Below are positions 1 to 64,000 of a stretch of DNA of 64,000 nt, piece after piece. The notes below the pieces were generated by a model. The model ran no database searches and was not told the DNA's origin. It was given only the letters and a program-made list of their open reading frames with translations. Source of the stretch: Candidatus Moraniibacteriota bacterium (GTDB lineage Bacteria > Patescibacteriota > Minisyncoccia > Moranbacterales > UBA2206); NCBI GenBank assembly GCA_003543115.1, contig DPJH01000036.1, forward strand, positions 9,182 to 73,181. The letters run 5' to 3'. Numbering within the stretch: position 1 is the first letter of the stretch; the number at the start of each line of letters is the position of its first letter. Both the position numbers and the translations under genes were made by a program.

Positions 1-207
1 GCATCCATCAGTCGCACCTGTTTCATTACTGAGTTTTCTTTACCGCCCTTTATCAAAATAATTTCTTCTGGATTAATATCGGATAAATCAAGTTTCGAAA
101 CAGAATATACTTGCCTATATCCGGATCCTTTTTCTTCGGTAGGGAGATTAAAATGTCTATGATATTTAGCGGTAATTTTAAAGAATTCATACACTAAGTC
201 TTTCATG
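1..207 (-). CDS. hypothetical protein, 5' portion only (gene runs off window start)
   Basis: The minus-strand ATG is at 207 and the frame stays open to position 1, translating MKDLVYEFFKITAKYHRHFNLPTEEKGSGYRQVYSVSKLDLSDINPEE. I recognised no family. Confidence 0.3.
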
Positions 208-556
208 GTTTTCTCCTTTTCGAATTTTGAGCCCGATAGTGGACGAGGTGATAAATTGTCGATGAACTTGTTAAGATGTGTTTCTTTGTTATTTCATCTT
301 AACAAGTAAGTATACCAGAAAAATGGTCAAGGGTCAATTATTATGTCTAGTGATTATTTGTTAAATATGACAAAAATTCAATAAAATAGGGATAAAATCA
401 GTAATATATTGATAGTCGTTTGTAGATGTCAAGATTATTGACTATTTTGGGGGATGTGGTAAGATGGGGTTATAATTGAGTATTTTCACACCCCCTCTTT
501 AATTCTCCCCCTCAAAGAGGAGGAGAGGATAGGGTGCGTAGCTCTATATAAATATC

Positions 557-1336
557 ATGAATCATTTAATTGAACCATTGAAAAATCTAGGTTTATCCGA
601 GAAAGAAGTCTTGGTTTATTTGGCGTTGCTTCAATTAGGCTCAGCTACTCCTTACCAAATCGCCAAAAAATCCGGCATTAAAAGGCCCACTGCTTATGTC
701 ATTGCTGAGGATTTGGTTAAAAAAGGCTTAATCGTGCATGTGCCCGGGGAAGAAAAGAAAAGATATATCGCCAAATCGCCAGAAGCTTTTATAGAGGAGC
801 GAGAAGAAAAGCTTATGGCAGCCAAGCAAATATTGCCGGAACTTAAATCATTTCAAAAAAATAGCGAACAAAAAGCTAGTATTATGTATTTTGAAGGAAT
901 GGAGGGTTTGAAACAGGCTTATCAATATAAAGAAAAAGAATTGCACAACAAAGAAATAGTAGGATTTTTCGCTTCCAATGAGGACGCCACGCCAGAAGTG
1001 AATGATTTTTTTATGAAATGGAATGAATACAAAGAAAAAAATAATACTAAAGTGCGCGGAGTAACCGTAGATACGCCGCTCTTGAAATCTTTTGATAAAT
1101 TTATCAATAAAGATATGCACACTATTACGGCCAAATTTCTACCGGAAAGCATGTATAGCGCCAAAATCTCTATTGAAGCGTGTGACGACCAATTTGTCCG
1201 AATCTTTCTTTATGAAAGCGTAGAAACATTAATTGTGGAGTCTCCCAAATTCACCAAGGCAATCAAAGAAATTTTTGAACTGGTCTGGAAAAGCCTAGAA
1301 GGAAAATACGATTCACCCTCCACCTGGGAAAAATAA
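557..1336 (+). CDS. TrmB-family HTH transcriptional regulator
   Basis: The N-terminus has a winged helix-turn-helix typical of TrmB (LSEKEVLVYLALLQLGSATPYQIAKKSGIKRPTAYVIAEDLVKKGLI) followed by a C-terminal sensor-like region. Confidence 0.6.
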   Translation: MNHLIEPLKNLGLSEKEVLVYLALLQLGSATPYQIAKKSGIKRPTAYVIAEDLVKKGLIVHVPGEEKKRYIAKSPEAFIEEREEKLMAAKQILPELKSFQKNSEQKASIMYFEGMEGLKQAYQYKEKELHNKEIVGFFASNEDATPEVNDFFMKWNEYKEKNNTKVRGVTVDTPLLKSFDKFINKDMHTITAKFLPESMYSAKISIEACDDQFVRIFLYESVETLIVESPKFTKAIKEIFELVWKSLEGKYDSPSTWEK

Positions 1337-1438
1337 TTTTTAAAATTGTTCTTGAATTTTCCGATTCCGAATGCTAAAATAAATAATAAAAGTTGCATGT
1401 ACTACGAACTATAAACTACTAACCATAAACTAAACGCT

Positions 1439-2158
1439 ATGTCAGGACATTCACATTGGGCAGGAATAAAACATAAAAAGGGCTTAAACGATGCTAAAAG
1501 GGGCAAGGTTTTCACTAAACACGCCAAGATGATCACCATTATGTCTCGAGATGGCGGAGGCAAGCCGGAAATGAATTTCCAGTTGCGCCTAGCCATTGAT
1601 CGGGCGCGTTTGGATAATATGCCTAGGGAAAACATAGAGCGCGCCATCAAAAAAGGCACCGGCGAGCTCAAGGACGGAGCGGAAATCACTGAAATCATCT
1701 ATGAAGGCATCGGACCTGGAAATGTCATGATGCTTGTCAAAACCGCGACTGACAATCGAAACAGGACAGTTAGTGAGATCAAGAGCATCTTCACTAAGGC
1801 CGGAGGGAAATTAGGCGAGATGGGAAGTTCGATGTGGAATTTCAAAAAAGTAGGCAATATCGTAATTCCTGTTTCAGAAGGCGAAGATCCATACGCCGTC
1901 GAAGAAAAAGCTATTGATGCCGGAGCGGAAGATACGCTCTATGAAGACAGCTCGCTCATTGTCTACACTCTTCCGGAAAATTTGAAAAGCGTACAGGAAA
2001 ACCTGGAAAAAATGGGAATGAAAATCGAAGATGCAGGTCTCGTTTATGCACCTTTGCAAAAAACCACCCTTTCCACTGAAGCACAAATCGATTATGAGAA
2101 ACTTCTTGAAACGCTTGATGAGCAAGATGATGTGCAGGAAATTTTCGATAATTTATAG
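1439..2158 (+). CDS. yebC: YebC/PmpR family DNA-binding regulator
   Basis: Starts MSGHSHWAGIKHKKG, the hallmark YebC N-terminus, and has the typical 239-aa length. Confidence 0.85.
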   Translation: MSGHSHWAGIKHKKGLNDAKRGKVFTKHAKMITIMSRDGGGKPEMNFQLRLAIDRARLDNMPRENIERAIKKGTGELKDGAEITEIIYEGIGPGNVMMLVKTATDNRNRTVSEIKSIFTKAGGKLGEMGSSMWNFKKVGNIVIPVSEGEDPYAVEEKAIDAGAEDTLYEDSSLIVYTLPENLKSVQENLEKMGMKIEDAGLVYAPLQKTTLSTEAQIDYEKLLETLDEQDDVQEIFDNL

Positions 2159-2285
2159 TCATAAAATTCATATCTAATCGATACGGCCATAGCTTCTTTT
2201 TTAAAGAAGCTATTTTGTCGCACATGATAAAAATTCACTTCTTAAAATCTATTTTTAAGACTATAATAGTAAGTAAGAGAATATT

Positions 2286-2801
2286 ATGGATAAAAAATTA
2301 ACCACCCAGGTTTCTGGCGTACGGGTTCTCGGCATTGATCCCGGTACCGCAACCGTAGGCTGGGCTATTATCGAAGAAATAAATGGCGTTTTATGCCCGA
2401 TAGCTTTTGGCCATATTTCTACGGAAAAAGACAAGAGTGAAGAAAATCGTCTGTGTGAAATTTCTTGCGACATTCAAAATATTATTGAAAAATATAAACC
2501 TCAAGAGGCTGCAGTGGAACAATTATTTTTTTTTAAAAACAAAAAAACCATCATCAGTATCGGACAATCCAGAGGAGCCATCCTATTGACTCTGGAGCAG
2601 AAAAATGTTAGCATATCCAGTTATACTCCGCTCCAAGTGAAACAGTCTGTAACGGGTTATGGCAAGGCAGAAAAAAGACAAATTCAGCTTATGGTAAAAA
2701 GTATCCTAAAATTAAAATCCATTCCTAAGCCTGATGACGTTGCTGATGCTATTGCTGTTGCAATTTGCCACATAAATAGCCGCAAAATTAATAATTTATA
2801 A
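2286..2801 (+). CDS. ruvC: Holliday junction resolvase RuvC
   Basis: Contains LGIDPGTATVGWAII (the RNase H-like catalytic Asp region) and a C-terminal DDVADAIAVAI motif. Length is 171 aa. Confidence 0.85.
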   Translation: MDKKLTTQVSGVRVLGIDPGTATVGWAIIEEINGVLCPIAFGHISTEKDKSEENRLCEISCDIQNIIEKYKPQEAAVEQLFFFKNKKTIISIGQSRGAILLTLEQKNVSISSYTPLQVKQSVTGYGKAEKRQIQLMVKSILKLKSIPKPDDVADAIAVAICHINSRKINNL

Positions 2802-2810
2802 CCTTCACCT

Positions 2811-3467
2811 ATGGAAACAACTATCAGTCCTATTATAAAATTCTTTATTCTGCAGGGCGTTCCTATGGAAACTATTATTCTTATCCTGATGCTCCCTCTC
2901 ATTGCTACTTTTATAGCCTTTTTACGGCAAGTAGTAGGAATTAAGGCTTTTGGAATATACACTCCGCTCATCATCACCTTTGCGTTCCTCGCCACCAATG
3001 GACTGCGCTATGGAATCGCTATTTTCCTGGTTATTCTTTTTTTAGGCATGCTTATGCGTTTTATGCTAAAGCCTTTCCGTCTGCTCTATCTTCCTCGAGT
3101 AGCTATAATGCTTACAGTGGTAGCCCTATTTATTCTTTTATTCTTATTTTTCGGAGGCGTCATACAAAGAACCGGACTGGCTTCTGTCTCCATCTTTCCC
3201 ATAGTCATTATGATCACATTAGTAGAAAAATTCGTTTCTGTTCAAATTGAAAAAGGCGACAGAACCGCTCTTATTTTGGCTTTTGAAACCCTTATAATAT
3301 CCATAATTGGTTTTTACATAGCCAGTTGGGGAACACTACGCACCATGCTATTATCCTATCCATGGCTAATCCTGCTCACCATTCCAATCAACATAATCAT
3401 TGGAAAATGGACCGGACTTCGCATCAGTGAATATATCCGTTTTCGCAATATTCTTAAAAAGCTTTAA
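2811..3467 (+). CDS. 7-TM integral membrane protein (partner of ATP-grasp ligase)
   Basis: It has about seven hydrophobic helices and lies immediately upstream of the alpha-L-glutamate-ligase-like ATP-grasp gene with a 3-nt gap. This matches the known conserved pairing of a 7TM protein with TIGR02291-type ligases. Confidence 0.5.
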   Translation: METTISPIIKFFILQGVPMETIILILMLPLIATFIAFLRQVVGIKAFGIYTPLIITFAFLATNGLRYGIAIFLVILFLGMLMRFMLKPFRLLYLPRVAIMLTVVALFILLFLFFGGVIQRTGLASVSIFPIVIMITLVEKFVSVQIEKGDRTALILAFETLIISIIGFYIASWGTLRTMLLSYPWLILLTIPINIIIGKWTGLRISEYIRFRNILKKL

Positions 3468-3470
3468 TCT

Positions 3471-4877
3471 ATGTTTCAGTTTTTCAAAAATAGCAAAAAA
3501 CTTCTCGGCATGAATTCAAGAAATCTTGAATTTATTCGGCCTTATAATCTTCGAGGTGCCAAGAGATTGGCTGATGATAAGCTTCTCAGCAAAAAAATTC
3601 TCAGAAAAAATGAAATTGCTATTCCCAGGCTTATCGCTAAAATAAAAACTATTGAAGATTTAGAAAATTTTGATTGGCAAAGCCTTCCCACCAGTTTCGC
3701 CTTGAAGCCTAGCCGAGGTTTTGGAGGAGAAGGAATCGTTGTGGTTTATGGAAAGAAAAAAAACAGAAATGATGCTTGGATAAAAGCCGATCGTTCTATT
3801 GTCACCATAGATGATCTGCGAAATCACATAAGAAACATTCTTGACGGATCTTTTTCGCTTTCCAATACGCCAGATGTAGCTTTTTTCGAAGAACGCTTGC
3901 AGCTGCTCAAGCTTTTTAAGCCTTATTGCTATAAGGGCATACCGGATATCCGTATTATTGTTTTTAATAAAGTTCCGATTATGGCTATGCTAAGACTTCC
4001 CACTAAAGAATCCCATGGAAAGGCTAATTTACAGCAAGGAGCCGTGGGAGTGGGAATTGACATGGCCACTGGCGTCACCACCACTGCTATCCAAGGCAAA
4101 AGCAGTTTCATTGAAAAAATTCCCGACACAGAACTTTCCGTTAGCGGACTTAAAATTCCCTACTGGAAAGATATGCTGACACTGGCTGTCAAAACCCAAA
4201 AAATTTCTAAATTAGGTTTTTTGGGAGTGGATGTGGCGATTGATAAGAATCTCGGACCTGTCATCCTTGAACTTAATGCCCGCCCAGGACTTTCTATTCA
4301 AGTAGCTAATTTAGCAGGACTTGCGGAAAGACTCAAAAGAGTTTCCGGATTAAAAATACAGACTATTGCCAAAGGAGTGCGCATGGGAATGGATCTTTTT
4401 GGAGGAGAGATTGAAGAAGAACTAGAGGAAATTTCCGGAAAAAAAGTAATTGGAACAATCGAAAAAGTGAGGCTCATGGGAAAAAACGGAAAAGAAATTG
4501 AAGTTGAAGCTAAAATTGACACAGGAGCGTTTTCCACTTCTATTGATACAAAAATTGCTCTAGAATTAGGATTTGAAGATGTTTTAAAATACTTTTCTTC
4601 TCTTGATTTGCCTAAAAATTTTTCCAGAGAGGAATCAAAAAAAATAGAAGAGGATCTCAAAAGAAAATATCTTGAAAAACATCCTGATTTAGCTGATATA
4701 ATTATAATATATTCTTCCAGCGGAGTTTCAGTGCGCCCTAAGATAAAAATTTCTTTTATTCTAGATGGAATAACTATTACATCCAAGGTTAATGTCATTG
4801 ACCGCAGCGAATTAAATTATTCTGCTATTATAGGAAAACAAGATTTAAGAAAATTTTTAATTGATGTAAATAAATAA
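3471..4877 (+). CDS. alpha-L-glutamate ligase-like ATP-grasp enzyme fused to a C-terminal retropepsin-like (RimB/'ATP-dependent zinc protease' PF05618-type) domain
   Basis: The N-terminus (MNSRNLEFIRPYNLRGAKRLADDKLLSKKIL...KPSRGFGGEGIVVV) matches the RimK-related alpha-L-glutamate ligase-like family. The C-terminal roughly 130 aa (IGTIEKVRLMGKNGKEIEVEAKIDTGAFSTSID) carry a D-T-G-A aspartic-protease motif like RimK-associated RimB proteins. Confidence 0.65.
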   Translation: MFQFFKNSKKLLGMNSRNLEFIRPYNLRGAKRLADDKLLSKKILRKNEIAIPRLIAKIKTIEDLENFDWQSLPTSFALKPSRGFGGEGIVVVYGKKKNRNDAWIKADRSIVTIDDLRNHIRNILDGSFSLSNTPDVAFFEERLQLLKLFKPYCYKGIPDIRIIVFNKVPIMAMLRLPTKESHGKANLQQGAVGVGIDMATGVTTTAIQGKSSFIEKIPDTELSVSGLKIPYWKDMLTLAVKTQKISKLGFLGVDVAIDKNLGPVILELNARPGLSIQVANLAGLAERLKRVSGLKIQTIAKGVRMGMDLFGGEIEEELEEISGKKVIGTIEKVRLMGKNGKEIEVEAKIDTGAFSTSIDTKIALELGFEDVLKYFSSLDLPKNFSREESKKIEEDLKRKYLEKHPDLADIIIIYSSSGVSVRPKIKISFILDGITITSKVNVIDRSELNYSAIIGKQDLRKFLIDVNK

Positions 4878-4883
4878 TGCCAG

Positions 4884-5798
4884 ATGAAAAAGATCCTACT
4901 TATCGGAATTGGGGAAGAAAATAATCCCAGCCAAAAAATAATAATTGCTCTCAAAAAACAAAAGATCCCCTATATATACACCAAATGGTCCAATCTGTCT
5001 TTTCAAGGAGAAAATGTTTATATGGGATTGGAAACAATCAACTTTAAAAACATAAGATCTGTCATATTTGATATTTTCCGTTTTCCTATAATAAAAAAAG
5101 AAAACAAAGAAGAGATCAATTACAATCTAGAAAATGAATTCAATGTATTACTCAACCTGATTAAAGAAAAAGGGATCTACACTCCAAATCAATCTTTTTT
5201 TTCACAATACCCTTTTTATAATAAATTTTCGCAAATGCACGTCTTTGCTTCAAAAAAAATCCCTTCTATACCTACTGTCCATCTTTGTGACAATAAAAAA
5301 GAAAAGGTCTTTAACTTATTAAAACAGCTCGCCCCCTCTTTTCCTTTGGTGGTAAAAGAAAGTTATGGGGGGGGTGGAAATAATGTTTGGAAAGTAAAGA
5401 CAAAAAAAGAATTGGAGAATTTTATTGAAAAGAGAAGGAATGTAAATATTGTTTTTCAGCCTTACATAAAAAATGATGCGGACTATAGGGCGATTGTCAT
5501 AAACGGAGATTGTCTTGGTATAATGAAACGAAGCGCGCAAAAGGGGCAATGGAAAAATAACTTTTCTCTAGGCGGAAAGGTGGAAAAATATGCAGATAAA
5601 AAAATGGAACGTTTTGCTGTTATGGTTTGTAAAAAATTAGGGCTTGAAATGGCTGGTCTGGATATTCTTTCCACAAAAAATGGCTTTGCAATAATTGAGA
5701 TTAACCTATTTTTCGGGCTTGATGGCTTTCAGTCAGTTTATCCTGAAATAAATGTAGCGGAAAAAATAATCAATTTTGTTAATACTAAAGTTATATGA
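4884..5798 (+). CDS. RimK/glutathione-synthetase-like ATP-grasp ligase
   Basis: Carries ATP-grasp motifs: LVVKESYGGGGNNVW, DYRAIVINGDCLG, NNFSLGGK and AGLDIL...AIIEIN. Confidence 0.6.
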   Translation: MKKILLIGIGEENNPSQKIIIALKKQKIPYIYTKWSNLSFQGENVYMGLETINFKNIRSVIFDIFRFPIIKKENKEEINYNLENEFNVLLNLIKEKGIYTPNQSFFSQYPFYNKFSQMHVFASKKIPSIPTVHLCDNKKEKVFNLLKQLAPSFPLVVKESYGGGGNNVWKVKTKKELENFIEKRRNVNIVFQPYIKNDADYRAIVINGDCLGIMKRSAQKGQWKNNFSLGGKVEKYADKKMERFAVMVCKKLGLEMAGLDILSTKNGFAIIEINLFFGLDGFQSVYPEINVAEKIINFVNTKVI

Positions 5799-6754
5799 AA
5801 AAAGTAATGATCCTTTTCGGAAAAAGCAATTGGCAAAAAGCCAAGCCTTTTTCCAATAAGGAATATCAATATTCATATGAATATTTTTATTCTTTATGCA
5901 AAAAAAATGAGATTCAGATGTATCGCGCTTCTTATCAGTGGTACGATTATAAAAATCATGTTTTTAAATATGCTTGGATTTATGAGGGAGAAAACGGAAA
6001 TTGGAAAAAAGTTAAAAATATCAAACCTGATTTGATTTATGATAAAACCAAGGCTCGCATGGAAACATATTATATGAAAGAATTGATAGGAGAAAATTAT
6101 CCATTCATCAATAATCAGCTTTTTACGAGGCTTATTGATGATAAATTCACCACCAGCCTAATTTTTTCCGATTGGAGCAAAAAAAATTGGCTTATAAAAA
6201 ATACCTCTGAACTAAGGGATGTTCTTCCCAAAATAAAAACAACGAAAATCGTTATTAAGCCTCTTATGGAAAGCGGCGGCAATGGAGTCCAGGTTTTGTC
6301 CAAAAAAGAAGCTTTGAAAAAAGCCTGTCTTCAGGAAACTAATTTAGTTCAAGAGTTCATTGATTCTTCAAAAGGAGTTCCTAATATCAGCCATTCCATG
6401 CATGATTTGCGCATAGTTATGGTTAATGAAAAAATTATTTATGCCTATATCCGAGAGCCGAAAAAGGGAAGTTATTTAGCCAACCTTGCTCAAGGCGGCT
6501 CTTTAAAAATCGTACCCAAAGAAAAACTCCCAAAATCTATTCTTCCTATAATAAAATCTGTCAATGAAATTTTGTCTTCTTTTAACCCAAGGGTTTTTTC
6601 TATAGACTTTATGTTTGATGAAAATAAAAAACCTTGGATTGTTGAACTTAATTCTATGCCGGGACTCTTTTTCACTTCAGAAGAAAAGCCTTATATGCTA
6701 GAAATGTATCAAGAATTATTAAATGTTTTTAAAAAAGAATTAAATTTGATTTAA
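5795..6754 (+). CDS. ATP-grasp ligase (YheC/YheD- or TTL-like)
   Basis: Shows KIVIKPLMESGGNGVQVL, DLRIVMVNEKIIYAYIR, ANLAQGGS and WIVELNSMPGL. Its start overlaps the stop of the upstream gene (ATGA), indicating an operon. Confidence 0.55.
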   Translation: MKKVMILFGKSNWQKAKPFSNKEYQYSYEYFYSLCKKNEIQMYRASYQWYDYKNHVFKYAWIYEGENGNWKKVKNIKPDLIYDKTKARMETYYMKELIGENYPFINNQLFTRLIDDKFTTSLIFSDWSKKNWLIKNTSELRDVLPKIKTTKIVIKPLMESGGNGVQVLSKKEALKKACLQETNLVQEFIDSSKGVPNISHSMHDLRIVMVNEKIIYAYIREPKKGSYLANLAQGGSLKIVPKEKLPKSILPIIKSVNEILSSFNPRVFSIDFMFDENKKPWIVELNSMPGLFFTSEEKPYMLEMYQELLNVFKKELNLI

Positions 6755-6760
6755 TTTCGT

Positions 6761-7249
6761 ATGCCAAGGATAATTAAAAAATTATCTGCTAAAGATAATT
6801 TGATTCTTCTTAAAATGCATAATAAAAATTTTTCTTCTTCTTATTGGGAAGAGGATAATTGGAATCACTTTTTATCACCCGACAGAAAGTCTCTTATGTG
6901 TGCCATTAAAAAGAAGGGTGCTTACGCAGGTTTTATAATGGGAAAACCCACACAAGCAAGCTGTTCTGTCATGCTCCTCAATACTCTGCTTGTAGCGCCT
7001 GCTTATAGAAAAAATGGCTATGGAAAAAGGCTGGTTGCTTTCTTTTTAAGCACTGCCTTTTCCATTCCTCAAACAAGGAAAGTGATTTTGCATTTTCGAG
7101 ATTCAAATAAAAAAATTCTTCTTCCTTTTTATAAGAAACTGGGCTTCGGAAATCATTCGATCAGGGGTTTTTATACTAATGGAGAGCTCAAGCATTATAT
7201 GTCCCTAACAAAAAAATGTTTCCTCAAAGAATCAAAAAGCCTTAGCTAA
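6761..7249 (+). CDS. GNAT family N-acetyltransferase
   Basis: Has the acetyl-CoA binding motif LVAPAYRKNGYGKRLV and is 162 aa. It is the last gene of the ATP-grasp operon. Confidence 0.6.
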   Translation: MPRIIKKLSAKDNLILLKMHNKNFSSSYWEEDNWNHFLSPDRKSLMCAIKKKGAYAGFIMGKPTQASCSVMLLNTLLVAPAYRKNGYGKRLVAFFLSTAFSIPQTRKVILHFRDSNKKILLPFYKKLGFGNHSIRGFYTNGELKHYMSLTKKCFLKESKSLS

Positions 7250-7357
7250 AAACAAGGTTTTTTTGTATACTAGTCATATAAGAACTTTTCTTGTCTAATT
7301 GTTTGAAAAGTCTTTCATTTTACTGTAAAATATAAAGAATATTAAAGTAATAATTTT

Positions 7358-9895
7358 ATGTATATTTTTTCACCTAAAAGCTCAAATAATGATTTTTCCA
7401 GAAATTTTCCACAAAAAAAATTCAAAATAAACTGGAAACTATTAAGAAAAATCTTTCTTTATTCTTTTATTGCAGGAATGCTTTTAGTGGTAGGAATTTT
7501 TGCTTGGTTCGCCAAAGACCTTCCCAGTCCTGGAAAGGTCAATACTCGCGTGGTGGCAGAATCCACGAAAATTTATGATCGCACCGGAGATCATATTCTC
7601 TATGACATCCACGGAGAAGAGAAAAGAACACAAATATCTTTTAATGACATTCCAGAAACACTGCGCTATGCCACTATTTCTCTGGAAGACCAAAATTTCT
7701 ACAGCCATCCCGGCTTTGATATTAAGGGTCTTGTTAACGCGGTTATGTCTAACATACTAAAAGTGGGCGGCGGAAGAGGCGGTTCAACCATTACGCAGCA
7801 ATTTGTTAAAAATTCACTTCTGTCCGGAGAAAGGTCATTATCTCGCAAAGTAAAAGAGTTGATTTTGGCTATAGAAATTGAAGTTAAATTCTCTAAAGAT
7901 GAGATTTTGGGAATGTACCTTAATGAAATCCCTTATGGATCAAATGCTTATGGCATAGAAGCTGCTGCCCAAACTTTTTTTGGCAAGCATGCATCCGAGC
8001 TTACACTCGACGAGGCAAGCCTTTTAGCTTCTCTTCCCCAAGCTCCTTCTTATTATTCTCCTTATGGAAGCCACACAGATGCTCTTCGCGGCAGGCAAGT
8101 ATATGCTTTGTCTCAAATGAAAAACCTTGGCTATATAACAGAAGAGCAATTTATAGCTGCTAAAGAAGTGGATGTTTTAGATAAGATAAAGCCCTCCTCA
8201 GAAAACATTTCTGCTCCTCATTTTGTAATGTATATCAAAGAATATTTGGAAAAAAACTATGGGAAGCAGGTTCTTGAGCAGGGAGGACTAAAAGTCTACA
8301 CCACTCTTGACTGGGACAAGCAACAAATAGCGGAACAAGCAGTTAGAGAAGGAGCTGAATCCAACACTAAAAAATATAAAGCAGAAAATGCCGCTTTTGT
8401 AGCTATGGACCCTAAAACCGGACAGATTTTAGCCATGGTAGGAAGCAAAGATTATTTCGATAAGTCTATCGACGGACAAGTAAATGTTTCTATTCGAGAG
8501 CGCCAACCAGGCTCATCATTCAAGCCCTTTGTCTATCTTACCGCTTTCAAAAAAGGCTACTTGCCAGAAACTCAACTTTGGGATGTAGATACGAATTTTT
8601 CTGTTGACAGCGAAAAAGATTATAATCCTAAAAATTATGACGGAAAAAATCATGGATTGCTTCAAATGAAAGATGCTCTGGCAATGTCTCTTAATGTTCC
8701 CGCCGTTAAAACTCTTTATCTTGCAGGAATTAATGATTCTATCACCACCGCCAAATCTCTTGGCATAACTACGCTTAATAAGCCTGATAATTATGGCCTT
8801 TCTCTTGTTCTTGGCGGTGGAGAGGTAACGCTTCTAGATCATGTAAACGCGTATGGAACCCTAGCTACCGGAGGAATTCATCATAATAAAACCGGCATCT
8901 TAAGAATATCTGATTCGTCCGGAAAAGTTCTTGAAGAATATAAGGAAGATCCGGGTGAACGAGTCATTGAAGAAAAATATGTAGCTATGCTTGATTATAT
9001 ACTATCTACCAATTCTCTTCGCGAATCGGTTTTTGGAAAAAATAATCCATTAAGCTTTTCTGACCGCCCTGTGGCCGCTAAAACGGGCACCACAAACGAA
9101 TGGCGTGATGGTTGGACACTTGGATACACTCCGTCTATTGCAGCTGGCGTCTGGGCAGGAAATAACGATAATACTATTATGGCTCCAGGAGCTGATGGGG
9201 TTCTTGTCGCTGCTCCTATTTGGAGAAAATTTATGGATAATGTTCTAAAAAACTATACCATTGAAGATTTTCCTAAATATGAAGAGGAAAAGGATGTAGA
9301 AAAGGATATTTTAAAAGGCAAATTAGATCCGACAGGGAAAATAGAAGTGTGTAAAATAAAAAAGGATAAGTATTGTTTAGCCAGTGACGCTTGTCCTGAC
9401 GGATATTCAGAGAAAAAAGAGTTTTTTTCCGGTCATAATATTTTATGGTATGTGGATAAAAAAGATCCCCGAGGAGACACGCCTAAAAAACCTGAAGATG
9501 ACCCCCAATATAAAAACTGGGAAAAGGCCGTTCAAAAGTATGCTGAAAAAAATAAAGATTTTAAAAAAGATTCCGCCCCTACTGAAAAATGCGAGTCTGA
9601 TGATTTTTCAAATATAGAGCCTTCTGTTGAAATAAAAAATCCTTCTAATGAATCTACCATAACATCTTTCAATTTCAATATTAGTGCTTATGGATCCTCG
9701 CCTTTTGACATAGATAAGATAACTTTATATATAAATGGCGACGAGGTGGCTTCTAATAGCGGCTCTAAAATTGATTATGAATACAAAGTGCCTTCCGAAA
9801 AGAACAATTCTGACTTAGAAATAAAAGCCACAGTGAAAGACGGAAATAACTCATCAAAATCTACCAATATAAAGGTGCATATTGCCATTCCTTAG
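7358..9895 (+). CDS. class A penicillin-binding protein (PBP1A: glycosyltransferase + transpeptidase) with C-terminal extension
   Basis: Contains the GT51 motifs EDQNFYSHPGFD and GGSTITQQ, and the transpeptidase motifs SSFKP and KTGT. An N-terminal TM anchor is present. Confidence 0.85.
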   Translation: MYIFSPKSSNNDFSRNFPQKKFKINWKLLRKIFLYSFIAGMLLVVGIFAWFAKDLPSPGKVNTRVVAESTKIYDRTGDHILYDIHGEEKRTQISFNDIPETLRYATISLEDQNFYSHPGFDIKGLVNAVMSNILKVGGGRGGSTITQQFVKNSLLSGERSLSRKVKELILAIEIEVKFSKDEILGMYLNEIPYGSNAYGIEAAAQTFFGKHASELTLDEASLLASLPQAPSYYSPYGSHTDALRGRQVYALSQMKNLGYITEEQFIAAKEVDVLDKIKPSSENISAPHFVMYIKEYLEKNYGKQVLEQGGLKVYTTLDWDKQQIAEQAVREGAESNTKKYKAENAAFVAMDPKTGQILAMVGSKDYFDKSIDGQVNVSIRERQPGSSFKPFVYLTAFKKGYLPETQLWDVDTNFSVDSEKDYNPKNYDGKNHGLLQMKDALAMSLNVPAVKTLYLAGINDSITTAKSLGITTLNKPDNYGLSLVLGGGEVTLLDHVNAYGTLATGGIHHNKTGILRISDSSGKVLEEYKEDPGERVIEEKYVAMLDYILSTNSLRESVFGKNNPLSFSDRPVAAKTGTTNEWRDGWTLGYTPSIAAGVWAGNNDNTIMAPGADGVLVAAPIWRKFMDNVLKNYTIEDFPKYEEEKDVEKDILKGKLDPTGKIEVCKIKKDKYCLASDACPDGYSEKKEFFSGHNILWYVDKKDPRGDTPKKPEDDPQYKNWEKAVQKYAEKNKDFKKDSAPTEKCESDDFSNIEPSVEIKNPSNESTITSFNFNISAYGSSPFDIDKITLYINGDEVASNSGSKIDYEYKVPSEKNNSDLEIKATVKDGNNSSKSTNIKVHIAIP

Positions 9896-10183
9896 TTTGA
9901 CAAAACATAAAAAAAGGAGTATACTGAAAATAGTTAATAAGAAACGGGTGATTTTTATCCTCCGTTTTTTATGTTTTAAAACCCCACACCAATTCCTGTT
10001 AATAAATTTTAATTGGAAGTGGCGTGGGGGCTAAAAACAAAAATAAAAATAAAAACAAATAAAGCAGCCTGCGCAAGCAGAATCAAAAAAACAAGGCTAG
10101 GTATTCCTTGCCTTAGGCCCAGAAGTTAATCTTCGAGGGTTCTAAATAAAAAGCGCCTCTCAATAAAATGGAGGCTGCTTTTT

Positions 10184-10462
10184 TTATATTTTTATTTTAT
10201 CTATCGCCTTGCCGCCTATTTCACTGTTAATTTTCCTTACTATTTTATCTCTATTAAGCCATAATTCAGAAGACCAGACGGAGCTGTTGGATTTTATAAA
10301 AATAGTCTTGTCTTTGTAATATTCCGGGCGCAAATTAGCCAGGCCAATATTCCCAAACTCTTCTTTGATTATTTTTTTAAAAATAAAAAAAATAGTCTTG
10401 TCGTCAAGATTTTTTACTTGAAAAACATTCTTTTGGGATAAATAGCTCTTAATTAATTTCAT
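10184..10462 (-). CDS. DUF721/DciA-like protein
   Basis: A 92-aa basic protein sits directly downstream of dnaN with a 1-nt gap. DUF721 (DciA) proteins characteristically sit in dnaA-dnaN operons. Confidence 0.45.
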   Translation of the reverse strand: MKLIKSYLSQKNVFQVKNLDDKTIFFIFKKIIKEEFGNIGLANLRPEYYKDKTIFIKSNSSVWSSELWLNRDKIVRKINSEIGGKAIDKIKI

Positions 10463-10463
10463 C

Positions 10464-11618
10464 CTATCCTTTTATTGGCATTACAATATATATATATTCA
10501 TCTAAAACTTCTCCTGTTTTTTCATTTATCTCCTTAATAGCCACCGGGGAAGATTCATTGTTTAATAAAATTGCCACCTTGCCGGTTCCAATAATATTTA
10601 TTCCATCTAAAAGGTATTTTGAGTTAAAAACTACTTCTTGAGATGGCCCTACGATGTCTACCATAAGCTCTGTTGAATTTTCTCCACACTCTACGCTTCT
10701 CGCTTCAATAAAAAACTTTTCTGCCTCAGAATCGATTTTAAAAACGATCTCGCTATTTTTAGTTTTGGAAAAAACGCTCGACATTTTTATTGCTCCTTGA
10801 ATAGTACTTTTTTCACCCACAACCCTTGTTTGAAATTCCTTAGGCATTATATGTTTATATTCAGGATATTTCCCATTAATAAGCCTTGATACAATATTAA
10901 CCCCATTAATCTCAAAAAATATCTGTCCATCCTCTATGGCTATATTTATTTCTTCATCTATTTCACTGTTTATGATACGAGCTATTTCTGATAGTGTATT
11001 GGCAGGTATAATTATGCTGTCTTTTTTAGAGATAAAATCAAGATAACCATCTTTTATATTACCCTCTTCCAATAAAAATTTATTTTCTACCAATCGAAAA
11101 CTGTCAGTAGAGGCAAAATATAATTCATTTTCTTTAAAAATAAGATTTATCCCTGTTAATTCTTGTCTAGTTTCATTAAAAGCCACGCAGCTAATAACCT
11201 TGTTTATTATATTTTTTAATTTAATACTAGAAAGAGTTAATATATAATCACTATTTTTCCTTGGCAAAAGAGGAAAATCATCTGCCATCAATCCTTTTAT
11301 TATTGCTTTAGATGTACCACTTTTTATTTTTAAATTCTGATTATCCACCTCTATATTAATATTTTCTCCAGAAGGAAGATTATTTATAAAATTACTTATA
11401 AGTTTTGCAGGAATTGTAATTTTTCCTTCCTTTTCAATTTTAGCTCCTATTTGTTTAGAAATACCTATTTCCAAATTTGTAGCGGATATTTTCAAAACAC
11501 CATTTTCTGTCTCAAATAATATATTATTCAAAATAGGCAATGTGTTTTGTTTAGAAACTACCCTTTCTGAATTTAGAATAGCTTTTTTGAATTTTTCTTG
11601 AGTGCATGTAAGTTTCAT
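10464..11618 (-). CDS. dnaN: DNA polymerase III beta sliding clamp
   Basis: It is 384 aa with a three-domain clamp architecture and lies immediately downstream of dnaA. Confidence 0.85.
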   Translation of the reverse strand: MKLTCTQEKFKKAILNSERVVSKQNTLPILNNILFETENGVLKISATNLEIGISKQIGAKIEKEGKITIPAKLISNFINNLPSGENINIEVDNQNLKIKSGTSKAIIKGLMADDFPLLPRKNSDYILTLSSIKLKNIINKVISCVAFNETRQELTGINLIFKENELYFASTDSFRLVENKFLLEEGNIKDGYLDFISKKDSIIIPANTLSEIARIINSEIDEEINIAIEDGQIFFEINGVNIVSRLINGKYPEYKHIMPKEFQTRVVGEKSTIQGAIKMSSVFSKTKNSEIVFKIDSEAEKFFIEARSVECGENSTELMVDIVGPSQEVVFNSKYLLDGINIIGTGKVAILLNNESSPVAIKEINEKTGEVLDEYIYIVMPIKG

Positions 11619-11890
11619 AATATTAGATATATAATATATTATTTAAATATATATAAATAAATAGTTATTATATATAGAAAACAAAATTGTTAATAAGTCT
11701 ATTTTATGGCTATAATAAAGTATTTTATCTGTGGATATTGGTGTGGATAACTAAATGATTTGGTTTATTATAAAAAGGAGTTATTTTTTAAATTTCTATA
11801 AATCACTTAATTCTAAACACCTAATCAGTCAAATACTAGAGGTTTATTTATAGGGAATAGAGAGGAAAAAAACAACTTATCCACAAGTTA
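11619..11890. promoter_or_regulatory. dnaA-dnaN intergenic region with DnaA boxes (oriC-associated / dnaN promoter)
   Basis: Perfect DnaA boxes (TTATCCACA or its complement) are at 11742-11750 and 11878-11886, plus a one-mismatch box at 11731-11739. The region is AT-rich. Confidence 0.55.
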
Positions 11891-13267
11891 TCAAGTAATC
11901 TTATATAACCTTTCCTTTATAAGGGTTATTTCTTCTATTAATTTATCATTATTTTTTAATTCTCTGGTTATTTTATTACAAGCATGAATAGTTGTTGTGT
12001 GGTCTCTTCCTCCTAATTTTTCTCCTATTCCCGGAAAAGAATATTCTAATTCGCTTCTCATAAGATACATCGCGATTTGTCGTGGCTTAACAACCTCTTT
12101 TTTTCTATTTTTAATAATCAGATCATTTGGGTTTATATCATAAAAAGACGAGACAATATTGATAATATGTTTATGGTTGATGCCTTTTTTCTTTCCACTG
12201 GTAATAAGTTCTGATAGAAGGGTTGAAACATATTCTAAAGAAGGCTCTTTTCCGCTTAATTGAGAGGAGACCATAACTCTATTAAAAGCTCCTTCAAGTT
12301 CACGAATATTATTAGTTATGTTTTCAGCTATAAAGCTTAATGTTTCACTGGGAATATTAAAATTTTCATCACGAGATTTCTTGCTTAATATAGCCATTCT
12401 TGTTTCAAAATCAGCTTTTGAAACATCAGCAATCATGCCTCCTTCAAAACGTGAACGCAATCTTTCTTCTAGGGTTGGAATAGCTTTTGGAGCTCTATCG
12501 CTGCTTAAAACAATTTGTTTGTTAAGTTGGTATAAATAATTAAAAATATGGAAAAATTCCTCCTGCGTTTTTTCTTTTCCAGATAAAAACTGAACGTCAT
12601 CTATAATCAAAAGATCTATTTTTTGATAATGCTCCTTGAAATCATTTACCTTTTGTGTTCTAATAGAATCTATAAGTTCACTTGTAAAGCGCTCTGAAGT
12701 TATATATTTTACTTTTCTAGAGGGATTTTTTTGTAATATTTCATTGCCAATAGATTGAAGAAGATGTGTTTTTCCAAGTCCCACGCCTCCGTAAATAAAC
12801 AAAGGATTGTAAATTCTGCCTAGATTTTGAGAAACAGCGTAACAAGCAGCCTTAGCAAGCTCATTGCTTGATCCGACTATAAAATTTTCAAAAGTATATT
12901 TAGGATTAAGATTATTTTCTTGGCTTATGGTAAGGGTTTTTTTAATGAGAGGCTTATTTAAGATAATTTTCTTTGGAGGTTGAATAGCATCCACCCTGTT
13001 CTCTGAAAAAGAAGTATCATCGCTTGTTTTTATAGAACAAACAACCTCTCGTATGTTGTTTTGGGTATTGCGGAGAGCTTTAAGAATATATAGATTATAT
13101 TTATTCTCCAGCCATTCTTTAGCAAATCCATTTGGAACGCCAATAACAACCCTTCCATTTTCACTGGAAAGGATAGAAGTGTTTTTAAACCACGTAATAA
13201 AATTAGCTTTCGAAATTGAAAGTTCTATTTCCCCCAAAGCAGCCCTCCAAAGCTCTTCATTAGTCAT
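11891..13267 (-). CDS. dnaA: chromosomal replication initiator DnaA
   Basis: Has the AAA+ Walker A GVGLGKTHL and the C-terminal DnaA-box binding domain (GGRDHTTTIHACNKI). Confidence 0.9.
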   Translation of the reverse strand: MTNEELWRAALGEIELSISKANFITWFKNTSILSSENGRVVIGVPNGFAKEWLENKYNLYILKALRNTQNNIREVVCSIKTSDDTSFSENRVDAIQPPKKIILNKPLIKKTLTISQENNLNPKYTFENFIVGSSNELAKAACYAVSQNLGRIYNPLFIYGGVGLGKTHLLQSIGNEILQKNPSRKVKYITSERFTSELIDSIRTQKVNDFKEHYQKIDLLIIDDVQFLSGKEKTQEEFFHIFNYLYQLNKQIVLSSDRAPKAIPTLEERLRSRFEGGMIADVSKADFETRMAILSKKSRDENFNIPSETLSFIAENITNNIRELEGAFNRVMVSSQLSGKEPSLEYVSTLLSELITSGKKKGINHKHIINIVSSFYDINPNDLIIKNRKKEVVKPRQIAMYLMRSELEYSFPGIGEKLGGRDHTTTIHACNKITRELKNNDKLIEEITLIKERLYKIT

Positions 13268-13530
13268 GGTGTGATATTAATAAGAAAGATTCGTTATAAA
13301 AATAATTATATCATGCAAAAAAACAGATGTCTAAGCAAAATGTGGATAAAGGTGTGGATAAGCTGTTGTTAATAAGAAATAATCATAAATATATGTTCAT
13401 TATAGAATAGGATGGTAAAAAAGCAAATGGGAATAATTTAAATAAAAAGATAAAGCATATAATTGACTTTAGTAGAATTAATTGATAAACTTCTAATTAT
13501 TCAAAATAATAAAGAATATAATATATAAGT
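13268..13530. promoter_or_regulatory. probable oriC / dnaA promoter region (rpmH-dnaA divergent intergenic)
   Basis: Two perfect same-orientation DnaA boxes (TGTGGATAA) sit at 13341-13349 and 13353-13361, followed by a roughly 150-bp very AT-rich tract. This is the canonical rpmH<>dnaA origin context. Confidence 0.6.
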
Positions 13531-13668
13531 ATGAGTCAAACATATCAACCATCCAGTACTAGAAGAAAAAGAAGACATGGGTTTCGCAAAAAAAATGAAA
13601 CTGCTTCTGGCCAAGCTGTGCTGAAAAGAAGGAGAAATAAGGGAAGAAAAAATCTGACCACCGTTTAA
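13531..13668 (+). CDS. rpmH: 50S ribosomal protein L34
   Basis: Hand translation gives [45 protein letters not shown] (45 aa). It is absent from the ORF track only because it is under 60 aa. Confidence 0.85.
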
Positions 13669-13697
13669 GGTGAATTAATTCATTCGAGTTCATAATA

Positions 13698-14054
13698 ATG
13701 CTTCCTTTTAAAAATCGCCTAACTAAAAAAAAGGACCACGAAAAAGTTCAAAAACTAGGATATTTTGTTTCTTTAGGCAATATAGCTATAAAGAGCTTAA
13801 AGAATGACTTAAAGGAGACAAGGATAGGTATTGTAGTTGGTCTTAAATTTTCTAAAAAATCCACAGAAAGAAATCAGGTAAAAAGAATTTTACGTGATAT
13901 TGTTCATACTGAGCTGAAAAACATAGAAAAAGGATGGGATGTCGTTATTATGGCCAGAAAAAGAGAGGAAGAAAAAAGCAAAAATATTAATTTCAAAAAA
14001 AATATGTTGGCTGTCCTTGAAAAAGGAAAGCTATTATTAAATAAAAAATCTTAA
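13698..14054 (+). CDS. rnpA: ribonuclease P protein component
   Basis: A 118-aa basic protein starting MLPFKNRLTKKKD sits at the conserved position after rpmH. Confidence 0.8.
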   Translation: MLPFKNRLTKKKDHEKVQKLGYFVSLGNIAIKSLKNDLKETRIGIVVGLKFSKKSTERNQVKRILRDIVHTELKNIEKGWDVVIMARKREEEKSKNINFKKNMLAVLEKGKLLLNKKS

Positions 14055-14066
14055 ATAAATAAAAAA

Positions 14067-14840
14067 ATGTCTTTTTTGTTCCACGTGTTTGTTTATCAAC
14101 CAATTTATAATCTGCTGATTTTTGTTTATAATATTATACCTGATTTTGGAGTGGCAATAATATTCAGCACTATTGTGGTGAAGTTTTTTCTTATCCCATT
14201 AAGCAAAAAACAAATAGAATCACAAAAGAAAATGCAAGAATTGCAACCAAAAATAAAGGAAATTCAGATAAAATATAAAAAAGATAAAGAAAAACAAAGC
14301 CGTGCAATGATGGAATTATATAAGGAAAGCAAGACCAATCCATTTTCCGGGTGTTTGCCTATGATTGTGCAATTAATTTTTTTAATAGCTATTTACAGGG
14401 TTTTATTCAATATTTCCACAGCCGGATTGGTGGTTAATCAGTCTGATTTATATTCTTTTGTTGCTAACCCAGGACAAATCAATAAAATGTTTTTAAGTTT
14501 GGTTGACTTGGCGGCGGCTATTGATTTCTCTAATATAACCATACAGAGCATGCCGCACATAATATTGGTTGTTTTAGCGGCAGCAGCTCAATTTATTCAG
14601 ACAAAAATGTTGATGAATAAAAGCCCAATTAAAACCAATAAAAATGAAGAACCGGATTTTTCAGAAATAATGACCAAGCAAATGCTTTTTCTTGGGCCCC
14701 TCCTAACTCTTTTTATTGGAATAAAGTTTCCGGCAGGACTTGCTTTATATTGGCTAGTTTCTACTTTGTTTATGGTGATACAGCAAGTATATATGGAAGT
14801 AAGAGCTAAAAAAACGGATAGTTTAAAAGTTAATAGCTAA
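14067..14840 (+). CDS. yidC: membrane protein insertase YidC (short form)
   Basis: It is a multi-TM protein with Oxa1-like core motifs (PLSKKQ..., GCLPMIVQ) at the conserved rnpA-yidC position. Confidence 0.8.
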   Translation: MSFLFHVFVYQPIYNLLIFVYNIIPDFGVAIIFSTIVVKFFLIPLSKKQIESQKKMQELQPKIKEIQIKYKKDKEKQSRAMMELYKESKTNPFSGCLPMIVQLIFLIAIYRVLFNISTAGLVVNQSDLYSFVANPGQINKMFLSLVDLAAAIDFSNITIQSMPHIILVVLAAAAQFIQTKMLMNKSPIKTNKNEEPDFSEIMTKQMLFLGPLLTLFIGIKFPAGLALYWLVSTLFMVIQQVYMEVRAKKTDSLKVNS

Positions 14841-14851
14841 GTTTTAAATAT

Positions 14852-15340
14852 ATGGAAAAAAAAGAAATTAAACTGGAAGATCTAATAAAGGAAATAGTAC
14901 TTGAATTATTACAAAAAATGGGATTTTCTTGTGAAATTGAAATCATTAGGGAAAAAGACGTGGAACAGGAAAGAGAAAACTTGATTTGCAATATTAAAAC
15001 CGAAGAGTCTAATTTTTTAATTGGCCAATATGGAGTTAATTTGCAGTCACTTCAGCATATCGCTCGAGTTTTAGTAAGGCAAAAAACGGAAGAAAGGACA
15101 AATTTTATTTTAGATGTTAATTCATATCGCAAGGAAAAAAATTCTTCCATAATAAATTTAGCCAGGAGCACTGCGCAGCAAGTGATACAGGAAAGGCGGC
15201 CGATAGTTCTTCGACCGATGTCTCCTTATGAGCGAAGATTGGTCCATATGGAGCTTGCTAAAAATACAGCCGTTATAACTGAAAGCACAGGAGAGGGCAA
15301 TGAAAGAAAAATTATAGTTAAGCCAGTGAATATTATATAA
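14852..15340 (+). CDS. Jag/KhpB-like RNA-binding protein (KH + R3H)
   Basis: Has a C-terminal R3H motif (RRPIVLRPMSPYERRLVHMEL) at the conserved yidC-jag position. Confidence 0.75.
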   Translation: MEKKEIKLEDLIKEIVLELLQKMGFSCEIEIIREKDVEQERENLICNIKTEESNFLIGQYGVNLQSLQHIARVLVRQKTEERTNFILDVNSYRKEKNSSIINLARSTAQQVIQERRPIVLRPMSPYERRLVHMELAKNTAVITESTGEGNERKIIVKPVNII

Positions 15341-15420
15341 GGAAACAAAACTGATTTTAGAAATTAGTTGCAGTTTATAATCAAAGCTCATTTATTATTT
15401 TCAAAAATAGAAATTAATAA

Positions 15421-16860
15421 TTGAGAGTTGATAATTTTAAAGTTATGGTTGTTGCTCGAAAAATAGCCTACAATGTTTTTGTTAGTAGTTTAACCAAGGT
15501 TCTATCTACTGTTCTAGCTTTGGTTTCTATTGGATTTATCACCAGATATCTAGGCAGAGAAGGGTTTGGAAATTACGCCACTGTGTTGGCGTTTTTATCT
15601 TTTTTCGCTGCTATTGCTGATTTGGGTCTTTATTCAATTGCTACCAGAGAGATATCCAGAGATGGAGCGGATGAAGAAAAGATATTGGGAAATATTTTTT
15701 CAATTAGGCTATTTTCGAGCTTGTTGGTGTTTATAATATCGCCAGTAGTAATTTATTTTTTCGATTATCCTGATGAGGTTAAGCGGGGCATTCTTATAAT
15801 AGCAGCTTCTTTTATTTTTTCTTCGAGCTATCAGATCCTTAATGGAATTTTTCAAAAGAATTTGGCTATGGACAGGGTGGCTATGAGTGAGCTGGCGGGA
15901 AAAATATTTCAAGTAGCCTTTGTGATACTAGCAATAAAACTAAGACTAGGTTTTGACTGGATAATCGGGGCATTGCTAATAAATATGATAATCAATTTTA
16001 TAATAATTTATTTTTTAGCAAAAAAATACGTTAGAATAAGGCTTCAATTTGACTTTTTCTATTGGAAGTCTTTTTTAAAGAAATCTCTTCCTATGGGAAT
16101 AGCAGCTATAGTGGTTTTTGTTTACTTTAAAATAGACACTATTCTTCTCTCCGTTATGAAAAGCAGCTCGGATGTGGGCATTTACAATGTTGCTTATAAG
16201 GTTTTGGAGAATATTACTTTTTTCCCGGCTATGATAGTGGGGTTGGTCATGCCTATCATGTCAAAGAATATTTTTTCCAATAAAGAAAAGTTTTTAGATG
16301 TTTCCAATAAAACATTTAAAGTCTTCTTTCTTTTGATAGTTCCTTTGATCGTAGGTGTTTTATTTTTGGCAGAAGATATTATTAGGCTTATTGGAGGCGA
16401 GGGATTTTCGGAATCTGTTGGAGTTTTGCGGATATTGGTTTTTGCCTTGGCTCTAATTTTCTTTGGGCAGTTGTTTAATATCATTCTTGTAGTAGGGAAC
16501 TTGCAGAAAAAATTGATGTGGGCGTTGGCAATTGCGGCGACATTCAACATTGTTTCTAATTTAATTTTCATTCCTGAATATTCTTACATAGGATCTTCCT
16601 ACATCTCTGTTGCTACAGAGCTTTTGGTGGTATTATTAACGGGCTACATATCTATCAGAGAAATAAGGTTTTTGCCTAAGACAGAGGGCTTTTTAAGAAT
16701 AGCAATAGCGGGCTCTCTAATGGCGGGATTTTTATATGTTTTTAAGTCCTTAAATTTTTTCATATTAGCCTTAGGAAGCGCCTTGGTTTATTTTGTTTTC
16801 TTATGGATATTTAAGGCTATTAAAACAGAGGAAATAATGAGTTTGATTGCTAAAAAATAA
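15421..16860 (+). CDS. oligosaccharide flippase (Wzx/MOP superfamily)
   Basis: A 479-aa protein with about 12-14 TM helices showing the polysaccharide biosynthesis protein pattern. It is the first gene of the glycan cluster. Confidence 0.65.
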   Translation: MRVDNFKVMVVARKIAYNVFVSSLTKVLSTVLALVSIGFITRYLGREGFGNYATVLAFLSFFAAIADLGLYSIATREISRDGADEEKILGNIFSIRLFSSLLVFIISPVVIYFFDYPDEVKRGILIIAASFIFSSSYQILNGIFQKNLAMDRVAMSELAGKIFQVAFVILAIKLRLGFDWIIGALLINMIINFIIIYFLAKKYVRIRLQFDFFYWKSFLKKSLPMGIAAIVVFVYFKIDTILLSVMKSSSDVGIYNVAYKVLENITFFPAMIVGLVMPIMSKNIFSNKEKFLDVSNKTFKVFFLLIVPLIVGVLFLAEDIIRLIGGEGFSESVGVLRILVFALALIFFGQLFNIILVVGNLQKKLMWALAIAATFNIVSNLIFIPEYSYIGSSYISVATELLVVLLTGYISIREIRFLPKTEGFLRIAIAGSLMAGFLYVFKSLNFFILALGSALVYFVFLWIFKAIKTEEIMSLIAKK

Positions 16861-16875
16861 TAATCTATTTAAATT

Positions 16876-17739
16876 ATGTCTACCCAGCCCAAGGTTTTTA
16901 TTGTCGTTTTAAATTATAACGGCAAAGACGTTATAAAAAAATGTTTAGCCAGTGTTTTTAAGCTGGACTATTCTAATTTTGAAGTGGTGTTTGTTGATAA
17001 TAATTCTAAAGACGGATCTTTGGAGCTGGCCAAGAGCTGTTTTCCCAAGGCGCATTTTATAAAAAACGAGGAAAACTTCGGTTATGCTGCCGGAAATAAT
17101 GCGGGAATCAGGTTTTCTTTGGAGAGAATGGCTGATTACGTGTTGCTTTTGAACAATGATACGGAAGTAGAAAATGATTTTTTAGCAAAGTTGATAGAGG
17201 TGGCTGAAAGTGATAATAAAATAGGCCTTATCAGCCCTATTATTTTTGAGGGAAAAACGAAAAAAGTTTGGTTTTCAGGAGGTGAAATATTATGGAGAAA
17301 AATGAGCAATTTGCACAAAAAAGACATAGAAAACAAGGATTATTATGATTCGGATTTTATAACTGGTTGCAGCATGTTGGTTAAGTCGGGTGTTTTTAAA
17401 AAAATAGGCTTGTTGGACGAAGATTATTTTTTATATTGGGAAGATGCAGATTTTAGCTTAAGGGCAAAGAAAGGGGGTTTTAGAAATGTGGTTGTGTCTT
17501 CTAGTCGAATATATCATTTTGAAGCAAGTGAAAAAAATAAGGAGAACAAAATTTATTGGCTGGTAATATCAGGACTGATATTTTTTAAAAAAAACACTCC
17601 CTGGAATAAAAAATATTGGGTGAAAACCTATCTTTTAATGAGAAAAGCGAAAAACTTATGGGATGTGATGTTTAATAAAAATGAAATTGCCTTGACAGTA
17701 CAGAAAGCATATAAGGATTTTAAAAATGCCAAAATCTAA
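16876..17739 (+). CDS. family 2 glycosyltransferase
   Basis: Carries the GT2 signature VIVLNYNGKDVIKKCLASV...VDNNSKDGS and a DxD-like YWEDADFSLRA. Confidence 0.75.
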   Translation: MSTQPKVFIVVLNYNGKDVIKKCLASVFKLDYSNFEVVFVDNNSKDGSLELAKSCFPKAHFIKNEENFGYAAGNNAGIRFSLERMADYVLLLNNDTEVENDFLAKLIEVAESDNKIGLISPIIFEGKTKKVWFSGGEILWRKMSNLHKKDIENKDYYDSDFITGCSMLVKSGVFKKIGLLDEDYFLYWEDADFSLRAKKGGFRNVVVSSSRIYHFEASEKNKENKIYWLVISGLIFFKKNTPWNKKYWVKTYLLMRKAKNLWDVMFNKNEIALTVQKAYKDFKNAKI

Positions 17740-18493
17740 AGAAATTAAACTATCAATAATAATCGTAAACTACAGGAGCGAACATTATCTAGATAAATGT
17801 TTAGCTTCTATTTATAGCAAGAGCGATTCAAAATATTTTGAAGTCATTATAGTGAATAATGATCAAGAGACTGAATTAAAAACAATAGAACAAAAATATA
17901 TCCACGCCAAAATATATAATTTAAAAAAAAATATCGGTTTTGGCAGGGCATGCAATTATGGAGCCGAGAAATCTACCGGATCAATATTCTTTTTTTTGAA
18001 TCCAGATACCCAATTCTTGAATAATTTCGTAGAATATATATTGGAGAAATTTTCAAAAAGCGAAGAAAAAATCGGAATAATCGGCCCTCGACTTTTGACG
18101 GATAACGGAGAAACTCAAATTTGGTGCACAGGAAAAGACTTGACTGTTGGACAAAGAATTAAGAATCATTTCTGGATAATTGAAAGTAAAGAAATTTGGG
18201 AAAGCAAGGAGGAACTTATAGTGGATTGGGTTAGCGGAGCTGCCTTAGCGATAAAAAATGAAGTTTTTAAAAAAATATACGGTTTTGATGAAAAGTTTTT
18301 CATGTATGGGGAGGATTTAGATTTGTGTGCAAGAGCGAGGGATTTGGGTTATAAAATATTGTATTGTCCTAAGATTTCTGTTTTGCATAGCGGAGGGAAA
18401 AGTAGAAAAAGTTTTTTTAGGCAAAAAATTCAATTTTTTAAATCCTCTTTATATTATATAAAGAAAAGAAGACAGCTAAATTTGAACAAATAG
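17726..18493 (+). CDS. family 2 glycosyltransferase
   Basis: Shows LSIIIVNYRSEHYLDKCLASI and MYGEDLDLCARA, and its 5' end overlaps the previous gene. Confidence 0.75.
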   Translation: MPKSKEIKLSIIIVNYRSEHYLDKCLASIYSKSDSKYFEVIIVNNDQETELKTIEQKYIHAKIYNLKKNIGFGRACNYGAEKSTGSIFFFLNPDTQFLNNFVEYILEKFSKSEEKIGIIGPRLLTDNGETQIWCTGKDLTVGQRIKNHFWIIESKEIWESKEELIVDWVSGAALAIKNEVFKKIYGFDEKFFMYGEDLDLCARARDLGYKILYCPKISVLHSGGKSRKSFFRQKIQFFKSSLYYIKKRRQLNLNK

Positions 18494-18495
18494 AT

Positions 18496-19764
18496 ATGTA
18501 TCAGTTTCTTCTTGTTATGGTTCTATATTTGCCATTTCAATTGGCCATTAATCCTTGGCCAGGCATTGACTTGGCTTCAATTAGAATTTTGATCCTTGTT
18601 TTGTTTTTTTGGTGGTTGGCGCTAGGTCTAAAAAATAGAAAAATAGAAATTAATGACAATATGCAGACTTTTTTTGTTGTTTCTTTTTTATTTTTAAACT
18701 TTCTATCTCTTATAGCTGCCAGAAATGTTGACTGGTCCATAAGGAAGCTCCTTTTTCTCTTTTCTGTTTTCCCTGTTTATTTTGTGGCCAGCCAGATAAT
18801 TATAAACAAAAAGAGGTTATTAAAATTCATTACTGTTATTGTTTTTGGCGCTGCAGCGGCATCGGTTGTTGGTATTTTCCAGTTCTTTTCTCAGTTTGTC
18901 TTTGGGTTTAAGGCGGTGTACTCTTTTTGGGCTAATTTTGTGGTGCTTCCCTTTTTGGGCAGCAGTTTTGGAGAAGCGGTCTTAAAAAATCCCAGCTGGC
19001 TGGTTAATGTTTCAGGCAAAACATATTTGCGCGCCACTTCTATTTTCCCAGACCCTCATATGTTTTCTTTTTATTTGGGCTTGGTTTTGCCGTTGGCTTG
19101 CGGGATGTTTTTGTATGAAAAAAAAAGAAAAGCTTTTTTTCTGGCAGCGGCAATAATTATTTTTTTGGCGGATATTTTTACTTTTTCTCGTGGCGGATAT
19201 CTAGGCTTGTTTGGAGGATTTATCTTCATAAGCATCTTTTTTTGGAACAAGATACAAAAAAAATACAAAATAACTACAGGACTCTTTTTAATAGCGGCTT
19301 TTCTGGTTATGCTGGTTCCTTCACCGATCTCTCAAAGATTTTTGTCTAGTTTTAATACCAAGGAGGGTTCCAATATGGGAAGGATATTGATGTGGGAAAA
19401 AGCGATCGAGGTAATAGCGGACAATCCCGTTTTGGGCGTGGGTATCGGCAACTATCCGCTAGAAGTAAGCGCTGTTTCCACATATCGAGATCCTATCTAT
19501 GCGCATAACACATATTTGGATATTGCCGCTGAGACAGGCCTTTTGAATGCAATAATTTGGATATCATTGCTTGCTATGACCATGGTTAGTTTTTGGAAAA
19601 AATTTAAACAAGAACCCATATTTTTCTTTGCTCTGCTCAGTATGATTGTTTTTTCAATCCACTCCTTAGTAGAAACGGCTGTTTATTCTCCGGCAGTATT
19701 GACGCTTTTTTTATTGATAATAAGTTTTTCCCAGACAAAAATAAGCAATGAAAGAAATATTTAA
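18496..19764 (+). CDS. O-antigen ligase / Wzy_C family membrane protein (polymerase or O-oligosaccharyltransferase)
   Basis: It is polytopic and has the Wzy_C motif GVGIGNYPL...YAHNTYLDIAAETGLLNAI. Confidence 0.65.
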   Translation: MYQFLLVMVLYLPFQLAINPWPGIDLASIRILILVLFFWWLALGLKNRKIEINDNMQTFFVVSFLFLNFLSLIAARNVDWSIRKLLFLFSVFPVYFVASQIIINKKRLLKFITVIVFGAAAASVVGIFQFFSQFVFGFKAVYSFWANFVVLPFLGSSFGEAVLKNPSWLVNVSGKTYLRATSIFPDPHMFSFYLGLVLPLACGMFLYEKKRKAFFLAAAIIIFLADIFTFSRGGYLGLFGGFIFISIFFWNKIQKKYKITTGLFLIAAFLVMLVPSPISQRFLSSFNTKEGSNMGRILMWEKAIEVIADNPVLGVGIGNYPLEVSAVSTYRDPIYAHNTYLDIAAETGLLNAIIWISLLAMTMVSFWKKFKQEPIFFFALLSMIVFSIHSLVETAVYSPAVLTLFLLIISFSQTKISNERNI

Positions 19765-20947
19765 TTTGAAAAACCTGGCTTACTTTACCATAATGGCAAT
19801 GCCATTATATATATTTAGATTTTCTATTTTAGGTGTGCCGACCAATGTTTTTGAAATATTGGCTATTGTTAGTATAAGTCTGTTTTTTATCCGTGTTGTG
19901 GGCTCCAAAATTAAGCTTGAAGGCTCTAAAACGTATCTTATGCCTATAATTATGGTATTGGCAGGATTGTTGATTTCCGCGCTCTATAATGACGCGCATC
20001 AAAGCGGCTTTGGCATAATAAAAAGCTGGTTTATAATACCTATTGTTTTTTCCTGGATTTCATTGCAGCTATCAGAAGACAGAAAAGATATTTTAAAGGC
20101 CATGCACGGTTCAGCTTTCTTGGTAGCTTGCTTGTCTTTGCTATATTTTATAGCAGGAGAAACAACTTTTGATGGGAGGTTGCAGGCTTTTTATAATTCT
20201 CCAAATTTTTTAGCGATGTTTCTCGCTCCATCTATCATGATTGGTGTTTTTTTATTGAAAGAGAATAAAAAGATTTATTCGATGACTCTCTCTGTGATGC
20301 TGGTTTCATTGTATTTGACTCAATCATACGCCTCTTGGATAGCTGTTTTCATAGCCATGATTCTTTTATTGTTTCTAAAAAAAGATTTATTAAAAAGGAA
20401 TTTTATATTAATCCTAATGCTCATTTTTATTCTATTCTTTTCCTTGCAAAAAGGAACAGACAAGCTTAATCGCTTTACTAATATGGAGGAAAGGTCTTCT
20501 GCGGCATCTCGAATGATGATTTGGTCATCAGCCATGAAAATAGGCTTGGATAATCCGGCAATAGGCATAGGGCCGGGTAATTTTCAGAATAAATACTTGG
20601 AATACCAAAAATATTTTCCGCCCTATCTTGAATGGGCGGTTCCTCAGCCGCACAATCTATTCTTAGCTTTTTGGCTGCAAGCAGGCGTTTTGGGGATTGT
20701 CGGTTTTTTATGGATTCTTTTTTTGTGGTTTAGGAAATTCATACAAAAAAATGAGAAGCAAAAAGAAGATTACATCTGTTTGGGAATAATAATTTATATC
20801 ATGGTTCACGGATTGTTTGATACGACCTATTTTAAAAATGATTTAGCTGTTATTTTTTGGCTTATAATTTTTTATTATGAAAAACATCTATCCCAAGGAG
20901 ATAGATGTGGAGAATATTTTAACAGGAAATGCAAAACTAAAGCCTGA
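19748..20947 (+). CDS. O-antigen ligase / Wzy_C family membrane protein (second paralog)
   Basis: Has the motif GIGPGNFQNKY...PHNLFLAFWLQAGVLGIVG and is polytopic. Confidence 0.65.
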   Translation: MKEIFNLKNLAYFTIMAMPLYIFRFSILGVPTNVFEILAIVSISLFFIRVVGSKIKLEGSKTYLMPIIMVLAGLLISALYNDAHQSGFGIIKSWFIIPIVFSWISLQLSEDRKDILKAMHGSAFLVACLSLLYFIAGETTFDGRLQAFYNSPNFLAMFLAPSIMIGVFLLKENKKIYSMTLSVMLVSLYLTQSYASWIAVFIAMILLLFLKKDLLKRNFILILMLIFILFFSLQKGTDKLNRFTNMEERSSAASRMMIWSSAMKIGLDNPAIGIGPGNFQNKYLEYQKYFPPYLEWAVPQPHNLFLAFWLQAGVLGIVGFLWILFLWFRKFIQKNEKQKEDYICLGIIIYIMVHGLFDTTYFKNDLAVIFWLIIFYYEKHLSQGDRCGEYFNRKCKTKA

Positions 20948-22088
20948 TCCTATATAGCTTATCATCAATTTTATTCACAAAAAACAGATAGCTCTCATTG
21001 TAGCTAAGAAATAGGCCGGTGGCATCGTAAGTTGTTTTAAGTTCTTCCAGCGGAACTACGCGGGTTTTTTCTCCGGTTTTCAAATTAACTTTCCAAAAAG
21101 TGTCGTTGGTGGTAAAGGAACTATCAAGATAGTCATTAGGTAAGATATTTTTTTCTGAAATAGATCCAGGCAAGGCACAGAATACGAAGCTATTGTTTTT
21201 TGACCAAACACATTTGGAAACGAAAGTGGGCAGTCCGATGTTTTTATATTCTCCGCCTAGGCTGTTGGCAAAGCCTAGTTCCATTTTATGCCCACCCTTT
21301 TGGTCTACATTGCTTCGCAAAAACATGGTTCCGTCGCTGTTCCACAAATAATCAGCGCCAAAAACTCCGGATGACAGTACTTTGGTTTCTCCTCCCATAA
21401 TAGGGGTGGACTGGAATAGTGTTTCGGAAAAGGAGTCAGGCTTATTCCAAAAAGAAATAAAACCTGATTTTGGAACAGGAGCTATGCTAATGCTGTCTGA
21501 GGAAAAGGTAGTAATTTTATTCCAATTTTCTCCATTGGGATCAGAAATATTGATGGATTTCTCTTTATTTTTATTGTCGAAGTAGGTATAAATAATTTTT
21601 TTATTGCTTTGCCATGAGACAGCGCCGATGCTTTCATTGAGCCGAGAGGCTTTTTTGGTCAGATAGTCGAAGAAAGAAAATTTCGGATATCCGGCGCCGC
21701 TCGAAAATTTTGAAATGACCATTCCCTGGTTAGGAGACCAATAAACATCAAGAAGACCGATCAGATTGGCATCAGAAACAACCTTTTTTTCTAAAGTCAA
21801 GAGATCCAATTGATAAACCTTTCCGCTGGATTTGGAATAATATTTCATAGATTCATCGTTGTCTGAGAGTATGGGTGAAATAACGGATTCGTCGGTGATT
21901 TTTTGGATGCGTTCTTCGTTGCCGACAATGCTTGTTTTTTCGACTTGGGCATCATCGGATTTTTTACTGACAACAGCTTCTTTTTCCGGAGAGGGTTTTT
22001 TGAAGGAAAAAATATAGATTCCCCAAAACAAAAGAGTAATCAAGAGGATAGAGGATGATGTAATGAATATTTTTTTTGAGAGAAGCAT
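20937..22088 (-). CDS. membrane-anchored TolB-like beta-propeller protein
   Basis: An N-terminal TM helix is followed by repeated WSPxxxxIxF-like blades (VYWSPNQGMVISKF, VSWQSNKKIIYTYF, LWNSDGTMFL, CVWSKNNSFVFCAL) resembling the WD40-like PF07676 repeat. Confidence 0.5.
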   Translation of the reverse strand: MLLSKKIFITSSSILLITLLFWGIYIFSFKKPSPEKEAVVSKKSDDAQVEKTSIVGNEERIQKITDESVISPILSDNDESMKYYSKSSGKVYQLDLLTLEKKVVSDANLIGLLDVYWSPNQGMVISKFSSGAGYPKFSFFDYLTKKASRLNESIGAVSWQSNKKIIYTYFDNKNKEKSINISDPNGENWNKITTFSSDSISIAPVPKSGFISFWNKPDSFSETLFQSTPIMGGETKVLSSGVFGADYLWNSDGTMFLRSNVDQKGGHKMELGFANSLGGEYKNIGLPTFVSKCVWSKNNSFVFCALPGSISEKNILPNDYLDSSFTTNDTFWKVNLKTGEKTRVVPLEELKTTYDATGLFLSYNESYLFFVNKIDDKLYRIRL

Positions 22089-22105
22089 TTTTTTGTATTT
22101 TAAGC

Positions 22106-23185
22106 TTATTTAGCCAAACATTGTTTTTGGTAGTTTTGAACTTTCTGGACATAGTCCCGGGTTTCTTTATATCCTTGCTTGTTGGGGTTGTTTTTATGGA
22201 CACCTTCTCCTTCCACGCTTCCGTCAGCAAAATAAGGGCATTGCCACGCCGGCATGCTTTCAGGATATCCTGCTCGCCCCTTGCAGGCTTGAGATTCGGC
22301 AAACGGGCCAAGTTTTCCTTCACCAGCCTTTGCTCCTCCTCCGCCATTATAGGATGCGATTAAATCGTCATTTCCTGTATAATAACTGCCTCCATCCGGG
22401 AAAGTTACTTTTTCTGTGCCAGGAGTTGTTTGTTTGCTGGTTGGGAATTTTGTATATGAATTAAGCTGGGATTGGTTTGATTTGAGAAGCTCAGCGGCCT
22501 TTTTGATGCTTTTTTCCGGATCGCTTAACTCCGATGCGCTCATACCGGCGGTATCAGGCTTGATTTGCATGAGTCCATAAGCTCCTTTATTGCTGCCTCC
22601 TACATTAGAATTGCATCCGCTTTCCTGCATGGCAATTCCCTTAAGAAGGCATTGGGTTTCTTTATCCGGAGCAGCTGAATTAAATTGTGAATCATATTTA
22701 TCGCATGCTGGAGAAAGAGATCCTAGTTTGACAGGAGTGCCGGTTGTCGGAGGGGTCTCACCAGGCTTAGTTGGTGTTGTTGGTGCTCCTCCTCCCGTTG
22801 CCGCTCCTCCGCCCTTGGTTCCGCAAATGCCATTTATTTGGGTGAGATCCGGATTGATTTCATACAGAATGAGATAGGAAAAAAAAGCGAGCAACAATCC
22901 TACGATAGCATCAAAAATCACTCCTTTGGCTTTTCCCATGCTGGCATTGTTTCCGGCTGACATGATATACATATAGCCTCCGATTATGATCATAAACATA
23001 GCGCAAATACCGATCACCCAAATCCCGAATTTGTAAACAGCAGAAATATAGTTGCAAAAATTTCCATCAGTCGTAACTCCCGGAATTTTTTCCATGGGAG
23101 TATAATCAAAAGAAGCTAAAACATCCAAAGCAGGCATTGCGATGAAGAGAAGAGCAAAAAAAGGAAGAAGAAATTTTTTAAGCAT
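22106..23185 (-). CDS. VirB1-like cell-wall hydrolase: VirB2/TrbC-like pilin-type membrane anchor fused to SLT lytic transglycosylase domain
   Basis: The N-terminal 130 aa comprise a signal peptide plus two hydrophobic helices separated by a short loop, which is TrbC/VirB2-like topology. A Gly/Pro/Thr linker follows. The C-terminus has the SLT motif AMQESGCNS...GAYGLMQI. Confidence 0.6.
   Translation of the reverse strand: MLKKFLLPFFALLFIAMPALDVLASFDYTPMEKIPGVTTDGNFCNYISAVYKFGIWVIGICAMFMIIIGGYMYIMSAGNNASMGKAKGVIFDAIVGLLLAFFSYLILYEINPDLTQINGICGTKGGGAATGGGAPTTPTKPGETPPTTGTPVKLGSLSPACDKYDSQFNSAAPDKETQCLLKGIAMQESGCNSNVGGSNKGAYGLMQIKPDTAGMSASELSDPEKSIKKAAELLKSNQSQLNSYTKFPTSKQTTPGTEKVTFPDGGSYYTGNDDLIASYNGGGGAKAGEGKLGPFAESQACKGRAGYPESMPAWQCPYFADGSVEGEGVHKNNPNKQGYKETRDYVQKVQNYQKQCLAK
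22789..23185. repeat. direct repeat copy A (~400 bp, 100% identical to 23933-24330)
   Basis: Direct comparison of the two stretches, covering the 5' ends of the two tandem paralogs, showed no mismatch. Confidence 0.85.
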
Positions 23186-23214
23186 AAAAACAGTGCGGTT
23201 AAAACATTTACATT

Positions 23215-24330
23215 TTATTTACAATTATAACATACATCCCAATGATTACCTTCTCTTGCATAAGTGTTTCCAGACGGATCTTTATATAAAGTTGCGCCAT
23301 CGCTACGTGTGCCAGTTTTTTTATAGTTTGTCTGGATATAGTTATTGACTACCGGAGTATCATCGATATCAATTTTATATCCATTCGCATGCGAATAATT
23401 TCCACTTGCGTGTGGGCTGCTTTCTGCTCCTCCGGTAATGACAATTGGTGCGCCAACTTCTTTTTGGAAAGCAATGATGCTGTTAATTGAAGTATCTTTG
23501 AGTCCGCTTATTTTAGTTGCGCCAGGACTTGATTCCCATACGCTGATTTGCCCGTTACTTCTATTTGTTAAATCAGTTCTTGAAGTTGTTTCCGAGGCTG
23601 GGGAGCTTTCAGGACAGGGCTCATTGGTTATAGGATTGCCCCCCTCACATCCATCGGGAGACCTAGAGGTTATGAGTCTTGAGTGTGTGGTGCTTCCGGG
23701 CGTGCACAATGTCCAGGGTGAATATTCAAATTCAGTGCAGGTGTTTCCATTATTGCAAGTCCTGCTGGTAGCTTCTGGTGCTTTGCCGGTGCACCCGATA
23801 GGCAGTCCGGTAGCGGTCCTTGTTTGAGTTTCACTGCCTGTACACTGATCCGGTTCCCAGGATGAATAAGTAAAAGCACTGCATTCCTTGCCTTCTCCAT
23901 AAGGCTTTTCTGTTTCAGTCTTTGTCGTCTCCTCTCCTCCCGTTGCCGCTCCTCCGCCCTTGGTTCCGCAAATGCCATTTATTTGGGTGAGATCCGGATT
24001 GATTTCATACAGAATGAGATAGGAAAAAAAAGCGAGCAACAATCCTACGATAGCATCAAAAATCACTCCTTTGGCTTTTCCCATGCTGGCATTGTTTCCG
24101 GCTGACATGATATACATATAGCCTCCGATTATGATCATAAACATAGCGCAAATACCGATCACCCAAATCCCGAATTTGTAAACAGCAGAAATATAGTTGC
24201 AAAAATTTCCATCAGTCGTAACTCCCGGAATTTTTTCCATGGGAGTATAATCAAAAGAAGCTAAAACATCCAAAGCAGGCATTGCGATGAAGAGAAGAGC
24301 AAAAAAAGGAAGAAGAAATTTTTTAAGCAT
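23215..24330 (-). CDS. paralog with identical pilin-like anchor fused to Cys-rich putative peptidoglycan peptidase (M15-like) domain
   Basis: The first roughly 131 codons are nucleotide-identical to 22106..23185. The C-terminal domain has SPHASGNYSHANGYKIDID and a late HWD, reminiscent of the Zn-peptidase M15 H-x-x-G-x-x-x-D / H arrangement; this is tentative. Confidence 0.45.
   Translation of the reverse strand: MLKKFLLPFFALLFIAMPALDVLASFDYTPMEKIPGVTTDGNFCNYISAVYKFGIWVIGICAMFMIIIGGYMYIMSAGNNASMGKAKGVIFDAIVGLLLAFFSYLILYEINPDLTQINGICGTKGGGAATGGEETTKTETEKPYGEGKECSAFTYSSWEPDQCTGSETQTRTATGLPIGCTGKAPEATSRTCNNGNTCTEFEYSPWTLCTPGSTTHSRLITSRSPDGCEGGNPITNEPCPESSPASETTSRTDLTNRSNGQISVWESSPGATKISGLKDTSINSIIAFQKEVGAPIVITGGAESSPHASGNYSHANGYKIDIDDTPVVNNYIQTNYKKTGTRSDGATLYKDPSGNTYAREGNHWDVCYNCK
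23933..24330. repeat. direct repeat copy B (~400 bp, 100% identical to 22789-23185)
   Basis: Same as copy A: the two stretches are identical by eye with no mismatch. Confidence 0.85.
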
Positions 24331-24338
24331 AAGTTTTT

Positions 24339-27167
24339 CTAATATTCTTTTCTTTCCGGAGAGATGCTGAGGATGAGGCTGCTTGAGAATATGATCAGAG
24401 CAAAGGTTACAATTATTTTAAAAAGGAAGCTTATATATCCAGGCAGGCCTGAGAAAAGGCTGGCTAAAATTTTATTTTCATCTTTTTTCTGATAAGTGAT
24501 TTTTTTCTCTCCATTTATATTATCCGATACTATTACTTTGATTGTTTTAACGATGTCATTTTCCGAAAGGTTTGATCTTGAGATGTTCCATTTGTCATAT
24601 AAGGCTTTTTTTGTGGCTTCGTCTTGTTTGTGCGAAGTGGTGCTAGTTATGGTATAGGAAGCTCCCAGTTGTTTGGTTACGGGAAGATTAAGCGTATTCC
24701 CTCCATCGCTTACGAACGCTTCAATGCTGGAGTTGTTAGTATTTATTATTTCCTCTCCATCTACAGTCCAAGTGGTTGTTCCAAGAGAAGCGGTATTGTT
24801 AGGCGCTTGTAATTTTACCGTAGAGCCTGCTACTGCTTGAAAGAAATCTTTGCTGTAATCATCCCATTGAAGACCTTTGTCCTTATCCACAAATTGTCCC
24901 ATAAGAACAGGCGAAAGATTATTGGGATCGGTAGATTTTATATTGGCAGTTGGCTCGGAGATTGAAAAAGAACGGGTAAGGGTGATTTTTTCGGCAGAAT
25001 CCTTGCCGGCAATATCTAATTTGAGCACATAAGCTTTTCCTATTTCCTCGGTAATAGGAAAATAAATAAGATTATTGTCAGAATTTTCAGGAGAGAGCCT
25101 TTCTCCGTCCAGTGTCCAAGAAAAATTAAATTTGGAAGGATTATATTGTTCAGTTGGAATTCTGGCGGAAATAATTTCATCCGGAGTAACGGGGCATATG
25201 AATTTTTCTGACTCAGCGGTGCATCTTTCTTTTTCTTCATGGGTTAATTTTCCGGTAGCGGCATCAGCCTTAGCGGAATGGACCTTAATTTCTCCTTTGG
25301 AATTTTGAACGGTTATGATCGTAGTTTCTAATCCTTCCTTGGTAACATCAGTTGAAGAATTTTCTTTGGTTTTCAGCGTGGCTCTGACATAAAAAGCACT
25401 GGCATTTTCTGAAATTCCTTTAGCGGCCAAAACCTCTTTCTTAATGGAATCCAGGGGAATGTTCAGTTCTCTCAGTCCGATTCCTTCGAGAGGAAAATTT
25501 CCTCCCAGATCGGTCTGGGTCAAAGAGCGCCAATTGGAAGAATCGGGAGATTCAGCGATAGCCAACTCCCATTTATAATAGGTAAAGCCGCTATCTTCAT
25601 TGTTGGTGGTGTTAGATCGAATGGCAACAGTATCTGAATTTGCTCCTCCGGTGGACGAATCATATTGGGGTTTTGAATTGCTGACAGACAGGTTGTTGTT
25701 TATTTTTTTATAATCCCTTCCAGCGGTTGGTTCAACAAAAGCATCGTCAAGAGATTCATTGATAGATTCTATGGTTGGTTTTTCCGGTTCCTCCTCCCCT
25801 TCTTCCAATTTAGTTTCTGAAGTTTTGCATTCTTGTCCTTCTTCGCCATTATCATCAAAATTAACGCAGACCTCGCAACCTTCGGGATAACTTTTGTCTA
25901 TAAGAATGACTAGATTGGAAGATTCTTCAGCTTTCCATTTGAAAGCAGGGTTGGACTCTTCATATTTTCCAGGTATTCCGGGATTAGCAAATGCTTTGGT
26001 GGTGTTTTCCGAAGAACAGGATATTTGAACGTTGCAATCTCCATCTTTTCCTCCGCAATACGCATCACCTTTTTTATTAAAATGGAAATACCAGTCTCCA
26101 TTTTCTTTTCCATTTCCCATGGTTTTTATAATATCCGGGTTGTTGGAAATAGCCCACATAGTCTTGAAGGAAGAGTCTTTGGTTGAGGTCGAGCCGGTGG
26201 AAATTCCTTCCACTGCCACTCCTATTTTGTCGCCGGGAGAATAGATCCATTTGAATTCCATTTTTCCAAGGCCGGCTACGCTGGCTTCATCCATCACTCC
26301 GCTGCTGGAAGTATCATTGGAATTGGGATCGGTTCTCCAAAAAGATTCTTCTTTGGCTCCGAAATGTCCATCGCCCACTTTCTCATCTTTGAGTCCCGGA
26401 AAAGAGCTGACATCGGGAAAAAGATGTTCACAGCTTTCCATTTCAATGTCCTCTCCCGTCTCTACGTTACGGGCAAAACAATAACTGTTTTTTCCTACCT
26501 GGTCATCTCCTCCGAAAACAGCCAAATATTCGTCGGAATCGTTATTGTTGCCAGATTCACCTTCATATTGATTGGGCAAGGAACAGTGATCAGGCGGATA
26601 TTCGCTTGTACAGTTCGGATCATCTTTGCCAAGAATTTTTTGCCATTCAAAATTCCCCGAAGCGATGATTCGCATAGCTTCAATTTTATAGTCTTCTATA
26701 TCCGTTTCCCCGTCTTTGTTATAATCGCATGATCCGGGCTCTTCTTCGCAACGAGCTCGTTTTAGGAACCATGTAAAATACATATCATTGGGCTTGTTGC
26801 GAAAAAGGGACGTTTCAGCTATAGCGGTCAATTCTTTTCCGGGAATCGGATTGGTCGGAACGAATTGTACATTTACTTGCGGAGCATCTGTTTTGTAACT
26901 CATGTAATTTACTTGGGAAGTCGCCTTTAGAAGCTCTTCTTTTTCCATGCCGAAATCTTCCAAAATCTGAGTGATAATTTTTTTAACACCTGGATCAGCT
27001 TTGATCAATCCGGCAGAGGAAAAAATTCCCGCTTGTCCAAAAATAGAACTGAGAACGTCTCCTTCGGAAGTGTCTGAAGAATCAGCTTTGGATATAAAAG
27101 GAATATTAAGGCCGAGAATTAACGACAAAATCAAGATAAAACAGGATGTCTTTTGAAAAAAATGCAT
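24339..27167 (-). CDS. large (942 aa) Cys-rich secreted/surface protein with C-terminal TM anchor
   Basis: Has an N-terminal signal peptide (MHFFQKTSCFILILSLILGLNIPFISKA), many Cys, Asp/Glu/Asn/Ser-rich stretches, and a C-terminal hydrophobic anchor (IIVTFALIIFSSSLILSI). It is embedded in the T4SS-like operon. Confidence 0.5.
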   Translation of the reverse strand: MHFFQKTSCFILILSLILGLNIPFISKADSSDTSEGDVLSSIFGQAGIFSSAGLIKADPGVKKIITQILEDFGMEKEELLKATSQVNYMSYKTDAPQVNVQFVPTNPIPGKELTAIAETSLFRNKPNDMYFTWFLKRARCEEEPGSCDYNKDGETDIEDYKIEAMRIIASGNFEWQKILGKDDPNCTSEYPPDHCSLPNQYEGESGNNNDSDEYLAVFGGDDQVGKNSYCFARNVETGEDIEMESCEHLFPDVSSFPGLKDEKVGDGHFGAKEESFWRTDPNSNDTSSSGVMDEASVAGLGKMEFKWIYSPGDKIGVAVEGISTGSTSTKDSSFKTMWAISNNPDIIKTMGNGKENGDWYFHFNKKGDAYCGGKDGDCNVQISCSSENTTKAFANPGIPGKYEESNPAFKWKAEESSNLVILIDKSYPEGCEVCVNFDDNGEEGQECKTSETKLEEGEEEPEKPTIESINESLDDAFVEPTAGRDYKKINNNLSVSNSKPQYDSSTGGANSDTVAIRSNTTNNEDSGFTYYKWELAIAESPDSSNWRSLTQTDLGGNFPLEGIGLRELNIPLDSIKKEVLAAKGISENASAFYVRATLKTKENSSTDVTKEGLETTIITVQNSKGEIKVHSAKADAATGKLTHEEKERCTAESEKFICPVTPDEIISARIPTEQYNPSKFNFSWTLDGERLSPENSDNNLIYFPITEEIGKAYVLKLDIAGKDSAEKITLTRSFSISEPTANIKSTDPNNLSPVLMGQFVDKDKGLQWDDYSKDFFQAVAGSTVKLQAPNNTASLGTTTWTVDGEEIINTNNSSIEAFVSDGGNTLNLPVTKQLGASYTITSTTSHKQDEATKKALYDKWNISRSNLSENDIVKTIKVIVSDNINGEKKITYQKKDENKILASLFSGLPGYISFLFKIIVTFALIIFSSSLILSISPERKEY

Positions 27168-27183
27168 AAAATTTAAAAAATAA

Positions 27184-27843
27184 TTACCTTACTAATTCTA
27201 TAATATAAAGGTCTAAAAACAAAATAAAAACAATCCCGGAAAAACAGGAGAAAAGAAACGAACGGCTGTAATAGGAGGCTATTCCTCCGGTTAGGGAAAA
27301 AATAATAAGAGGCGTATATTGCCAGGTCAGTTTTTCGATGAAAAATAGAAAAGAGATGAAGAGAATAAATTGGAAAAAGGGAGCCCAAAAGCCAAATTTT
27401 TTTTCTAAGGTTGTTTGCAAGAAACCGTGAAAAAAAAAGCTTAGAACAAACAAAATAATTCCGATAACGATCAATTCATAAAAAACAAATGCCCAAAAGT
27501 GATTAATGATAAAAATCGGCACTACATATTTTTCTTCTAAATTAAAAAAATAAAAAAGAATAACAGCAATAAAAAAAGAAAACAAGAGCATCAGAGAGGC
27601 CCCAAAAATACCTTTTTTTCTTTCAGAAAAATTTAATCCAAAATCACATAGGTTTTTTTGCAGCACTAGTTTGATAAATAAAGCTGGAAGAAGGACCAGG
27701 AAAAAAGCGATGCGAGAGATGAGTTGCAAGGCGCCCTTAGCAGGAAATGAGATTGCCAAAAATAGGCACGCAAAAGCCACTAGGAAGGTGATTATTTCCC
27801 TTTTCCAATTATGGAGAAAATTAAATATTTTTTGCATATCCAT
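27184..27843 (-). CDS. polytopic membrane protein (possible CPBP/Abi-like)
   Basis: It has about 6 TM helices and lies within the T4SS-like operon. Confidence 0.35.
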   Translation of the reverse strand: MDMQKIFNFLHNWKREIITFLVAFACLFLAISFPAKGALQLISRIAFFLVLLPALFIKLVLQKNLCDFGLNFSERKKGIFGASLMLLFSFFIAVILFYFFNLEEKYVVPIFIINHFWAFVFYELIVIGIILFVLSFFFHGFLQTTLEKKFGFWAPFFQFILFISFLFFIEKLTWQYTPLIIFSLTGGIASYYSRSFLFSCFSGIVFILFLDLYIIELVR

Positions 27844-27871
27844 ACTAAATTTTTTTAGAATTTTTCTGCAG

Positions 27872-28363
27872 CTATTTTTTATTTCCTTGCTCGGCTTTTT
27901 TTCTTTCAGCGAGAGTCATTACGAATGCAACGACAACTAAAACAGTTTCCAGGGGAAGCATTCCTACAGCGGGAATCATTTCGGTAATCGCCGTGCCGAT
28001 CAAAAGAAGGGTTCTTTTGATAATGCTGCGGGCCATTTTTACTTTTCCGGTAGAGCCGGTGATAACCATAATCAGGAAGATGAAAACCGAGATAAAAAAA
28101 GTAAAGATAATGGTTAGAATTTCTCCAATTCCAAAAACGGCGATAAGGACGGTATTGATAATATCCAGCAGATCTTTAAGCATGGCTAGGATAAGCGCAA
28201 TGCCAAACAGCCAATCAATAAAAGGATCGATATATGCGAAAAGCGAAACTGATTTAATGGCAGCGGACGCCCTTTTTCCCCCTTTACTGATAGAATCCTT
28301 AAAAGATCTTTTTTGAACCAGCCTAAGGTTAGAAGCGTAGCTTGAATAAGTTTCTCCTGGCAT
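27872..28363 (-). CDS. small membrane protein of T4SS-like operon
   Basis: Three to four hydrophobic helices sit immediately downstream of the VirB4 ATPase gene. Confidence 0.35.
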   Translation of the reverse strand: MPGETYSSYASNLRLVQKRSFKDSISKGGKRASAAIKSVSLFAYIDPFIDWLFGIALILAMLKDLLDIINTVLIAVFGIGEILTIIFTFFISVFIFLIMVITGSTGKVKMARSIIKRTLLLIGTAITEMIPAVGMLPLETVLVVVAFVMTLAERKKAEQGNKK

Positions 28364-28386
28364 ACTGATTATATGTTAATCATTTT

Positions 28387-30213
28387 TTATTCTCCTTCAT
28401 TATCAAAATCCTTCTTGGCTTGCTCAATTTCAAGCATTTGAGCCGGATCAGTTGTAATAACCTGATCTTCGCCATAAGAAGCTACGACTTTGATAGCTAC
28501 ATGTTTTGTTCCGGCAAAGAAAATTCCTTCACCCACATTGCTTTCAAGAAGAAGGAATTTCTCCTGATCGGTCAGATAAAATGTTTCCGATATGACATCA
28601 ATGGCTGCTGGAGATTGTTTGAGCAAGAGCTGGATAGATGAATTGGTAACGATCGGTTTTCCATAGCGGGAAGAAAGAAAATCATTCACGTCTTGAGTGA
28701 TGGTAGTGAGTCCAGTATAATATTTCCTGCATCTTTTTGCAATTCCAAAAAGGAAAGAAGCGGCATCATCATATTTCATCATTACCCAGGCTTCGTCTAC
28801 AAGAACAATTCTTTTTCGTACGTTGGCTCGCATTTCATTCCAGATGAAATGAAGCACGATATACATGGCGATAGGGCGCAATTCATCTTCCATATCACGA
28901 ATATTGAAAACCACTAATTTATTATCAGCAATAATATTGGTTGGATTGTTGAGAAATCCGGCAAAGATACCATCGGTATATTTTTCCAGCCGAATAGCTA
29001 AATCCTCTCCCCCATCCATGTTGCGCAAAACTTGGTAGAGATCGGTGATTGTCGGGTAAGCTTCTTTGGGAATGGAATTAAAAGGAGTTTGGGCATTAAT
29101 ATCCCGGATAGCATAGGTTTCATGGATGGCTCTGTCAAGAATAGAATCTTCTTCCGGCGTAATATTTCCCAGCATAAGATGAAGAAGGCCTAAAAGGTTG
29201 GCAATGTTGTTTCGCAAAATATCAGCCGGATCCTCGTCATCCGAAATTTTTGGCAAATCAAACGGATTGAGGTGATTGTGGGAATTAAGGGATATTTTCA
29301 GAAAAGACCCCTGGACGGTGTCGCAAAGATGCCTATATTCATTTTCTGGGTCAATAATAATAACATCCGTTCCAATCATCAAAGAGCGCAGAACTTCCAG
29401 TTTTATGGTATAGCTTTTTCCAGCTCCGGATTTGGCAAAAACCACCATATTGCCATTTTCCATTTTGAAGCGATCAAAAAGAATGAGACTGTTATTGTGC
29501 CTATTGATGCCATAAAGAATGCCCTCATCATTGGAAAGCGTGGAAGAGACAAAAGGAAAAGTGGTGGAGAGAGGAGCGGAATTCATGTTGGTGCCGATAT
29601 TAATTTCATCATTGGCAAGCGGTATGGTTGAATTGAATCCTTGCTCTGTTCGGAATATGGCAGGCTTGGTATAAACCAATTGTGCTTCCAGAATAGACTC
29701 GATGCTTCTGGCTGATTTTTCCAATTCTTCTTCACTTGCTCCGTAAACAGTTATATATAAGCCGAAACGAAAGAACTTTTCCGTTCCTTGTTGCAGCTTG
29801 TCTCTCAGTTCTTCAATGTCATTGATAGCGGTTTCCAGAGCTGGGTCGCGAATCATCCCACTTTCTTCTTCAATATGGATCTGAGATTGCACTTGTGTGG
29901 AGCTTCTGCGAAGATTTTTAAGGATATCATAAGTGTCGATGGGATGCACGAACATGGAAATATCCATAGGCATGTCTATGTTTATGATCGGAGAGAACCA
30001 GTTGCTGTGAAGATATCGAGGATAGGAAATTACGAAAATTGTTCGAGCAAAAGTCTCTCCCATGCGGATTGATTTGGGAGTTATTTTAATAGAAGCAGGC
30101 GCTATGATATCTTGCAGCTTGGCTATTCCTTCTTGATAATATTTTTCTGAAGCAAGGATCTCATCTCTTTCTTCAGGCTTCATGGCGCTTTTTTTATTAA
30201 AAAAATCGAACAT
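28387..30213 (-). CDS. VirB4/TrbE/CagE-family type IV secretion ATPase, ATPase portion
   Basis: Walker A is VVFAKSGAGKSYTIK and Walker B-like is RKRIVLVDEAW. At 608 aa it lacks the usual roughly 200-aa N-domain, which is encoded by the upstream ORF. Confidence 0.75.
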   Translation of the reverse strand: MFDFFNKKSAMKPEERDEILASEKYYQEGIAKLQDIIAPASIKITPKSIRMGETFARTIFVISYPRYLHSNWFSPIINIDMPMDISMFVHPIDTYDILKNLRRSSTQVQSQIHIEEESGMIRDPALETAINDIEELRDKLQQGTEKFFRFGLYITVYGASEEELEKSARSIESILEAQLVYTKPAIFRTEQGFNSTIPLANDEINIGTNMNSAPLSTTFPFVSSTLSNDEGILYGINRHNNSLILFDRFKMENGNMVVFAKSGAGKSYTIKLEVLRSLMIGTDVIIIDPENEYRHLCDTVQGSFLKISLNSHNHLNPFDLPKISDDEDPADILRNNIANLLGLLHLMLGNITPEEDSILDRAIHETYAIRDINAQTPFNSIPKEAYPTITDLYQVLRNMDGGEDLAIRLEKYTDGIFAGFLNNPTNIIADNKLVVFNIRDMEDELRPIAMYIVLHFIWNEMRANVRKRIVLVDEAWVMMKYDDAASFLFGIAKRCRKYYTGLTTITQDVNDFLSSRYGKPIVTNSSIQLLLKQSPAAIDVISETFYLTDQEKFLLLESNVGEGIFFAGTKHVAIKVVASYGEDQVITTDPAQMLEIEQAKKDFDNEGE

Positions 30214-30239
30214 AAGGTATGAATTTTATAATTTTTTAA

Positions 30240-30926
30240 TTATTGTATTTCCAGATTATTTACATCCCCGATTTCTGGATTGGTAAATAAGTTAGGGTTA
30301 TAGGAATTATATAGCAGCTCAACTATTTCTTGTGTTTTGAGCGGAGTGAGGCGGAGTCCGATGCCGGAAAGAGACGCGGTGATATGATCCAGTCTTTGGA
30401 AAAGCTGATTTTTATATGTTTCAAAATGCTCTCTTTTTGCCTGGATACTTTTTCGGGGATTAAAATGGTCCATCATATTGCCTAAAAAACCCTTACCCTC
30501 ATTTTCTACCGGGGAAAACGGAACAACAATGTAGAAATTCTTATCCATAATATTGGAAACAGAAACTAATTGCTGGATAAAATTTTGGTATTCCGAAATT
30601 TGAAATTTCAGAAGATCGTTTTTCTGTTGGCGTGATTTTTTCTCAATGAAATCAAGATAATCGGAAATATTGAGCTTTCTGGAGCTTATGACGATTTGAA
30701 CCGGAAAATCAAGGGAATTGAGAAAAGCTTGATATTGCATTATTATAGCATCTTGTTCCTCGGTTGATTTAAGATCAAAATTAATGGCAGAAACAGCCAT
30801 TATGGCTCTCATTGAGCCATTTTTTAGAATAATAACATCTTCTTTCACTTCAGCTACGTCTAAAAATATTTGGGTGGCTGAAGCGTTATTTTGGCCGGAT
30901 AGTTTGTTTGAATGTAAAATTTCCAT
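30240..30926 (-). CDS. VirB4 N-terminal domain encoded as separate ORF
   Basis: ILKNGSMRAIMAVSAINFDLKSTEEQDAIIMQYQAFLNSLDFPVQIVI matches the conserved start of Gram-positive-type VirB4 proteins (PINFxLKSxxEQ...Y..FLxSL.FP.Q). It lies 26 nt upstream of the ATPase ORF, in a different frame. Confidence 0.55.
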   Translation of the reverse strand: MEILHSNKLSGQNNASATQIFLDVAEVKEDVIILKNGSMRAIMAVSAINFDLKSTEEQDAIIMQYQAFLNSLDFPVQIVISSRKLNISDYLDFIEKKSRQQKNDLLKFQISEYQNFIQQLVSVSNIMDKNFYIVVPFSPVENEGKGFLGNMMDHFNPRKSIQAKREHFETYKNQLFQRLDHITASLSGIGLRLTPLKTQEIVELLYNSYNPNLFTNPEIGDVNNLEIQ

Positions 30927-31330
30927 TATTTTTTCTTTATTTCTAGCAATTGGGATACTTTTTTAATTTCTTCAAGGCTGATTTCTTTGTTAGTGTGAAC
31001 GGATGACTTTTCATTGATTATTTTTGTGTGTTTGAATAAGTTTTTGGTGTCTGGCATTCTTCTCCACATATATATTTTTGGCTTGGAGAAAAATATGAAT
31101 ATTGATCCTAGAGCGGATATAAGAGGTTGTCCATTGGGCCGATAGAAAGCCAGTCCTCCAAAAATAAAAGCTACAAAAAAAGTTGACACAACAAAGGCTG
31201 CCAAATCAAGAACGCTCCAAAGTAAAAGAAGACACACTCCTCCTGCTGCCAGCCATCCTAATTGTTTGGCGGTCAAAGGGCCGACGATCTTATCTTCGAT
31301 ATCAATAAATTGTGGGATGTTGAATATCAT
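30926..31330 (-). CDS. VirB3-like small membrane protein
   Basis: A 134-aa protein with two TM helices immediately upstream of VirB4, overlapping it by 1 nt. This is the typical VirB3/ConD-type position and topology. Confidence 0.4.
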   Translation of the reverse strand: MIFNIPQFIDIEDKIVGPLTAKQLGWLAAGGVCLLLLWSVLDLAAFVVSTFFVAFIFGGLAFYRPNGQPLISALGSIFIFFSKPKIYMWRRMPDTKNLFKHTKIINEKSSVHTNKEISLEEIKKVSQLLEIKKK

Positions 31331-31348
31331 GGAATTAATTTTTGAATT

Positions 31349-32635
31349 TTATATCTCTCTTAAGTTTACCACATTTTTTCCGCTTGGTCTTGGAGGTGCG
31401 GGCTTTTTTTCGAGAACGACAGTGTTTGTTTTCGGTGTGGATGATTGGTAGGGCTTGACCGGCAAATTATCGGGTGATTGCGGAGTCGAAAAATATTTTT
31501 TTTGTTTCGCTATAGGATCCTTTTCATATTCATAAGGAAGTTTTTGGGGAGAGGAAAAAGTCATTTTGTTAGTTTGCAGTTCGCTTGCCTGCTCGCCTTG
31601 CTCTCGACTCGTCGAAGCGGGCCGGCGAGGCGGGTAGTTCGTAGTTTGTGGCGAGTTGTTGTCTGTGTATGGTTGGCCGTGGTCATTTTTCTTGTTAGCT
31701 TCAATTGGTCGTGACGTAGATGATTCTGTTTCAGCGATAGATGTTGCCGGTGCAGTTTGAATTTTGGGCTTCAATGTTTCTGGAACGTTTCTGCCTGCTG
31801 CGGGAGAGGTGAAAGGCGGAAAAACTATTTGTCTGGTTGTTTTGTTGATGGAAATGGGAGTTTCATCGTTGAATGATTTTAGGATATATGTCAGTTTTTG
31901 TCTGTCGGAAGAACTCATTTTCTTGGTGTTTTCACTATGAAATAGATAGTTTCCGATTTCAATGGCGCTATGTTTTTCATATCCGAAATATGAAGTGTAG
32001 TCAGCTAGCCAGTTTGCAAGCGATGGACGCACCGATTCCGGAAAGCTGAGAATCTTGATGCGTTGCGAGGTGATGATCTGTTCTCCGATGTCCGGAATCT
32101 CTTTGAGTGCCTGAAAAATAGGCATTTTCATCAGTGAGGGCGCGTTTTGTTCTTGTGATCCGACAGAATTTTTGGAGAGTGGTTCCTGCAAGGACAGTTC
32201 GCGTGCCTTAGAAAGAATTCTAGATGAAATATCTTGCGCAATTTGATTGCAGGCCGCTGAATCTATGCCAAGATTTTTTTCTAACAGGCCATTGATATCT
32301 TCCCATTCTTTAGTTCGGCACAATTGCCATACGATGTGGGGCAGCGCATCTCTTTGTTTTTGGGATAGATTGAATTTTTTAGCCAAATCATCATAGAAAA
32401 GGGCATGCTCAAAAGAAAGCAGAAAAAAAATCAAATTACTGTCCATTCCAGAGAGGGTGTTGGGAAAAATTTGCGCATTGGCGTTTTGTTTCTTCCATTT
32501 TTCCAGTAATTCTTTTTTTGTTTCGGCTATTTCTTCGGCTATTTTTTGTTTTTCCAGTTCTAAATCATAGCCTTGGTATGAAGGATTGCTTTGATTGAAC
32601 CTATTGTAATCAGTCTTATTTTGATATGTTGGCAT
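31349..32635 (-). CDS. hypothetical soluble protein with Pro/Ser/Thr-rich C-terminal tail
   Basis: No TM helix. The C-terminal third is low complexity (PQTTNYPPRRPASTSREQGEQ...) and is encoded by a locally GC-rich stretch at 31560-31700. Confidence 0.4.
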   Translation of the reverse strand: MPTYQNKTDYNRFNQSNPSYQGYDLELEKQKIAEEIAETKKELLEKWKKQNANAQIFPNTLSGMDSNLIFFLLSFEHALFYDDLAKKFNLSQKQRDALPHIVWQLCRTKEWEDINGLLEKNLGIDSAACNQIAQDISSRILSKARELSLQEPLSKNSVGSQEQNAPSLMKMPIFQALKEIPDIGEQIITSQRIKILSFPESVRPSLANWLADYTSYFGYEKHSAIEIGNYLFHSENTKKMSSSDRQKLTYILKSFNDETPISINKTTRQIVFPPFTSPAAGRNVPETLKPKIQTAPATSIAETESSTSRPIEANKKNDHGQPYTDNNSPQTTNYPPRRPASTSREQGEQASELQTNKMTFSSPQKLPYEYEKDPIAKQKKYFSTPQSPDNLPVKPYQSSTPKTNTVVLEKKPAPPRPSGKNVVNLREI

Positions 32636-32655
32636 TTTATATAATATTTTAAATT

Positions 32656-33054
32656 CTAAAATTGAAAAACTGCCTGATTGTCTTTGATATATTGAATAAT
32701 CATATTCAATCTTTGTTGATTTTTGGTTGCGTTTTCTCCTAAGTTTTTATCCATGGCTTCAGAAATTTCAAAAGCTTCTTTTGTGATATAATCTTTTCTG
32801 ATTGTTTCAAGAAGCTCTGTTTTGTAGTTTTCCGGAGCATTTTTGCCGATATATTCTATATTAGCTTCTGAAATGCCGGCTATTATGCTCGGATAGGAAA
32901 AGGAATATACGCTTGATAAGAGAAGCTCTTCCCCTTTGAGGGACAGTATGTGTTGGGCTAATGCAACTTTTTGTTGGATAGTGTCTTGCGGGAAGGCAAT
33001 GTGGGGTATCGCAAATTTATCTAAAATTTCTTCACTAATGATATCGCTAAACAT
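32656..33054 (-). CDS. small hypothetical cytoplasmic protein
   Basis: A 132-aa intact ORF within the operon. Confidence 0.35.
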   Translation of the reverse strand: MFSDIISEEILDKFAIPHIAFPQDTIQQKVALAQHILSLKGEELLLSSVYSFSYPSIIAGISEANIEYIGKNAPENYKTELLETIRKDYITKEAFEISEAMDKNLGENATKNQQRLNMIIQYIKDNQAVFQF

Positions 33055-33071
33055 GTTTTTAAGTAAAATAA

Positions 33072-34964
33072 TTAGGTCCAGAGAGCGTCAACCACTCCCC
33101 TGGCTTTTGCTGCGGCAGTATTAATTTCTGGCGTTGTCGGCTTATCGTTTGTTTCTGCAACTTTATGCGCTTGCTTGGCCTTATCATTAAGCACTTTCCA
33201 ATTGAGAGCGATTTGTTGCTTGATATAATTTTCTTTTTGTTCAGAATTTTTTCCTTGCATATTTGTAGCGTGCATTCTATTTCTTGGATCGAGAACCTCG
33301 CTTCTTACTTTCAATTCAAATTCATCCTTTTTGCTAGTATCAGTTTTAAGATGATGTAGCATGGATGCCACTTTAACAGCTTCTCCATATCGTTTAGACG
33401 GATCTTTGTGGTGTAAGTCAGCTTTTAATATCTGATGAACAAGACTGTCTTTTCCAATCGCATCAATGTGATCATTTTCATCAGCTTTTTCCTTATATTT
33501 CTTTCTGAATTCTTCCACCCTCTTGTTTTTACTGGCATCTTTCCATCCTTTTTTGCCTCCAGTGACTCCTCCTGCAATTTGAGACTCTCGTTCTTCTTTG
33601 CCGCTCTTAAATAAGAATCTTGAATATTTATTATCCATTCCAAAAATTTTCCCGCTCTTTCTTGTGTTTTCCCATCCTTTCTTTATTCCACCTGGAATGC
33701 CAGTTGTGTTCCATGCGCCTTTTCCAAAGCTTTTCGCCATACCAATGCCTTTTCCGCGCACTTTTCCAAGAATTGATCCTGCTCCGTCAATTCCCTTCAC
33801 TGCCATGCCCATTCCTATCCAAAGTATAACAATAGGAGGAATAAATCTTGTCATACCTATAACAATATTGTTGGGCGCTGCTTCCATGCCTCCTATAAAC
33901 CCAACATCATTAGTTACGGCTGCCAATGTATTCATTAATTGTGTTGATATATAAAGAACCAGAGCGATAATTGGTCCAGCCATGGCATATTTGAAAAGAT
34001 TGTTCCACCATTCTCCGCCCTTTCCAATAATAGATCCTGCAAACCCGATAGGAGAAAAAATTATTATAATTCCTAGGGCAATAGTTCGTATGAGCAGTAT
34101 GAAGGCGAGAGCTAAAATAGTAAGAGCCAAGACAAAAATAAATATAATAGAAGCAAGCATTTGAGGAATATTAGCTTTTTTGTCTGTTATGATAATTTGC
34201 AGGTTATCGAAGGCAGATATGCTTGTTATTATTTCTCCCCCAGATTTATTGCTACCCATTAAGTTGTCAAGCAGGGTATACATAAGGGAATTGCTAATAT
34301 CAATAATAAAACGAGTAATAGGAAAACTGAAGTTCACTAAAAGTGCCATAATAACCAACCAAAGCAGTATATTTTTATAGTTATATTTGCTATATTGAAA
34401 AACAGTGGAAAAAGCGGAAAAAAGAAGAACTAAAATAAAGCCTATATTGCAAAGATCTCTGACTTTGCTCCATATTTCATATATAGCTGGATCAGAAAGC
34501 ATAGCTGAGGCAGTGTTTGCATCAATTACTTTTGAAAATAACAAAACAGCTAGATTGAGTATCCATCCAGTAAAATAAAGGACGCCCTGAAGTAACCACA
34601 TAATGGCGCCTTCAGCTGCATCTCCAACAGCTCCTGTAAATTCCTTGTCATTCTTAACTTCTTGTATTAGTCCAGCTGATTTTGTGAAAAATGGATATCC
34701 CGATGTACCTTTTTTTATAAAATCTGTTCCATATTTATAACGTCCACCATTTGATCCGCATTTTTTTTCGCATGCCTCTTTTGTCGGAGCTGTTGTTGAA
34801 TCGCCTGTTGCATAGCTTACAATATCACCAATATTTGCCTGAAAACAAGTACATGTATTTGATGCGGCTAAAATAGGCGTTGTATCAAAAAACAAAAAAC
34901 CGGCAGATATGATAAATATCGCTAAGAGTGTTGTGAATATTTTTTCCCTTTTTTGGTCTTTCAA
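33072..34964 (-). CDS. VirB6/TrbL-like polytopic membrane protein
   Basis: A signal peptide and Cys-rich extracellular N-domain are followed by about 6 TM helices and a Lys-rich cytoplasmic tail. Size and position are typical of VirB6 in Gram-positive/CPR T4SS loci. Confidence 0.5.
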   Translation of the reverse strand: MKDQKREKIFTTLLAIFIISAGFLFFDTTPILAASNTCTCFQANIGDIVSYATGDSTTAPTKEACEKKCGSNGGRYKYGTDFIKKGTSGYPFFTKSAGLIQEVKNDKEFTGAVGDAAEGAIMWLLQGVLYFTGWILNLAVLLFSKVIDANTASAMLSDPAIYEIWSKVRDLCNIGFILVLLFSAFSTVFQYSKYNYKNILLWLVIMALLVNFSFPITRFIIDISNSLMYTLLDNLMGSNKSGGEIITSISAFDNLQIIITDKKANIPQMLASIIFIFVLALTILALAFILLIRTIALGIIIIFSPIGFAGSIIGKGGEWWNNLFKYAMAGPIIALVLYISTQLMNTLAAVTNDVGFIGGMEAAPNNIVIGMTRFIPPIVILWIGMGMAVKGIDGAGSILGKVRGKGIGMAKSFGKGAWNTTGIPGGIKKGWENTRKSGKIFGMDNKYSRFLFKSGKEERESQIAGGVTGGKKGWKDASKNKRVEEFRKKYKEKADENDHIDAIGKDSLVHQILKADLHHKDPSKRYGEAVKVASMLHHLKTDTSKKDEFELKVRSEVLDPRNRMHATNMQGKNSEQKENYIKQQIALNWKVLNDKAKQAHKVAETNDKPTTPEINTAAAKARGVVDALWT

Positions 34965-35011
34965 CTTTTTCGTATATGAAATGATTTCTATTATTTTATC
35001 CAGTCAATTTC

Positions 35012-35965
35012 CTATGTCGGATTGTCCGGATTGACCCATGGTTTGGCCTCTCCTTCCGGTGCTTCATTTTCTTCGCTATTTTGAGCGTCTTGGTCTTCTT
35101 CTCCCGTGTTTTCCTGAGATTTTCCGATTCCGTCTTGAATGGTTTGGGATACGAATTGGGTGACCATTCCGGCTATCACATCTTGCATGCTGGTGGCGCT
35201 GGAAATGGAATCAAAGCTCATGGCATTGGCATTGCTTAACTGGGAAGCGATATAGGCTCCGGGAGTGACAACCTTTCCATTTTTTTCGGTCCCCTTATAT
35301 CCCATGCCGGCGATAGCTTTGACCTCGGCGATTTGTCTTGTTTCTTCCAGTTTCTTTTGATACATGCTCTGGACATATAGTTGGTAGGACCAGGGATTGT
35401 TGATTCCGGAAAGATAGGAATTAAAATTGTTGAGATTCCCATCGCTAAAGAGATTTTCACTTGGATTGCCCACATAAGTCGTTTTCAATTTCTTGGTTTC
35501 TGATTGAATCATTGATTTAGCCATACTGGAGAGTTGTTTTTTGAAGTCAGCTCCTCCGCTGCCTTGAGGAAAATAATCGCCAATGCCTTCAGCTGAAACA
35601 TAGCTGCTCAGATCTTGTCCGCCAACACTTTCACTTATATAGTCATTTATATAGACTTGGGCGCTTTTTTCCGATTGGGTGAAAAGATAGTCCTTATAAT
35701 TGCTGATTATTTTGCTGTCTTTCGAGCTGCTTCCCCCGACAACATTGCTTACTTGTTCGCTGATCATCTTGATTGCCATCTGTTTCATGGCGCCGGTAAG
35801 AATATTTTTGACCATGTCTTGCACATAAGCCATGATTCTGTTTACCAAAGTAGCCGGTATGGCCATCCAGGCATCGGCTTTTTGGGCTTGGACAGGAGCA
35901 AAAGCCAAGCCGATAGAAAAAATAAAAACAAAAATAATTTTACGAAAATTTGATTTAGACTTCAT
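35012..35965 (-). CDS. secreted protein (signal peptide), possible VirB5/pilus-associated component
   Basis: Begins MKSKSNFRKIIFVFIFSIGLAFAPVQAQKADA. The mature protein is predicted helical and ends in an acidic tail. Confidence 0.35.
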   Translation of the reverse strand: MKSKSNFRKIIFVFIFSIGLAFAPVQAQKADAWMAIPATLVNRIMAYVQDMVKNILTGAMKQMAIKMISEQVSNVVGGSSSKDSKIISNYKDYLFTQSEKSAQVYINDYISESVGGQDLSSYVSAEGIGDYFPQGSGGADFKKQLSSMAKSMIQSETKKLKTTYVGNPSENLFSDGNLNNFNSYLSGINNPWSYQLYVQSMYQKKLEETRQIAEVKAIAGMGYKGTEKNGKVVTPGAYIASQLSNANAMSFDSISSATSMQDVIAGMVTQFVSQTIQDGIGKSQENTGEEDQDAQNSEENEAPEGEAKPWVNPDNPT

Positions 35966-35971
35966 ATTGGT

Positions 35972-37003
35972 TTATTTTATTTCCTCGAGAAAATTATCAG
36001 AAACGGAAACCCCATAATCGTTCAGTTGCTTTTGCATATTGGAATCAAGTTTCAAGTCATACTGCTCTATCTTTTTTGTAATAGAGTCGGAAAAATCAGA
36101 AACAAGCATGGTGGCGCTTTGGATGTTTGAATAATTCACTAGATTGGTCAGAGGATCATCTTGGACCGAATTCACCGAGTTTTTGAGCTGATCGACATAA
36201 CTGATCAGCTGGAGTCCCTTGATGTGGTCCTCAGTCATTTCTTCAGGCACTTCTATATCTTTTATTTGAGAGGATATTTTCTTTAGGGACAAGTCCAGAT
36301 CTTCGATGGAGCTGGAGTTTTGAGAGCTAAGAGCGCTTCCTATTTTCTCCATAACAGAAGAGTTGAGCTTATTGATGTCATCGTTTGAGTTGATCGGTTC
36401 CGGGGAATTGGAAAGTAAGACATAGGAAATTCCGGTGATATAGTCGCTCATATCCTGCTTTTTCTTTTCCAGCTGTTTTTCTTTGGATAATCCATCATAA
36501 TCCTGCTTTTTTATTTTTATTTGCTTGGGGTCTGCAGGAGGCGGGAGTTCTCGGGCGGATTTTTCCTGTTCTATGGATTCATTGACAATAGTTTTTATCT
36601 GTTCGATGGTTTCCTGCTGATTTTCGGAATCTGCATTTTTCAAAGTGGTGGAAATTTTTTTAGAAACCTCTTTGGTGAGATTTCTTTTGTCGGAGTCGTT
36701 ATTTTTTTTATCAGAAAAAGTGTTTGCATCCGGAATCAGCTTGTCTCCGGGCGATGGTTTTTTGGGATCATAGCCGCTTTTTACTTCTGCTCCGTCAGAA
36801 TATCCATCTCCGTCAGTATCCGTTTTGTTGGGATTGGTGCCATAAGTTTTTTCTTCATCATCCGAAAGGCCGTCTTGATCGCTATCAAGGAAGATGTTTT
36901 TAGTGGTGATTGATTTTTCTTCAGCATAAGCATAGAAAGAAAAACTGCTGACGATAAGTATCAATAAAACAGCTAAGGATATTTGAAAGTTTTTTATTTT
37001 CAT
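35972..37003 (-). CDS. secreted protein with thrombospondin type-3-like Ca-binding repeats
   Basis: A signal peptide is followed by DSDQDGLSDDEE...TDTDGDGYSDGAEVKSGYDP (DxDxDG motifs). Confidence 0.5.
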   Translation of the reverse strand: MKIKNFQISLAVLLILIVSSFSFYAYAEEKSITTKNIFLDSDQDGLSDDEEKTYGTNPNKTDTDGDGYSDGAEVKSGYDPKKPSPGDKLIPDANTFSDKKNNDSDKRNLTKEVSKKISTTLKNADSENQQETIEQIKTIVNESIEQEKSARELPPPADPKQIKIKKQDYDGLSKEKQLEKKKQDMSDYITGISYVLLSNSPEPINSNDDINKLNSSVMEKIGSALSSQNSSSIEDLDLSLKKISSQIKDIEVPEEMTEDHIKGLQLISYVDQLKNSVNSVQDDPLTNLVNYSNIQSATMLVSDFSDSITKKIEQYDLKLDSNMQKQLNDYGVSVSDNFLEEIK

Positions 37004-37145
37004 CGGATTAGTTTTTGAAGCTAGAAAAATGGGCTTTTTGTAAAATAAATTTCTATAAAAAAAATTTCCAAATCAAGAAGAAGCAGAATATTTCCTATGG
37101 AGAAATTATATCACAAAAAGAAAAAAACAAGAAGTTTTCGAGTGG

Positions 37146-38852
37146 ATGTTCGGCTTGTTAATTTCCAGCCGGGCTGGTATTATGGGTGGTATGACGGGAA
37201 TAAAAAATAAATTCAAAAAACTGGGAAAAAATTTAGCCAATATCTTTCCTCAAGAATTGAGTCCTCTTTTTTTGATGCTTAATTTTTTAGGAATTATCGG
37301 CCTTCGGACTTTCGAAGATAAGTTCTTGGCCTCTTCTAGTTCTCCCTGGGAAGATGTTATGATCGAACTGATGCATAATTTTTTATTCTTTTCACTGACT
37401 TCTCTTCTGGTCTGGTTGATTTTAAGCTTTTTTCTAAAGAAGAAGCCTCGAGAACTGATTTCTTTAGTGGCTTGGTCCAATCTTTTGGTTCTTCTTCCCC
37501 CGCTTTTTGATATGGTAAAAACCAAAGGGAATGTTTTTTGGAGTTTTTATTTGTTGAGTGATATAAAAACTCTATTTTGGCAATTTTTGACTATTTTTGG
37601 CAATCTTCCGACCGGTATTGTTTATTTCGGAACAAAAATAACCTTTTTAGTAGCAATTTTCTTGATAATGCTGGTTATTTATACAAAAACCAGAAAAATA
37701 ATCAAAGCTTTATCGGCCGGGTTGGTCGTCTATATTGCTTTATTTCTTATGGGCAGTTTTCCCTCCTGGTTTGTTTTTTTAGCGCATATGTTTCAAGGGA
37801 AGAGTCCATGGGAAGTTAATGCAATAACCATAGTTCAATTCTTTGGATCGCCAGTAGAGATTTTGGGTTTTGGAACTGCCACTTTGAAATACGCCTTTGC
37901 TTATCAGATAGGCATGATTTTTTATATGCTGCTGATTTTTCTAGCAGCCGCTATTTTTTATTTGAATAATAAAGAAAAATTCTGGGCTATAATCAAAAAT
38001 GCTCGCTTTCCTCAACTAATTTATCATCTCGGCCTCTTGATAGTGGGAATGGGGCTGGGATTTTGGATGTATCCCCAGAATTGGCATTCCAATTTGTTTT
38101 CTATTTTAGCCATATCAATAGTGGCTATAAATATTGTTCTCGCTTGGCTGGCATCGGTCGTTTTCAATGATATTTATGATTATAAAATAGATATCATTTC
38201 TAATTCCTACCGGCCCTTGCAGAAAAAAATTTTTACGATGGAAGAATATTGGCAATTAGGGATAATTCTATTCATTCTTTCTTTGATAGGGAGCATGACG
38301 GTAAGCGTGTTTGGTTTCATACTATTGCTGGCTTATCAGATAGTGGCCTGGTTTTATTCCGCTCCTCCTTATAGATTGAAAAGATTTCCTTTAATAGCGA
38401 CATTTTTTAGTGCTATTGCCTCTCTTTTGATCCTTTTTTTAGGGTTTATTATGTTTTCAGGCGAAGAAAAATTAGCAATTTTCCCTTGGCGCATCGGTTT
38501 TATGTTTTTGTTCGGTTTGACATTGTCTTTGCCAATGAAGGATTTTAGGGATATTGAAGGAGATAGAAAAGACGGAGTGCTTACTTGGCCGATTATTCTA
38601 GGCTATGATTTGGGGGCCAAAGCAGTCGGATCGGGAATTTTTATTTCATTCGTGATGAGTGTTTTTTTTCTTAATGAGCTGAAGCTTTTTTGGTGGGCGG
38701 TTCTTTTTGGTGGAATTTCTTTTTGGATAGTAAATAATCCTGCTTGGAAAGGCAGGATGAAAAAAGGAGAATTGGTGGGGTGGATTTTGTCAGCAGCTAT
38801 GATCTATGCTTTGGTGATGGCTAAGATATTATTTGCTGATATGATCAAATAG
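37146..38852 (+). CDS. UbiA-family prenyltransferase with large N-terminal membrane extension
   Basis: The C-terminal half has the NDxxDxxxD motif (FNDIYDYKIDI) and multiple TM helices. The N-terminal roughly 290 aa form an additional polytopic domain. Confidence 0.55.
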   Translation: MFGLLISSRAGIMGGMTGIKNKFKKLGKNLANIFPQELSPLFLMLNFLGIIGLRTFEDKFLASSSSPWEDVMIELMHNFLFFSLTSLLVWLILSFFLKKKPRELISLVAWSNLLVLLPPLFDMVKTKGNVFWSFYLLSDIKTLFWQFLTIFGNLPTGIVYFGTKITFLVAIFLIMLVIYTKTRKIIKALSAGLVVYIALFLMGSFPSWFVFLAHMFQGKSPWEVNAITIVQFFGSPVEILGFGTATLKYAFAYQIGMIFYMLLIFLAAAIFYLNNKEKFWAIIKNARFPQLIYHLGLLIVGMGLGFWMYPQNWHSNLFSILAISIVAINIVLAWLASVVFNDIYDYKIDIISNSYRPLQKKIFTMEEYWQLGIILFILSLIGSMTVSVFGFILLLAYQIVAWFYSAPPYRLKRFPLIATFFSAIASLLILFLGFIMFSGEEKLAIFPWRIGFMFLFGLTLSLPMKDFRDIEGDRKDGVLTWPIILGYDLGAKAVGSGIFISFVMSVFFLNELKLFWWAVLFGGISFWIVNNPAWKGRMKKGELVGWILSAAMIYALVMAKILFADMIK

Positions 38853-39653
38853 CCTTTTCCAATTATTAACAGTTAATTCCTGGGCCCGAACATTTTTATC
38901 TAAAGACACTAAAGACAATATTTCTTCTATTGTCTCTTTTTTTATTTTCAGGCTGGTGGAAAGATTATTAAGAAGCGTCTTTCTTTTGGAGCAAAATCCA
39001 GCCTTGACTATTCTAAAGAATTTTTTATCTTCTTCTTTGTTGAATTTTTTTTGAGGAACTATTTTTATAACCGAACTGTCTACTTTTGGAACAGGGGAAA
39101 ATGCATTCTTATCTACATCAAAAAGAATTTCTGCGCTGGCATAATATCCTACAGAAACCGCCAAAATGCTCATCTGTCCTTTTGCCGCCACAATTCTTTG
39201 AGCTACTTCCTTTTGGATCATGAGAATCATTTCTTTAGGCTGGATCAGTTGCTCAAGAAAGAGTCTTATGATAGGAGAAGTTATATAATAAGGGATATTG
39301 GCGACTACTTTATATTGTATGCCTGATTTGCAACTTGAATCCTGCATGCGCGTTGCATATTTTTCTATTAATGCCGGCAAATTTGTTCTTAAAATATCTT
39401 CATGGATGATTTCTACATTTTTGTTTGGTGAGAACTTATGCTTTAAATAAGGAATTAATGCGTCATCTAGCTCAACGGCAATAATTTTTTTTCCAAGCTC
39501 GGCTAGCTTTTCGGTTAAAACTCCTTTTCCCGGACCGATTTCCAATACAAAATTAATATCAGTGATGTCTGATGATTGGATGATTTTTTCCAAAATAGCA
39601 GGATCTTTCAAAAAGTTTTGTCCTAGTTTTGTAGGCATAATTTTATAAATCAC
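38829..39653 (-). CDS. rsmA: 16S rRNA (adenine1518/1519-N6)-dimethyltransferase
   Basis: Contains LGQNFLKD and the SAM-binding motif EIGPGKGVLTEKL. Confidence 0.85.
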   Translation of the reverse strand: MIYKIMPTKLGQNFLKDPAILEKIIQSSDITDINFVLEIGPGKGVLTEKLAELGKKIIAVELDDALIPYLKHKFSPNKNVEIIHEDILRTNLPALIEKYATRMQDSSCKSGIQYKVVANIPYYITSPIIRLFLEQLIQPKEMILMIQKEVAQRIVAAKGQMSILAVSVGYYASAEILFDVDKNAFSPVPKVDSSVIKIVPQKKFNKEEDKKFFRIVKAGFCSKRKTLLNNLSTSLKIKKETIEEILSLVSLDKNVRAQELTVNNWKRLFDHISK

Positions 39654-39794
39654 AAAACCAAAATCTCAAATACCAAATAAATTCTAATGTCAAAGTTCAA
39701 ATTTCCAAAGTGGTTTTGAATTTATGGCTTAGGACTTGTAATTTATTTGGAATTTATAACTTTAGATTTGGTATTTTAAGGTTGATTATGTGTG

Positions 39795-40775
39795 CTAATT
39801 TAATACTTGTTCTACTTTCACTCCGATTACTCCCGCTCCGAGCGATGCAATTTTAGTGAAAGCTACTTTGTCTAAATCAATGATTCTTCCTTTTCCTTGA
39901 GGGCCATAATCATTTATCTCTACTATAACAGATTTTCCATTGGCTGTATTCGTGACCTTGGCAAATCCGCCTCTGGGGATAGTCGTACTGGCTGCAAAGA
40001 GGCCTCCTTTGAAAGAATACCATGTTCCTTGTCCTTTTTTAGCCCCTCCAAGTTTCATATAGGTTCCTTTGACCAAAATAGCATTTATAGGTTCTTTGGT
40101 GATATTTTTTTCTAAAATAACGCGCGATATTTCTTTATTGTCCTTATAGGTGATTTTATATTTTATTTCACGAATTCCCTTTTTGCCTGCTTGCTCGGTT
40201 TTTTCCTCTCGCCAACCAAGCTTTCTATCTTCTTTAGTGATGGTTTTGTAATTTATGTCTTCTTCAACAATCTTTTCTTCTACATTGATGCGGGTGACGA
40301 CTATTTTATCTTCGAAGGCAAAGCGAGAATAAAGCGGTTTCGAAACGATATCTAACCGGCCTAAAACAACCCCGTTTTCTTCTAGTATGCCGGAAACAGT
40401 TTTTGTAGAAGATTGATTTTTTATGGTTTTTCCATCAACTTTGATTTCAAAAGGGATTGAATGGTTTATCCTTATATGCATGCCCGAATAAAGAGCTGTA
40501 TTTTTTTCAGGGAATATTTCATCATGGTTTTCGACTTTGATTTTTTGTTCTTGCAGGAAAGATTCCACATTTTGTGCTCGGGTGGAAACATAAAAAACAG
40601 CTTCATTATCCAAAAGAACTATTTTTTTAGAAGCAGAAGAGAAATCCAATGTTCTTTTCGAAAGAAAAAGCGGCTTTTTGAAGAATAAATATTGTCCAAT
40701 AAAAAAAAGAGCCAGCAATGACAAGCTTAAACTGAATAATTTTAGAAGGGATTTTTTTCTGGACATAAACGCCAT
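39795..40775 (-). CDS. YabE-like protein: TM anchor + G5 domain + 3D (RlpA-like DPBB) domain
   Basis: The C-terminal 3D/DPBB region reads GTWYSFKGGLFAASTTIPRGGFAKVTNTANGKSVIVEINDYGP. A G5-like central region and an N-terminal TM helix precede it. Confidence 0.6.
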   Translation of the reverse strand: MAFMSRKKSLLKLFSLSLSLLALFFIGQYLFFKKPLFLSKRTLDFSSASKKIVLLDNEAVFYVSTRAQNVESFLQEQKIKVENHDEIFPEKNTALYSGMHIRINHSIPFEIKVDGKTIKNQSSTKTVSGILEENGVVLGRLDIVSKPLYSRFAFEDKIVVTRINVEEKIVEEDINYKTITKEDRKLGWREEKTEQAGKKGIREIKYKITYKDNKEISRVILEKNITKEPINAILVKGTYMKLGGAKKGQGTWYSFKGGLFAASTTIPRGGFAKVTNTANGKSVIVEINDYGPQGKGRIIDLDKVAFTKIASLGAGVIGVKVEQVLN

Positions 40776-40813
40776 TATTCTATCATGGATTGATTAAATC
40801 AGCAATTAACACT

Positions 40814-42340
40814 CTATTCAGTTTTAAAGCGGTATTGAATGGCTTCGGCAATATGGGACGGTTCAATATGGTCAAACTCTCCTAAATCAGCAACAGTTCT
40901 GGCCACCTTTATGATGCGATAGTATGCGCGAGCGCTAAGATGCAGGTTTGTTACGGCAGTTTTCATTAATTCTATGCAATTTTTATTAAGTTGGCAAAAT
41001 TCCTTTATTTCTTTGCCGCCCATTTCGCTGTTGGTAATTATAGGTGAATTTTTGAAGCGATTTTTCTGAATAATTCTGGCTTTTTCTACTCTTTGGCGAA
41101 TAGAAAGCGAGCTTTCAGAGGTGAAATTTTCTGCTAATTTTTCAAATTTTATTCTTGGCACTTCTACATGAAGATCTATGCGATCAAGGATTGGCCCCGA
41201 AATTTTTCGCTGATACTTAATAATTTGAGCAGGAGAGCAAGAGCAAGCCTTTTCTGGATCAGTGGCATTGCCGCAAGGACAAGGATTCATGGCTGCTACC
41301 AGAGTGAACCTGGCTGGAAATTCAAGGGTTCCTTGAGCTCGAGAAACGGTTATGATTCCGTCTTCCAGTGGCTGGCGAAGGTTTTCTAGGACGTTTCTTG
41401 AAAATTCAGGAAATTCATCCAGGAAAAGCACGCCTCTATGGCTGAGACTGATTTCTCCTGGTTTAGGATATGTTCCTCCTCCTACGAGTGAAACTGCACT
41501 GGCGCTATGATGCGGAGAGCGAAACTGTCTTTTTGTTATAAGCGGAGTGTTGGTTGGAAGTTGGCCGGACACGGAAAAGATTTTGGTGATTTCTAGAGCC
41601 TCAGGGACGGTAAGTTTGGGCAATATTGAAGGCATGGTTTTAGCTAAAAGAGTTTTTCCAGAACCTGGAGGACCATTAAGAATGACATTATGCCCTCCGG
41701 CAGCAGCAATTTCCAATGCTCTTTTGGCATGCTCTTGTCCTTTTATAAGAGACATTTCGCATAAGTGATTTTCAGCAGTAAAAAGACTGTCTAAATCTAA
41801 TTGAGCGATAGGCATCATTGTCTTTTGTCCAGTGAGATGGGAAATCAGCTCTAACAGGTTGTTAACCGAATAAATGTTTAAGCCTTCTATTACTGATGCT
41901 TCCGGAGCATTTTCACTAGGGACAAATATTTCTTTCAATCCCATTTTTTTAGCCATAATGGCCATAGGCAACACTCCTTTGACCGGCCTTACAATCCCAT
42001 CAAGGGAAAGTTCTCCTAAAAACAGTTTTTGAGCATGATCAAATTTTATTTGTTTGGTAGCTAAAAGGAATCCTAGAGCGATAGGCAAATCATAAGCAGG
42101 ACCTTCTTTTTTAAGATCGGCTGGCGCCAGATTAACAGTAATGCGACCGCATTGATGTGGGGGCTTGAATCGGCTATTTCTGATGGCAGCAGCTACTCTG
42201 TCTCGAGCTTCTTTTACAGCAGCATCAGGCAGCCCTACGATATTAAATTGGTGAAGACCGGCTGAAACTGCATCAACTTCAATTTCGATTAGTTCGCTTT
42301 TAAGGCCGATATTGGCTGTAGAAAGAATTTTTGATGACAA
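40814..42340 (-). CDS. comM: YifB/ComM family Mg-chelatase-like AAA+ ATPase
   Basis: Walker A is GPPGSGKT, with Lon-like N-terminal and MCM-like AAA+ features. It is 508 aa. Confidence 0.85.
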   Translation of the reverse strand: MSSKILSTANIGLKSELIEIEVDAVSAGLHQFNIVGLPDAAVKEARDRVAAAIRNSRFKPPHQCGRITVNLAPADLKKEGPAYDLPIALGFLLATKQIKFDHAQKLFLGELSLDGIVRPVKGVLPMAIMAKKMGLKEIFVPSENAPEASVIEGLNIYSVNNLLELISHLTGQKTMMPIAQLDLDSLFTAENHLCEMSLIKGQEHAKRALEIAAAGGHNVILNGPPGSGKTLLAKTMPSILPKLTVPEALEITKIFSVSGQLPTNTPLITKRQFRSPHHSASAVSLVGGGTYPKPGEISLSHRGVLFLDEFPEFSRNVLENLRQPLEDGIITVSRAQGTLEFPARFTLVAAMNPCPCGNATDPEKACSCSPAQIIKYQRKISGPILDRIDLHVEVPRIKFEKLAENFTSESSLSIRQRVEKARIIQKNRFKNSPIITNSEMGGKEIKEFCQLNKNCIELMKTAVTNLHLSARAYYRIIKVARTVADLGEFDHIEPSHIAEAIQYRFKTE

Positions 42341-42383
42341 CTTATTATATTTTTTTATCCGGCACGAGAGATAAAAACTTAAA

Positions 42384-42761
42384 TTAATTTTTATTTTTAA
42401 AAATAGACGATATGGTAATTATAGCACCAAAAAAAATAAATACATCAGCTAAATTAAAAATTGGCCAAAACTTCAAATTTATAAAATCGATTACGCATCC
42501 AAATGTCAATCGATCAATTATATTGGAAAAAGCTCCGCTAAGAATAAGTGTTATTCCGATAGATCTCAGTTTTTGATTTTCAGTTTTTGAAAAAGTATAC
42601 GATGTCAAAAATGCAATGAATATTATCCATAACAGCCAAAATAGGGCGGTTGGCATTTTCACGCCAAAGGATATGCCGGAATTGCAAATATAAAATCCGC
42701 CCGAAAAGCGGATTAAATACTTAGACAATTGGTCAAGTAAAATTGTAAATACAAAAAGCAT
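42384..42761 (-). CDS. lspA: lipoprotein signal peptidase II (short form)
   Basis: Has the LspA motifs NSGISFG, DRLTFGCVIDF and FNLADV. Confidence 0.75.
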   Translation of the reverse strand: MLFVFTILLDQLSKYLIRFSGGFYICNSGISFGVKMPTALFWLLWIIFIAFLTSYTFSKTENQKLRSIGITLILSGAFSNIIDRLTFGCVIDFINLKFWPIFNLADVFIFFGAIITISSIFKNKN

Positions 42762-43118
42762 CTAATTGCAGCTTATACAGGTTTTTGCAGAGGGGTTAGC
42801 TTTCAATCTCTCAATATCAATTTCTTGTTTGCATTTTTCGCAAACACCGAATGTTCCTTTTTCTATTTTTTCTAGCGCTGCAATAATATCTTGGAGCTTT
42901 TTTTCCAAAGTAATCTCTACAGGAAGATTGTCTGTATATTCTTCTACTTCAGTCGCATTGTCTTCTCTATCGCTTCCGATATCGTCAAATGTTGTTTCAT
43001 AGTCGCCTTTTTGCGTGTTAATGGGCTTAGCTATGCGTCTAAGATTTTCTTCGAGTTCTTTTTTTTCTTTCAAAAGAGAATTTTTTATATCAGAAAGAGT
43101 GTTTTTATCAATTGTCAT
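42762..43118 (-). CDS. DksA/TraR family C4 zinc-finger regulator
   Basis: A coiled-coil N-terminus is followed by a CxxC-x17-CxxC finger (CEKCKQEI...CISCN). Confidence 0.7.
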   Translation of the reverse strand: MTIDKNTLSDIKNSLLKEKKELEENLRRIAKPINTQKGDYETTFDDIGSDREDNATEVEEYTDNLPVEITLEKKLQDIIAALEKIEKGTFGVCEKCKQEIDIERLKANPSAKTCISCN

Positions 43119-43275
43119 AATATTATTTTCCTTAAAATTGTTAAAAGTTAATCGTAGCTTTATTTTAGCAAAAATATCGGCAGATGTCTATTGTTTGGGT
43201 TTGTAAGGATAAATCAAAAAACTAATCCATATTACAACATATCATATAAATAATTGCAGATAATGCAGCTTTAAA

Positions 43276-43698
43276 TTAGGAAAGGTAAATGTTGGGCAGA
43301 TGCTTTATTTTGGCTCGCCGCGTTTCCCAATCAAGCCAAACAGAGATAGCATCAAATCTGTACGATTTATCTTCCCAATGCATTTTTCTAAGGTATACGG
43401 AGGCTATTTTCGCTAGTTTTTGTAATTTTTGATAATTAATATTCTCTTCAGGCATAGTCTTGCCATATCTGGCATAATCCCTGCTCTTTACTTCTACGAA
43501 TATGATCTCGTTTTCTTTTGTGTCTCTGGCTATAATATCAATTTCTCCTATCCTTCGTCCGCAGTCATTCTTAAAATTCATTGCCAATATTTCAAAGCCT
43601 TTGCTTCGGAGAAAATTAGCCGCAACTTGCTCACCTGTTTTTCCTACGGATTGGGTATTTGGAATGATTTTCTCTTCGCTCATGACTATATTATACAT
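43276..43698 (-). CDS. yraN: YraN (UPF0102) family endonuclease
   Basis: Contains GEQVAANFLRSKGFEIL, GEIDIIA and FVEVKSR. Confidence 0.75.
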   Translation of the reverse strand: MYNIVMSEEKIIPNTQSVGKTGEQVAANFLRSKGFEILAMNFKNDCGRRIGEIDIIARDTKENEIIFVEVKSRDYARYGKTMPEENINYQKLQKLAKIASVYLRKMHWEDKSYRFDAISVWLDWETRRAKIKHLPNIYLS

Positions 43699-44511
43699 AA
43701 AATTTCACTTTTGGAAACAAAAAAAACACCTCTATGGGTGATATAGAAACCTAGGGTGTTACAGAGGTATGTACCTAAATAATAAAATATTGGACAACAT
43801 ATAACACCCAAAGGTGTTCGTCAATGTGAACGCGTCGGACTTTTTGAGTCATTTGATTGGGTGAGAACCATTTAACCACTAAAAGGTCTAGCGTGTAATG
43901 TTATTACTTACACATTGAAAAGTTTAGTATTATTCTGACTTTACTTAATACTTTTTGACTCTCTTACCATTCTCTGGCACTTGGCCTTTGAATCGTCGGT
44001 AACTACTTGGAGAAGCATTTATCGAATTGCTGCTCGAAGTAGTTACCAACTTGTTTTAAAGAACATTTTTTATTTTTTGTTTTTATTTTAATAAAAATTT
44101 TTTTGTTTTTATTTTAGGGTCCTCCGGTCAGAAGTCGGAGGCGGCTTCAAGATGTTACTTGAAACACTTGAACAGTAGAGAGGTTTCAATCGCAAATAGG
44201 GGGAAATTGCGATTGAAGCTCCTCTACCGTTACTGGAATTTAATTTTCAAGGATCACTATGAACTTATTATAGCAAAAATAAGCGGCTAGGTCAATCATT
44301 TGGATCATCATGGTTAAGAAAATGCAGCATTCATGGGATAAAAGATATTTATAGTTGGATGTATGCTATCGCAATGTTTTTTTGTTGAATAAATAATTAA
44401 AAACTCTTTTTTTAAAATGAAATTTAATTTTAGATAAAAGCGGGTTATTCAACAAGTTATCCACAGCTTATACTATTAATTCCAAATAAAAGGTATTGTC
44501 GGCAGTCTAAA
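43699..44511. ncRNA. candidate structured ncRNA locus (unidentified)
   Basis: The 813-bp region has no ORF of at least 60 aa and is locally GC-richer than its surroundings. It holds multiple strong hairpins (44121-44141, 44173-44229, 43994-44053). I found no tmRNA, RNase P or SRP signature motif. Confidence 0.3.
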
Positions 44512-45585
44512 TTATAGATTTGCTTTGTCTAGGATGGATTCGATTGTGAATTTGGTTGTTGTTATAATAAGTTTATTTCCTTGAAACGCATAATCAATCG
44601 AAAGCTTTTGGGCGGAAATCAAATTTTGATATCTGATAGTATGATTTTTGTATTGAGTGCTTTCAAATGGGGATGTGGGAATTGCAAAATCTGAATATGG
44701 CAGGATGGAAGCAAGCTCCTTATATAAAGAAGTTTCTTCTTGGGAAATTTGATTATTTGCCAACAGGGGATCTGTGGTATTTAAAACCAGACCCACTCCG
44801 AAATTTCCATTATCATCAAACAAAAATAAGCTGAATTTTTTTTCTAGAGAAGATAATATCTCAGCAGAGAGGGTTATATCGGCCATCTTTGCAAAATCAG
44901 AAAATGATATAGGATTATTTTCTTTGTCTACTACTGTAAATTCTATCGGTGTTTTTAATTTGGCGGTAACAATGTTTTGAATTTTGGATTCTAATGTTTT
45001 TTTAAGCGATACCGGATCAATACTGGCAATGTCTATGACAAGATAATTAGGGCTTTCTGCGCTTATTGTCAGAGCAGTATCCTTTTCTTCTAACGGATTT
45101 TCTTGAGCAATATTTAATGATGGGCTGCTTTGAATTTTATTTTCTGGGGATTTTCTCGTAGTAATGAAATAATATGTTCCAATGCCAACAAAAATAATAA
45201 TCAAGAAGCTCAATAAAAGCAGAATTTTTTTTGAACCGGACGACTCGGACATTTTAATATTAGAGTCGATCTTGGGTTGGATGATCTTATTTATTTGTGC
45301 ATAATCTTGTTTTGATTTCGGCCTGCTTTCATCTGAAAGATTTGATTTTTCGGGGGGAGTAAGAAAAGGACTGCTTTTTTGCTTCTCGTTCAATTGCAAT
45401 GATGGATTTTCAGGAGATGATTTTTCCGGGTAAAGAGTTTTCTTCATTGAAGGATTTTCAATTTCTTGGATATCCTTTTCCATTGTATGAATAATGATAT
45501 CTTCAATTTTGTAGTCTTTTTCCTGGCTTAAATTATTGTTATTTTCTTGGTTTTCATCAACAAATGTGCTTTGATTTCTAAACAT
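44512..45585 (-). CDS. hypothetical bitopic membrane protein
   Basis: It is 357 aa with a low-complexity cytoplasmic N-region, one TM helix (ILLLLSFLIIIFVGIGTYYFI) and an extracellular domain. Confidence 0.45.
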   Translation of the reverse strand: MFRNQSTFVDENQENNNNLSQEKDYKIEDIIIHTMEKDIQEIENPSMKKTLYPEKSSPENPSLQLNEKQKSSPFLTPPEKSNLSDESRPKSKQDYAQINKIIQPKIDSNIKMSESSGSKKILLLLSFLIIIFVGIGTYYFITTRKSPENKIQSSPSLNIAQENPLEEKDTALTISAESPNYLVIDIASIDPVSLKKTLESKIQNIVTAKLKTPIEFTVVDKENNPISFSDFAKMADITLSAEILSSLEKKFSLFLFDDNGNFGVGLVLNTTDPLLANNQISQEETSLYKELASILPYSDFAIPTSPFESTQYKNHTIRYQNLISAQKLSIDYAFQGNKLIITTTKFTIESILDKANL

Positions 45586-45626
45586 TTATTTATATTTTAA
45601 TTTTTTTCATCGATTGTTTATATAAA

Positions 45627-45657
45627 AAATAGAGACAATCTTAATTGTCTCTATTTT
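45627..45657 (-). terminator. rho-independent terminator downstream of pnp
   Basis: A perfect 11-bp stem (ATAGAGACAAT/ATTGTCTCTAT) with a 4-nt loop is followed by a T-run on the minus strand. Confidence 0.6.
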
Positions 45658-45678
45658 ACAATAAAATATTCTTTTTGG

Positions 45679-47787
45679 CTACTGGGTTTTTTTGGCAACG
45701 GCTTTCATAGAAAGATTTATTCTTCCTTGAGCGTCAATTTCGCGAACCTTTACAGGAACAATATCTCCAACACTCACCATATCTTCAACTTTTTCCACTC
45801 TTTTTTCTGACAGTTCTGAAATATGAATAAGTCCTTCTTGTCCTGGCAATATTTCAGCAAAAGCTCCGAAAGTCATGATCTTAGTTATCTTGGCATTGAA
45901 TATTTCTCCCGCTTTTACTTCATGGGTAAGATTGTCAATCCATTCCTGTGCTTTCTTAGCAGCCAGGGCATCAGGAGACGTGATGAAGATTGACCCATCA
46001 TCTTCAATGTCTATCTGGACTCCGGTTTCATCGATAATAGCGTTGATGATTTTCCCGCCAGTTCCGATGACATTTCTAATTTTATCCGGATTAATATGCA
46101 TAATGACAATTCTTGGCGCGTATTGGCTCATTTCAGTTCTTGGTGATGGAATTGTTGTTATAATCTTTTCCATTATTTCTAGCCGGTTGATTTTGGATTG
46201 TTCCAATACGGCTTTCAGCATTTCTAGCGTCACTCCTTGTACTTTTACATCCATTTGCAAGGCGGTGATTCCAATTGTTGTTCCGGCAGCTTTGAAATCC
46301 ATATCGCCATAATGATCTTCCAATCCTTGTATATCAGTCAAAACCTTAAAATTCCCTTCTTTACCAACGATTATTCCCATAGCAATTCCAGAAACTGGCC
46401 GTATAATAGGAACTCCGGCATCCATAAGTGAAAGTGTTGACCCGCAAGTTGAAGCCATAGAAGAGGATCCGTTCGACTCAAGAACTTCTGAAACTAAAAG
46501 AATTGTATATGGAAAAACCTCTTTAGCTGGCAAGACTGGGATTAGCGCTTTTTCAGCGAGCGCTCCATGACCCACTTCTCTTCGTCCCGGTCCTCTCATC
46601 GGCCTCACTTCGCCAACAGAATAGGGAGGAAAATTATAGTGATGAATATATCTTTTTTTCATATCTACTTCCATGGTATCTATGATTTGTTCATCTCCAG
46701 GCGAACCTAGGGTGGTTACTGTCAGAGCTTGAGTTTCTCCGCGGGTGAAAAGTCCGGTGCCATGAGTCCTTGGCAGGATTCCAACTTGGCAGTCGATGCG
46801 GCGAATTTGATCCAGCTTCCTTCCGTCTGGTCTTTGCTCTTTGTCTAAAATATTGATATGCACGATTTCATCAGAAACCTCTTCAAAAACTTGCTTGGCT
46901 ATTTCTTTTAATTTATCGATATCTTGCGTAAAGTTAGTTGAAATATATTCACCAACTTTTTCTTCGATAGCCTTAGTTTTTTCTTCAATAACGGCTTTAC
47001 TAGGATCATAGAGAGCTGATTCCAGCCCCTCGGAAATTAAAATTTCTTTGACTTTCGCTTCAAATTCTGGAGTTCCTTGTAAAAGCACAGGCTCTGATTT
47101 TGTTTTTCCAATCTCTGAGGCAATATCTTCAATGAAATTAGCGATCTTTGTGATGGCTTCTTGCCCAAAGGCAAAAGCTTTTATGATAGTTTCTTCAGGA
47201 ACTTCTTTGGCGCCAGCTTCTAGCATATTGATTTTATCTTTTGTGCCAGAAATTACTAAATCCAACTTGCTTTCAGTCAGTTCTCCATTAACGGGATTAA
47301 GAATAAATTCCCCATCGACTTCGCCTACGCGTACTGCTGCTACTGGTCCATTCCAAGGAATGTTAGAAATAGCTAAAGCTGTTGAGGCTGCAATAACGGA
47401 AACTGTATCCGGGTCATTTTCTCCATCAATGGAAAGTACAGTTACAATTACTTGCACTTCATTTCTCATTCTTGAATTGAAAAGCGGTCGAATAGTTCTA
47501 TCAACTACTCTTCCGGTGAGAACAGCCTCGTCAGATGGACGGCCTTCTCGTTTAATGAATCTTGAGCCTTTAATTTTTCCAGCGGCATAATATCTTTCTT
47601 CAAAATCAACCATTAATGGAAAATATCCACTAATACGTGAAGCTCCCTTGCTCATGACAGCTGTCGCTAAAACCACCGTATCTCCATAACGTACGGTTAC
47701 GGACCCATTGGCTTGTTTGGCTAGAAGCCCTGTTTCGATTTCAAGCATTCTCCCTCCAATTTGAAGGGACCATTTTTTTTGTTCCAT
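45679..47787 (-). CDS. pnp: polynucleotide phosphorylase
   Basis: Two RNase PH domains plus KH and S1 domains, 702 aa, downstream of rpsO. Confidence 0.9.
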   Translation of the reverse strand: MEQKKWSLQIGGRMLEIETGLLAKQANGSVTVRYGDTVVLATAVMSKGASRISGYFPLMVDFEERYYAAGKIKGSRFIKREGRPSDEAVLTGRVVDRTIRPLFNSRMRNEVQVIVTVLSIDGENDPDTVSVIAASTALAISNIPWNGPVAAVRVGEVDGEFILNPVNGELTESKLDLVISGTKDKINMLEAGAKEVPEETIIKAFAFGQEAITKIANFIEDIASEIGKTKSEPVLLQGTPEFEAKVKEILISEGLESALYDPSKAVIEEKTKAIEEKVGEYISTNFTQDIDKLKEIAKQVFEEVSDEIVHINILDKEQRPDGRKLDQIRRIDCQVGILPRTHGTGLFTRGETQALTVTTLGSPGDEQIIDTMEVDMKKRYIHHYNFPPYSVGEVRPMRGPGRREVGHGALAEKALIPVLPAKEVFPYTILLVSEVLESNGSSSMASTCGSTLSLMDAGVPIIRPVSGIAMGIIVGKEGNFKVLTDIQGLEDHYGDMDFKAAGTTIGITALQMDVKVQGVTLEMLKAVLEQSKINRLEIMEKIITTIPSPRTEMSQYAPRIVIMHINPDKIRNVIGTGGKIINAIIDETGVQIDIEDDGSIFITSPDALAAKKAQEWIDNLTHEVKAGEIFNAKITKIMTFGAFAEILPGQEGLIHISELSEKRVEKVEDMVSVGDIVPVKVREIDAQGRINLSMKAVAKKTQ

Positions 47788-48003
47788 AGAACATTAGCCT
47801 TGAACTAACGACGTTATAAACACGATATTAATTTCAACGTATTGAACTTAATATTGTGCCTGTTACGCGTTAAACCAAGGTGTGTTAAGTTGTTAAATCG
47901 CAGTATTTTCAAGCATTAGCATGAAATACCACATTTAAAGATTAGCTTATTTTTTTTGCTTTGTCAAAGCAAAAAGCCATTAAATGGCTTTTTATCCGGG
48001 TTA

Positions 48004-48501
48004 TTATATGAGAAATTTTTTCTTATTTTCACTTATATTAGTAAATTCATCTACTTCTTCTACGAGTTTGGCGCTGGTGGATTCAAGAAAGGCCATAATT
48101 TCTACACGACATCCGGTGGTGCTTTGAATATACTTTACAAGCGGTATGTAATCTCCATCTCCAGACATAAGTATGAGAACATCCAGGCTCTTGGACATTT
48201 TGATGGCGTCTACTGCGATTCCTACATCCCAATCGCCTTTTTTGGCTCCTCCTGGAAAAATTTGCAAATCTTTGGTCTTAACTTCAAATCCTTGTTTTTC
48301 CAAGGCTTCAAAGAATTTTTCTTCTTGTCCCTCAAGAGTTTTAATTCCATAGGCAATGGCTCGTATAAGCTTTCTGTCTCCCACTCCATCTTTAAGCAGA
48401 GCTCCAAAATTAGCCTTTTTCTTATGTAGAACCTTAGCTGAATAGTAGAGATTTTGAATATCTACTAAAACCCCTACTCGTTGTTCTTTGAATATAGACA
48501 T
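48004..48501 (-). CDS. NYN-domain (LabA/DUF88-like) protein
   Basis: Carries the NYN motifs VGVLVDIQNLYY and DVLILMSGDGDY. Confidence 0.65.
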   Translation of the reverse strand: MSIFKEQRVGVLVDIQNLYYSAKVLHKKKANFGALLKDGVGDRKLIRAIAYGIKTLEGQEEKFFEALEKQGFEVKTKDLQIFPGGAKKGDWDVGIAVDAIKMSKSLDVLILMSGDGDYIPLVKYIQSTTGCRVEIMAFLESTSAKLVEEVDEFTNISENKKKFLI

Positions 48502-48562
48502 GGTTTGAAATATTAATCAGTTAATAAACAAAAGCAGGCTTCCACCCGCTTTTATATTTAAG

Positions 48563-48832
48563 TTATCCTTTGATTTCAAGCTTTTTTACTATTGTCTTGT
48601 AAGTTTTTTCGTTAGTTTTCTGCAAATAAAGCATTAGCCTTTTTCTTTTTGATATCATCTTCAGAAGTCCTCTTCTGGAATGGAAGTCCTTAGCATTTTT
48701 CTTGAGATGAGAAGTGAGTTTTTTAATTTTTTCTGTAAAAAGAGCAATTTGATATTCTGGAGAACCAGTATCTTTTTCATGTCTTTTTACATCTTCTGTG
48801 ACTTGGCCTTTTTGCTTGTGGGTAAGCGCCAT
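48563..48832 (-). CDS. rpsO: 30S ribosomal protein S15
   Basis: An 89-aa protein starting MALTHKQKGQV with HSRRGLLKMISKRKRLMLYL. Confidence 0.9.
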   Translation of the reverse strand: MALTHKQKGQVTEDVKRHEKDTGSPEYQIALFTEKIKKLTSHLKKNAKDFHSRRGLLKMISKRKRLMLYLQKTNEKTYKTIVKKLEIKG

Positions 48833-49021
48833 ATTTTTTTCGGCTAAACATCAGTTAGGTCTTGCTTTTTATCACAATCCGCAGACCCTATTGGTCAACC
48901 AATGTTTGCTAATAAATTATTACTTTTCAATTTTAGCATAATAAATACATATTGTCCAGTTTTAACGGTCAAAACATGAAGTTTATGCTACAATTAAAAA
49001 ATAATCATAAAAAATGTAAAA

Positions 49022-51184
49022 ATGTTTGATATATTGGAAAAATTAAACTTGGCTCAAAGAGAAGCTGTTGAAAAAACGGAAGGTCCAGTTTTAGTGATTG
49101 CCGGAGCGGGTTCAGGAAAAACAAAAGCTCTTACTCATCGGGTGGCATACTTGATTCGCGAAAAAAAAGTTTCTCCGGGAAACATTTTAGCCGTAACCTT
49201 CACAAACAAAGCTGCTCAAGAAATGAAAGAGAGGATTCTTGATCTTCTGGGGGGAAACAAGAACAGTCTTCCATTAATTGGAACTTTTCATTCGATTTGT
49301 GTAAGGATTTTGAGGACAGAAATTGAAAAAATAGGATATAAAAAGACTTTTAATATTTTTGATACCCAAGATCAGGAATCTTTGATGAAGAAAACTATGC
49401 GGGAACTGGAAATCGACATGGATCAATTTAAGCCCAAAACAATATTGGGGACGATTTCTAGAGCAAAAAACGAACTTAAGGATGCTAATGATTTCTTTCT
49501 TCAAATTGACGGTTACTATGAAGAAATGGTGGCTAAAATATATATCGCTTATCAGAAAAAATTGAAGGAGCAGGATGCTTTGGATTTCGATGATATTATA
49601 ATGCTGACAGTAAAAATACTTAATAGTGTCCCGCAAACATTGCAAAAATATCAAAACCTATTTCGCTATATTATGGTAGACGAATATCAGGACACAAACC
49701 ATGCCCAATATACCTTGGTGCGAATGTTGGCTCAAAAATGGGGAAATATTTGTGTCGTAGGGGACGATTGGCAGGGCATTTATTCTTGGAGAGGTGCTAA
49801 TATCCAAAACATTTTAGATTTTGAAAAAGATTACCCTGAAGCTAAAGTAATTAAATTAGAGCAAAATTATCGCTCTACACAAAACATATTGGATGCAGCT
49901 TATGGAGTTATTTCTCAAAATATAAATCGAAAAGATAAGAAAATATGGACTGAAAACAAAGGAGGACACTTGGTGAGTATATACGAAGCTTCTAATGAAA
50001 GAGACGAGGCTGAATTTTTGATCTCTGAAATTATTAAGCACAAGGAAAGAAATCAATCCAGCTTAAATGATTTTGTGGTTCTTTATCGAACCAATGCCCA
50101 ATCCCGCATAGTTGAAGAGGCTATGCTTAGGAATTCTTTGCCGTATCGCATTATTGGCGGATTAAAATTCTATCAAAGAAAAGAGGTGAAAGATATTATT
50201 GCATATCTGCGCTTGATTCAAAATTTTAATGATGAAATATCTTTGGACAGGATTATTAATGAGCCAAAAAGGAATATTGGAGAAGTGACTTTGAAAAAAA
50301 TAATTTTACTGGCCAAAGAAAACAACATAACCCCGATTGAAGTAGGTTCTCAAATAAAAGAACTTAATTTGCAAATTGAAAAAAAATCTAAAATCCAAAA
50401 TTCAAAAATCGATGCGATTGTAAATTTTTGCGATTTTATCGTTAAGGCTAAAGAAAAAAGCAGCAAGGTGACGGTGGCAAAATTAATTGAATTTACTTTT
50501 TCTGCAAGTGGCTATGAAAAATCATTGCTCGATGGTACGGACGAGGGTCAAGCCCGTTATGAAAATGTGCGTGAATTGCAAACGGTAGCAAAAAAATATG
50601 ATGATTATGAAAATGCAGAGGGCTTGAGTTTGTTTTTGGAAGAAGTGGCCTTAATTGCGGATACGGATAATATTGATCAATCCACTGAGTCAGTGCATTT
50701 GATGACTCTGCATAGTGCCAAGGGATTGGAATTTAAAACAGTTTTCATTATCGGCTTGGAAGAGGGGATTTTTCCTCATTCTAGAAGCGTTATGGATGAT
50801 CGTGAAATGGAGGAAGAGAGAAGATTGATGTATGTGGGCATTACCAGGGCCAAAGAAAAGGTATATTTGCTCTATACTCGAGAGCGAAATATTTTCGGAT
50901 CTTTGCAGATAAATTCACCTTCACGGTTTATTGATGATATTCCTGTTCATTTAATGGATGATGCCCCTAAAGAGAAAAAAAATCTTCTTTTTCAAAAAGA
51001 AAAAGGGGCTTTCCAAGAAAAGAAACTTCCTAAATCTGATTATGTTGATGGAGACAGAGTGGATCATCCTGTTTTTGGGACAGGTCTTATTATTTCTTCT
51101 CAGGGAGATATTTTGACTATAGCCTTTTCCAAGGCGGGCCTTAAAAAACTTTCCGCTTCTATAGCACCGCTTAGAAAAATATGA
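49022..51184 (+). CDS. pcrA: ATP-dependent DNA helicase PcrA/UvrD
   Basis: Has UvrD motifs I (AGAGSGKT), II (DEYQDTN), and V/VI (TLHSAKGLEF, VGITRAK). Confidence 0.85.
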   Translation: MFDILEKLNLAQREAVEKTEGPVLVIAGAGSGKTKALTHRVAYLIREKKVSPGNILAVTFTNKAAQEMKERILDLLGGNKNSLPLIGTFHSICVRILRTEIEKIGYKKTFNIFDTQDQESLMKKTMRELEIDMDQFKPKTILGTISRAKNELKDANDFFLQIDGYYEEMVAKIYIAYQKKLKEQDALDFDDIIMLTVKILNSVPQTLQKYQNLFRYIMVDEYQDTNHAQYTLVRMLAQKWGNICVVGDDWQGIYSWRGANIQNILDFEKDYPEAKVIKLEQNYRSTQNILDAAYGVISQNINRKDKKIWTENKGGHLVSIYEASNERDEAEFLISEIIKHKERNQSSLNDFVVLYRTNAQSRIVEEAMLRNSLPYRIIGGLKFYQRKEVKDIIAYLRLIQNFNDEISLDRIINEPKRNIGEVTLKKIILLAKENNITPIEVGSQIKELNLQIEKKSKIQNSKIDAIVNFCDFIVKAKEKSSKVTVAKLIEFTFSASGYEKSLLDGTDEGQARYENVRELQTVAKKYDDYENAEGLSLFLEEVALIADTDNIDQSTESVHLMTLHSAKGLEFKTVFIIGLEEGIFPHSRSVMDDREMEEERRLMYVGITRAKEKVYLLYTRERNIFGSLQINSPSRFIDDIPVHLMDDAPKEKKNLLFQKEKGAFQEKKLPKSDYVDGDRVDHPVFGTGLIISSQGDILTIAFSKAGLKKLSASIAPLRKI

Positions 51185-51188
51185 TCTA

Positions 51189-51239
51189 TTTCTGCATAAT
51201 AAAAAATCTGCTTAAAGCAGATTTTTTATTATGCAGAAA
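51189..51239. terminator. bidirectional terminator / 23-bp perfect palindrome between convergent pcrA and LysM-CHAP genes
   Basis: TTCTGCATAATAAAAAATCTGCTT-AA-AGCAGATTTTTTATTATGCAGAA has T-runs in both orientations. Confidence 0.55.
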
Positions 51240-51246
51240 TCCGTTT

Positions 51247-52509
51247 TTAATAAATAAATCCTTTAACCACTCGATTGCCAATGCTGATCGTTCTAGTTGA
51301 TTTTTTGGCAAAGCCTCTATAATTCATTTCAGAAACTGTAAACTCGCCTCCTCTAACGCTTTCTACGATAGCCACATGACCCCACCATGACTCAGAAGAA
51401 ACCATGATTGATCCGACTTTCGGTGTTTTCCCTGTTGCATATCCCATGGATTTGGCACGATATAACCAAGTTCCGGCGTTGCCTGACCAAGGAACATATT
51501 TTTTAGAGGCTACATACCATGTGCAATATCCGTAAGGAAATTTATGTCCATTCCCATTGGCTGATCCAACTTTTTTGCCGGATACTTCGAAAGATTCATA
51601 AGGTCTTGCGGCTATTGGAGCAGAATTGTTATTGCGGGCAATATTTGAGTTTGGAGTGGAGACCGGAATATCTTTTTGGCCATCTGGAATGATTATTTCT
51701 TGGCCGTCCTTCAGGTCTCCATTGGCTGGCAAATCATTGAAAGATATGATTTTCTCCTTGTTAGCTTTATATTTTTCACAAATTGAATCGATGGTGTCAT
51801 TCTTTTTAACAGTATAGCTCAAACCTGAAGTAGGTAAAATGAATATTTTATCGCCTGGCATGATAGAGTCAACATTGTCAATTTCATTAGCCCAAAGAAT
51901 AGTATTGACTGAAATATGATGCTTTAATGCTATGGCATTGACAGTGTCACCTGATTGTACTTCATAAATTTCTACCCCTCCATCTTCTTCAGGATCTTTT
52001 TTGACTGGGCTGGTTCCTGCTATCAGAGCCTGACCCTGCATAGTTACGAGAGAAGCAGCATCTTCCTCCTTAAGTGTCGGATCAGGGGCTGTGCTGGCTT
52101 GAGCGATAGGAGCTAGGGCTATTCCTCTTTTTTTATCGGATTCCAAAAAAAGTTTTTTCTCAAGTGGATTTTCAAGATTATCCTCAGCTGATCCAAGATA
52201 TCCAAAAAGAAATCCGCTGGATTCTTTTCCTGATGAAATGTTGGTAGCTGAAACAAGAAAAGCACTTGAAATAACAACAATAAGAGCGGAATAGCTCCTA
52301 AATATATGGAGTAATTTTATGGTTCTTCGCTCCTTTATAAAATTAATGATATTCTTTTGTCCTAGATGAATCTGTTTGAGCAGATTTTTTAGGTTGTCAC
52401 GGCCTAATAAACTTTGGGATAGCGAAATAATTAGTTTACTAATGGCATTGATCTTTCTTTTTGGTTTTGGTTTTAGATAGAAAGCGTATAAGACTCTCTT
52501 GATCATCAT
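51247..52509 (-). CDS. LysM-LysM-CHAP peptidoglycan hydrolase
   Basis: An N-terminal TM helix is followed by two LysM motifs (YEVQSGDTVNAIA, YTVKKNDTIDSIC) and a C-terminal CHAP domain (GYCTWYV...WGHVAIVESV). Confidence 0.7.
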   Translation of the reverse strand: MMIKRVLYAFYLKPKPKRKINAISKLIISLSQSLLGRDNLKNLLKQIHLGQKNIINFIKERRTIKLLHIFRSYSALIVVISSAFLVSATNISSGKESSGFLFGYLGSAEDNLENPLEKKLFLESDKKRGIALAPIAQASTAPDPTLKEEDAASLVTMQGQALIAGTSPVKKDPEEDGGVEIYEVQSGDTVNAIALKHHISVNTILWANEIDNVDSIMPGDKIFILPTSGLSYTVKKNDTIDSICEKYKANKEKIISFNDLPANGDLKDGQEIIIPDGQKDIPVSTPNSNIARNNNSAPIAARPYESFEVSGKKVGSANGNGHKFPYGYCTWYVASKKYVPWSGNAGTWLYRAKSMGYATGKTPKVGSIMVSSESWWGHVAIVESVRGGEFTVSEMNYRGFAKKSTRTISIGNRVVKGFIY

Positions 52510-52701
52510 TCCAGAACCCTAATTTTTATTAATAACAAGTATATATTGAATAGGGTCGTTTGTCAAACATAAAATTAGCATAAATTAGCAAATTACAAAC
52601 AAGGCTTGGTTAAGATAAAAAAATTATAATTATGCAAAGATATAAAAAAATTTTATTTTTTCTCATAATTAGATTATTATGGATACAGGCTTAAAAGAAA
52701 T

Positions 52702-53658
52702 ATGGATATAAATTATTATAAAAAACAATTTCTTGATTATTTGGAAATTGAAAAAGGACGGTCAAGAAAAACAATCGAAAACTATGATCATTATCTGGAT
52801 GTTTTTTTGGATTGGGCTAAAATTGATTCTGTTGGGCAAATAAATGGAGATCTGATCAGAAATTTTAGAATCTATTTGAATAGATTGGAAACAAAAAATG
52901 GGAATACTCTAAAGCGAGTTACGCAGAATTACTACATCATTTCCATAAGAAGCTTTCTTAAGTATATGGCTAAAATTGATGTTAACACTTTGCAGGCAGA
53001 AAAAGTTGAAATCGGAAAGGCAACTAGCAGAGAAGTCGATTTTCTTGAAATTGATGAAATTTATAGGATATTGGCAGCAGCTGAAGGAAATGGCTTTAAG
53101 ACATTGCGCGATAGGGCTATTTTGGAGCTGCTATTTTCAGCGGGCTTGCGTGTTTCAGAGCTTGTTAATATAAATAGGGATAAAATAGATTTAAACAATC
53201 AAGAATTCAGTGTGAGAGGAAAAGGAGATAAGATTAGAATTGTTTTCGTTTCTGCTCAAGCAAAAAAATGTTTAAAAAAATATATAGACATGAGGACTGA
53301 TATTGATCCAGCTTTGTTTGTGCGTGATGCAAGGGCTCTAAAAAAATTTGAAAGCAAGAATAAGTTGCGTGCTGGTAAAAAAGACAATGTGGGTGACGAT
53401 TTAAGATTGACTTCCAGAAGCGTGCAGAGAATAGTCAAATATTATGCGGCTAAAGCTGGAATAATCAAAGATGTCCATCCTCATACGCTGCGCCATTCCT
53501 TTGCAACAAATCTCCTTATGAATGGAGCTGATATAAGAAGCGTTCAGGAAATGCTCGGTCATTCGTCCATAACTACAACCCAGGTATATACTCATATTAC
53601 GAACAAAAAATTGAAGGAGGTTCACTTAAGCTTTCATGGAAAGAGGAATAAAAAATAA
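52702..53658 (+). CDS. tyrosine recombinase XerC/XerD-like
   Basis: The C-terminal catalytic region reads HPHTLRHSFATNLLMNGADIRSVQEMLGHSSITTTQVYTH, and a SAM-like N-domain is present. Confidence 0.8.
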   Translation: MDINYYKKQFLDYLEIEKGRSRKTIENYDHYLDVFLDWAKIDSVGQINGDLIRNFRIYLNRLETKNGNTLKRVTQNYYIISIRSFLKYMAKIDVNTLQAEKVEIGKATSREVDFLEIDEIYRILAAAEGNGFKTLRDRAILELLFSAGLRVSELVNINRDKIDLNNQEFSVRGKGDKIRIVFVSAQAKKCLKKYIDMRTDIDPALFVRDARALKKFESKNKLRAGKKDNVGDDLRLTSRSVQRIVKYYAAKAGIIKDVHPHTLRHSFATNLLMNGADIRSVQEMLGHSSITTTQVYTHITNKKLKEVHLSFHGKRNKK

Positions 53659-53716
53659 CACAGTTGACTAGAAATATATTTTTCAGTAAGATTAGAAATG
53701 TTATTTATGAAATTTT

Positions 53717-53790
53717 GGTCGCTTAGCTCAGTTGGTTAGAGTATCACATTGACATTGTGGGGGTCAGTGGTTCGAGTCCACTAGCGACCA
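53717..53790 (+). tRNA. tRNA-Val (anticodon GAC)
   Basis: Cloverleaf read by eye with a 7-bp acceptor stem (GGTCGCT/AGCGACC), anticodon loop TTGACAT and T-loop GGTTCGAGTCC. CCA is not encoded. Confidence 0.8.
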
Positions 53791-53805
53791 CATATTTTTA
53801 AATAA

Positions 53806-53877
53806 GGGACCATAGCTCAGCGGTAGAGCAGGCGACTCATAATCGCTTGGTCGCTGGTTCGAATCCAGCTGGTCCCA
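53806..53877 (+). tRNA. tRNA-Met (anticodon CAT; elongator or Ile-lysidine type)
   Basis: Acceptor stem GGGACCA/TGGTCCC, anticodon loop CTCATAA, T-loop GGTTCGAATCC. The anticodon stem lacks the three G-C pairs of an initiator. Confidence 0.8.
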
Positions 53878-53885
53878 CTACTAAA

Positions 53886-53913
53886 TTAAAAACCCCTTTT
53901 TAGGGGTTTTTAA
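53886..53913. terminator. bidirectional rho-independent terminator (tRNAs / ftsH)
   Basis: AAAAACCCCT-TTTT-AGGGGTTTTT sits between the convergent tRNA genes and ftsH. Confidence 0.7.
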
Positions 53914-53925
53914 TTTGAAGATTTA

Positions 53926-55881
53926 TTATACGCCTTCAACTGGATTGGGATCAGGAACAGTTTTTTTATTCTTTTCAGAAGGACTCTTGGATGGAGAGCC
54001 TTCTTTTTTTGTGTCAATTTCCACTGGTTGGTCAAGATCGGGTTTTACAGGAGCGGTAGTTCTCTTTTTAATCCCCATGATATTATTGAATTCTTCTTGT
54101 TCCATGGTTTCTTTTTCGATGAGTTTAGCTACCAAATCTCCCATAACATCCTTTTTATCAAGTATGATTTTTTCAGCTACCTTATAAGCATCAGCAATAA
54201 ATTTTGAAACTTGTTTATCGATATCTTCAGCTGTCTTTTCTGAGTAATTTTTTTCTTCATGCATTTCCTTTCCCAAAAAAACCATTTCTTGCTTGTGTCC
54301 AAACGTACGTGGACCAAGTTCGCTCATTCCGTATCTGGTTACTAGATTTCTGGACATTGAGGTAGCTCTTTCCAGATCATTAGAGGCTCCGGTAGTTACG
54401 ACTCCAAAGGCGATTTTTTCGCTCACATAGCCTCCTAGGAGAACCGATAGCTCGTCAATAAAATAATCCCTGGATAAAAGTCTTTTATCTTTGGCTGGAG
54501 CACTAAGGGTATATCCGCCTGCGTGACCGCGAGAAATGATAGATATCTTTTGAACAGGATCGGTGTTTTTAAGGCTTGCTCCTACTAGAGCATGCCCAGC
54601 TTCATGATAGGCAATGATTTTCTTTTCTTCTTCGTCAATAATGCGGCTTCTTCGCTCAGGTCCGAGAATAACTTTTTCAATTGATTCTGTAAGTTCTCGC
54701 ATGAAAATTTCTTTTTTCCCTCTCCTGGCGGAAAAAATAGCTGCCTCATTCAAAAGATTGGATAAATCAGCTCCGGAAAATCCCGGTGTCCTTTCGGCAA
54801 TTACCCGCAAATCAATATTATCGGCTAAGGGTTTGTTTTTGGCATGTATTTTAAGTATTGCTACTCTCTCTTCAATATCAGGCAGATCCATTGTAACGCG
54901 CCTGTCAAAGCGTCCTGGACGAAGAAGAGCGGGATCAAGCACATCTGGCCTGTTGGTAGCAGCTATGACAATTACATTGGTGTTAGTGTCGAAACCATCC
55001 ATTTCTACCAATATTTGATTGAGCGTTTGCTCTCTTTCGTCATGTCCGCCTCCAAGACCTGCTCCACGATGACGTCCTACGGCATCTATTTCATCAATGA
55101 AGACTATAGCAGGCGCATTTTTCTTGGCTTGTTTGAATAGGTCTCGCACTCTTGATGCTCCCACTCCTACAAACATTTCTACAAATTCACTTCCGGAGAT
55201 ATTGAAAAATGGCGCATTAGCTTCGCCAGCCACAGCTTTAGCAATAAGAGTTTTTCCTGTTCCAGGAGGGCCTAACAATAGAACTCCTTTAGGAATTTTC
55301 GCTCCAAGCTTTAAAAATTTACCGGGAGTTTTTAAAAATTCCACTATTTCCATGAGCTCTTCCTTAGCTTCTTTGGCTCCAGCGACATCTTTAAATGTAG
55401 TTCGAAATCTTTTATCTTTTGGATCAACCACTCTGGCTCGGGATGAACCGAAGGAAAGAGCCTGGCTGTTTCCTTTTTGCGCTTGTTTTAGCATAAACCA
55501 AATAAATCCGGCAATAAGAAGGAATGGCAATAGGAATGGCAGAACTGTTCCTAGCCAAAATGACGAAGAAGCGTTATCTTTGATATTTATATTAACTTCA
55601 GCCAATTTTTCCTGGCTTACTCCATAATTTTTTAGAGTTTCTGTAAGTCCGGCTTCCTTTTCCTTGATAGATGTTTCTTTTTTATCATTTTTCAATGATA
55701 TTACAAGACTATTCTCATCTACAACTATCTCTTTCACCAAAGACTCATTTATTTGCGAGGCCAGCTCACTGAGTGAAATTTCAGCTGGCTTTTCTTCGGG
55801 CCCTTTATAGAGAATAAAAAGACCGGAAAAGAGAAGAACAAATAGTATGATTAGACTGATGTTTTTATTTAAATTTTTCAT
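53926..55881 (-). CDS. ftsH: ATP-dependent zinc metalloprotease FtsH
   Basis: An N-terminal TM helix, the AAA motif GPPGTGKT, and the HEAGH zinc site. Confidence 0.9.
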
Positions 55882-55965
55882 GTAATATGTTGGAACCGCG
55901 ATTTTCGCATCTATATATTTGCTTAAATAATATACGAATCCGCCAATTCAATTTATAAATTAATT

Positions 55966-56916
55966 TTATAGTTTGCTAATAGTAACTTTATCACCCTTTC
56001 TGATGATTTTCAACCCTTCGAATGAAATAGTCTGATTCTTACCTTTAGTACTTTTTATTGCTTTTAAAATTTCTTCAATATGCAAAGCGTGAACATTTTT
56101 TTTATCCATCTTTTCACTAGCAATAAAATTGATAATTATCCTTTTTTGAATAGCGGGATAAAGGGAAGTTATTTTTTTTATTGACAAAGACTTGTCATTT
56201 TCGAGATAGCTTCGAGCAAAATCATCTAAAAATGAATTATCTTCACTAATAGAAAGCGTTGCATTAAACAATGTTTTTTTAATATTGGGATTATAATTTT
56301 TTTCCAAATAAGGAATAAGCTGGTTGCGAATTTTATTGCGAAAAAATTTGGATTCCAGATTTGTCTTGTCTGTTCGATAAGTTAAATTTTTTGTTTCAAG
56401 ATAATGCAAGACGTCTCTTCTTGAAGCTGCTAGTAAGGGGCGAATAATACATCCATTTTTAAATCTCATAGAGCCAAGCCCGCTTAATCCGGAACCGCGC
56501 AGAATTCTCATGAGAAAAGTTTCAGCCTGATCATCGCGATTGTGGGCAACAGCGACTAAATCAAAATTATTATCTTTTCGGATCTTTTCAAAAAAATCAT
56601 AACGGATTTTACGTAGCTTTTCTTCTGTGTTTTTTGAGGTCGTTTTTGGTGGATGCAGAATTTGAATAGGAATATTGTATTTTTCTGAAAGACTGGTAAC
56701 AAATTTTTCGTCCATCAAGCTGTCTTTTCCTCGCAAACTATAATTGACGTGGGCAATAATCAATTCCAGGGAATATTTTTTGCTCAGTTGAAAAAAAATA
56801 TCCAAAAGACAGGTTGAGTCTGGACCTCCGGATACACCGATGACAATTTTAGATTTTTTTTGCCAAAGATCGTATTGATGGGAAATGTTTTGAAATTGTT
56901 TAATTAGATTTTTCAT
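55966..56916 (-). CDS. tilS: tRNA(Ile)-lysidine synthetase
   Basis: PP-loop SGGPDS in an N-type ATP pyrophosphatase fold, 316 aa. Confidence 0.8.
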   Translation of the reverse strand: MKNLIKQFQNISHQYDLWQKKSKIVIGVSGGPDSTCLLDIFFQLSKKYSLELIIAHVNYSLRGKDSLMDEKFVTSLSEKYNIPIQILHPPKTTSKNTEEKLRKIRYDFFEKIRKDNNFDLVAVAHNRDDQAETFLMRILRGSGLSGLGSMRFKNGCIIRPLLAASRRDVLHYLETKNLTYRTDKTNLESKFFRNKIRNQLIPYLEKNYNPNIKKTLFNATLSISEDNSFLDDFARSYLENDKSLSIKKITSLYPAIQKRIIINFIASEKMDKKNVHALHIEEILKAIKSTKGKNQTISFEGLKIIRKGDKVTISKL

Positions 56917-57475
56917 TTATAAATGTAATAATTTCTTCAAAAACATCATTAATGTCGAGATTTGTTGTGTCTAAAACAAAATCATAATTTTTTTCATCAT
57001 CCTGCCTGATTCCATAAAGAGAAAAGTATCGTTCGCTATCCTCTTCTCTTCTTTTTAGGATGCTTTTTTCTATGTTTTCAACAGTATTTAAATTGGCATC
57101 TTCATTGTCTCGGTTATTTTTTTCGCTTATATTTTTGAAAATTCGCTCAGCTGCAATTTTTGAATTAACCCGCAGGTAAATCTTTATGGATTGAGGAATG
57201 AAATGCCACGCAGTCCGGCTTTCTATGACGAAGCTTGCTTGTTTTTGCGGAAGTGAAGCTACAAAGTCATCGATCTTATTGTCGAAGCTGGGATCCGCAT
57301 CGCATATTTTTCTAAATTTTGGGAGGGATAATCCTTTTTCTTTAGCCATGTCCCTGTATATTTGTCCCATATAGTAACGTGGGATTTCGAGTTTTTCCGC
57401 TATCATAGCGGCCATAGTGCTCTTTCCTGAGCCTTCTTGTCCATTAAGGGATATGATAAGTTTTTTATGTGGCAT
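56900..57475 (-). CDS. cmk: cytidylate kinase-like P-loop kinase
   Basis: P-loop NGQEGSGKST, 191 aa, at the conserved position upstream of rpsA. Confidence 0.55.
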   Translation of the reverse strand: MPHKKLIISLNGQEGSGKSTMAAMIAEKLEIPRYYMGQIYRDMAKEKGLSLPKFRKICDADPSFDNKIDDFVASLPQKQASFVIESRTAWHFIPQSIKIYLRVNSKIAAERIFKNISEKNNRDNEDANLNTVENIEKSILKRREEDSERYFSLYGIRQDDEKNYDFVLDTTNLDINDVFEEIITFINEKSN

Positions 57476-57532
57476 ATATTTTTTTCAAGTGATTATATTA
57501 GTATAATACCATTAAATGAATTAATCAATAAG

Positions 57533-57566
57533 AAAAAGCTCTAACAAAAATATTAGAGCTTTTCAT
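57533..57566 (-). terminator. rho-independent terminator downstream of rpsA
   Basis: AAGCTCTAA/TTAGAGCTT stem followed by a T-run on the minus strand. Confidence 0.55.
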
Positions 57567-57588
57567 TATAGGAATTTCAAGACTCGGA

Positions 57589-58830
57589 TTATTTCTTTTC
57601 TTCTTCTGTCTTAATTTCTTTGGATTCGCTTTTTTTGGCTTTCTTGTCAGCTAAGACGAGTCCCATTCTGTGATCTTTAGCTTCGATAGAAAGAATCTTC
57701 CATTCATATTCTTGTCCAGGAGCAATTACTTCATCAATGTTTTTTCCTGGAAACATTTCTGACATTTCACTGATGTGCGCTAATCCATGGATATCTCGAT
57801 CTAGATAAACAAAAGCTCCAAATGGATTGATCCTATTGACCACTCCCTTAACCACATCTCCGACGTGATATTTTTCTTCAACTGCGCTCCAAGGATCTTT
57901 TTGAAGAGCTCTGATGGAAAGGGATATTTTGTCATTATCAATCCCAATGATTTTGGCTTGTACCTTATCACCTACTTTGGTAATGTCTCTTGGGTTTTCA
58001 ATTAATTGCCATGCAAGTTCAGAAATATGAACAAGTCCCTCTAGCTTATCTTCTTCTGTCGGCTTTTCTTTTTCAGGATTTGGCTGGAAGAACTTAACGA
58101 AGGCTCCAAAGTCGACAACACCGCTTACCTCTCCTTCTACAACATCGCCTACTTTAAGATTGGAAATGGTTTCCTTGTCTTTTTCGCTTTGAGCTGCTTT
58201 TTCGCTTACAATAAGCTTTTCTGATTCCCTATCAGCATCCAGAATGCGAACTTCAAGTTCTTGGCTAACCAATTTCTTGAGAAGAGTAAGGATCTTATTC
58301 TTATCTCCGTCATCAACGCGAGGATAGTTCTTGCTGGAAAGTTGAGATACTGGCAGGAATCCAGATATTCCATTAACTTCCACAAGAAGCCCTCCTTTAT
58401 TGGCGCTAAGAACTTTTGTACTGATTTTTTCTTGAGTATCACGTTTGCTTTCAATATCTTCCCAAGCTTTTTCATAAGATGCTTCACGAACAGAAAGTTC
58501 AATGTAACCATCTTCATTCTCTAGGTCAATAATTGTAGCTGCGACCCTGTCCCCTTCTTTGAGTTTTCCGGAACCCATACCGTCCTTGATTTCTCTTCCT
58601 AAAACTATTCCAGTTCCAAAAGGATCGATATCGAGATAGATAGCGTTAGAAGAAACCTCAATAACCATTCCTTCTACTACATCGTTTACCTTAGGGAAAC
58701 GTAATTCGCTTGTTTGAAGCAATTCTTCCATTGGAGATAGTTCAGCTTCATTGGTGATTGCAGACTTTTTTGGCTTAGAATCATCTATTTTGTCCACTTC
58801 AGTTGCTAGTTTGTCTAAGATATTAGTCAT
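57589..58830 (-). CDS. rpsA: 30S ribosomal protein S1 (four S1 domains)
   Basis: Repeated S1 OB-fold motifs (GxV.G.V....FGAFV) over 413 aa. Confidence 0.8.
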   Translation of the reverse strand: MTNILDKLATEVDKIDDSKPKKSAITNEAELSPMEELLQTSELRFPKVNDVVEGMVIEVSSNAIYLDIDPFGTGIVLGREIKDGMGSGKLKEGDRVAATIIDLENEDGYIELSVREASYEKAWEDIESKRDTQEKISTKVLSANKGGLLVEVNGISGFLPVSQLSSKNYPRVDDGDKNKILTLLKKLVSQELEVRILDADRESEKLIVSEKAAQSEKDKETISNLKVGDVVEGEVSGVVDFGAFVKFFQPNPEKEKPTEEDKLEGLVHISELAWQLIENPRDITKVGDKVQAKIIGIDNDKISLSIRALQKDPWSAVEEKYHVGDVVKGVVNRINPFGAFVYLDRDIHGLAHISEMSEMFPGKNIDEVIAPGQEYEWKILSIEAKDHRMGLVLADKKAKKSESKEIKTEEEKK

Positions 58831-59169
58831 TTTGTTAAGTAATTACATCTCAATTTATCCTTATTATGATATAAATTGAGATTTGCGATAACATCAAATC
58901 GCGTTAGTTATTAAATTGATGTTGGATATTTTTTTAGAATAAAATAAAAAAAATCCTTTTAAATAAGGAAATTACTAAGAATTATCATTAAAGAGATTGG
59001 AACTTGAATGTTTAAAAACAAAAAAGCATCTCAATATTCAGTTTTCTTAATAATTAACTATAAATTAATCATATATCACATTGGTTGTTTTGGCAAGGTC
59101 TAGTCTATTTTGCCTCGACAGTGCAATTTTGATATGCTAAAATATGTTTATAACAATAAAGAATTTATT

Positions 59170-59820
59170 ATGAATATTCAATACTATGGACATTCTTGCT
59201 TTAAAATAACAACGAAACCCGCAGGAAGAGGCCAAGAAGATATTAATGTTTTTCTTGATCCTTTTGATAAAAAAATCGGTCTTCGCCCGCCTCAAGGGCA
59301 AGCCGATTTAGTGCTTATAAGCCATGATCACTATGATCATAATAATGCAGAAGCTTTAAAAGGAGATCCAACTATTTTAAATATTCCAGGCGAATATTCA
59401 ATTAAAGGTCTTAATGTGGTTGGAATGTCTTCAAGTCACAGTGAGGATGCAAAGGAACCCAACACTATTTTCATTATTGAATCAGAAGATATGAGAATTT
59501 GTCATTTGGGAGATCTTGAGTCTGATTTAAGCGAAAAACAGCTTAGCGAGGTAGATGGAATTGATATTCTAATGATTCCGATCGGTGGAAAATACACTAT
59601 TGATGCAAAAAAAGCGATTGAAATAATTAAAAAACTTGAGCCGAAAGTAGTTATTCCTATGCATTACAAGATGAACGGCACAACTTTAGACATTGAAGAT
59701 GAGAAATTTTTCTGCAATGAGATCGGTAATTGTTCAAATATTAAAACTTCTAAATTAAATATAAAAAAGAAGGACTTAGAAGAGAAAAGAATGGAAGTGT
59801 TGGTGATGACGATTGAATAA
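59170..59820 (+). CDS. MBL-fold metallo-hydrolase (UPF0173-like)
   Basis: HDHYDHN metal-binding motif. The track ORF begins at 59110 but the conserved N-terminus MNIQYYGHSCFKI starts at 59170. Confidence 0.65.
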   Translation: MNIQYYGHSCFKITTKPAGRGQEDINVFLDPFDKKIGLRPPQGQADLVLISHDHYDHNNAEALKGDPTILNIPGEYSIKGLNVVGMSSSHSEDAKEPNTIFIIESEDMRICHLGDLESDLSEKQLSEVDGIDILMIPIGGKYTIDAKKAIEIIKKLEPKVVIPMHYKMNGTTLDIEDEKFFCNEIGNCSNIKTSKLNIKKKDLEEKRMEVLVMTIE

Positions 59821-60202
59821 AAGATTTATGAATCTAGCTGAAAAAATAGAAAAAATAAAAAAAGAACCAGAACATATCAGATTGCGTTATATTTGGTTTT
59901 GTGTTTTTATTTCCATGTTTTTTATAATTATGCTTTGGATTTTTTCATTGCAGATTGGAAACACGGAAAAAAGATCTGAAACAAGTGATGTTCTCGATTT
60001 GGATTCTTTGGGAAGCAGAATTGAGCAGGAAAGAGAAACATTGAAAGAGATAAATGAGAATATTAAAAATAGCAGTGACGAAATCATATCTCAAAACAGC
60101 GAGAGTAAAATAGATGAAAATTTTGAAGAAAATCAAACAATAAAAAATACACAAGAATCTATGGTGGAAAAAGATGCGCCTCTTTCTTTCCCTGTTAAAT
60201 AA
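59813..60202 (+). CDS. hypothetical membrane-anchored protein
   Basis: A 129-aa protein with one TM helix (YIWFCVFISMFFIIMLWIF) and an acidic C-terminal region. It overlaps the upstream gene end by 8 nt. Confidence 0.4.
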   Translation: MNKRFMNLAEKIEKIKKEPEHIRLRYIWFCVFISMFFIIMLWIFSLQIGNTEKRSETSDVLDLDSLGSRIEQERETLKEINENIKNSSDEIISQNSESKIDENFEENQTIKNTQESMVEKDAPLSFPVK

Positions 60203-60312
60203 GTTTTGTGTTAATCATAAAATAGAAAATATAATTTATTTAAATAATAAAATTTTTTTATTCACTTTTTGTTGCGTTCGGCATAGTGAATAAAGAAAAT
60301 TAAAGAATTAGA

Positions 60313-62745
60313 ATGGAAATTGGAAACATCAATTCAAGAGAAATAACTAAGGAAATGTCGCAATCTTATCTGGATTATGCTATGAGTGTGATTGTTTCCA
60401 GAGCTTTGCCGGATGTGCGCGATGGATTGAAGCCGGTTCACAGAAGAATACTCTATTCTATGTGGAATACGGGGCTGCGTTCAAACGCAAAATTTAGAAA
60501 ATCAGCAACGGTTGTCGGAGAGGTGCTGGGAAAATATCATCCGCATGGAGATGTGGCGGTATATGACTCAATGGTTCGTATGGCGCAGGATTTTTCTCTT
60601 CGTTATCCCATGGTAAAAGGACAAGGAAACTTTGGATCCATGGACGGTGATTCTCCAGCTGCTTATCGTTATACAGAAGCCAAATTGTCTCAAATGGCAG
60701 AAGAGATGCTTATAGATATTGAAAAAAATACGGTTAATTTTGTACCGAACTTTGATGGTCAACATAATGAACCGATGGTTTTGCCATCCAATCTTCCCCA
60801 GCTTCTTTTGAATGGCAGCATGGGAATTGCTGTTGGTATGGCTACAAATATTCCACCGCACAATCTAGGAGAGCTTATAGATGGCATATCGCATCTGATA
60901 GATAATCCGAATGCGACAATAGAGGATTTGGCGGAATTTGTGAAAGGGCCGGATTTCCCAACCGGAGGAATTATATATAATAAAAAAGATATACTAGAGG
61001 CCTACAAGACAGGGAGGGGCAAAATATTAACCAGAGCTAAAGCTGATATTTTTGAAACAAAAGCTGGGGCATTCCAAATTATTATAACGGAAATGACCTA
61101 CGCGACAAACAAAGCTGCTATGATTGAAAAAATGGCAGATCTTGTTCATGAAGGAAAAATTGTCGGCATAAGAGATATTAGAGATGAATCTGATAAGGAT
61201 GGAGTAAGATTGGTGATTGATCTAAAGAAAGACGCCTATCCGCAAAAAGTTTTAAATAAGCTATATTCCCTTACTGACCTACAAAAGAATTTCGGAGTTA
61301 ATATGTTGGCTTTGGTAGATGGAATCGAACCGACAGTTTTGAATTTAAAAGCTATTTTAGAATATTATATCATTCACAGAAAAACAGTAATAAGAAGAAA
61401 AACTCAATTTGAATTGGATAAAGCTAGAGACAGGGCACATATCTTAGAAGGATTGAAAAAGGCGCTGGATCATATTGATGAAATTATTGAGACGATTAAA
61501 AAATCTCAAACCAGAGAATTGGCTCATGCAAATTTGATGAAAAAATTCAAATTTTCAGATAGACAGACTACTGCTATCTTGGAAATGAGATTGCAAACCC
61601 TTGCCGGCTTAGAAAGAAAGAAAATTGAAGATGAATTGAAAGAAAAACTAGCTCTTATAAAAGAACTGGAGGCAATATTAAAAAGTGAGAAAAAGATCTT
61701 GGATATTGTAAAAAATGAACTTATTCGTGTAAAGGAAAAATTCGGAGATGAAAGAAGAACAAAGGTTATTAAGTCGGGCGTGGGAGAATTCAAGCAAGAA
61801 GACTTGATACCGAATGAGGAAGCTATAATAACTATTACCGAACAAGGTTATATTAAGAGAATGGATCCCAATGTGTATAAAGTTCAAAAAAGAGGTGGAA
61901 AAGGCGTGATAGGCGCTGTTACAAAAGAAGAGGATGGAATCAAGAAAGTTTTGGCTGTAATGACTCATGATGATCTTCTTTTCTTTACTGATTCAGGAAA
62001 AGTTTTTCAAACAAAGGCTTATGAAATTCCAACATCATCGAGAATTGCCAAGGGTCAATCTATCGTTAATTTCTTACAGCTTTCCCAGGAAGAAACCGTA
62101 ACCGCTATAGTTCCATTTATAAAAGAAGACAATTTTAAATATCTTTTAATGACCACAGAGCTTGGGACTGTTAAGAAAACTCCAATGGAAGATTTTGCAA
62201 ATGTCAGAAGAAGCGGTCTTATAGCAATTAATTTGGCCAAGGATGACATGCTTAAATGGGTGGAGGCAACAACCGGTCAGGATGAAATTATTATTACGAC
62301 CTCTAAAGGTCAAGCTATTCGCTTTAAGGAAAGTGACGTTCGGCCGATGGGAAGAAGCGCAGCAGGCGTCAGGGGAATTAAATTAAGAAAAGAGGACAGT
62401 GTGGTTGGAATGGACGCGGTATTTAAGAATCAAAAAGGAAATCAATTGATGATTATAACTGAAAATGGGTTTGGAAAGAGATCGGACCTGAAAGCTTATA
62501 AGATTCAAAAAAGAGGAGGATCGGGAATAAAAACCGCAAATGTAACGACTAAGACTGGAAATGTAGTGGGAGCTAATATTGTGAATATGGATGAAATGGA
62601 AGAAGATTTGATTTTAAGTTCTGGTAAAGGTCAGATAATAAGAATTCCACTAAATAGCGTGCCTACCTTGGGTAGAGCTACTCAGGGAGTAAGAGTTATG
62701 AAGCCACAGCCAGGAGATAAGGTGGCAGCTACGACTGTTTTGTAA
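60313..62745 (+). CDS. gyrA: DNA gyrase subunit A
   Basis: Has the active-site region [26 protein letters not shown] and C-terminal beta-pinwheel repeats. Length 810 aa. Confidence 0.9.
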
Positions 62746-62754
62746 ACCAAGGAG

Positions 62755-62790
62755 AAAAAAAGACGAGTATGAATACTCGTCTTTTTTGTT
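62755..62790 (+). terminator. rho-independent terminator of gyrA
   Basis: A perfect stem (AAGACGAGTAT-GAA-ATACTCGTCTT) is followed by TTTTTT. Confidence 0.75.
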
Positions 62791-63070
62791 TGCTATTTAT
62801 GGCTAATATAAGCCATAAATTATTAAAATAATTTCTTGCATAAAAAATTCGCCTATAATACAATTTTTAGAATTTAAATGTATCAGACTATGTTAATTAG
62901 GCGTTGTTTTTTAAAAAAATACTCATAGTTAGAAATAGATGAGCTTTTATGGGCATTAAACCGTTTCATTTTATAATCTAGTTTTTTAAGATAGGCAAAA
63001 AATTGAGCTGTAAGCATAATATGTAAAAATACTATATTATGCAATATATAATGCATAATGTCAAATATAA

Positions 63071-64000
63071 TTAATTTTTTATATCATTACTATAACCTGC
63101 TAATGCAAATGTTATAAACAATAATATTTCTCCTTGTTGAATATCCCATAAATAATGGTCAAATAACATGATAAAAATTAAGCCCAATAAGACACCTCTA
63201 CTTATTTTAGATATATAGTAGATCTTTGTAAATGTTCCACGTGGAACATTATTTATTAAATTACTTTTTTTATTTAATTTATTGTTCCACGTGGAACAAT
63301 TAACATTAGTGATTATATTCGATTGCTTTTCTTTACTATTTATTAATCTTGTAAAAAATAGTTTATAAAGTAATGTGATAAATATAATTAATCCTATTAT
63401 TCCTAACTCGCTAAATATAAGAAGAAAAACATTATGAACAGGTTGAAATTGCCAATCTAATAAATTGAGATTTGTATAAGATTGCATTTGAGTAACAAAT
63501 TGACCTGATCCTAAGCCAAAAAATGAATTGCTTAAAATTGTTTCACGTGAAACATTTAAATAGATCATTCTTTCATCCAATGATTTAAATAATAAAGAAT
63601 AAATATTCGGCTTAGCTATTACAAAAAGAGTGGTTATAATTAAAGAAAATAAAAATAATTTTTTGGTAATAATTGTTCCACGTGGAACAATTAAGCTATA
63701 TCCAAATGTAATAAGTTTTGATTTATGCCATTTTTTTAAACTTGGCTGAGGAGGAATGCTTATTTTAAATATGTATAGAGCGGTTATTATTAGCCCTAAG
63801 ATAGCTGATTTCGAGAAAGTAAATAAAAGAGCGATGATTTGAATGGAAAATATTAGTTTCTTATTAGATATTATATATAGAATGTCGCCTGATATTTTAT
63901 TTAAGATGATTTTTTTATTGTTCCACGTGGAACAATAATTCACTTTATTCTTAGATAATTGTTCCACGTGGAACAATTTATAATAAATATAAGTGATGCT
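63071..64000 (-). CDS. O-antigen ligase/Wzy_C-like membrane protein (partial; 5' end beyond window) carrying six in-frame palindromic insertions
   Basis: Wzy_C motif FGLGSGQF...PVHNVFLLIFSELGIIGLI. The reading frame stays open to the window edge, and the track's start is a TTG inside a palindrome. The translation contains the repeat-encoded peptides VPRGT (twice), VSRET, CSTWNN (twice) and FHVEQ. Confidence 0.45.
   Translation of the reverse strand, partial: SITYIYYKLFHVEQLSKNKVNYCSTWNNKKIILNKISGDILYIISNKKLIFSIQIIALLFTFSKSAILGLIITALYIFKISIPPQPSLKKWHKSKLITFGYSLIVPRGTIITKKLFLFSLIITTLFVIAKPNIYSLLFKSLDERMIYLNVSRETILSNSFFGLGSGQFVTQMQSYTNLNLLDWQFQPVHNVFLLIFSELGIIGLIIFITLLYKLFFTRLINSKEKQSNIITNVNCSTWNNKLNKKSNLINNVPRGTFTKIYYISKISRGVLLGLIFIMLFDHYLWDIQQGEILLFITFALAGYSNDIKN
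63231..63250. repeat. palindromic element copy 1 (AATGTTCCACGTGGAACATT)
   Basis: A perfect 20-bp palindrome with a CACGTG core. Confidence 0.85.
63281..63300. repeat. palindromic element copy 2 (ATTGTTCCACGTGGAACAAT)
   Basis: A perfect 20-bp palindrome. Confidence 0.85.
63539..63554. repeat. palindromic element copy 3, variant (TGTTTCACGTGAAACA)
   Basis: A perfect 16-bp palindrome with TTTCAC arms instead of TTCCAC. Confidence 0.7.
63670..63693. repeat. palindromic element copy 4 (TAATTGTTCCACGTGGAACAATTA)
   Basis: A perfect 24-bp palindrome. Confidence 0.85.
63915..63938. repeat. palindromic element copy 5 (TTATTGTTCCACGTGGAACAATAA)
   Basis: A perfect 24-bp palindrome. Confidence 0.85.
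63957..63978. repeat. palindromic element copy 6 (AATTGTTCCACGTGGAACAATT)
   Basis: A perfect 22-bp palindrome. Confidence 0.85.

What the first reader, a model, noticed from the sequence alone, without database searches (positions are those of the whole stretch)
22106..24330. Tandem paralogs: identical VirB2/TrbC-like pilin-type anchor fused to two different cell-wall hydrolase domains, with a ~400-bp 100% identical direct repeat
Both genes begin with the same 131 codons, which are nucleotide-identical across 22789-23185 and 23933-24330. These codons encode a signal peptide plus two hydrophobic helices with TrbC/VirB2-like pilin topology, then a Gly/Thr linker. One gene continues into an SLT lytic transglycosylase (ESG...GLMQI); the other continues into a Cys-rich domain with peptidase-M15-like His/Asp spacing. 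Together they would mimic the bifunctional muramidase + peptidase hydrolases (CwlT/VirB1-type) of Gram-positive T4SSs, but as two separately anchored proteins. Perfect identity over 400 bp implies very recent duplication or ongoing gene conversion, and it is an assembly-collapse hazard.
Basis: seen in the sequence. Interest (0 to 1): 0.65.

Follow-up and report, generated by a model that had tools for sequence, protein, structure and literature searches.

The report
Pilin-fused cell-wall hydrolase gene pair
Two neighbouring genes in the secretion-machine (T4SS) cluster of an ultra-small "Moranbacteria" bacterium share an identical pilin-like front half and carry two different wall-cutting enzymes, and relatives show that this fused design is widespread but apparently undescribed.

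Summary
An exact 399-nt direct repeat (22789-23187 = 23934-24332) covers codons 1-132 of two adjacent minus-strand genes.

**Shared module.** It has a signal peptide and a two-helix hairpin of the Patescibacterial T4SS_pilin family (PF18895). It sits in the slot of a dnaA-proximal virB4/prgI cluster where a relative has one plain 148-aa pilin.

**Cargo.**
- Gene 1 carries an SLT lytic transglycosylase.
- Gene 2 carries two 4-Cys repeats and an unannotated domain. This domain folds as a Hedgehog/DD-peptidase (LAS, M15-like) zinc peptidase, with invariant H-x6-D and E-x-x-H-W-D.

**Recurrence.** The same pair occurs in at least five other assemblies. Its pilin modules are 85-96% identical in DNA there, with pN/pS near 0, and paralogs are more alike than orthologs. 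That indicates gene conversion plus purifying selection, not an assembly artefact.

Among the 145 closest pilin representatives, 124 are 200-450 aa long. Their cargo includes SLT, SLT_3, NlpC/P60, VanY/M15 and C39.

**Best reading.** The T4SS pilin module delivers glycan- and peptide-cutting enzymes to the point where the machine or pilus crosses peptidoglycan. This would be a split, pilin-borne VirB1 equivalent. Whether it targets the cell's own wall or the host's is unresolved.

It is a new variant of a known kind.

The parts
22106..23185 (-). Gene 1: pilin module - Gly/Thr/Pro linker - SLT lytic transglycosylase - Cys-containing C-terminal extension (359 aa)
   Evidence: ORF. PF01464 SLT E=2.1e-12 over aa 178-286; PF18895 at 18.2 bits.
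23215..24330 (-). Gene 2: pilin module - linker - two 4-Cys repeats - LAS-fold (M15-like) putative zinc peptidase (371 aa). Identical to NCBI protein DIC35_03315, Candidatus Moranbacteria MAG.
22789..23187 (.). Direct repeat copy A (399 nt, exact): codons 1-132 of gene 1 plus 2 nt upstream
23934..24332 (.). Direct repeat copy B (399 nt, exact): codons 1-132 of gene 2 plus 2 nt upstream
23114..23185 (-). Signal peptide of gene 1 (aa 1-24, ...ALDVLA|SF)
   Evidence: Sequence; AF2 helix 3-24. The cleavage site is inferred.
24259..24330 (-). Signal peptide of gene 2 (aa 1-24)
   Evidence: Identical sequence to gene 1.
22856..23059 (-). Pilin helical hairpin of gene 1 (aa 43-110; helix 1, SAGN loop with Lys residues, helix 2, ending ...YEINPDL)
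   Evidence: AF2 helices 43-75 and 80-110, pLDDT about 90. PF18895 match over aa 47-107.
24001..24204 (-). Pilin helical hairpin of gene 2 (aa 43-110)
   Evidence: Same as gene 1.
22706..22825 (-). Gly/Thr/Pro-rich linker of gene 1 (aa 121-160). The repeat boundary lies inside it.
   Evidence: Sequence; identity break at 22789.
22328..22654 (-). SLT catalytic domain (aa 178-286): E188-S189, G204-LMQ, S278-YNGG
   Evidence: motif positions
22109..22327 (-). C-terminal extension of gene 1 (aa 287-359, ...PAWQCP...YVQKVQNYQKQCLAK), conserved in orthologues
   Evidence: Alignment with the L006 and L010 orthologues.
23755..23883 (-). 4-Cys repeat 1 of gene 2 (aa 150-192, CSAFTYSSWEPDQC...GC.G..P......C)
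   Evidence: Sequence. The same module occurs in P0022 and P0026, and in the SLT partner in L020 and L034. No Pfam hit.
23614..23739 (-). 4-Cys repeat 2 of gene 2 (aa 198-239)
23218..23583 (-). LAS-fold domain of gene 2 (aa 250-371). Invariant E303, S313, H314, D321, R342, D344, E360, H363, W364, D365; H307 is conserved in >=90% of homologues.
24339..27167 (-). Context: conserved 942-aa protein immediately upstream of the pilin slot (function unknown)
   Evidence: Synteny in L001, L005, L007-L009, L011, L012.
20937..22088 (-). Context: conserved 383-aa protein immediately downstream of the pilin slot (function unknown)
28387..30213 (-). Context: VirB4-type ATPase of the cluster
   Evidence: PF19044 TraG P-loop E=8.8e-29, AAA_10, CagE_TrbE_VirB.
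30926..31330 (-). Context: PrgI/VirB3-like protein
   Evidence: PF12666 E=4.1e-9.
11891..13267 (-). Context: dnaA. The T4SS cluster lies about 8-24 kb from it.
   Evidence: PF00308 / PF08299 / PF11638.

Best explanation
These are two pilin-borne peptidoglycan hydrolases of the chromosomal, origin-proximal T4SS of a Patescibacterium (Ca. Moranbacteria).

**Shown.**
- Each protein starts with the same 132 residues: a Sec signal peptide, then a VirB2-like two-helix hairpin of the T4SS_pilin family.
- This module is the positional counterpart of the cluster's own pilin.
- After a flexible linker, gene 1 carries an SLT lytic transglycosylase (a glycan-strand cutter).
- Gene 2 carries two small disulfide-type repeats and a Hedgehog/DD-peptidase (LAS) fold domain with a complete, invariant metal-site-like motif set (a putative peptide-stem cutter).

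**Inferred mechanism.**
1. After Sec export and signal-peptide cleavage, the hairpin sits in the membrane with both ends outside, so the enzyme domain is extracytoplasmic on a tether.
2. Because the module is a pilin, the VirB4-driven machine recognises it like any pilin. It then keeps or incorporates it at the assembly site or pilus.
3. This places a glycan-cutting and a peptide-cutting activity exactly where the T4SS or pilus has to pass through peptidoglycan.
4. Together the two proteins would supply the function that single bifunctional VirB1-type enzymes (PrgK, TraG of pIP501, CwlT) supply in other monoderm T4SSs.

Both enzymes must dock into the same machinery. Their pilin modules are therefore kept the same by gene conversion between the tandem copies and by strong purifying selection. 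The linker-coding DNA acts as the recombination boundary that lets cargo domains be swapped.
For: **Repeat, ORFs and domains.**
- Repeat and ORFs.
- SLT.
- Invariant H-x6-D and E-x-x-H-W-D across 129 homologues.
- hhalign probability 93.6% to pilin-fused domains with the canonical SxHYxGxAxD...HxH motif, with the motifs in register. Those domains weakly hit HH_signal and Peptidase_M15_3.

**Pilin module.**
- AF2 hairpin.
- PF18895 hits in 15 of 22 and 108 of 145 relatives.
- No other pilin in the 64-kb window.
- Syntenic slot series: plain pilin in L001-4, pilin-SLT in L007-9, and two fusions here.
- Co-occurring Cys pair flanking the hairpin: 8 with both, 1 with one only, 112 with none. This fits both ends lying on the same, outer side.

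**Context.** virB4, prgI and dnaA are nearby, matching the published Patescibacterial T4SS layout (PMC12102498). No other hydrolase was found in the cluster.

**Generality.** 124 of the 145 nearest pilin representatives are 200-450 aa long. Cargo includes SLT (19), SLT_3 (18), NlpC/P60 (6), VanY (2), C39-like (2) and destabilase (1). Thirteen have a canonical M15 motif.

**Concerted evolution.**
- Pairs in L006, L013, L010, L020 and L034 have pilin modules 85-96% identical in DNA.
- pS is 0.18-0.36 and pN is 0-0.045, with 18:0 and 14:0 synonymous:non-synonymous differences in L034 and L020.
- Paralogs are more alike than orthologs between the sister genomes L006 and L013.
Against: - No experiment exists for any PF18895 protein forming a filament. 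'Pilin' is itself a prediction, as PMC12857230 and PMC10633639 state.
- The window proteins score below the Pfam gathering threshold for PF18895.
- Enzyme activity, substrate, topology and localisation are all inferred.
- The rest of the genome is not visible, so a plain pilin or another VirB1-like enzyme could be encoded elsewhere.
- Homologues of the LAS domain fused to WXG100 hint at an effector role aimed at other cells rather than a housekeeping role.
Confidence: 0.6

Rival explanations
1. Host-directed, pilus-displayed enzymes. The fused pilins polymerise into, or cap, the T4SS filament, so the hydrolases decorate its surface. They would then digest the cell wall of the bacterial host that the epibiont attaches to, for penetration or nutrient release, rather than the producer's own wall.
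For: - The cargo repertoire is diverse and looks exchangeable, like that of polymorphic effectors: SLT, SLT_3, NlpC/P60, VanY/M15, C39, destabilase and an S8 protease.
- The LAS domain also occurs fused to WXG100 type VII secretion targeting domains and as small secreted Streptomyces proteins.
- In array-type loci the two fused pilins precede 5-7 plain pilins that are only 25-30% identical. This resembles the arrangement of minor/tip pilins plus a major pilin.
- The T4SS and its pilins are essential for epibiotic growth in S. epibionticum (PMC10633639, PMC12857230).
- My own recollection, not checked here: in F-type pili the pilin termini face outward, and C-terminal extensions can be displayed.
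Against: - No filament has been demonstrated.
- No immunity-like gene is evident next to the pair.
- In the virB4-slot loci (window, L007-9) no plain pilin is nearby to form the shaft. A filament made only of 36-40-kDa subunits is sterically demanding.
- The SLT-plus-peptidase pairing is exactly what monoderm T4SS assembly needs for the producer's own wall.
Confidence: 0.25
2. Cleavable pro-pilins. The fusions are precursors, and a protease cuts in or near the linker. Cleavage would release an ordinary mature pilin for assembly together with a free, stoichiometrically co-produced hydrolase at the assembly site.
For: - The pilin slot of the cluster holds only fused genes here and in L007-9, yet a pilin is presumably still needed.
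- The linkers are long and low-complexity.
- My own recollection: TrbC and VirB2 pilins undergo C-terminal processing.
- A few relatives carry C39-like or S8 protease domains on pilins.
Against: - No conserved cleavage motif is visible after the conserved NPDL end of the hairpin.
- No protease gene was detected in the window cluster.
- No experimental data exist.
Confidence: 0.15
3. Generic membrane anchor. The N-module has lost any pilin function and merely tethers two housekeeping wall hydrolases to the membrane. On this reading the identity of the two copies only reflects a very recent duplication.
For: - Many Gram-positive VirB1-like and housekeeping hydrolases use a simple N-terminal TM anchor (my own recollection).
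- The window module scores below threshold for PF18895.
Against: - The module keeps all family-conserved pilin residues.
- It evolves with pN/pS near 0 between paralogs that have accumulated 18-36% synonymous differences. That is far more constraint than a plain anchor needs.
- It occupies the pilin slot of the virB4 operon.
- Paralogs are more alike than orthologs in sister genomes.
Confidence: 0.1
4. Assembly artefact. Only one gene exists, or the two copies are less similar, and the MAG assembler duplicated or homogenised the repeat.
For: - A 399-nt exact repeat is longer than typical short reads.
- Only one contig in the protein collection carries this exact protein.
- Bubble-merging in assembly can erase small differences between copies.
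Against: - Each copy continues into a different, intact, full-length ORF with orthologues elsewhere.
- The same tandem pair with near-identical pilin modules occurs in at least five independent assemblies from different studies.
- L005, a close relative, shows the second gene starting with the same signal peptide, 100 of 102 nt identical.
Confidence: 0.04

Closest known systems
VirB1-type bifunctional peptidoglycan hydrolases of monoderm conjugative T4SSs (PrgK of pCF10, TraG of pIP501, CwlT of ICEBs1, TcpG)
   Same: They are encoded inside a virB4-containing T4SS cluster and are extracytoplasmic and membrane-tethered. They combine a glycan-strand-cleaving domain (SLT/muramidase) with a peptide-cleaving domain. 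The presumed role is local wall opening for the machine, as summarised in PMC12102498.
   Different: The two activities are split over two genes. The peptidase is a LAS/M15-like metalloenzyme, not CHAP or NlpC/P60. The anchor is a VirB2-like pilin hairpin rather than a simple TM segment. tblastn of gene 1 found no match in 72,556 plasmids.
VirB2/TrbC-like pilins of Patescibacteria (Pfam PF18895 T4SS_pilin), including the essential pilin array of Southlakia epibionticum
   Same: Same sequence family by profile hits in relatives. Same signal peptide plus two-helix hairpin. Same linkage to virB4/prgI near dnaA (PMC12102498).
   Different: Published arrays consist of short, divergent pilins: mean 25% and maximum 54% identity within an array (PMC12102498). 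Here the pilin module is fused to about 230-aa enzyme cargo, and the two copies are 100% identical.
LAS / Hedgehog-DD-peptidase fold metallopeptidases (MEROPS M15 VanX/VanY/LdcB, MepA, phage L-Ala-D-Glu endolysins, Hedgehog N-domain)
   Same: Same fold. H-x6-D first motif, and an acidic residue three positions before the C-terminal His (E-x-x-H, as recalled for VanX/VanY). There is a profile-profile link to domains with the canonical SxHxxGxAxD...HxH motif.
   Different: No hit to any Pfam M15 model. It has SHANGYK-x-D instead of SxHxxGxAxD, and HWD instead of HxH. It forms its own large unannotated family of more than 2,400 clusters.
Minor pilins with bulky C-terminal domains in type IV pili / T2SS (e.g. 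TcpB, CofB)
   Same: The design principle is a pilin module that docks into the filament machinery, carrying an extra functional domain. This is an analogy from my own recollection.
   Different: It is an unrelated pilin fold and an unrelated machine (type IV pilus, not T4SS). No enzymatic wall-hydrolase cargo is known to me in those systems.
Polymorphic effector architecture (LXG/WXG100, Rhs, CDI): constant N-terminal trafficking module plus variable C-terminal domain
   Same: A constant N-module with exchangeable C-terminal cargo, and recombination boundaries in linkers. The same LAS domain is found on WXG100 modules.
   Different: The trafficking module is a membrane-inserted pilin hairpin. 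No adjacent immunity gene was recognised. So far the cargo consists mainly of wall hydrolases and peptidases rather than cytotoxic enzymes.

Membership tests
Pfam PF18895 T4SS_pilin (VirB2-like pilins of Patescibacteria) | Score above the family's gathering threshold (26.6 bits) | tested here: not met
   The window N-module scores 18.2-20.1 bits, E = 7e-4 to 3e-3. Transitively, 15 of 22 close homologues (best 3.3e-6) and 108 of 145 nearest representatives (best 2.9e-71) do hit the model. A profile built from the module finds 68,361 proteins.
Pfam PF18895 T4SS_pilin (VirB2-like pilins of Patescibacteria) | Signal peptide followed by two long hydrophobic helices joined by a short, positively charged loop | tested here: met
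   AF2 helices 3-24, 43-75 and 80-110; loop SAGNNASMGKAKG; pLDDT about 90 in the hairpin.
Pfam PF18895 T4SS_pilin (VirB2-like pilins of Patescibacteria) | Encoded with virB4/virB3-type T4SS genes | tested here: met
   VirB4 at 28387-30213 and PrgI at 30926-31330 on the same strand. A syntenic slot holds a plain pilin in L001.
Pfam PF18895 T4SS_pilin (VirB2-like pilins of Patescibacteria) | Polymerises into a T4SS pilus | not testable with these tools
SLT / family-1 lytic transglycosylase (PF01464, GH23) | HMM score above threshold | tested here: met
   47.1 bits against a 21.3 cut-off, E=2.1e-12, aa 178-286 of gene 1.
SLT / family-1 lytic transglycosylase (PF01464, GH23) | Catalytic Glu-Ser motif with downstream GLMQ and AYNxG-type motifs | tested here: met
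   E188-S189, G204-LMQ, S278-YNGG read directly from the translation. The motif definitions are from my own recollection.
Peptidase M15 / LAS (Hedgehog/DD-peptidase fold) zinc peptidases | Match to a Pfam M15 family model (VanY, Peptidase_M15_2/3/4) | tested here: not met
   There were no Pfam hits at all at E<=10 for the C-region, none in NCBIfam, and none among PDB sequences with a profile.
Peptidase M15 / LAS (Hedgehog/DD-peptidase fold) zinc peptidases | Hedgehog/DD-peptidase fold | tested here: met
Peptidase M15 / LAS (Hedgehog/DD-peptidase fold) zinc peptidases | Metal-site motifs H-x(3-6)-D and a C-terminal His motif (HxH or ExxH) | tested here: inconclusive
   H314-x6-D321 and E360-x-x-H363-W-D365 are invariant in 129 homologues. 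They align with the H, D and HxH of canonical domains in hhalign (probability 93.6%). The second His of HxH is replaced by Asp, so the third metal ligand cannot be assigned. Metal binding is untested.
VirB1-like bifunctional hydrolases of monoderm T4SS (PrgK/TraG/CwlT type) | Glycosidase and peptidase domains in one polypeptide, with the peptidase of CHAP/NlpC-P60 type | tested here: not met
   The two activities lie on two separate ORFs, and the peptidase is LAS-type. Some relatives of the pilin subfamily do carry NlpC/P60 (6 of 145).
VirB1-like bifunctional hydrolases of monoderm T4SS (PrgK/TraG/CwlT type) | Encoded in the T4SS operon and required for T4SS function | tested here: inconclusive
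   The operon location is met. The functional requirement cannot be tested here.

The most novel reading that the evidence does not exclude
In this large branch of Patescibacteria the T4SS filament would be an enzyme-carrying organelle. VirB2-type pilin subunits bearing interchangeable wall-degrading domains would be polymerised, or placed at the tip. The pilus would then work as a 'drill' that opens the host bacterium's cell wall. The identical pilin modules would be maintained because every cargo-bearing subunit has to fit the same helical lattice. This would give the essential but functionally unexplained Patescibacterial T4SS a concrete mechanism.
Probability: 0.22. Interest if true: 0.85.

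Novelty: new variant of a known kind. Interest (0 to 1): 0.62.

Why it matters
The T4SS and its VirB2-like pilins are near-universal in Patescibacteria. They sit next to the replication origin and are essential for epibiotic growth in the one species tested (PMC10633639, PMC12102498, PMC12857230). What the machine does is unknown, and surveys report that most genomes lack a recognisable VirB1 hydrolase.

This locus and its relatives show that in one pilin subfamily the hydrolase is built into the pilin gene itself. The cargo is modular, and the pilin modules are kept identical between paralogs. This has four consequences:

1. It explains part of the 'missing VirB1'.
2. It links pilin and wall breaching physically.
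3. It defines a large unannotated LAS-type peptidase family that is also used by type VII secretion substrates.
4. It gives directly testable constructs: catalytic mutants, module swaps and filament proteomics.

It also flags a practical issue. The 399-nt repeats can collapse in assemblies, and recombination between them can generate the single pilin-SLT state seen in relatives.

Tried and rejected
- **Sequence searches on the gene-2 C-region.** Pfam at E<=10, NCBIfam, and a profile search of PDB sequences gave nothing. The function therefore rests on fold and motifs.
- **AFDB50 fold search.** The library was unavailable.
- **tblastn of gene 1 against 72,556 plasmids.** No match. There is therefore no close conjugative-plasmid VirB1 relative.
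- **Promoter and terminator scan of 20800-37300.** Counts were close to shuffled expectation: 50 against 39.9±5.6 for promoters, and 20 against 17.3±4.6 for terminators. It was not informative. The genes are tightly packed, with 8-nt and 29-nt gaps, and look co-transcribed.
- **Thrombospondin-type-1 reading of the 4-Cys repeats.** I considered it on the basis of the W..C...R pattern. There is no Pfam support, so they are left as unclassified disulfide modules.
- **Repeat as a mobile-element end or a phase-variation cassette.** Nothing supports a mobile element. Deletion by recombination between the repeats remains a plausible, untested consequence.
- **Literature searches.** I searched for pilin-hydrolase fusions, PF18895/PF18896, and Patescibacteria + pilin + lytic transglycosylase + fused. 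No description was found in the held library.
Full report
**1. Observation**

The window has two adjacent minus-strand ORFs: 22106-23185 (359 aa) and 23215-24330 (371 aa). The repeat finder reports a 100% direct repeat at spacing 1145 nt. Base-by-base extension gives an exact 399-nt match, 22789-23187 = 23934-24332. Identity drops to background within 20 nt on both sides.

The repeat covers codons 1-132 of both genes plus only 2 nt upstream of each ATG. The upstream regions, an 8-nt and a 29-nt intergenic gap, are unrelated.

**2. Organism and context**

- Gene 2 is identical to a hypothetical protein of a Candidatus Moranbacteria MAG (DIC35_03315, 105.5-kb contig). The window GC content is 36%.
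- The genes sit at the distal end of a co-directional block that contains a VirB4-type ATPase (28387-30213) and a PrgI/VirB3-like protein (30926-31330).
- dnaA and dnaN lie at 11891-13267 and 10464-11618.
- This is the origin-proximal, relaxase-less, MPF-FATA-related T4SS described for Patescibacteria. That system typically has VirB2-like pilin genes next to virB4 (PMC12102498). Its pilins and core genes are essential for epibiotic growth of Southlakia epibionticum (PMC10633639; reviewed in PMC12857230).

**3. The shared N-module**

- It hits Pfam T4SS_pilin (PF18895) only below threshold, at 18-20 bits against 26.6. However, 15 of 22 close homologues hit the model, as do 108 of the 145 nearest 50%-cluster representatives.
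- A profile of the module retrieves 68,361 proteins at E<=1e-3.
- AlphaFold2 gives a signal-peptide helix (3-24) and a hairpin of two long helices (43-75, 80-110). They are joined by the loop SAGNNASMGKAKG, with pLDDT about 90.
- A Cys before helix 1 and a Cys just after helix 2 are either both present or both absent in relatives: 8 with both, 1 with one only, 112 with neither. This suggests a disulfide and so places both ends on the same, extracytoplasmic side. This is an inference, and the counts are not phylogenetically independent.
- No other pilin of this kind is encoded in the 64-kb window.

**4. Synteny**

The slot lies between a conserved protein of about 940 aa and a conserved protein of about 380 aa, followed by two Wzy-like genes. 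Across relatives it holds:

| Locus | Content of the slot |
|---|---|
| L001-L004 | one plain 148-aa pilin (59% identical over 91 aligned residues) |
| L007-L009 | a single pilin-SLT fusion |
| L012 | a pilin-SLT-like fusion plus a second pilin |
| L011 | a pilin with another Cys-rich cargo |
| L005 and this window | two fused genes |

The N-module is therefore the positional counterpart of the cluster's own pilin.

**5. Cargo of gene 1**

- PF01464 SLT, E=2.1e-12, aa 178-286.
- It has E188-S189, GLMQ (204-207) and SYNGG (278-282).
- It also has a conserved Cys-containing C-terminal extension shared with orthologues.

**6. Cargo of gene 2**

- After the linker come two repeats of about 42 aa with four Cys each (aa 150-192 and 198-239). 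They have no Pfam match.
- The last 122 aa have no Pfam, NCBIfam or PDB-sequence match. They nevertheless define a large family: 2,477 clusters at E<=1e-3. It includes small secreted Streptomyces proteins of about 165 aa and fusions to WXG100 type VII secretion domains.
- With a 129-sequence alignment, AF2 gives pLDDT 93.4 and pTM 0.86.
- The Foldseek top 30 are all Hedgehog N-domains, although the E-values are weak.
- Invariant residues are E303, S313, H314, D321, R342, D344, E360, H363, W364 and D365; H307 is conserved in at least 90% of homologues. Together they give H-x6-D and E-x-x-H-W-D.
- A profile-profile comparison was run against pilin-fused domains that carry the canonical SxHYxGxAxD...HxH signature. 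Some of those domains weakly hit HH_signal and Peptidase_M15_3. The comparison gives 93.6% probability, E=2e-7, with the motifs in register.

The domain is therefore a divergent LAS-type putative zinc peptidase. It is not a member of any existing Pfam M15 family, and the third metal ligand (H363 or D365) cannot be assigned.

**7. The design is general**

- Of the 145 nearest representatives of this pilin subtype, 124 are 200-450 aa long and only 4 are under 200 aa.
- Their cargo includes SLT (19), SLT_3 (18), NlpC/P60 (6), VanY (2), C39-like (2) and destabilase (1).
- Thirteen carry a canonical M15 motif and two carry the SHANGYK type.
- In a metagenome scan, 39 of 71 SHANGYK-type loci are pilin-fused.
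- I found no paper describing pilin-hydrolase fusions. PMC12102498 reports pilin arrays with at most 54% identity and says that most genomes with VirB2 lack a recognisable VirB1.

**8. The pair and its concerted evolution**

The same two-gene module, pilin-LAS plus pilin-SLT, occurs in other Moraniibacteriota. There it carries a different pilin subtype and lies next to arrays of 5-7 plain pilins.

| Locus | Pilin modules, DNA identity |
|---|---|
| L006 | 92.7% |
| L013 | 94.3% |
| L010 (gene order reversed) | 84.8% |
| L020 | 95.5% |
| L034 | 95.8% |

- The adjacent plain pilins are only 25-30% identical.
- In L005 the second gene starts with 100 of 102 nt identical to the first gene.
- Between paralogs, pS is 0.18-0.36 but pN is 0-0.045. 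L034 has 18 synonymous and 0 non-synonymous differences, and L020 has 14 and 0.
- Between the sister genomes L006 and L013, paralogs (93.6% and 95.6%) are more alike than orthologs (92.3% and 90.9%).
- Cargo and pilin histories disagree. The window's SLT cargo is closer to L010 (49%), which has a different pilin subtype, than to the syntenic L007 (40%). The 4-Cys repeats sit on the LAS partner in some genomes and on the SLT partner in others.

Together this indicates three things: episodic gene conversion whose tracts end in the linker, purifying selection that keeps both pilin modules the same, and cargo shuffling at the linker. The window, with pS = 0, is the most recently homogenised case. 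Alternatively, its identity may be slightly exaggerated by the assembler.

**9. Mechanism (inferred)**

1. Sec export and signal-peptide cleavage leave a hairpin with both ends outside the membrane. The enzyme is then tethered outside the cell.
2. The pilin module makes the protein a client of the VirB4-driven pilin-handling machinery.
3. A glycan cutter and a peptide cutter are thereby concentrated where the T4SS or pilus must cross peptidoglycan.
4. This functionally replaces the bifunctional VirB1-type enzymes of other monoderm T4SSs.

I rate this reading at about 0.6. The rivals are:

- display on the filament to attack the host wall (0.25; the most novel reading);
- cleavable pro-pilins (0.15);
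- a mere membrane anchor (0.1; this is disfavoured by pN/pS near 0 and by synteny);
- an assembly artefact (0.04).

One direct consequence follows from the sequence. Recombination between the 399-nt repeats would delete 1,145 nt and leave exactly one pilin-SLT gene, which is the state seen in L007-L009.

**10. Verdict**

The locus is a new variant of known kinds (T4SS pilin plus VirB1-type hydrolases). It is one instance of a widespread fusion design that I could not find described. It includes a large unannotated LAS-type domain family and shows clear concerted evolution of the pilin module. Interest is moderate to high, because it offers a testable handle on what the essential Patescibacterial T4SS does.

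Noticed in passing
L013:2429-4918 (Ca. Moraniibacteriota MAG JAVEXR010000012.1): An 829-aa ORF combines a subtilase (Peptidase_S8, E=6.7e-19), a Ser/Thr/Gly linker, the pilin module and SLT. It would be a triple fusion with cargo on both outward-facing ends of the pilin hairpin. The true start codon was not verified.
   Followed up: partly
Proteins P0039-P0044, P0047, P0068, P0078, P0097, P0132: The SHANGYK-type LAS domain of gene 2 also occurs fused to WXG100/ESAT-6 type VII secretion targeting domains (about 253 aa) and as small secreted Streptomyces proteins of about 165 aa. It is a large family (more than 2,400 clusters) with no Pfam model.
   Followed up: partly
Proteins P0151-P0154, P0164, P0184, P0235; L006:14822-15493; L014:3563-4489: Some relatives contain 2-7 pilin hairpin modules in a single polypeptide of 200-900 aa. 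P0151 has several pilin modules plus SLT.
   Followed up: no
window 23614-23883; L020:1068-2105; L034:3385-4707: The 4-Cys repeat of about 42 aa (C..F.YS.W...C ... R ... GC.G..P.....C) sits on the LAS partner in the window, L006 and L013. It sits on the SLT partner in L020 and L034, so it behaves as a mobile spacer module. It has no Pfam match.
   Followed up: partly
window 35972-37003 (-): A 343-aa protein at the proximal end of the T4SS block carries bacterial thrombospondin type-3 (calcium-binding) repeats (PF18884, E=4.8e-15).
   Followed up: no
window 18496-19764 and 19748-20947 (+): Two adjacent, overlapping Wzy_C (O-antigen ligase/polymerase-like) paralogs converge on the T4SS block. 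They are preceded by a flippase and two GT2 glycosyltransferases. The same arrangement is conserved next to the T4SS in relatives (L001, L007-L009, L012).
   Followed up: partly
window 39795-40775 (-): A separate wall-related protein with DUF348, G5 and a DPBB (RlpA-like lytic transglycosylase) domain lies about 3 kb beyond the T4SS block.
   Followed up: no
L005:4331-5035: In the closest relative, the first gene of the pair ends after the two 4-Cys repeats (234 aa) and lacks the LAS domain. This could be a truncated allele or a different cargo state. The contig ends 100 nt into the second gene.
   Followed up: partly

What the first reader, a model, noticed from the sequence alone, without database searches (positions are those of the whole stretch)
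28387..30926. VirB4 ATPase encoded as two ORFs (N-domain 228 aa + ATPase 608 aa) separated by 26 nt and a frame change
The 228-aa ORF carries the conserved Gram-positive-type VirB4 N-terminal signature (AINFDLKSTEEQ...YQAFLNSLDFPVQIVI). The downstream 608-aa ORF carries the Walker A/B ATPase core but lacks an N-domain. Together they total about 836 aa, the normal VirB4 size. The two are in different frames, and one stop (TAA at 30240-30242) lies between them. This is either a genuine split VirB4, which is rare, a frameshift pseudogene/sequencing error, or programmed frameshifting.
Basis: partly seen in the sequence, partly recalled or inferred. Interest (0 to 1): 0.6.

Follow-up and report, generated by a model that had tools for sequence, protein, structure and literature searches.

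The report
Two-gene VirB4: TrsD-like piece plus ATPase
The VirB4 motor of this ultra-small bacterium's type IV secretion system really is encoded as two adjacent genes, but this is the normal, conserved and already published arrangement (TrsD plus VirB4) in its phylum, not a sequencing error or a recoding event.

Summary
On the minus strand, a 228-aa ORF (30926-30240) and a 608-aa ORF (30213-28387) are separated by 26 nt and lie in different frames. It is not an error, a pseudogene or a frameshift site. No single indel or shift can join the frames. The 228-aa protein has more than 1,600 stand-alone homologues of about 228 aa. In 78 of 78 species-level genomes carrying both genes, the two are separate ORFs, with variable spacers and all three frame offsets.

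The small protein matches positions about 16-180 of full-length VirB4 profiles. The large one starts where the small one ends, and it still carries about 220 aa of the N-terminal domain. So the break lies inside the N-terminal domain, not between that domain and the ATPase domain.

The same VirB3/PrgI, small protein, short VirB4 trio, broken at the same point, occurs on Firmicutes plasmids. In pSK41 the small protein is TrsD/TraD and the short VirB4 is TraE. A 2025 paper already reports TrsD as the most abundant type IV secretion component in Patescibacteria.

One side finding: a patescibacterial lineage, with members named Ca. Colwellbacteria, has re-fused the two genes. Novelty: already known. 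Interest: low.

The parts
30926..31330 (-). PrgI family (VirB3-like) small membrane protein gene, 134 aa. Its stop overlaps the start of the next gene by 1 nt.
   Evidence: Pfam PF12666 PrgI, E 4.1e-09, 37.3 bits against a cutoff of 27. TAATG overlap. A homologue lies upstream of the TrsD-like gene in 72 of the 80 related loci.
30240..30926 (-). TrsD-like protein, 228 aa: the free-standing first part (about 200 aa) of the VirB4 N-terminal domain.
   Evidence: NCBIfam hits to the N-terminal positions of full-length VirB4 models and to the TrsD/TraD family. 1,622 homologues, the best 120 of them 224-236 aa. 149 of the 150 best cluster representatives are shorter than 450 aa and so not fused to an ATPase domain. 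The only meaningful fold hits are R388 TrwK/VirB4 chains.
30214..30239 (-). 26-nt intergenic spacer (TTAAAAAATTATAAAATTCATACCTT). It contains a TAA in the downstream frame.
   Evidence: No promoter-like or terminator-like site in the spacer. In 78 orthologous loci the spacer ranges from -101 to +245 nt, median 9.
28387..30213 (-). VirB4 ATPase body, 608 aa: the second half of the N-terminal domain (residues 1 to about 223) plus the P-loop C-terminal domain (about 224-587; Walker A 260-267, Walker B 469-474).
   Evidence: NF045971 (VirB4-like, CD1110 family) 372 bits against a cutoff of 325, covering profile positions 180-734 of 752. PF19044, 100.8 bits. PDB 4AG5, E 2.8e-50. A homologue lies directly downstream of the TrsD-like gene in 78 of 78 loci.

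Best explanation
This is a genuine, ancient and conserved two-gene form of the type IV secretion ATPase VirB4, in a Candidatus Moranbacteria (Patescibacteria) chromosome. The 228-aa gene is a TrsD/TraD-like protein that carries the first 200 or so residues of the VirB4 N-terminal domain. The 608-aa gene carries the rest of that domain plus the ATPase domain.

The two genes sit in a tightly packed, same-strand gene row with the VirB3/PrgI gene just upstream. Co-transcription is inferred from that layout.

The proposed mechanism is inferred, not shown. The TrsD-like polypeptide would bind non-covalently to the N-terminal part of the 608-aa protein and rebuild a complete VirB4 N-terminal domain. 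In the R388 structure, that domain is the part VirB3 wraps around and the part that mediates VirB4-VirB4 dimer contacts. The C-terminal domain would then form the hexameric motor that powers assembly and transport by the patescibacterial type IV secretion system.
For: Sequence logic:
- In the downstream frame a TAA lies 5 codons before the ATG, after the upstream ORF's own TAA. No single indel or ribosomal shift can fuse the two ORFs.

Conservation of the split:
- The small protein has 1,622 homologues. The best 120 are 224-236 aa at 62-100% identity.
- In a library of 1.84 billion representatives there are 2,317 hits, and 149 of the best 150 are shorter than 450 aa, too short to carry the ATPase part.
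- In 80 species-representative genomes, 78 of 78 with both genes keep them as separate ORFs. Frame offsets are 24/24/30, and spacers range from -101 to +245 nt.

Complementarity of the two proteins:
- ORF228 residues 27-185 match TIGR00929 positions 18-176, and ORF608 residues 52-556 match positions 238-725.
- ORF228 residues 32-135 match the CD1110 model at 16-119, and ORF608 residues 26-574 match it at 180-734.
- ORF228 residues 7-135 match the VirB4_plasma model at 92-233, and ORF608 residues 21-584 match it at 283-891.
- A natural fused relative, P0231 (797 aa), aligns over residues 3-209 to ORF228 and over 203-796 to ORF608.
- The AlphaFold2 model of P0231 superposes end to end on R388 TrwK/VirB4: 810 columns, TM 0.61, E 8e-28.
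- Pfam TraC_F_IV spans P0231 residues 169-394, so it crosses the junction.

Precedent with the same break point:
- pSK41 has TrsD (227 aa) plus TraE (672 aa). Similar pairs occur on Leuconostoc, Pontibacillus and C. botulinum plasmids, where NCBI annotation or my alignments identify a PrgI or small conjugal-transfer gene just upstream.
- The N-termini of the short VirB4 proteins and the C-termini of the TrsD-like proteins coincide with those in the window.

Literature:
- TrsD is reported as homologous to the VirB4 N-terminus and as the most abundant type IV secretion component in Patescibacteria: 2,272 homologues, 1,664 of them next to virB4. It is essential in Ca. Southlakia epibionticum (PMC12102498; PMC10633639).
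- The roles of the VirB4 N-terminal domain in R388 come from PMC9259494.
Against: - Physical association of the two polypeptides is inferred only.
- The AlphaFold2 model of ORF228 alone is of moderate confidence (pLDDT 68.6), and its Foldseek E-values against VirB4 are weak (6.8e-3).
- The match to the curated TrsD/TraD model is far below its cutoff (32.7 against 200 bits). The relation to staphylococcal TrsD is therefore distant, and a shared origin of the break point, as opposed to convergence at a permissive site, is not proven.
- PMC12102498 reports that in Gracilibacteria TrsD is usually not adjacent to virB4. Adjacency is therefore not universal.
Confidence: 0.88

Rival explanations
1. 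Frameshift pseudogene or sequencing/assembly error that broke a single VirB4 gene.
For: The two ORFs are collinear with a full-length VirB4, and their lengths add up to a normal VirB4 size. Real disrupted cases do exist elsewhere: in L084 a fused-type gene has lost codons 90-192 and changed frame.
Against: No single indel can restore one frame. The identical architecture and the length of about 228 aa hold in more than 1,600 homologues and in 78 of 78 species-level genomes at 40-81% identity. Both parts are under evident purifying selection.
Confidence: 0.01
2. Programmed ribosomal frameshifting or stop-codon readthrough produces a single fused VirB4 from the two ORFs.
For: The frames differ, and an A-rich run (TTAAAAAAT) lies in the spacer.
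Against: The A-run lies after the upstream stop codon. Readthrough in frame 0 ends at a TGA 22 codons later. The downstream frame is closed by a TAA inside the spacer, so the two frames share no open overlap. Among orthologues all three frame relations are equally common (24/24/30) and the spacer length varies widely, so no recoding signal is conserved.
Confidence: 0.01
3. The TrsD-like protein is an independent accessory or regulatory paralogue of the VirB4 N-terminus (for example an assembly chaperone or a competitor for VirB3), not a structural piece that completes the short VirB4.
For: [quoted passage not shown] TrsD is not adjacent to virB4 in Gracilibacteria. Many homologues carry long disordered C-terminal tails, being 300-443 aa long.
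Against: The short VirB4 lacks exactly the segment that TrsD supplies: the profile coordinates are complementary and do not overlap. A monophyletic lineage has joined the two into one polypeptide whose model matches full-length VirB4 end to end. A Pfam domain of the N-terminal region spans the junction.
Confidence: 0.1

Closest known systems
TrsD/TraD plus TrsE/TraE of staphylococcal conjugative plasmids pGO1/pSK41 (MPF_FATA class; NCBIfam NF041427 for TrsD)
   Same: Same gene order: small membrane protein, then a protein of about 227 aa, then a short VirB4 (672 aa in pSK41). Same break point: ORF608 residue 11 aligns to TraE residue 6, and the TrsD-like profile positions 13-213 align to TrsD residues 27-217. 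The NF041427 hit has E 6.3e-08.
   Different: Very distant in sequence: 21-24% identity, and 32.7 bits against a family cutoff of 200. The locus here is chromosomal in a patescibacterium. PMC12102498 reports that most such clusters have no relaxase, whereas pSK41 is a conjugative plasmid.
Patescibacterial type IV secretion system (Quinonero-Coronel et al. 2025, PMC12102498; Wang et al. 2023, PMC10633639)
   Same: Same phylum and the same components (PrgI/VirB3, TrsD, VirB4). The VirB4 clusters with patescibacterial homologues. The paper reports TrsD next to virB4 in 1,664 cases.
   Different: Nothing material. The paper describes TrsD as a component with remote homology to the VirB4 N-terminus and no assigned function. 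In the text I searched, it does not say that the patescibacterial VirB4 lacks that segment, and it does not mention fused forms.
Full-length VirB4 (R388 TrwK, 823 aa; PDB 7O41/8RTD)
   Same: The two ORFs together cover the whole fold. The fused relative's model superposes on TrwK over 810 columns with TM 0.61. The C-terminal domain is also homologous to 4AG5.
   Different: One polypeptide in R388, two here. The break falls at roughly TrwK residue 175-190, inside the N-terminal domain (residues 15-400 according to PMC9259494). This estimate comes from offsets.
VirB3-VirB4 fusion proteins of some Gram-negative systems
   Same: Another example of the VirB3/VirB4 N-terminal module being repartitioned among polypeptides. 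I know of these fusions only from PMC12102498.
   Different: The event is the opposite one, a fusion rather than a fission, and it occurs at a different boundary. No VirB3-VirB4 fusion is present here.

Membership tests
VirB4/TrbE/CagE type IV secretion ATPase | P-loop C-terminal domain homologous to the VirB4 C-terminal domain, with Walker A and B motifs | tested here: met
   4AG5, E 2.8e-50, over residues 224-587. PF19044, 100.8 bits against a cutoff of 25.8. NF045971, 372 bits against a cutoff of 325. AKSGAGKS at 260-267 and IVLVDE at 469-474.
VirB4/TrbE/CagE type IV secretion ATPase | Complete N-terminal domain of about 400 aa present | tested here: met
   Present, but divided. ORF228 covers TIGR00929 positions 18-176 and ORF608 covers 238-725. 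The fused relative's model matches TrwK end to end.
VirB4/TrbE/CagE type IV secretion ATPase | [quoted passage not shown] | tested here: not met
   Two ORFs, with stops in both frames between them. The split is conserved in 78 of 78 loci.
VirB4/TrbE/CagE type IV secretion ATPase | Encoded next to a VirB3-like small membrane protein gene | tested here: met
   PrgI (PF12666) gene at 31330-30926, directly upstream.
VirB4/TrbE/CagE type IV secretion ATPase | ATP hydrolysis and hexamer formation | not testable with these tools
   Needs biochemistry.
TrsD/TraD family (NCBIfam NF041427) | Stand-alone protein of about 200-230 aa, homologous to the VirB4 N-terminus | tested here: met
   228 aa. Hits to the N-terminal positions of four full-length VirB4 models. 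The top 14 fold hits are TrwK/VirB4 chains.
TrsD/TraD family (NCBIfam NF041427) | Score above the curated family cutoff (200 bits) | tested here: not met
   32.7 bits, E 6.3e-08. hhalign to pSK41 TrsD gives probability 63.7% and E 6.7e-05. It is a distant homologue, not a member of the curated subfamily. The precomputed Pfam assignment is PF26593, a model absent from the local Pfam copy.
TrsD/TraD family (NCBIfam NF041427) | Gene lies between a VirB3-like gene and a short VirB4 that lacks the corresponding segment | tested here: met
   Window. The same layout is seen in pSK41, Leuconostoc, Pontibacillus and C. botulinum plasmids.
Programmed ribosomal frameshift / recoding site | Overlap of the two open frames with a slippery site upstream of the 0-frame stop | tested here: not met
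   The 0-frame TAA precedes the last stop of the downstream frame, so there is no overlap.
Programmed ribosomal frameshift / recoding site | Frame relation and spacing conserved among orthologues | tested here: not met
   Frame offsets 24/24/30; spacer from -101 to +245 nt.
Patescibacterial MPF_FATA-derived type IV secretion locus (PMC12102498) | VirB4 belongs to the patescibacterial clade, with TrsD and PrgI adjacent | tested here: met
   In the neighbour-joining tree the window's VirB4 sits among patescibacterial sequences, apart from the Firmicutes outgroups. Adjacency.
Patescibacterial MPF_FATA-derived type IV secretion locus (PMC12102498) | VirB2-like pilins, VirB6 and VirB1 nearby; no relaxase or coupling protein in the cluster | tested here: inconclusive
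   Only a weak T4SS_pilin hit (E 0.052) for the 163-aa ORF and an SLT domain in ORF 22106-23185. No profile hit for a VirB6 candidate. Absence of a relaxase or coupling protein was not searched systematically.

The most novel reading that the evidence does not exclude
The break is a single ancient fission, shared by pGO1/pSK41-type Firmicutes systems and all Patescibacteria, that turned the first half of the VirB4 N-terminal domain into a detachable subunit. The separation would be functionally exploited, for example by letting TrsD occupancy differ between the 'central' and 'outside' VirB4 positions, or by acting as an assembly checkpoint with VirB3. The monophyletic re-fusion in one lineage (members named Ca. 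Colwellbacteria) would be a natural experiment showing that the covalent link is optional. The published text I searched states neither the complementarity (that the patescibacterial VirB4 lacks exactly what TrsD supplies) nor the existence of the re-fused clade.
Probability: 0.2. Interest if true: 0.4.

Novelty: already known. Interest (0 to 1): 0.15.

Why it matters
For genome annotation, the adjacent pair of a roughly 228-aa 'hypothetical protein' and a roughly 600-aa 'ATP-binding protein' in Patescibacteria should be read as one functional VirB4. It should not be flagged as a pseudogene.

For type IV secretion biology, the data give TrsD a concrete hypothesis to test. TrsD is listed in the literature as having no assigned function, yet it is essential in Ca. 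Southlakia epibionticum. The hypothesis is that it is the missing first half of the VirB4 N-terminal domain, the region that contacts VirB3 in the R388 structure.

This is an incremental clarification of a published system, not a discovery.

Tried and rejected
- The local Pfam scan found nothing for the 228-aa ORF, even at E up to 5. The precomputed family PF26593 is not in that copy, so I could not name it.
- A sequence search of the PDB with the 228-aa ORF gave only chance hits.
- The search for related loci with the broad 57-sequence alignment failed because it had no conserved stretch. A narrower 16-sequence alignment worked.
- hhalign of the fused-family profile against TrwK aligned only residues 320-744. 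The break point in TrwK numbering is therefore an extrapolation, not a direct alignment.
- Promoter and terminator scans were at chance level and uninformative.
- No Shine-Dalgarno-like motif appears upstream of any gene in the cluster, so its absence before ORF608 says nothing.
- The literature searches for 'TrsD' alone and for pIP501 TraD/TraE found nothing useful about the function of TrsD. The main text of Guglielmini 2014 does not mention TrsD by name.
- R388 under accession BR000038 was not in the collection; NC_028464 was.
- P0289, a 600-aa protein 88% identical to the fused P0231, looked like a recent fission. It proved to be a gene call from a disrupted fused gene.
Full report
**1. 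The observation**

On the minus strand there is a 228-aa ORF (30926-30240, ATG to TAA) and a 608-aa ORF (30213-28387). They are separated by 26 nt (TTAAAAAATTATAAAATTCATACCTT) and lie in different frames.
They are the most conserved columns of its family.
- The large ORF has Walker A (AKSGAGKS, 260-267) and Walker B (IVLVDE, 469-474).
- The window is AT-rich (35.8% GC).
- The small protein is 100% identical to a 'hypothetical protein' of a Candidatus Moranbacteria MAG.

**2. Not an error and not recoding**

Three-frame translation of the junction shows the following.
- After the TAA of the upstream ORF, frame 0 runs 22 more codons to a TGA.
- The frame of the downstream ORF is closed by a TAA inside the spacer, five codons before its ATG, and by several more stops further upstream.
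- The two open frames therefore never overlap. No single insertion, deletion or ribosomal slip can join them.

The comparative data are decisive.
- The small protein has 1,622 homologues at E<=1e-3. The best 120 are all 224-236 aa at 62-100% identity.
- An exhaustive HMMER search of 1.84 billion cluster representatives gave 2,317 hits. Of the best 150, 149 are shorter than 450 aa, too short to include an ATPase domain, and one (P0231, 797 aa) is fused.
- In 80 loci from species-representative genomes, with record names spanning Moraniibacteriota, Paceibacterota, Falkow-, Uhr-, Azam-, Buchananbacteria, Gracilibacteria and others, 78 carried both genes.
- In all 78 the genes are separate ORFs. 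The median lengths are 228 and 632 aa. Spacers run from -101 to +245 nt (median 9). Frame offsets are spread evenly (24/24/30).
- This is the signature of two independent, translationally close genes. It is not the signature of a recoding site or of a lesion.

**3. What the two proteins are**

The NCBIfam hits are collinear and complementary on three full-length VirB4 models.

| Model | ORF228 residues -> profile positions | ORF608 residues -> profile positions |
|---|---|---|
| TIGR00929 | 27-185 -> 18-176 | 52-556 -> 238-725 |
| CD1110 family (NF045971) | 32-135 -> 16-119 | 26-574 -> 180-734 (372 bits, above the 325-bit cutoff) |
| Mycoplasma-type VirB4 | 7-135 -> 92-233 | 21-584 -> 283-891 |

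- The crystallised VirB4 C-terminal domain (4AG5) aligns to ORF608 residues 224-587 (E 2.8e-50).
- ORF608 therefore keeps about 220 residues of the N-terminal domain. These give weak CagE_TrbE_VirB and TraC_F_IV Pfam hits at residues 53-198 and 124-178.
- By extrapolating alignment offsets, the break corresponds to about residue 175-190 of R388 TrwK. The N-terminal domain of TrwK is residues 15-400 (PMC9259494).

**4. Structural check**
- An AlphaFold2 model of ORF228 alone has moderate confidence (pLDDT 68.6). In the whole PDB its only meaningful fold matches, ranks 1-14, are TrwK/VirB4 chains of the R388 system (probability up to 1.00, best E 6.8e-3, 209 aligned columns).
- The natural fused relative P0231 aligns over residues 3-209 to ORF228 (42% identity) and over residues 203-796 to ORF608 (51% identity).
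- The model of P0231 (pLDDT 75.1) superposes end to end on TrwK (810 columns, TM 0.61/0.61, E 8e-28).
- In P0231 the Pfam TraC_F_IV domain spans residues 169-394, across the junction.
- Together these results show that ORF228 plus ORF608 equals one complete VirB4.

**5. Precedent**

The small protein also hits NCBIfam NF041427, the 'TrsD/TraD family conjugative transfer protein' (E 6.3e-08, far below the family cutoff).
- tblastn against plasmids found 118 Firmicutes records.
- In the three records I opened the layout is the same:
  - Pontibacillus: 274 aa followed by a 621-aa 'VirB4-like, CD1110 family' protein.
  - Leuconostoc: an annotated trsD of 217 aa followed by a 672-aa protein.
  - C. 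botulinum pCBH: prgI, then 257 aa, then 620 aa.
- pSK41 has TrsD (227 aa) directly upstream of the 672-aa VirB4 homologue TraE.
- The break point is the same. ORF608 residue 11 aligns to TraE residue 6, residue 29 to Pontibacillus residue 27, and residue 53 to C. botulinum residue 53. The C-terminal ends of the TrsD-like proteins also coincide.

**6. Literature**
- Quinonero-Coronel et al. 2025 (PMC12102498) surveyed 3,035 patescibacterial genomes.
  - It was the most abundant type IV secretion component: 2,272 homologues in 2,221 assemblies, 1,664 of them next to virB4.
  - The TrsD homologue is essential in Ca. Southlakia epibionticum.
- Wang et al. 2023 (PMC10633639) showed that this type IV secretion cluster is essential for epibiotic growth.
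- So the arrangement in the window is the published norm for its phylum.
- What that paper does not say, in the text I searched, is that the patescibacterial VirB4 lacks exactly the segment TrsD supplies, or that fused forms exist.

**7. Mechanism**

Shown here:
- homology of both ORFs to VirB4;
- complementarity of the two pieces;
- a conserved break point;
- conserved synteny with PrgI/VirB3;
- a 1-nt stop/start overlap of PrgI with ORF228 (TAATG) and a 26-nt gap to ORF608 with no terminator-like site.

Inferred:
- The three genes are co-expressed.
- The TrsD-like polypeptide binds the N-terminal part of the short VirB4 to rebuild the N-terminal domain. In R388, VirB3 wraps around that domain, and it forms the VirB4 dimer interface (PMC9259494).
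- The C-terminal domain forms the ATPase ring that drives the system.

The main live alternative is that TrsD is an independent accessory paralogue. The complementarity and the natural fusion disfavour it, but only a complex structure or a binding experiment can exclude it.

**8. Side finding**

Searching with P0231 returned more than 115 clusters of 775-807-aa proteins at 59-100% identity. All carry both the TrsD-type domain (PF26593) and the ATPase domains. Those that have names are called Ca. Colwellbacteria, Parcubacteria or Patescibacteria.
- I built a neighbour-joining tree of the ATPase part from 70 split patescibacterial sequences, 30 fused ones and 4 split Firmicutes outgroups.
- The fused forms are monophyletic (100 of 100 bootstraps) and nested inside the split forms (100 of 100).
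- This points to a secondary re-fusion of an ancestrally split gene.
- Caveats: the method is neighbour-joining only, the sampling is biased towards relatives of the window, and the root is fixed by split outgroups.

**9. Verdict**

Novelty: already known. Interest: low.

Noticed in passing
P0231 and P0271-P0389; no counterpart in the window: One patescibacterial lineage (named members: Ca. Colwellbacteria, Parcubacteria) encodes TrsD and VirB4 as a single protein of 775-807 aa. In a neighbour-joining tree these fused forms are monophyletic and nested within split forms (100 of 100 bootstraps), which suggests a secondary re-fusion. I did not find this mentioned in the 2025 survey paper.
   Followed up: partly
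L084:1282-3458: A close relative of the fused gene (88% identity) is disrupted. Residues 1-89 and 193-796 lie in different frames and codons 90-192 are missing. This is a true pseudogene or a misassembly, and it was called as a 600-aa protein (P0289). It is a useful contrast to the intact split in the window.
   Followed up: yes
window 27872-28363 (-): The 163-aa hydrophobic ORF directly downstream of VirB4 has a weak Pfam T4SS_pilin hit (PF18895, E 0.052, residues 67-117). It is possibly one of the VirB2-like pilins reported for patescibacterial type IV secretion systems.
   Followed up: no
window 22106-23185 (-) and 23215-24330 (-): These adjacent ORFs of 359 and 371 aa give the same weak N-terminal profile match (residues 57-120), so they are probably paralogues. 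The 359-aa one carries an SLT lytic transglycosylase domain (E 2.1e-12) and is a candidate VirB1-like cell-wall hydrolase for the secretion system.
   Followed up: no
L016, L017, L021, L022, L023, L029, L031, L033: In these Moraniibacteriota-type loci the region homologous to ORF608 starts about 360-1,000 nt after the end of the TrsD-like gene, and the VirB4 ORF is 716-900 aa. The short VirB4 therefore seems to carry an extra N-terminal extension or insertion of unknown nature.
   Followed up: no
P0129, P0148 and other hits of 300-443 aa: Many TrsD-like proteins carry long, low-complexity C-terminal tails rich in Pro, Ala, Gln and Thr after the conserved core of about 215 aa. The function of these tails is unknown. 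The tails are absent from the window's protein.
   Followed up: no
window 24339-37003 (-): None of the 11 consecutive minus-strand genes has a recognisable Shine-Dalgarno motif in the 25 nt upstream of its start. The upstream regions are simply A/T-rich.
   Followed up: no
L006, L007, L009, L038, L040, L043 and others: Many 'binchicken' MAG records titled 'uncultured Bdellovibrionales', 'Gammaproteobacteria' or 'Micavibrio' carry this patescibacterial TrsD-VirB4 locus at 42-64% identity. The record titles are probably taxonomic mislabels.
   Followed up: no
window 24339-27167 (-), 35972-37003 (-), 33072-34964 (-): The cluster also encodes a 942-aa protein with a hydrophobic N-terminal segment suggestive of a signal peptide and no family hit, a 343-aa protein with bacterial TSP3 repeats (E 4.8e-15), and a 630-aa ORF with long hydrophobic stretches, suggestive of a multi-pass membrane protein, and no family hit. 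The last is a possible VirB6 analogue.
   Followed up: no

What the first reader, a model, noticed from the sequence alone, without database searches (positions are those of the whole stretch)
43699..44511. 800-bp ORF-free, locally GC-enriched intergenic region with multiple strong hairpins
This is one of the longest non-coding stretches in a very gene-dense window. It contains GC-richer blocks (43750-43900, 44117-44240) flanked by poly-A/T tracts. I could not find tmRNA (no GGTTCGA T-arm), RNase P (no AGGAAAGTCCGGGCTCC or GGTAAGAGCGCACC) or obvious SRP motifs. It may therefore be 6S RNA, a divergent RNase P or SRP RNA, or a novel RNA.
Basis: seen in the sequence. Interest (0 to 1): 0.5.

Follow-up and report, generated by a model that had tools for sequence, protein, structure and literature searches.

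The report
Novel large structured RNA in Moranbacteria
The gene-free gap encodes a roughly 550-nucleotide, intricately folded non-coding RNA with its own strong promoter and terminator, conserved with many compensatory base-pair changes across a clade of ultra-small Moranbacteria and matching no known RNA family, so it is a candidate new class of large bacterial RNA whose job is still unknown.

Summary
In detail: 43699-44511 is the longest ORF-free stretch of the window and is full of hairpins. It is an RNA gene on the MINUS strand. It has a near-consensus promoter (TTGACC-N17-TGcTATAAT, 44295-44267), a start near 44260, and an intrinsic terminator plus U8 (43740-43719), giving about 545 nt.

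The window comes from a Candidatus Moranbacteria (Patescibacteria/CPR) contig. Homologs sit at the same place (pnp, membrane protein, RNA, yraN, dksA-like, lspA, comM) in all 47 related loci collected (41 non-redundant), nearly all with the same promoter.

Covariation supports three 5' hairpins, a long-range helix and further 3' helices. It also supports a 6-7 bp loop-loop kissing contact between the two domains, seen in at least 9 compensatory sequence variants. A three-way covarying "toggle" has two near-identical segments competing for one partner. Conserved A-rich single strands link the domains.

Rfam 15 (gathering and E<=10), ARAGORN and RNase P/tmRNA motif searches found nothing. No ORF is conserved, no phage copies were found, and no paper describes it.

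Best reading: a new family of large trans-acting structured RNA. Its function is inferred, not shown. An extremely diverged RNase P RNA remains an unlikely rival.

The parts
44267..44295 (-). Sigma-70-type promoter: -35 TTGACC (44295-44290), 17-nt T-rich spacer, extended -10 TGcTATAAT (44275-44267).
   Evidence: 11/12 match with TG. TTGAC-N16-19-TATAAT found in 42 of the 47 collected homologous loci (40 of the 45 besides the window's own contig records L001-L003). TTGAC, TG and TATA.T are invariant columns in the 13-genome alignment.
43715..44260 (-). Inferred transcript of about 545 nt. The start is inferred about 7 nt after the -10; the end is in the U-run.
   Evidence: Promoter and terminator positions. 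Not verified by RNA data.
44243..44255 (-). Conserved 5' leader motif GAUCCUUGAAAAU (family consensus GAWCWUUGAMAAY).
   Evidence: No covarying partner found.
44170..44233 (-). H1, a long hairpin of about 23 bp. The 5' arm (44233-44207) contains X1. The apical loop UUUCCCCCUAU is 44206-44196. The 3' arm (44195-44170) contains X' and the invariant ACUGUUC.
   Evidence: fold_alignment and the count of structure pairs: 25 pairs, 15 with changes on both sides, about 91-93% of cells paired.
44144..44167 (-). H2, a hairpin of variable sequence.
   Evidence: All 6 counted pairs show changes on both sides. It is the top covariation helix in the screen.
44121..44141 (-). H3 hairpin CCUCCG...CGGAGG. Its loop carries K1, UUCUGAC (44133-44127).
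44065..44120 (-). A-rich single-stranded linker (ACCCUAAAAUAAAAACAAAAAAA...AAAAUAAAAACAAAAAAUAAAAAAU). In some relatives it is split by an inserted hairpin.
   Evidence: Many invariant A columns. GC 0.076. It is also retained in the relatives whose 5' domain has higher G+C (L011, L013, L015, L016: 0.47-0.51 against 0.45 for the window copy; sequences).
44058..44064 (-). Invariant box GUUCUUU.
   Evidence: Invariant in the 13-genome alignment. It can pair with AGAGAAC 5' of X2, but with little covariation. It is GUACCUU in 6 homologs.
43995..44050 (-). Lineage-specific insertion hairpin (26-nt arms).
   Evidence: Inverted repeat I2. Absent from most homologs; an unrelated insertion sits at the same site in L011.
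43959..43989 (-). AAAGGCC-loop-GCC mini-hairpin (43989-43976), then AGAGAAU plus X2 (GAAUGGUAAGAGAG, 43972-43959), a near-copy of X1.
   Evidence: GGC/GCC pairs 13/13. X2:X' mean 12.5 of 14 pairs, 0/2000 partner permutations as good.
43926..43952 (-). H5 hairpin. Its loop carries K2, GUCAGAA (43939-43933), complementary to K1.
   Evidence: Kissing loop: 35/38 sequences have 6/6 pairs, 0/2000 permutations as good, and at least 9 distinct complementary variants.
43822..43917 (-). Central 3' domain closed by the long-range helix P6 (window: CAAUGUG 43917-43911 with CACAUUG 43828-43822). It encloses a local hairpin (43913-43893) and the hairpin whose loop carries the conserved CUCACCC (43867-43857).
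   Evidence: P6: 14 pairs, 11 with changes on both sides in 30 sequences. Window coordinates.
43750..43811 (-). P9, a long hairpin (UUGGGUGUU...AACACCCUAGG) with an inner GCC/GGC-type stem and a conserved AU-rich apical loop.
   Evidence: 7 outer pairs with 4-6 double changes each among 13 genomes. Second-best helix in the screen of 39 sequences.
43719..43740 (-). Intrinsic terminator CACC-CAUAGA-GGUG followed by U8.
   Evidence: A hairpin plus T-run of 5-8 (at least 6 in 10 of the 12) at the equivalent place in the 12 of the 13 genomes where it could be identified (all but L004). It lies directly upstream of the yraN start (43698/43683).

Best explanation
The gap is a gene, read on the minus strand, for a previously undescribed large structured non-coding RNA of about 545 nt (485-640 nt in relatives).

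Shown:
- It has a near-consensus, strongly conserved sigma-70 promoter with an extended -10, and an intrinsic terminator.
- It is conserved at one syntenic site in a clade of Candidatus Moranbacteria.
- It folds into a 5' domain (H1-H3) and a 3' domain (H4, H5, the P6-enclosed core, P9), joined by conserved A-rich single strands.
- The two domains, or two molecules, are tied together by a Watson-Crick loop-loop (kissing) interaction between the H3 and H5 loops.
- A 13-14-nt segment X' can pair either with X1 (closing H1) or with the near-identical X2 about 200-280 nt downstream. All three segments covary.

Inferred:
- The RNA acts in trans as a stable, abundant structural or regulatory RNA.
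- Most likely it is the core of a ribonucleoprotein or RNA assembly.
- Its conserved unpaired elements (A-rich tracts, the UUUCCCCCUA apical loop, the CUCACCC loop, ACUGUUCAAG) would be the binding surfaces.
- The X1/X2 exchange would be a built-in conformational switch or ordered folding step.

It is not RNase P, tmRNA, SRP or 6S RNA, and not a leader of yraN.

Confidence by layer: real structured RNA gene on this strand about 0.93; new family unrelated to known ones about 0.88; trans-acting RNP or assembly with a switch about 0.35.
For: Conservation and synteny:
- blastn and nhmmer find the region only downstream of pnp plus a membrane-protein gene and upstream of yraN, in L004-L016.
- 47 loci carry both domains, and every flanking gene that lies within the held sequence is in the same order; in none is the order broken.

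Transcription signals.

Strand:
- The covariance model scores 107.8 bits on the minus strand against 30.8 on the plus strand.
- G.U cells outnumber A.C cells 160:65 in the 5' domain and 12:2 in P6.

Structure:
- 5' domain: 90.1% of cells paired against 78.2% in shuffles. 182 double-change cells against 55.5 +/- 8.8. 0/500 shuffles reach any measure. Slid partners give 33-53% paired.
- P6: 11 of 14 pairs with compensatory changes. P9 and others.
- Kissing loop and X1/X'/X2: permutation tests 0/2000, with variant lists.

Non-coding: no ORF conserved in position or frame among 47 homologs.

No known family.

Single copy in the window, none in more distant CPR pnp loci, none in viral contigs. No description found in literature searches.
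Against: - There is no expression data, so the ends and abundance are inferred from sequence signals only.
- Function is not demonstrated by anything here.
- Gene order is identical in every homologous locus, so neighbourhood gives no functional discrimination.
- All homologs come from one clade (PNPase 67-89% identical), so shuffle tests overstate independence. The slid-partner control and the many distinct pair types mitigate this.
- The window encodes RnpA, so an RNase P RNA must exist somewhere in this genome. Diverged CPR RNase P RNAs are known to escape standard thresholds (PMC8172020). I could not scan a complete Moranbacteria genome to show rnpB elsewhere.
- The plus strand also folds well.
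Confidence: 0.6

Rival explanations
1. Cis-regulatory leader or attenuator. The structured RNA would be a giant 5' leader of the yraN-dksA-lspA-comM operon. The X1/X2 exchange would be a sensor-controlled switch that decides termination at the U8 terminator.
For: Same strand as yraN, and it ends 20-60 nt upstream of it in every locus that extends far enough to include yraN. A terminator lies just before the gene. Mutually exclusive, covarying pairings are the hallmark of expression platforms.
Against: The toggle is 250-500 nt away from the terminator, and no conserved anti-terminator overlapping the terminator stem was seen. At 485-640 nt it is far larger than known riboswitch leaders. yraN has its own promoter-like site overlapping the U-run (TTTCCA-16-TATAAT, 43717-43690). 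The RNA's promoter is of the strongest consensus type, unlike what a small housekeeping operon needs. Synteny is invariant for all neighbours, so adjacency is uninformative.
Confidence: 0.12
2. Extremely diverged universal RNA. The leading candidate is the RNase P RNA of this clade (the genome has rnpA); otherwise tmRNA, SRP or 6S RNA.
For: RnpA is encoded in the window and no rnpB is seen in 64 kb. 10 of 35 circular CPR genomes lacked RNase P RNA at standard thresholds, and many needed manual refolding (PMC8172020). The size and strong promoter fit a housekeeping RNA.
Against: There is no RF00010, RF00011, RF00023, RF00169 or RF00013 hit even at E<=10 on about 0.6-1.2 kb, in the window or in the relative L016; in those searches, hits to other families with scores as low as about 9 bits were listed. 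There is no CR-I-like GGAAAGUCC and no T-arm. ARAGORN is negative. The 5' and 3' ends are not complementary, so there is no P1 or acceptor stem (sequences). The helix order (three 5' hairpins, an A-rich linker, a 3' domain, a kissing loop) does not map onto P1-P18. The CPR RNase P RNAs in the cited paper were still found by RF00010. 64 kb is only about 6% of such a genome, so absence of rnpB from the window means little.
Confidence: 0.05
3. Protein sponge. The RNA would mainly titrate a single-strand-RNA-binding protein through its two conserved A-rich tracts with C/G roughly every sixth base (for example AACAAA repeats). These resemble the A-rich motifs of CrcZ that capture Hfq/Crc. The folded domains would serve as a stabilising scaffold.
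For: The A-rich tracts are conserved in composition and length, including in the relatives whose 5' domain has higher G+C (L011, L013, L015, L016). The only Rfam similarity in that stretch, far below threshold, is to CrcZ (13.2 and 8.8 bits). The strong promoter fits a stoichiometric titrator.
Against: No Hfq, Crc, CsrA or ProQ homolog appeared among the 35 window ORFs that I scanned; about two thirds of the window's large ORFs were not scanned. A sponge does not need about 400 nt of intricately covarying structure, a kissing loop and a toggle. A-rich linkers could simply be flexible spacers.
Confidence: 0.12
4. Not an RNA gene. It would be a DNA-level element (a replication or DnaA-related site, a mobile-element scar, a decayed gene), or an mRNA for small proteins or a type I toxin.
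For: A perfect DnaA box (TTATCCACA, 44457-44465) lies in the gap and is conserved in 4 of 13 relatives. Several 30-43-aa ORFs exist.
Against: The DnaA box lies about 160 nt upstream of the promoter, outside the conserved element. The real oriC-type cluster flanks dnaA at 11.7-13.4 kb. Compensatory changes with G.U asymmetry indicate selection on a single-stranded transcript. No ORF is conserved. There are no repeats or transposase nearby.
Confidence: 0.03

Closest known systems
OLE RNA (ornate, large, extremophilic; about 600 nt, Bacillota)
   Same: Similar size. Many covarying helices interspersed with highly conserved unpaired nucleotides. Lineage-restricted. Encoded next to a membrane-protein gene: OLE works in a membrane-associated RNP (abstract of PMC10898510, listed; that its partner gene oapA is adjacent is from my own knowledge). 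Biochemical function unknown for years.
   Different: No sequence or structure match (Rfam). Different phylum. No homologs of the OLE partner proteins were looked for or seen. The adjacency to the membrane protein here is uninformative because the whole neighbourhood is syntenic.
ROOL and GOLLD RNAs (RNA-only nanocages)
   Same: Large ornate RNAs. In them, kissing loops first detected by covariation as 'tertiary' contacts turned out to be intermolecular bridges in homo-oligomers (PMC12286853). The H3-H5 kissing loop and the X2:X' pairing here could equally be intermolecular. A disordered or low-complexity linker is also present in ROOL.
   Different: No Rfam match. Not associated with phages or tRNA clusters. 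Sits in a core-gene neighbourhood of a roughly 1-Mb-class genome. Oligomerisation is untested.
hok-family mRNAs (programmed folding pathway; from my own knowledge of Gultyaev, Franch and Gerdes 1997)
   Same: Coupled covariation among three segments that form mutually exclusive helices, read as a conserved folding pathway or switch rather than one static structure.
   Different: hok RNAs are mRNAs for a toxic peptide with an antisense partner. Here no ORF is conserved, and the RNA is much larger and more structured.
Staphylococcus aureus RNAIII, and C-rich-loop sRNAs such as RsaE/RoxS (own knowledge)
   Same: RNAIII is about 0.5 kb, multi-hairpin and trans-acting. C-rich apical loops pair with G-rich Shine-Dalgarno regions. 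The H1 loop UUUCCCCCUA is conserved in about 85% of homologs.
   Different: There is only one C-rich loop and it is not universal. No targets were identified. No homology. RNAIII has no inter-domain kissing loop or A-rich linkers of this kind.
CrcZ/CrcY-type protein-sequestering RNAs
   Same: Several-hundred-nt RNA with repeated A-rich single-stranded motifs. A sub-threshold CrcZ resemblance appears in the linker.
   Different: Scores of 9-13 bits against a gathering score of 95. CrcZ lacks the elaborate covarying architecture. The partner proteins are not known in this lineage.
Diverged RNase P RNAs of CPR bacteria (Lui et al. 2021, PMC8172020)
   Same: Same group of organisms. Housekeeping-type promoter. 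The precedent shows that essential CPR RNAs can evade default Rfam thresholds.
   Different: Those RNAs retain the P4 core and were recovered with RF00010 at low thresholds. This RNA gives no RF00010 hit at E<=10, lacks CR-I, and has an incompatible helix order.

Membership tests
RNase P RNA (RF00010/RF00011) | Match to the covariance model | tested here: not met
   No hit at gathering score (window and 12 relatives) nor at E<=10 on the region itself (window, L016).
RNase P RNA (RF00010/RF00011) | Universally conserved CR-I (GGAAAGUCC) forming the P4 pseudoknot with CR-V; 5' and 3' ends paired in P1 | tested here: not met
   No GGAAAGTCC with up to 1 mismatch in 43699-44511. The family's conserved blocks contain no CR-I or CR-V. 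The ends are not complementary (sequences, by inspection).
RNase P RNA (RF00010/RF00011) | It is the only RNase P RNA candidate in the genome (rnpA is present) | not testable with these tools
   rnpA is at 13698-14054.
tmRNA (RF00023) | tRNA-like domain (T-arm GGUUCGAAUCC, acceptor stem, CCA end) plus a tag reading frame | tested here: not met
   ARAGORN finds only two tRNAs at 53.7 kb. No T-arm with up to 2 mismatches in the region. No Rfam hit. No conserved ORF.
SRP RNA (RF00169/RF01854) | Domain IV (helix 8) motif and model match | tested here: not met
   No hit at E<=10.
6S RNA (RF00013) | A rod of about 180-200 nt with a central bubble; model match | tested here: not met
   No hit. The supported structure is multi-domain and 485-640 nt, not a single rod.
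Known large ncRNAs in Rfam (OLE, GOLLD, ROOL, HEARO, raiA and others) | Model match | tested here: not met
   All 4227 Rfam 15 families were searched. Only spurious hairpin or A-rich hits appeared, far below gathering scores.
Riboswitch / cis-acting leader | Transcriptionally fused to the regulated gene, with an expression platform overlapping the terminator or the ribosome-binding site | tested here: inconclusive
   Same strand as yraN and adjacent to it. However, the alternative pairing is far from the terminator, and yraN has its own promoter-like site. RNA-seq is needed.
Structured non-coding RNA gene (generic) | Own promoter and terminator, conservation beyond neutral, compensatory base changes, no conserved ORF | tested here: met
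   transcription signals; conservation; covariation; no ORF.

The most novel reading that the evidence does not exclude
The RNA is a new class of 'ornate' large RNA that works largely on its own, either as a ribozyme or as an RNA-only quaternary assembly. In the assembly reading, the H3-H5 kissing loop and the X2:X' pairing are intermolecular bridges, as was found for covariation-predicted contacts in ROOL and GOLLD, and the X1-to-X2 strand exchange drives assembly. It would be the first such RNA from the genome-reduced CPR/Patescibacteria, retained in genomes of about 1 Mb (a size I did not measure: the longest contigs carrying it are 767 and 788 kb).
Probability: 0.15. Interest if true: 0.9.

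Novelty: categorically new. Interest (0 to 1): 0.72.

Why it matters
Large, highly structured bacterial RNAs are rare, and most that are understood do sophisticated chemistry or assembly (ribosome, RNase P, group I/II introns, tmRNA, OLE, ROOL/GOLLD).

CPR bacteria have stripped-down genomes and are thought to live as episymbionts. A 0.5-kb non-coding gene kept with a consensus promoter across a whole clade therefore implies an important function. It could be lineage-specific biology: host interaction, envelope, or RNA metabolism next to pnp and yraN.

The element offers several things:
- A clean, testable structural model: domains, a kissing loop with natural compensatory variants, and a three-way toggle.
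- A seed alignment for a new RNA family.
- A caution that default annotation leaves such genes invisible in metagenome-assembled genomes.

Tried and rejected
- Replication origin idea. A perfect DnaA box at 44457 made me test it. DnaA boxes cluster instead around dnaA/dnaN at 11.7-13.4 kb, and the box lies outside the conserved RNA, so I rejected it.
- Known RNAs. Rfam gathering and relaxed scans on the window, 12 relatives and the homolog in L016, plus ARAGORN and CR-I/T-arm motif searches, were all negative.
- Small proteins. No ORF is conserved.
- Pairing of the 5' leader (GAACAUUGAAAAC) with the GUUCUUU box. Complementarity exists in some sequences but the register varies and there is no covariation. 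Not claimed.
- Pseudoknot between the CUCACCCGG loop and a 3' CCGGG. It is present in many homologs but absent from the window's own subgroup. Not claimed.
- A tRNA-like minihelix reading of P9 plus 'ACCA'. It holds only in one subgroup. Rejected.
- Counting the kissing loop directly on the MAFFT alignment A5. The loop columns were out of register between subgroups. I therefore anchored the loop on each sequence's own H3 stem and used a permutation control.
- Phage association. The same DNA pattern in IMG/VR gave 18 matches, none confirmed by the covariance model.
- The neighbouring 357-aa protein as an enzymatic partner such as a reverse transcriptase. It is a disordered N-terminus, one transmembrane helix and an extracytoplasmic domain, with no Pfam or NCBIfam match.
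- Literature searches for a prior description found none.
- More distant CPR pnp loci (L017-L024, L032, L039) have no homolog.
Full report
OBSERVATION.
The stretch 43699-44511 lies between two minus-strand genes: a 357-aa ORF (44512-45585) and a YraN/UPF0102 gene (43276-43698).
- No ORF longer than 43 aa occurs on either strand. An independent gene call on the public contig leaves it empty too.
- At 813 bp it is the longest gap between ORFs of at least 100 aa in the window.
- Its overall G+C (0.326) is below the window mean (0.358).
- The region folds much better than dinucleotide shuffles on both strands and contains 25-26-nt inverted repeats.

SOURCE AND CONTEXT.
- The 357-aa protein occurs identically on an ENA sediment-metagenome contig of 72 kb.
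- A scan of one genome per species with the neighbouring PNPase returned, as closest relatives, MAGs labelled Candidatus Moranbacteria/Moraniibacteriota or Patescibacteria (L004-L017).
- Around the gap the minus strand encodes PNPase, the 357-aa protein, [gap], YraN, a DksA-like zinc-finger protein, LspA and ComM.
- The 357-aa protein has a low-complexity N-terminus, one hydrophobic helix and a C-terminal domain. It has no Pfam or NCBIfam match.
- dnaA, dnaN, rnpA, yidC and jag, together with the DnaA-box cluster, lie at 10.4-15.3 kb. The single DnaA box at 44457 therefore does not mark the origin.

CONSERVATION.
- blastn and nhmmer with the gap found 72-78% identical cores in L004-L016. Each lies downstream of pnp plus one variable gene and upstream of yraN, inside a similar ORF-free gap of 600-900 bp.
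- A pattern taken from two conserved blocks (ACTGTYCRA-N44-54-AAAANAAAAAYAAA) was scanned across JGI metagenomes. Profile searches then brought the total to 47 loci with both halves of the element, 41 of them non-redundant.
- In each of the 47 loci every flanking gene that lies within the held sequence is in the same order, and in none is the order broken.
- A covariance model of the 5' domain finds exactly one copy in the window. It finds none next to pnp in more distant CPR lineages (L017-L024, L032, L039) or other phyla, and none in IMG/VR contigs matching the pattern.

TRANSCRIPTION UNIT AND STRAND.
- On the minus strand, TTGACC-17 nt-TGcTATAAT (44295-44267) matches the consensus at 11 of 12 positions plus the extended -10 TG.
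- TTGAC, TG and TATA.T are invariant in the 13-genome alignment. The motif is found in 42 of the 47 loci, usually with a T-rich spacer.
- Every homolog ends in a hairpin followed by 6-8 U just before yraN. In the window this is CACC-CAUAGA-GGUG-U8, 43740-43719.
- Strand is confirmed by model scores (107.8 bits minus, 30.8 plus). It is also confirmed by the excess of G.U over A.C in paired columns: 160 against 65, and 12 against 2 in P6.
- The inferred RNA is about 545 nt here and 485-640 nt elsewhere. The transcript ends are inferred, not measured.

STRUCTURE: 5' DOMAIN.
- H1 (44233-44170) is a long hairpin of about 23 bp with the apical loop UUUCCCCCUA.
- H2 (44167-44144) has a freely varying but always complementary sequence.
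- H3 (44141-44121) follows.
- On a sequence-only MAFFT alignment of 40 sequences, 90.1% of cells pair, against 78.2% after shuffling partners. 25 of 34 pairs show changes on both sides. There are 182 double-change cells against 55.5 +/- 8.8.
- No shuffle of 500 reaches any measure. Sliding partners by 1-3 columns drops pairing to 33-53%.

STRUCTURE: LINKER.
- Two conserved A-rich tracts follow (44120-44065; consensus ACC-AAAACAAAAACAAAAA ... GAAAAACAAAAAGAAACAAAAAA). In some genomes an inserted hairpin separates them.

STRUCTURE: 3' DOMAIN.
- It begins with the invariant box GUUCUUU (44064-44058) and a GGC/GCC mini-hairpin with the invariant GCCAGAG.
- H5 (43952-43926) comes next.
- A long-range helix P6 is interrupted by conserved internal loops (GCAUGU-nCACAAAAU-ACAUG pairing with CAUGU-UGGn-ACAUGC). 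It has 14 pairs, 11 with compensatory changes, in 30 sequences.
- P6 encloses a further helix and a hairpin with the conserved loop CUCACCC(GG).
- The long hairpin P9 (43811-43750) has an AU-rich apical loop.
- The window copy has a private 56-nt hairpin insertion at 44050-43995.

TERTIARY OR QUATERNARY CONTACT.
- The last six to seven loop nucleotides of H3 (K1, UUCUGAC, 44133-44127) are complementary to the H5 loop (K2, GUCAGAA, 43939-43933).
- I anchored K1 on each sequence's own H3 stem and took K2 from alignment columns. On that basis 35 of 38 sequences show 6/6 pairs, mean 5.84.
- Permuting partners gives a mean of 5.15 (maximum 5.37; 0 of 2000 as good).
- The pair occurs as UCUGAC/GUCAGA, UCUAAC/GUUAGA, CCUAAC/GUUAGG, UCUUAGC/GCUAAGA, UCUGAG/CUCAGA, UCUAAG/CUUAGA, UCUGGC/GCCGGA, UCUGAU/AUCAGA, UCGAC/GUCGA and others.
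- This is a classic kissing-loop signature. Covariation cannot tell whether it forms within one molecule or between two.

THE TOGGLE.
- The outer 5' arm of H1 (X1, for example GAACGGUGAAAG) is repeated almost exactly as X2, right after GCCAGAG and about 200-280 nt downstream. Both complement X' (CUUUCACUGUUC).
- The variable core changes in concert in all three: GAAAG, AAAAC, AGAAG, AAGAG, ACUCAC and so on.
- X1:X' averages 12.4 of 14 pairs and X2:X' 12.5 of 14. Both exceed all 2000 partner permutations.
- At the three outermost positions X2 pairs better than X1, including an A-U to G-C swap in six sequences where X1 is mismatched. At the inner variable positions X1 pairs better.
- Only one pairing can exist on a given X'. 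The family therefore conserves two alternative states: a switch, an ordered folding pathway, or an inter-molecular exchange.
- The GUUCUUU box could additionally pair with AGAGAAC, overlapping the start of X2. Because both are nearly invariant this is not proven.

WHAT IT IS NOT.
- No ORF is conserved in position, frame or start.
- Rfam 15 (4227 families) gives nothing at gathering scores in the window or in 12 relatives.
- At E<=10, on the region itself and on the homolog in L016, it gives only hairpin-like microRNA hits and A-rich look-alikes far below threshold.
- ARAGORN sees no tmRNA. RNase P CR-I and the tRNA/tmRNA T-arm are absent.
- Seven literature searches found no description.

ONE CAVEAT.
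- The window encodes RnpA, so the organism must have an RNase P RNA somewhere.
- Lui et al. 2021 reported that 10 of 35 circular CPR genomes lacked RNase P RNA at default thresholds, and that many needed refolding (PMC8172020).
- Those RNAs were nevertheless recovered with RF00010 and kept the conserved core.
- Here there is no RF00010 hit, no CR-I, no pairing of the two ends, and a helix order that cannot be mapped onto P1-P18.
- I put this rival at about 5%.

HOW IT MOST LIKELY WORKS.
Shown: a strongly promoted, terminated, single-copy RNA gene with two covarying structured domains, conserved single-stranded tracts, an inter-domain or inter-molecular kissing loop, and two alternative pairings of X'.
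Inferred: it acts in trans as a stable RNA.
- My preferred picture (about 0.35) is the core of an RNP or RNA assembly. In it, H1 forms first during transcription. H5 then docks on H3 through the kissing loop, which brings X2 to the base of H1. Strand exchange from X1 to X2 then locks the two domains together or joins two molecules. That step releases the 5' leader and X1, and leaves the A-rich tracts, the C-rich H1 loop and the CUCACCC loop exposed for partners.
- Alternatives are a giant attenuator of the yraN operon (0.12), an A-tract protein sponge in the manner of CrcZ (0.12), a diverged universal RNA (0.05), and a DNA element or small-protein mRNA (0.03).

COMPARISON AND NOVELTY.
- In size, ornateness, lineage restriction and unknown function it resembles OLE, ROOL, GOLLD and raiA RNAs. 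It is not a member of any of them, because the model matches fail.
- The recent finding that covariation-predicted kissing loops in ROOL and GOLLD are intermolecular bridges (PMC12286853) makes an oligomeric reading worth testing.
- The three-way covariation recalls the conserved folding pathway of hok mRNAs (own knowledge).
- I therefore classify it as a new RNA family and class. The function is open, and there is a small residual chance that it is an unrecognisably diverged housekeeping RNA.

LIMITS.
- No transcript data were available.
- All homologs come from one clade with fixed synteny.
- The shuffle and permutation controls ignore phylogeny.
- Parts of the 3' domain (the inner junction and the tail) are only sketched.
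- The metagenome pattern required ACTGTYCRA and an A-tract, so more divergent members may have been missed.

Noticed in passing
window 10464-15340: Chromosomal origin neighbourhood. dnaN (10464-11618, minus) and dnaA (11891-13267, minus) are flanked by perfect or near-perfect DnaA boxes at 11730-11885 and 13341-13361. rnpA (13698-14054), yidC (14067-14840) and jag/EloR (14852-15340) follow on the plus strand.
   Followed up: partly
window 44457-44465: A perfect DnaA box (TTATCCACA) lies just after the stop codon of the 357-aa gene, about 160 nt upstream of the RNA promoter. The same CTGTGGATAACTT is conserved at that place in 4 of 13 related genomes (window, L006, L007, L008). It could be DnaA-dependent regulation of the RNA or of the upstream gene; this was not tested.
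   Followed up: partly
window 43683-43717: A promoter-like site for yraN (TTTCCA-16-TATAAT, 43717-43690, minus strand) overlaps the U-run of the RNA terminator. Its -10 ends 7 nt before the ATG used in the public gene call (135 aa). This suggests a leaderless or near-leaderless yraN mRNA.
   Followed up: no
window 13698-14054: RnpA is present, so the genome needs an RNase P RNA. None is detectable in these 64 kb at Rfam gathering scores. This is relevant because diverged RNase P RNAs are reported for CPR bacteria (PMC8172020).
   Followed up: partly
window 43995-44050; L011 8630-8720; L004, L012, L013 between the two A-tracts: Independent, unrelated hairpin insertions occur at two fixed 'permissive' sites of the RNA: inside the bulge between GUUCUUU and AAAGGC, and between the two A-rich tracts. 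This is typical of peripheral expansion sites in large structured RNAs.
   Followed up: partly
L154 and L184 (5' leader), plus L117, L143, L178, L189: Six homologs replace the internal box GUUCUUU by GUACCUU. Two of them (L154, L184) carry GUUCUUU in the 5' leader, where others have GAACAUU. This is unexplained and may point to another alternative pairing.
   Followed up: no
window 2811-7249: A cluster of a 7TM 'transglutaminase-associated' membrane protein, three ATP-grasp/RimK-like ligases (one with a Zn-protease-like C-terminus) and a GNAT acetyltransferase. It looks like a peptide-ligation or modification module.
   Followed up: no
window 44512-45585 and homologs in all 47 loci: The gene between pnp and the RNA encodes a fast-evolving (23-56% identity), length-variable (330-490 aa) single-pass membrane protein with a disordered cytoplasmic N-terminus and no family assignment. 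It always sits immediately upstream of the RNA.
   Followed up: partly
window 9896-10463: The second-longest ORF-free gap (568 bp) lies between a class A PBP gene and dnaN. It has no Rfam hit and only an E=1 chance match to the RNA model.
   Followed up: no
window 43699-44300, plus strand: The antisense (plus) strand gives an even more extreme folding z-score (-12.7) than the sense strand (-6.4). Single-sequence folding energy alone would have suggested the wrong strand.
   Followed up: yes
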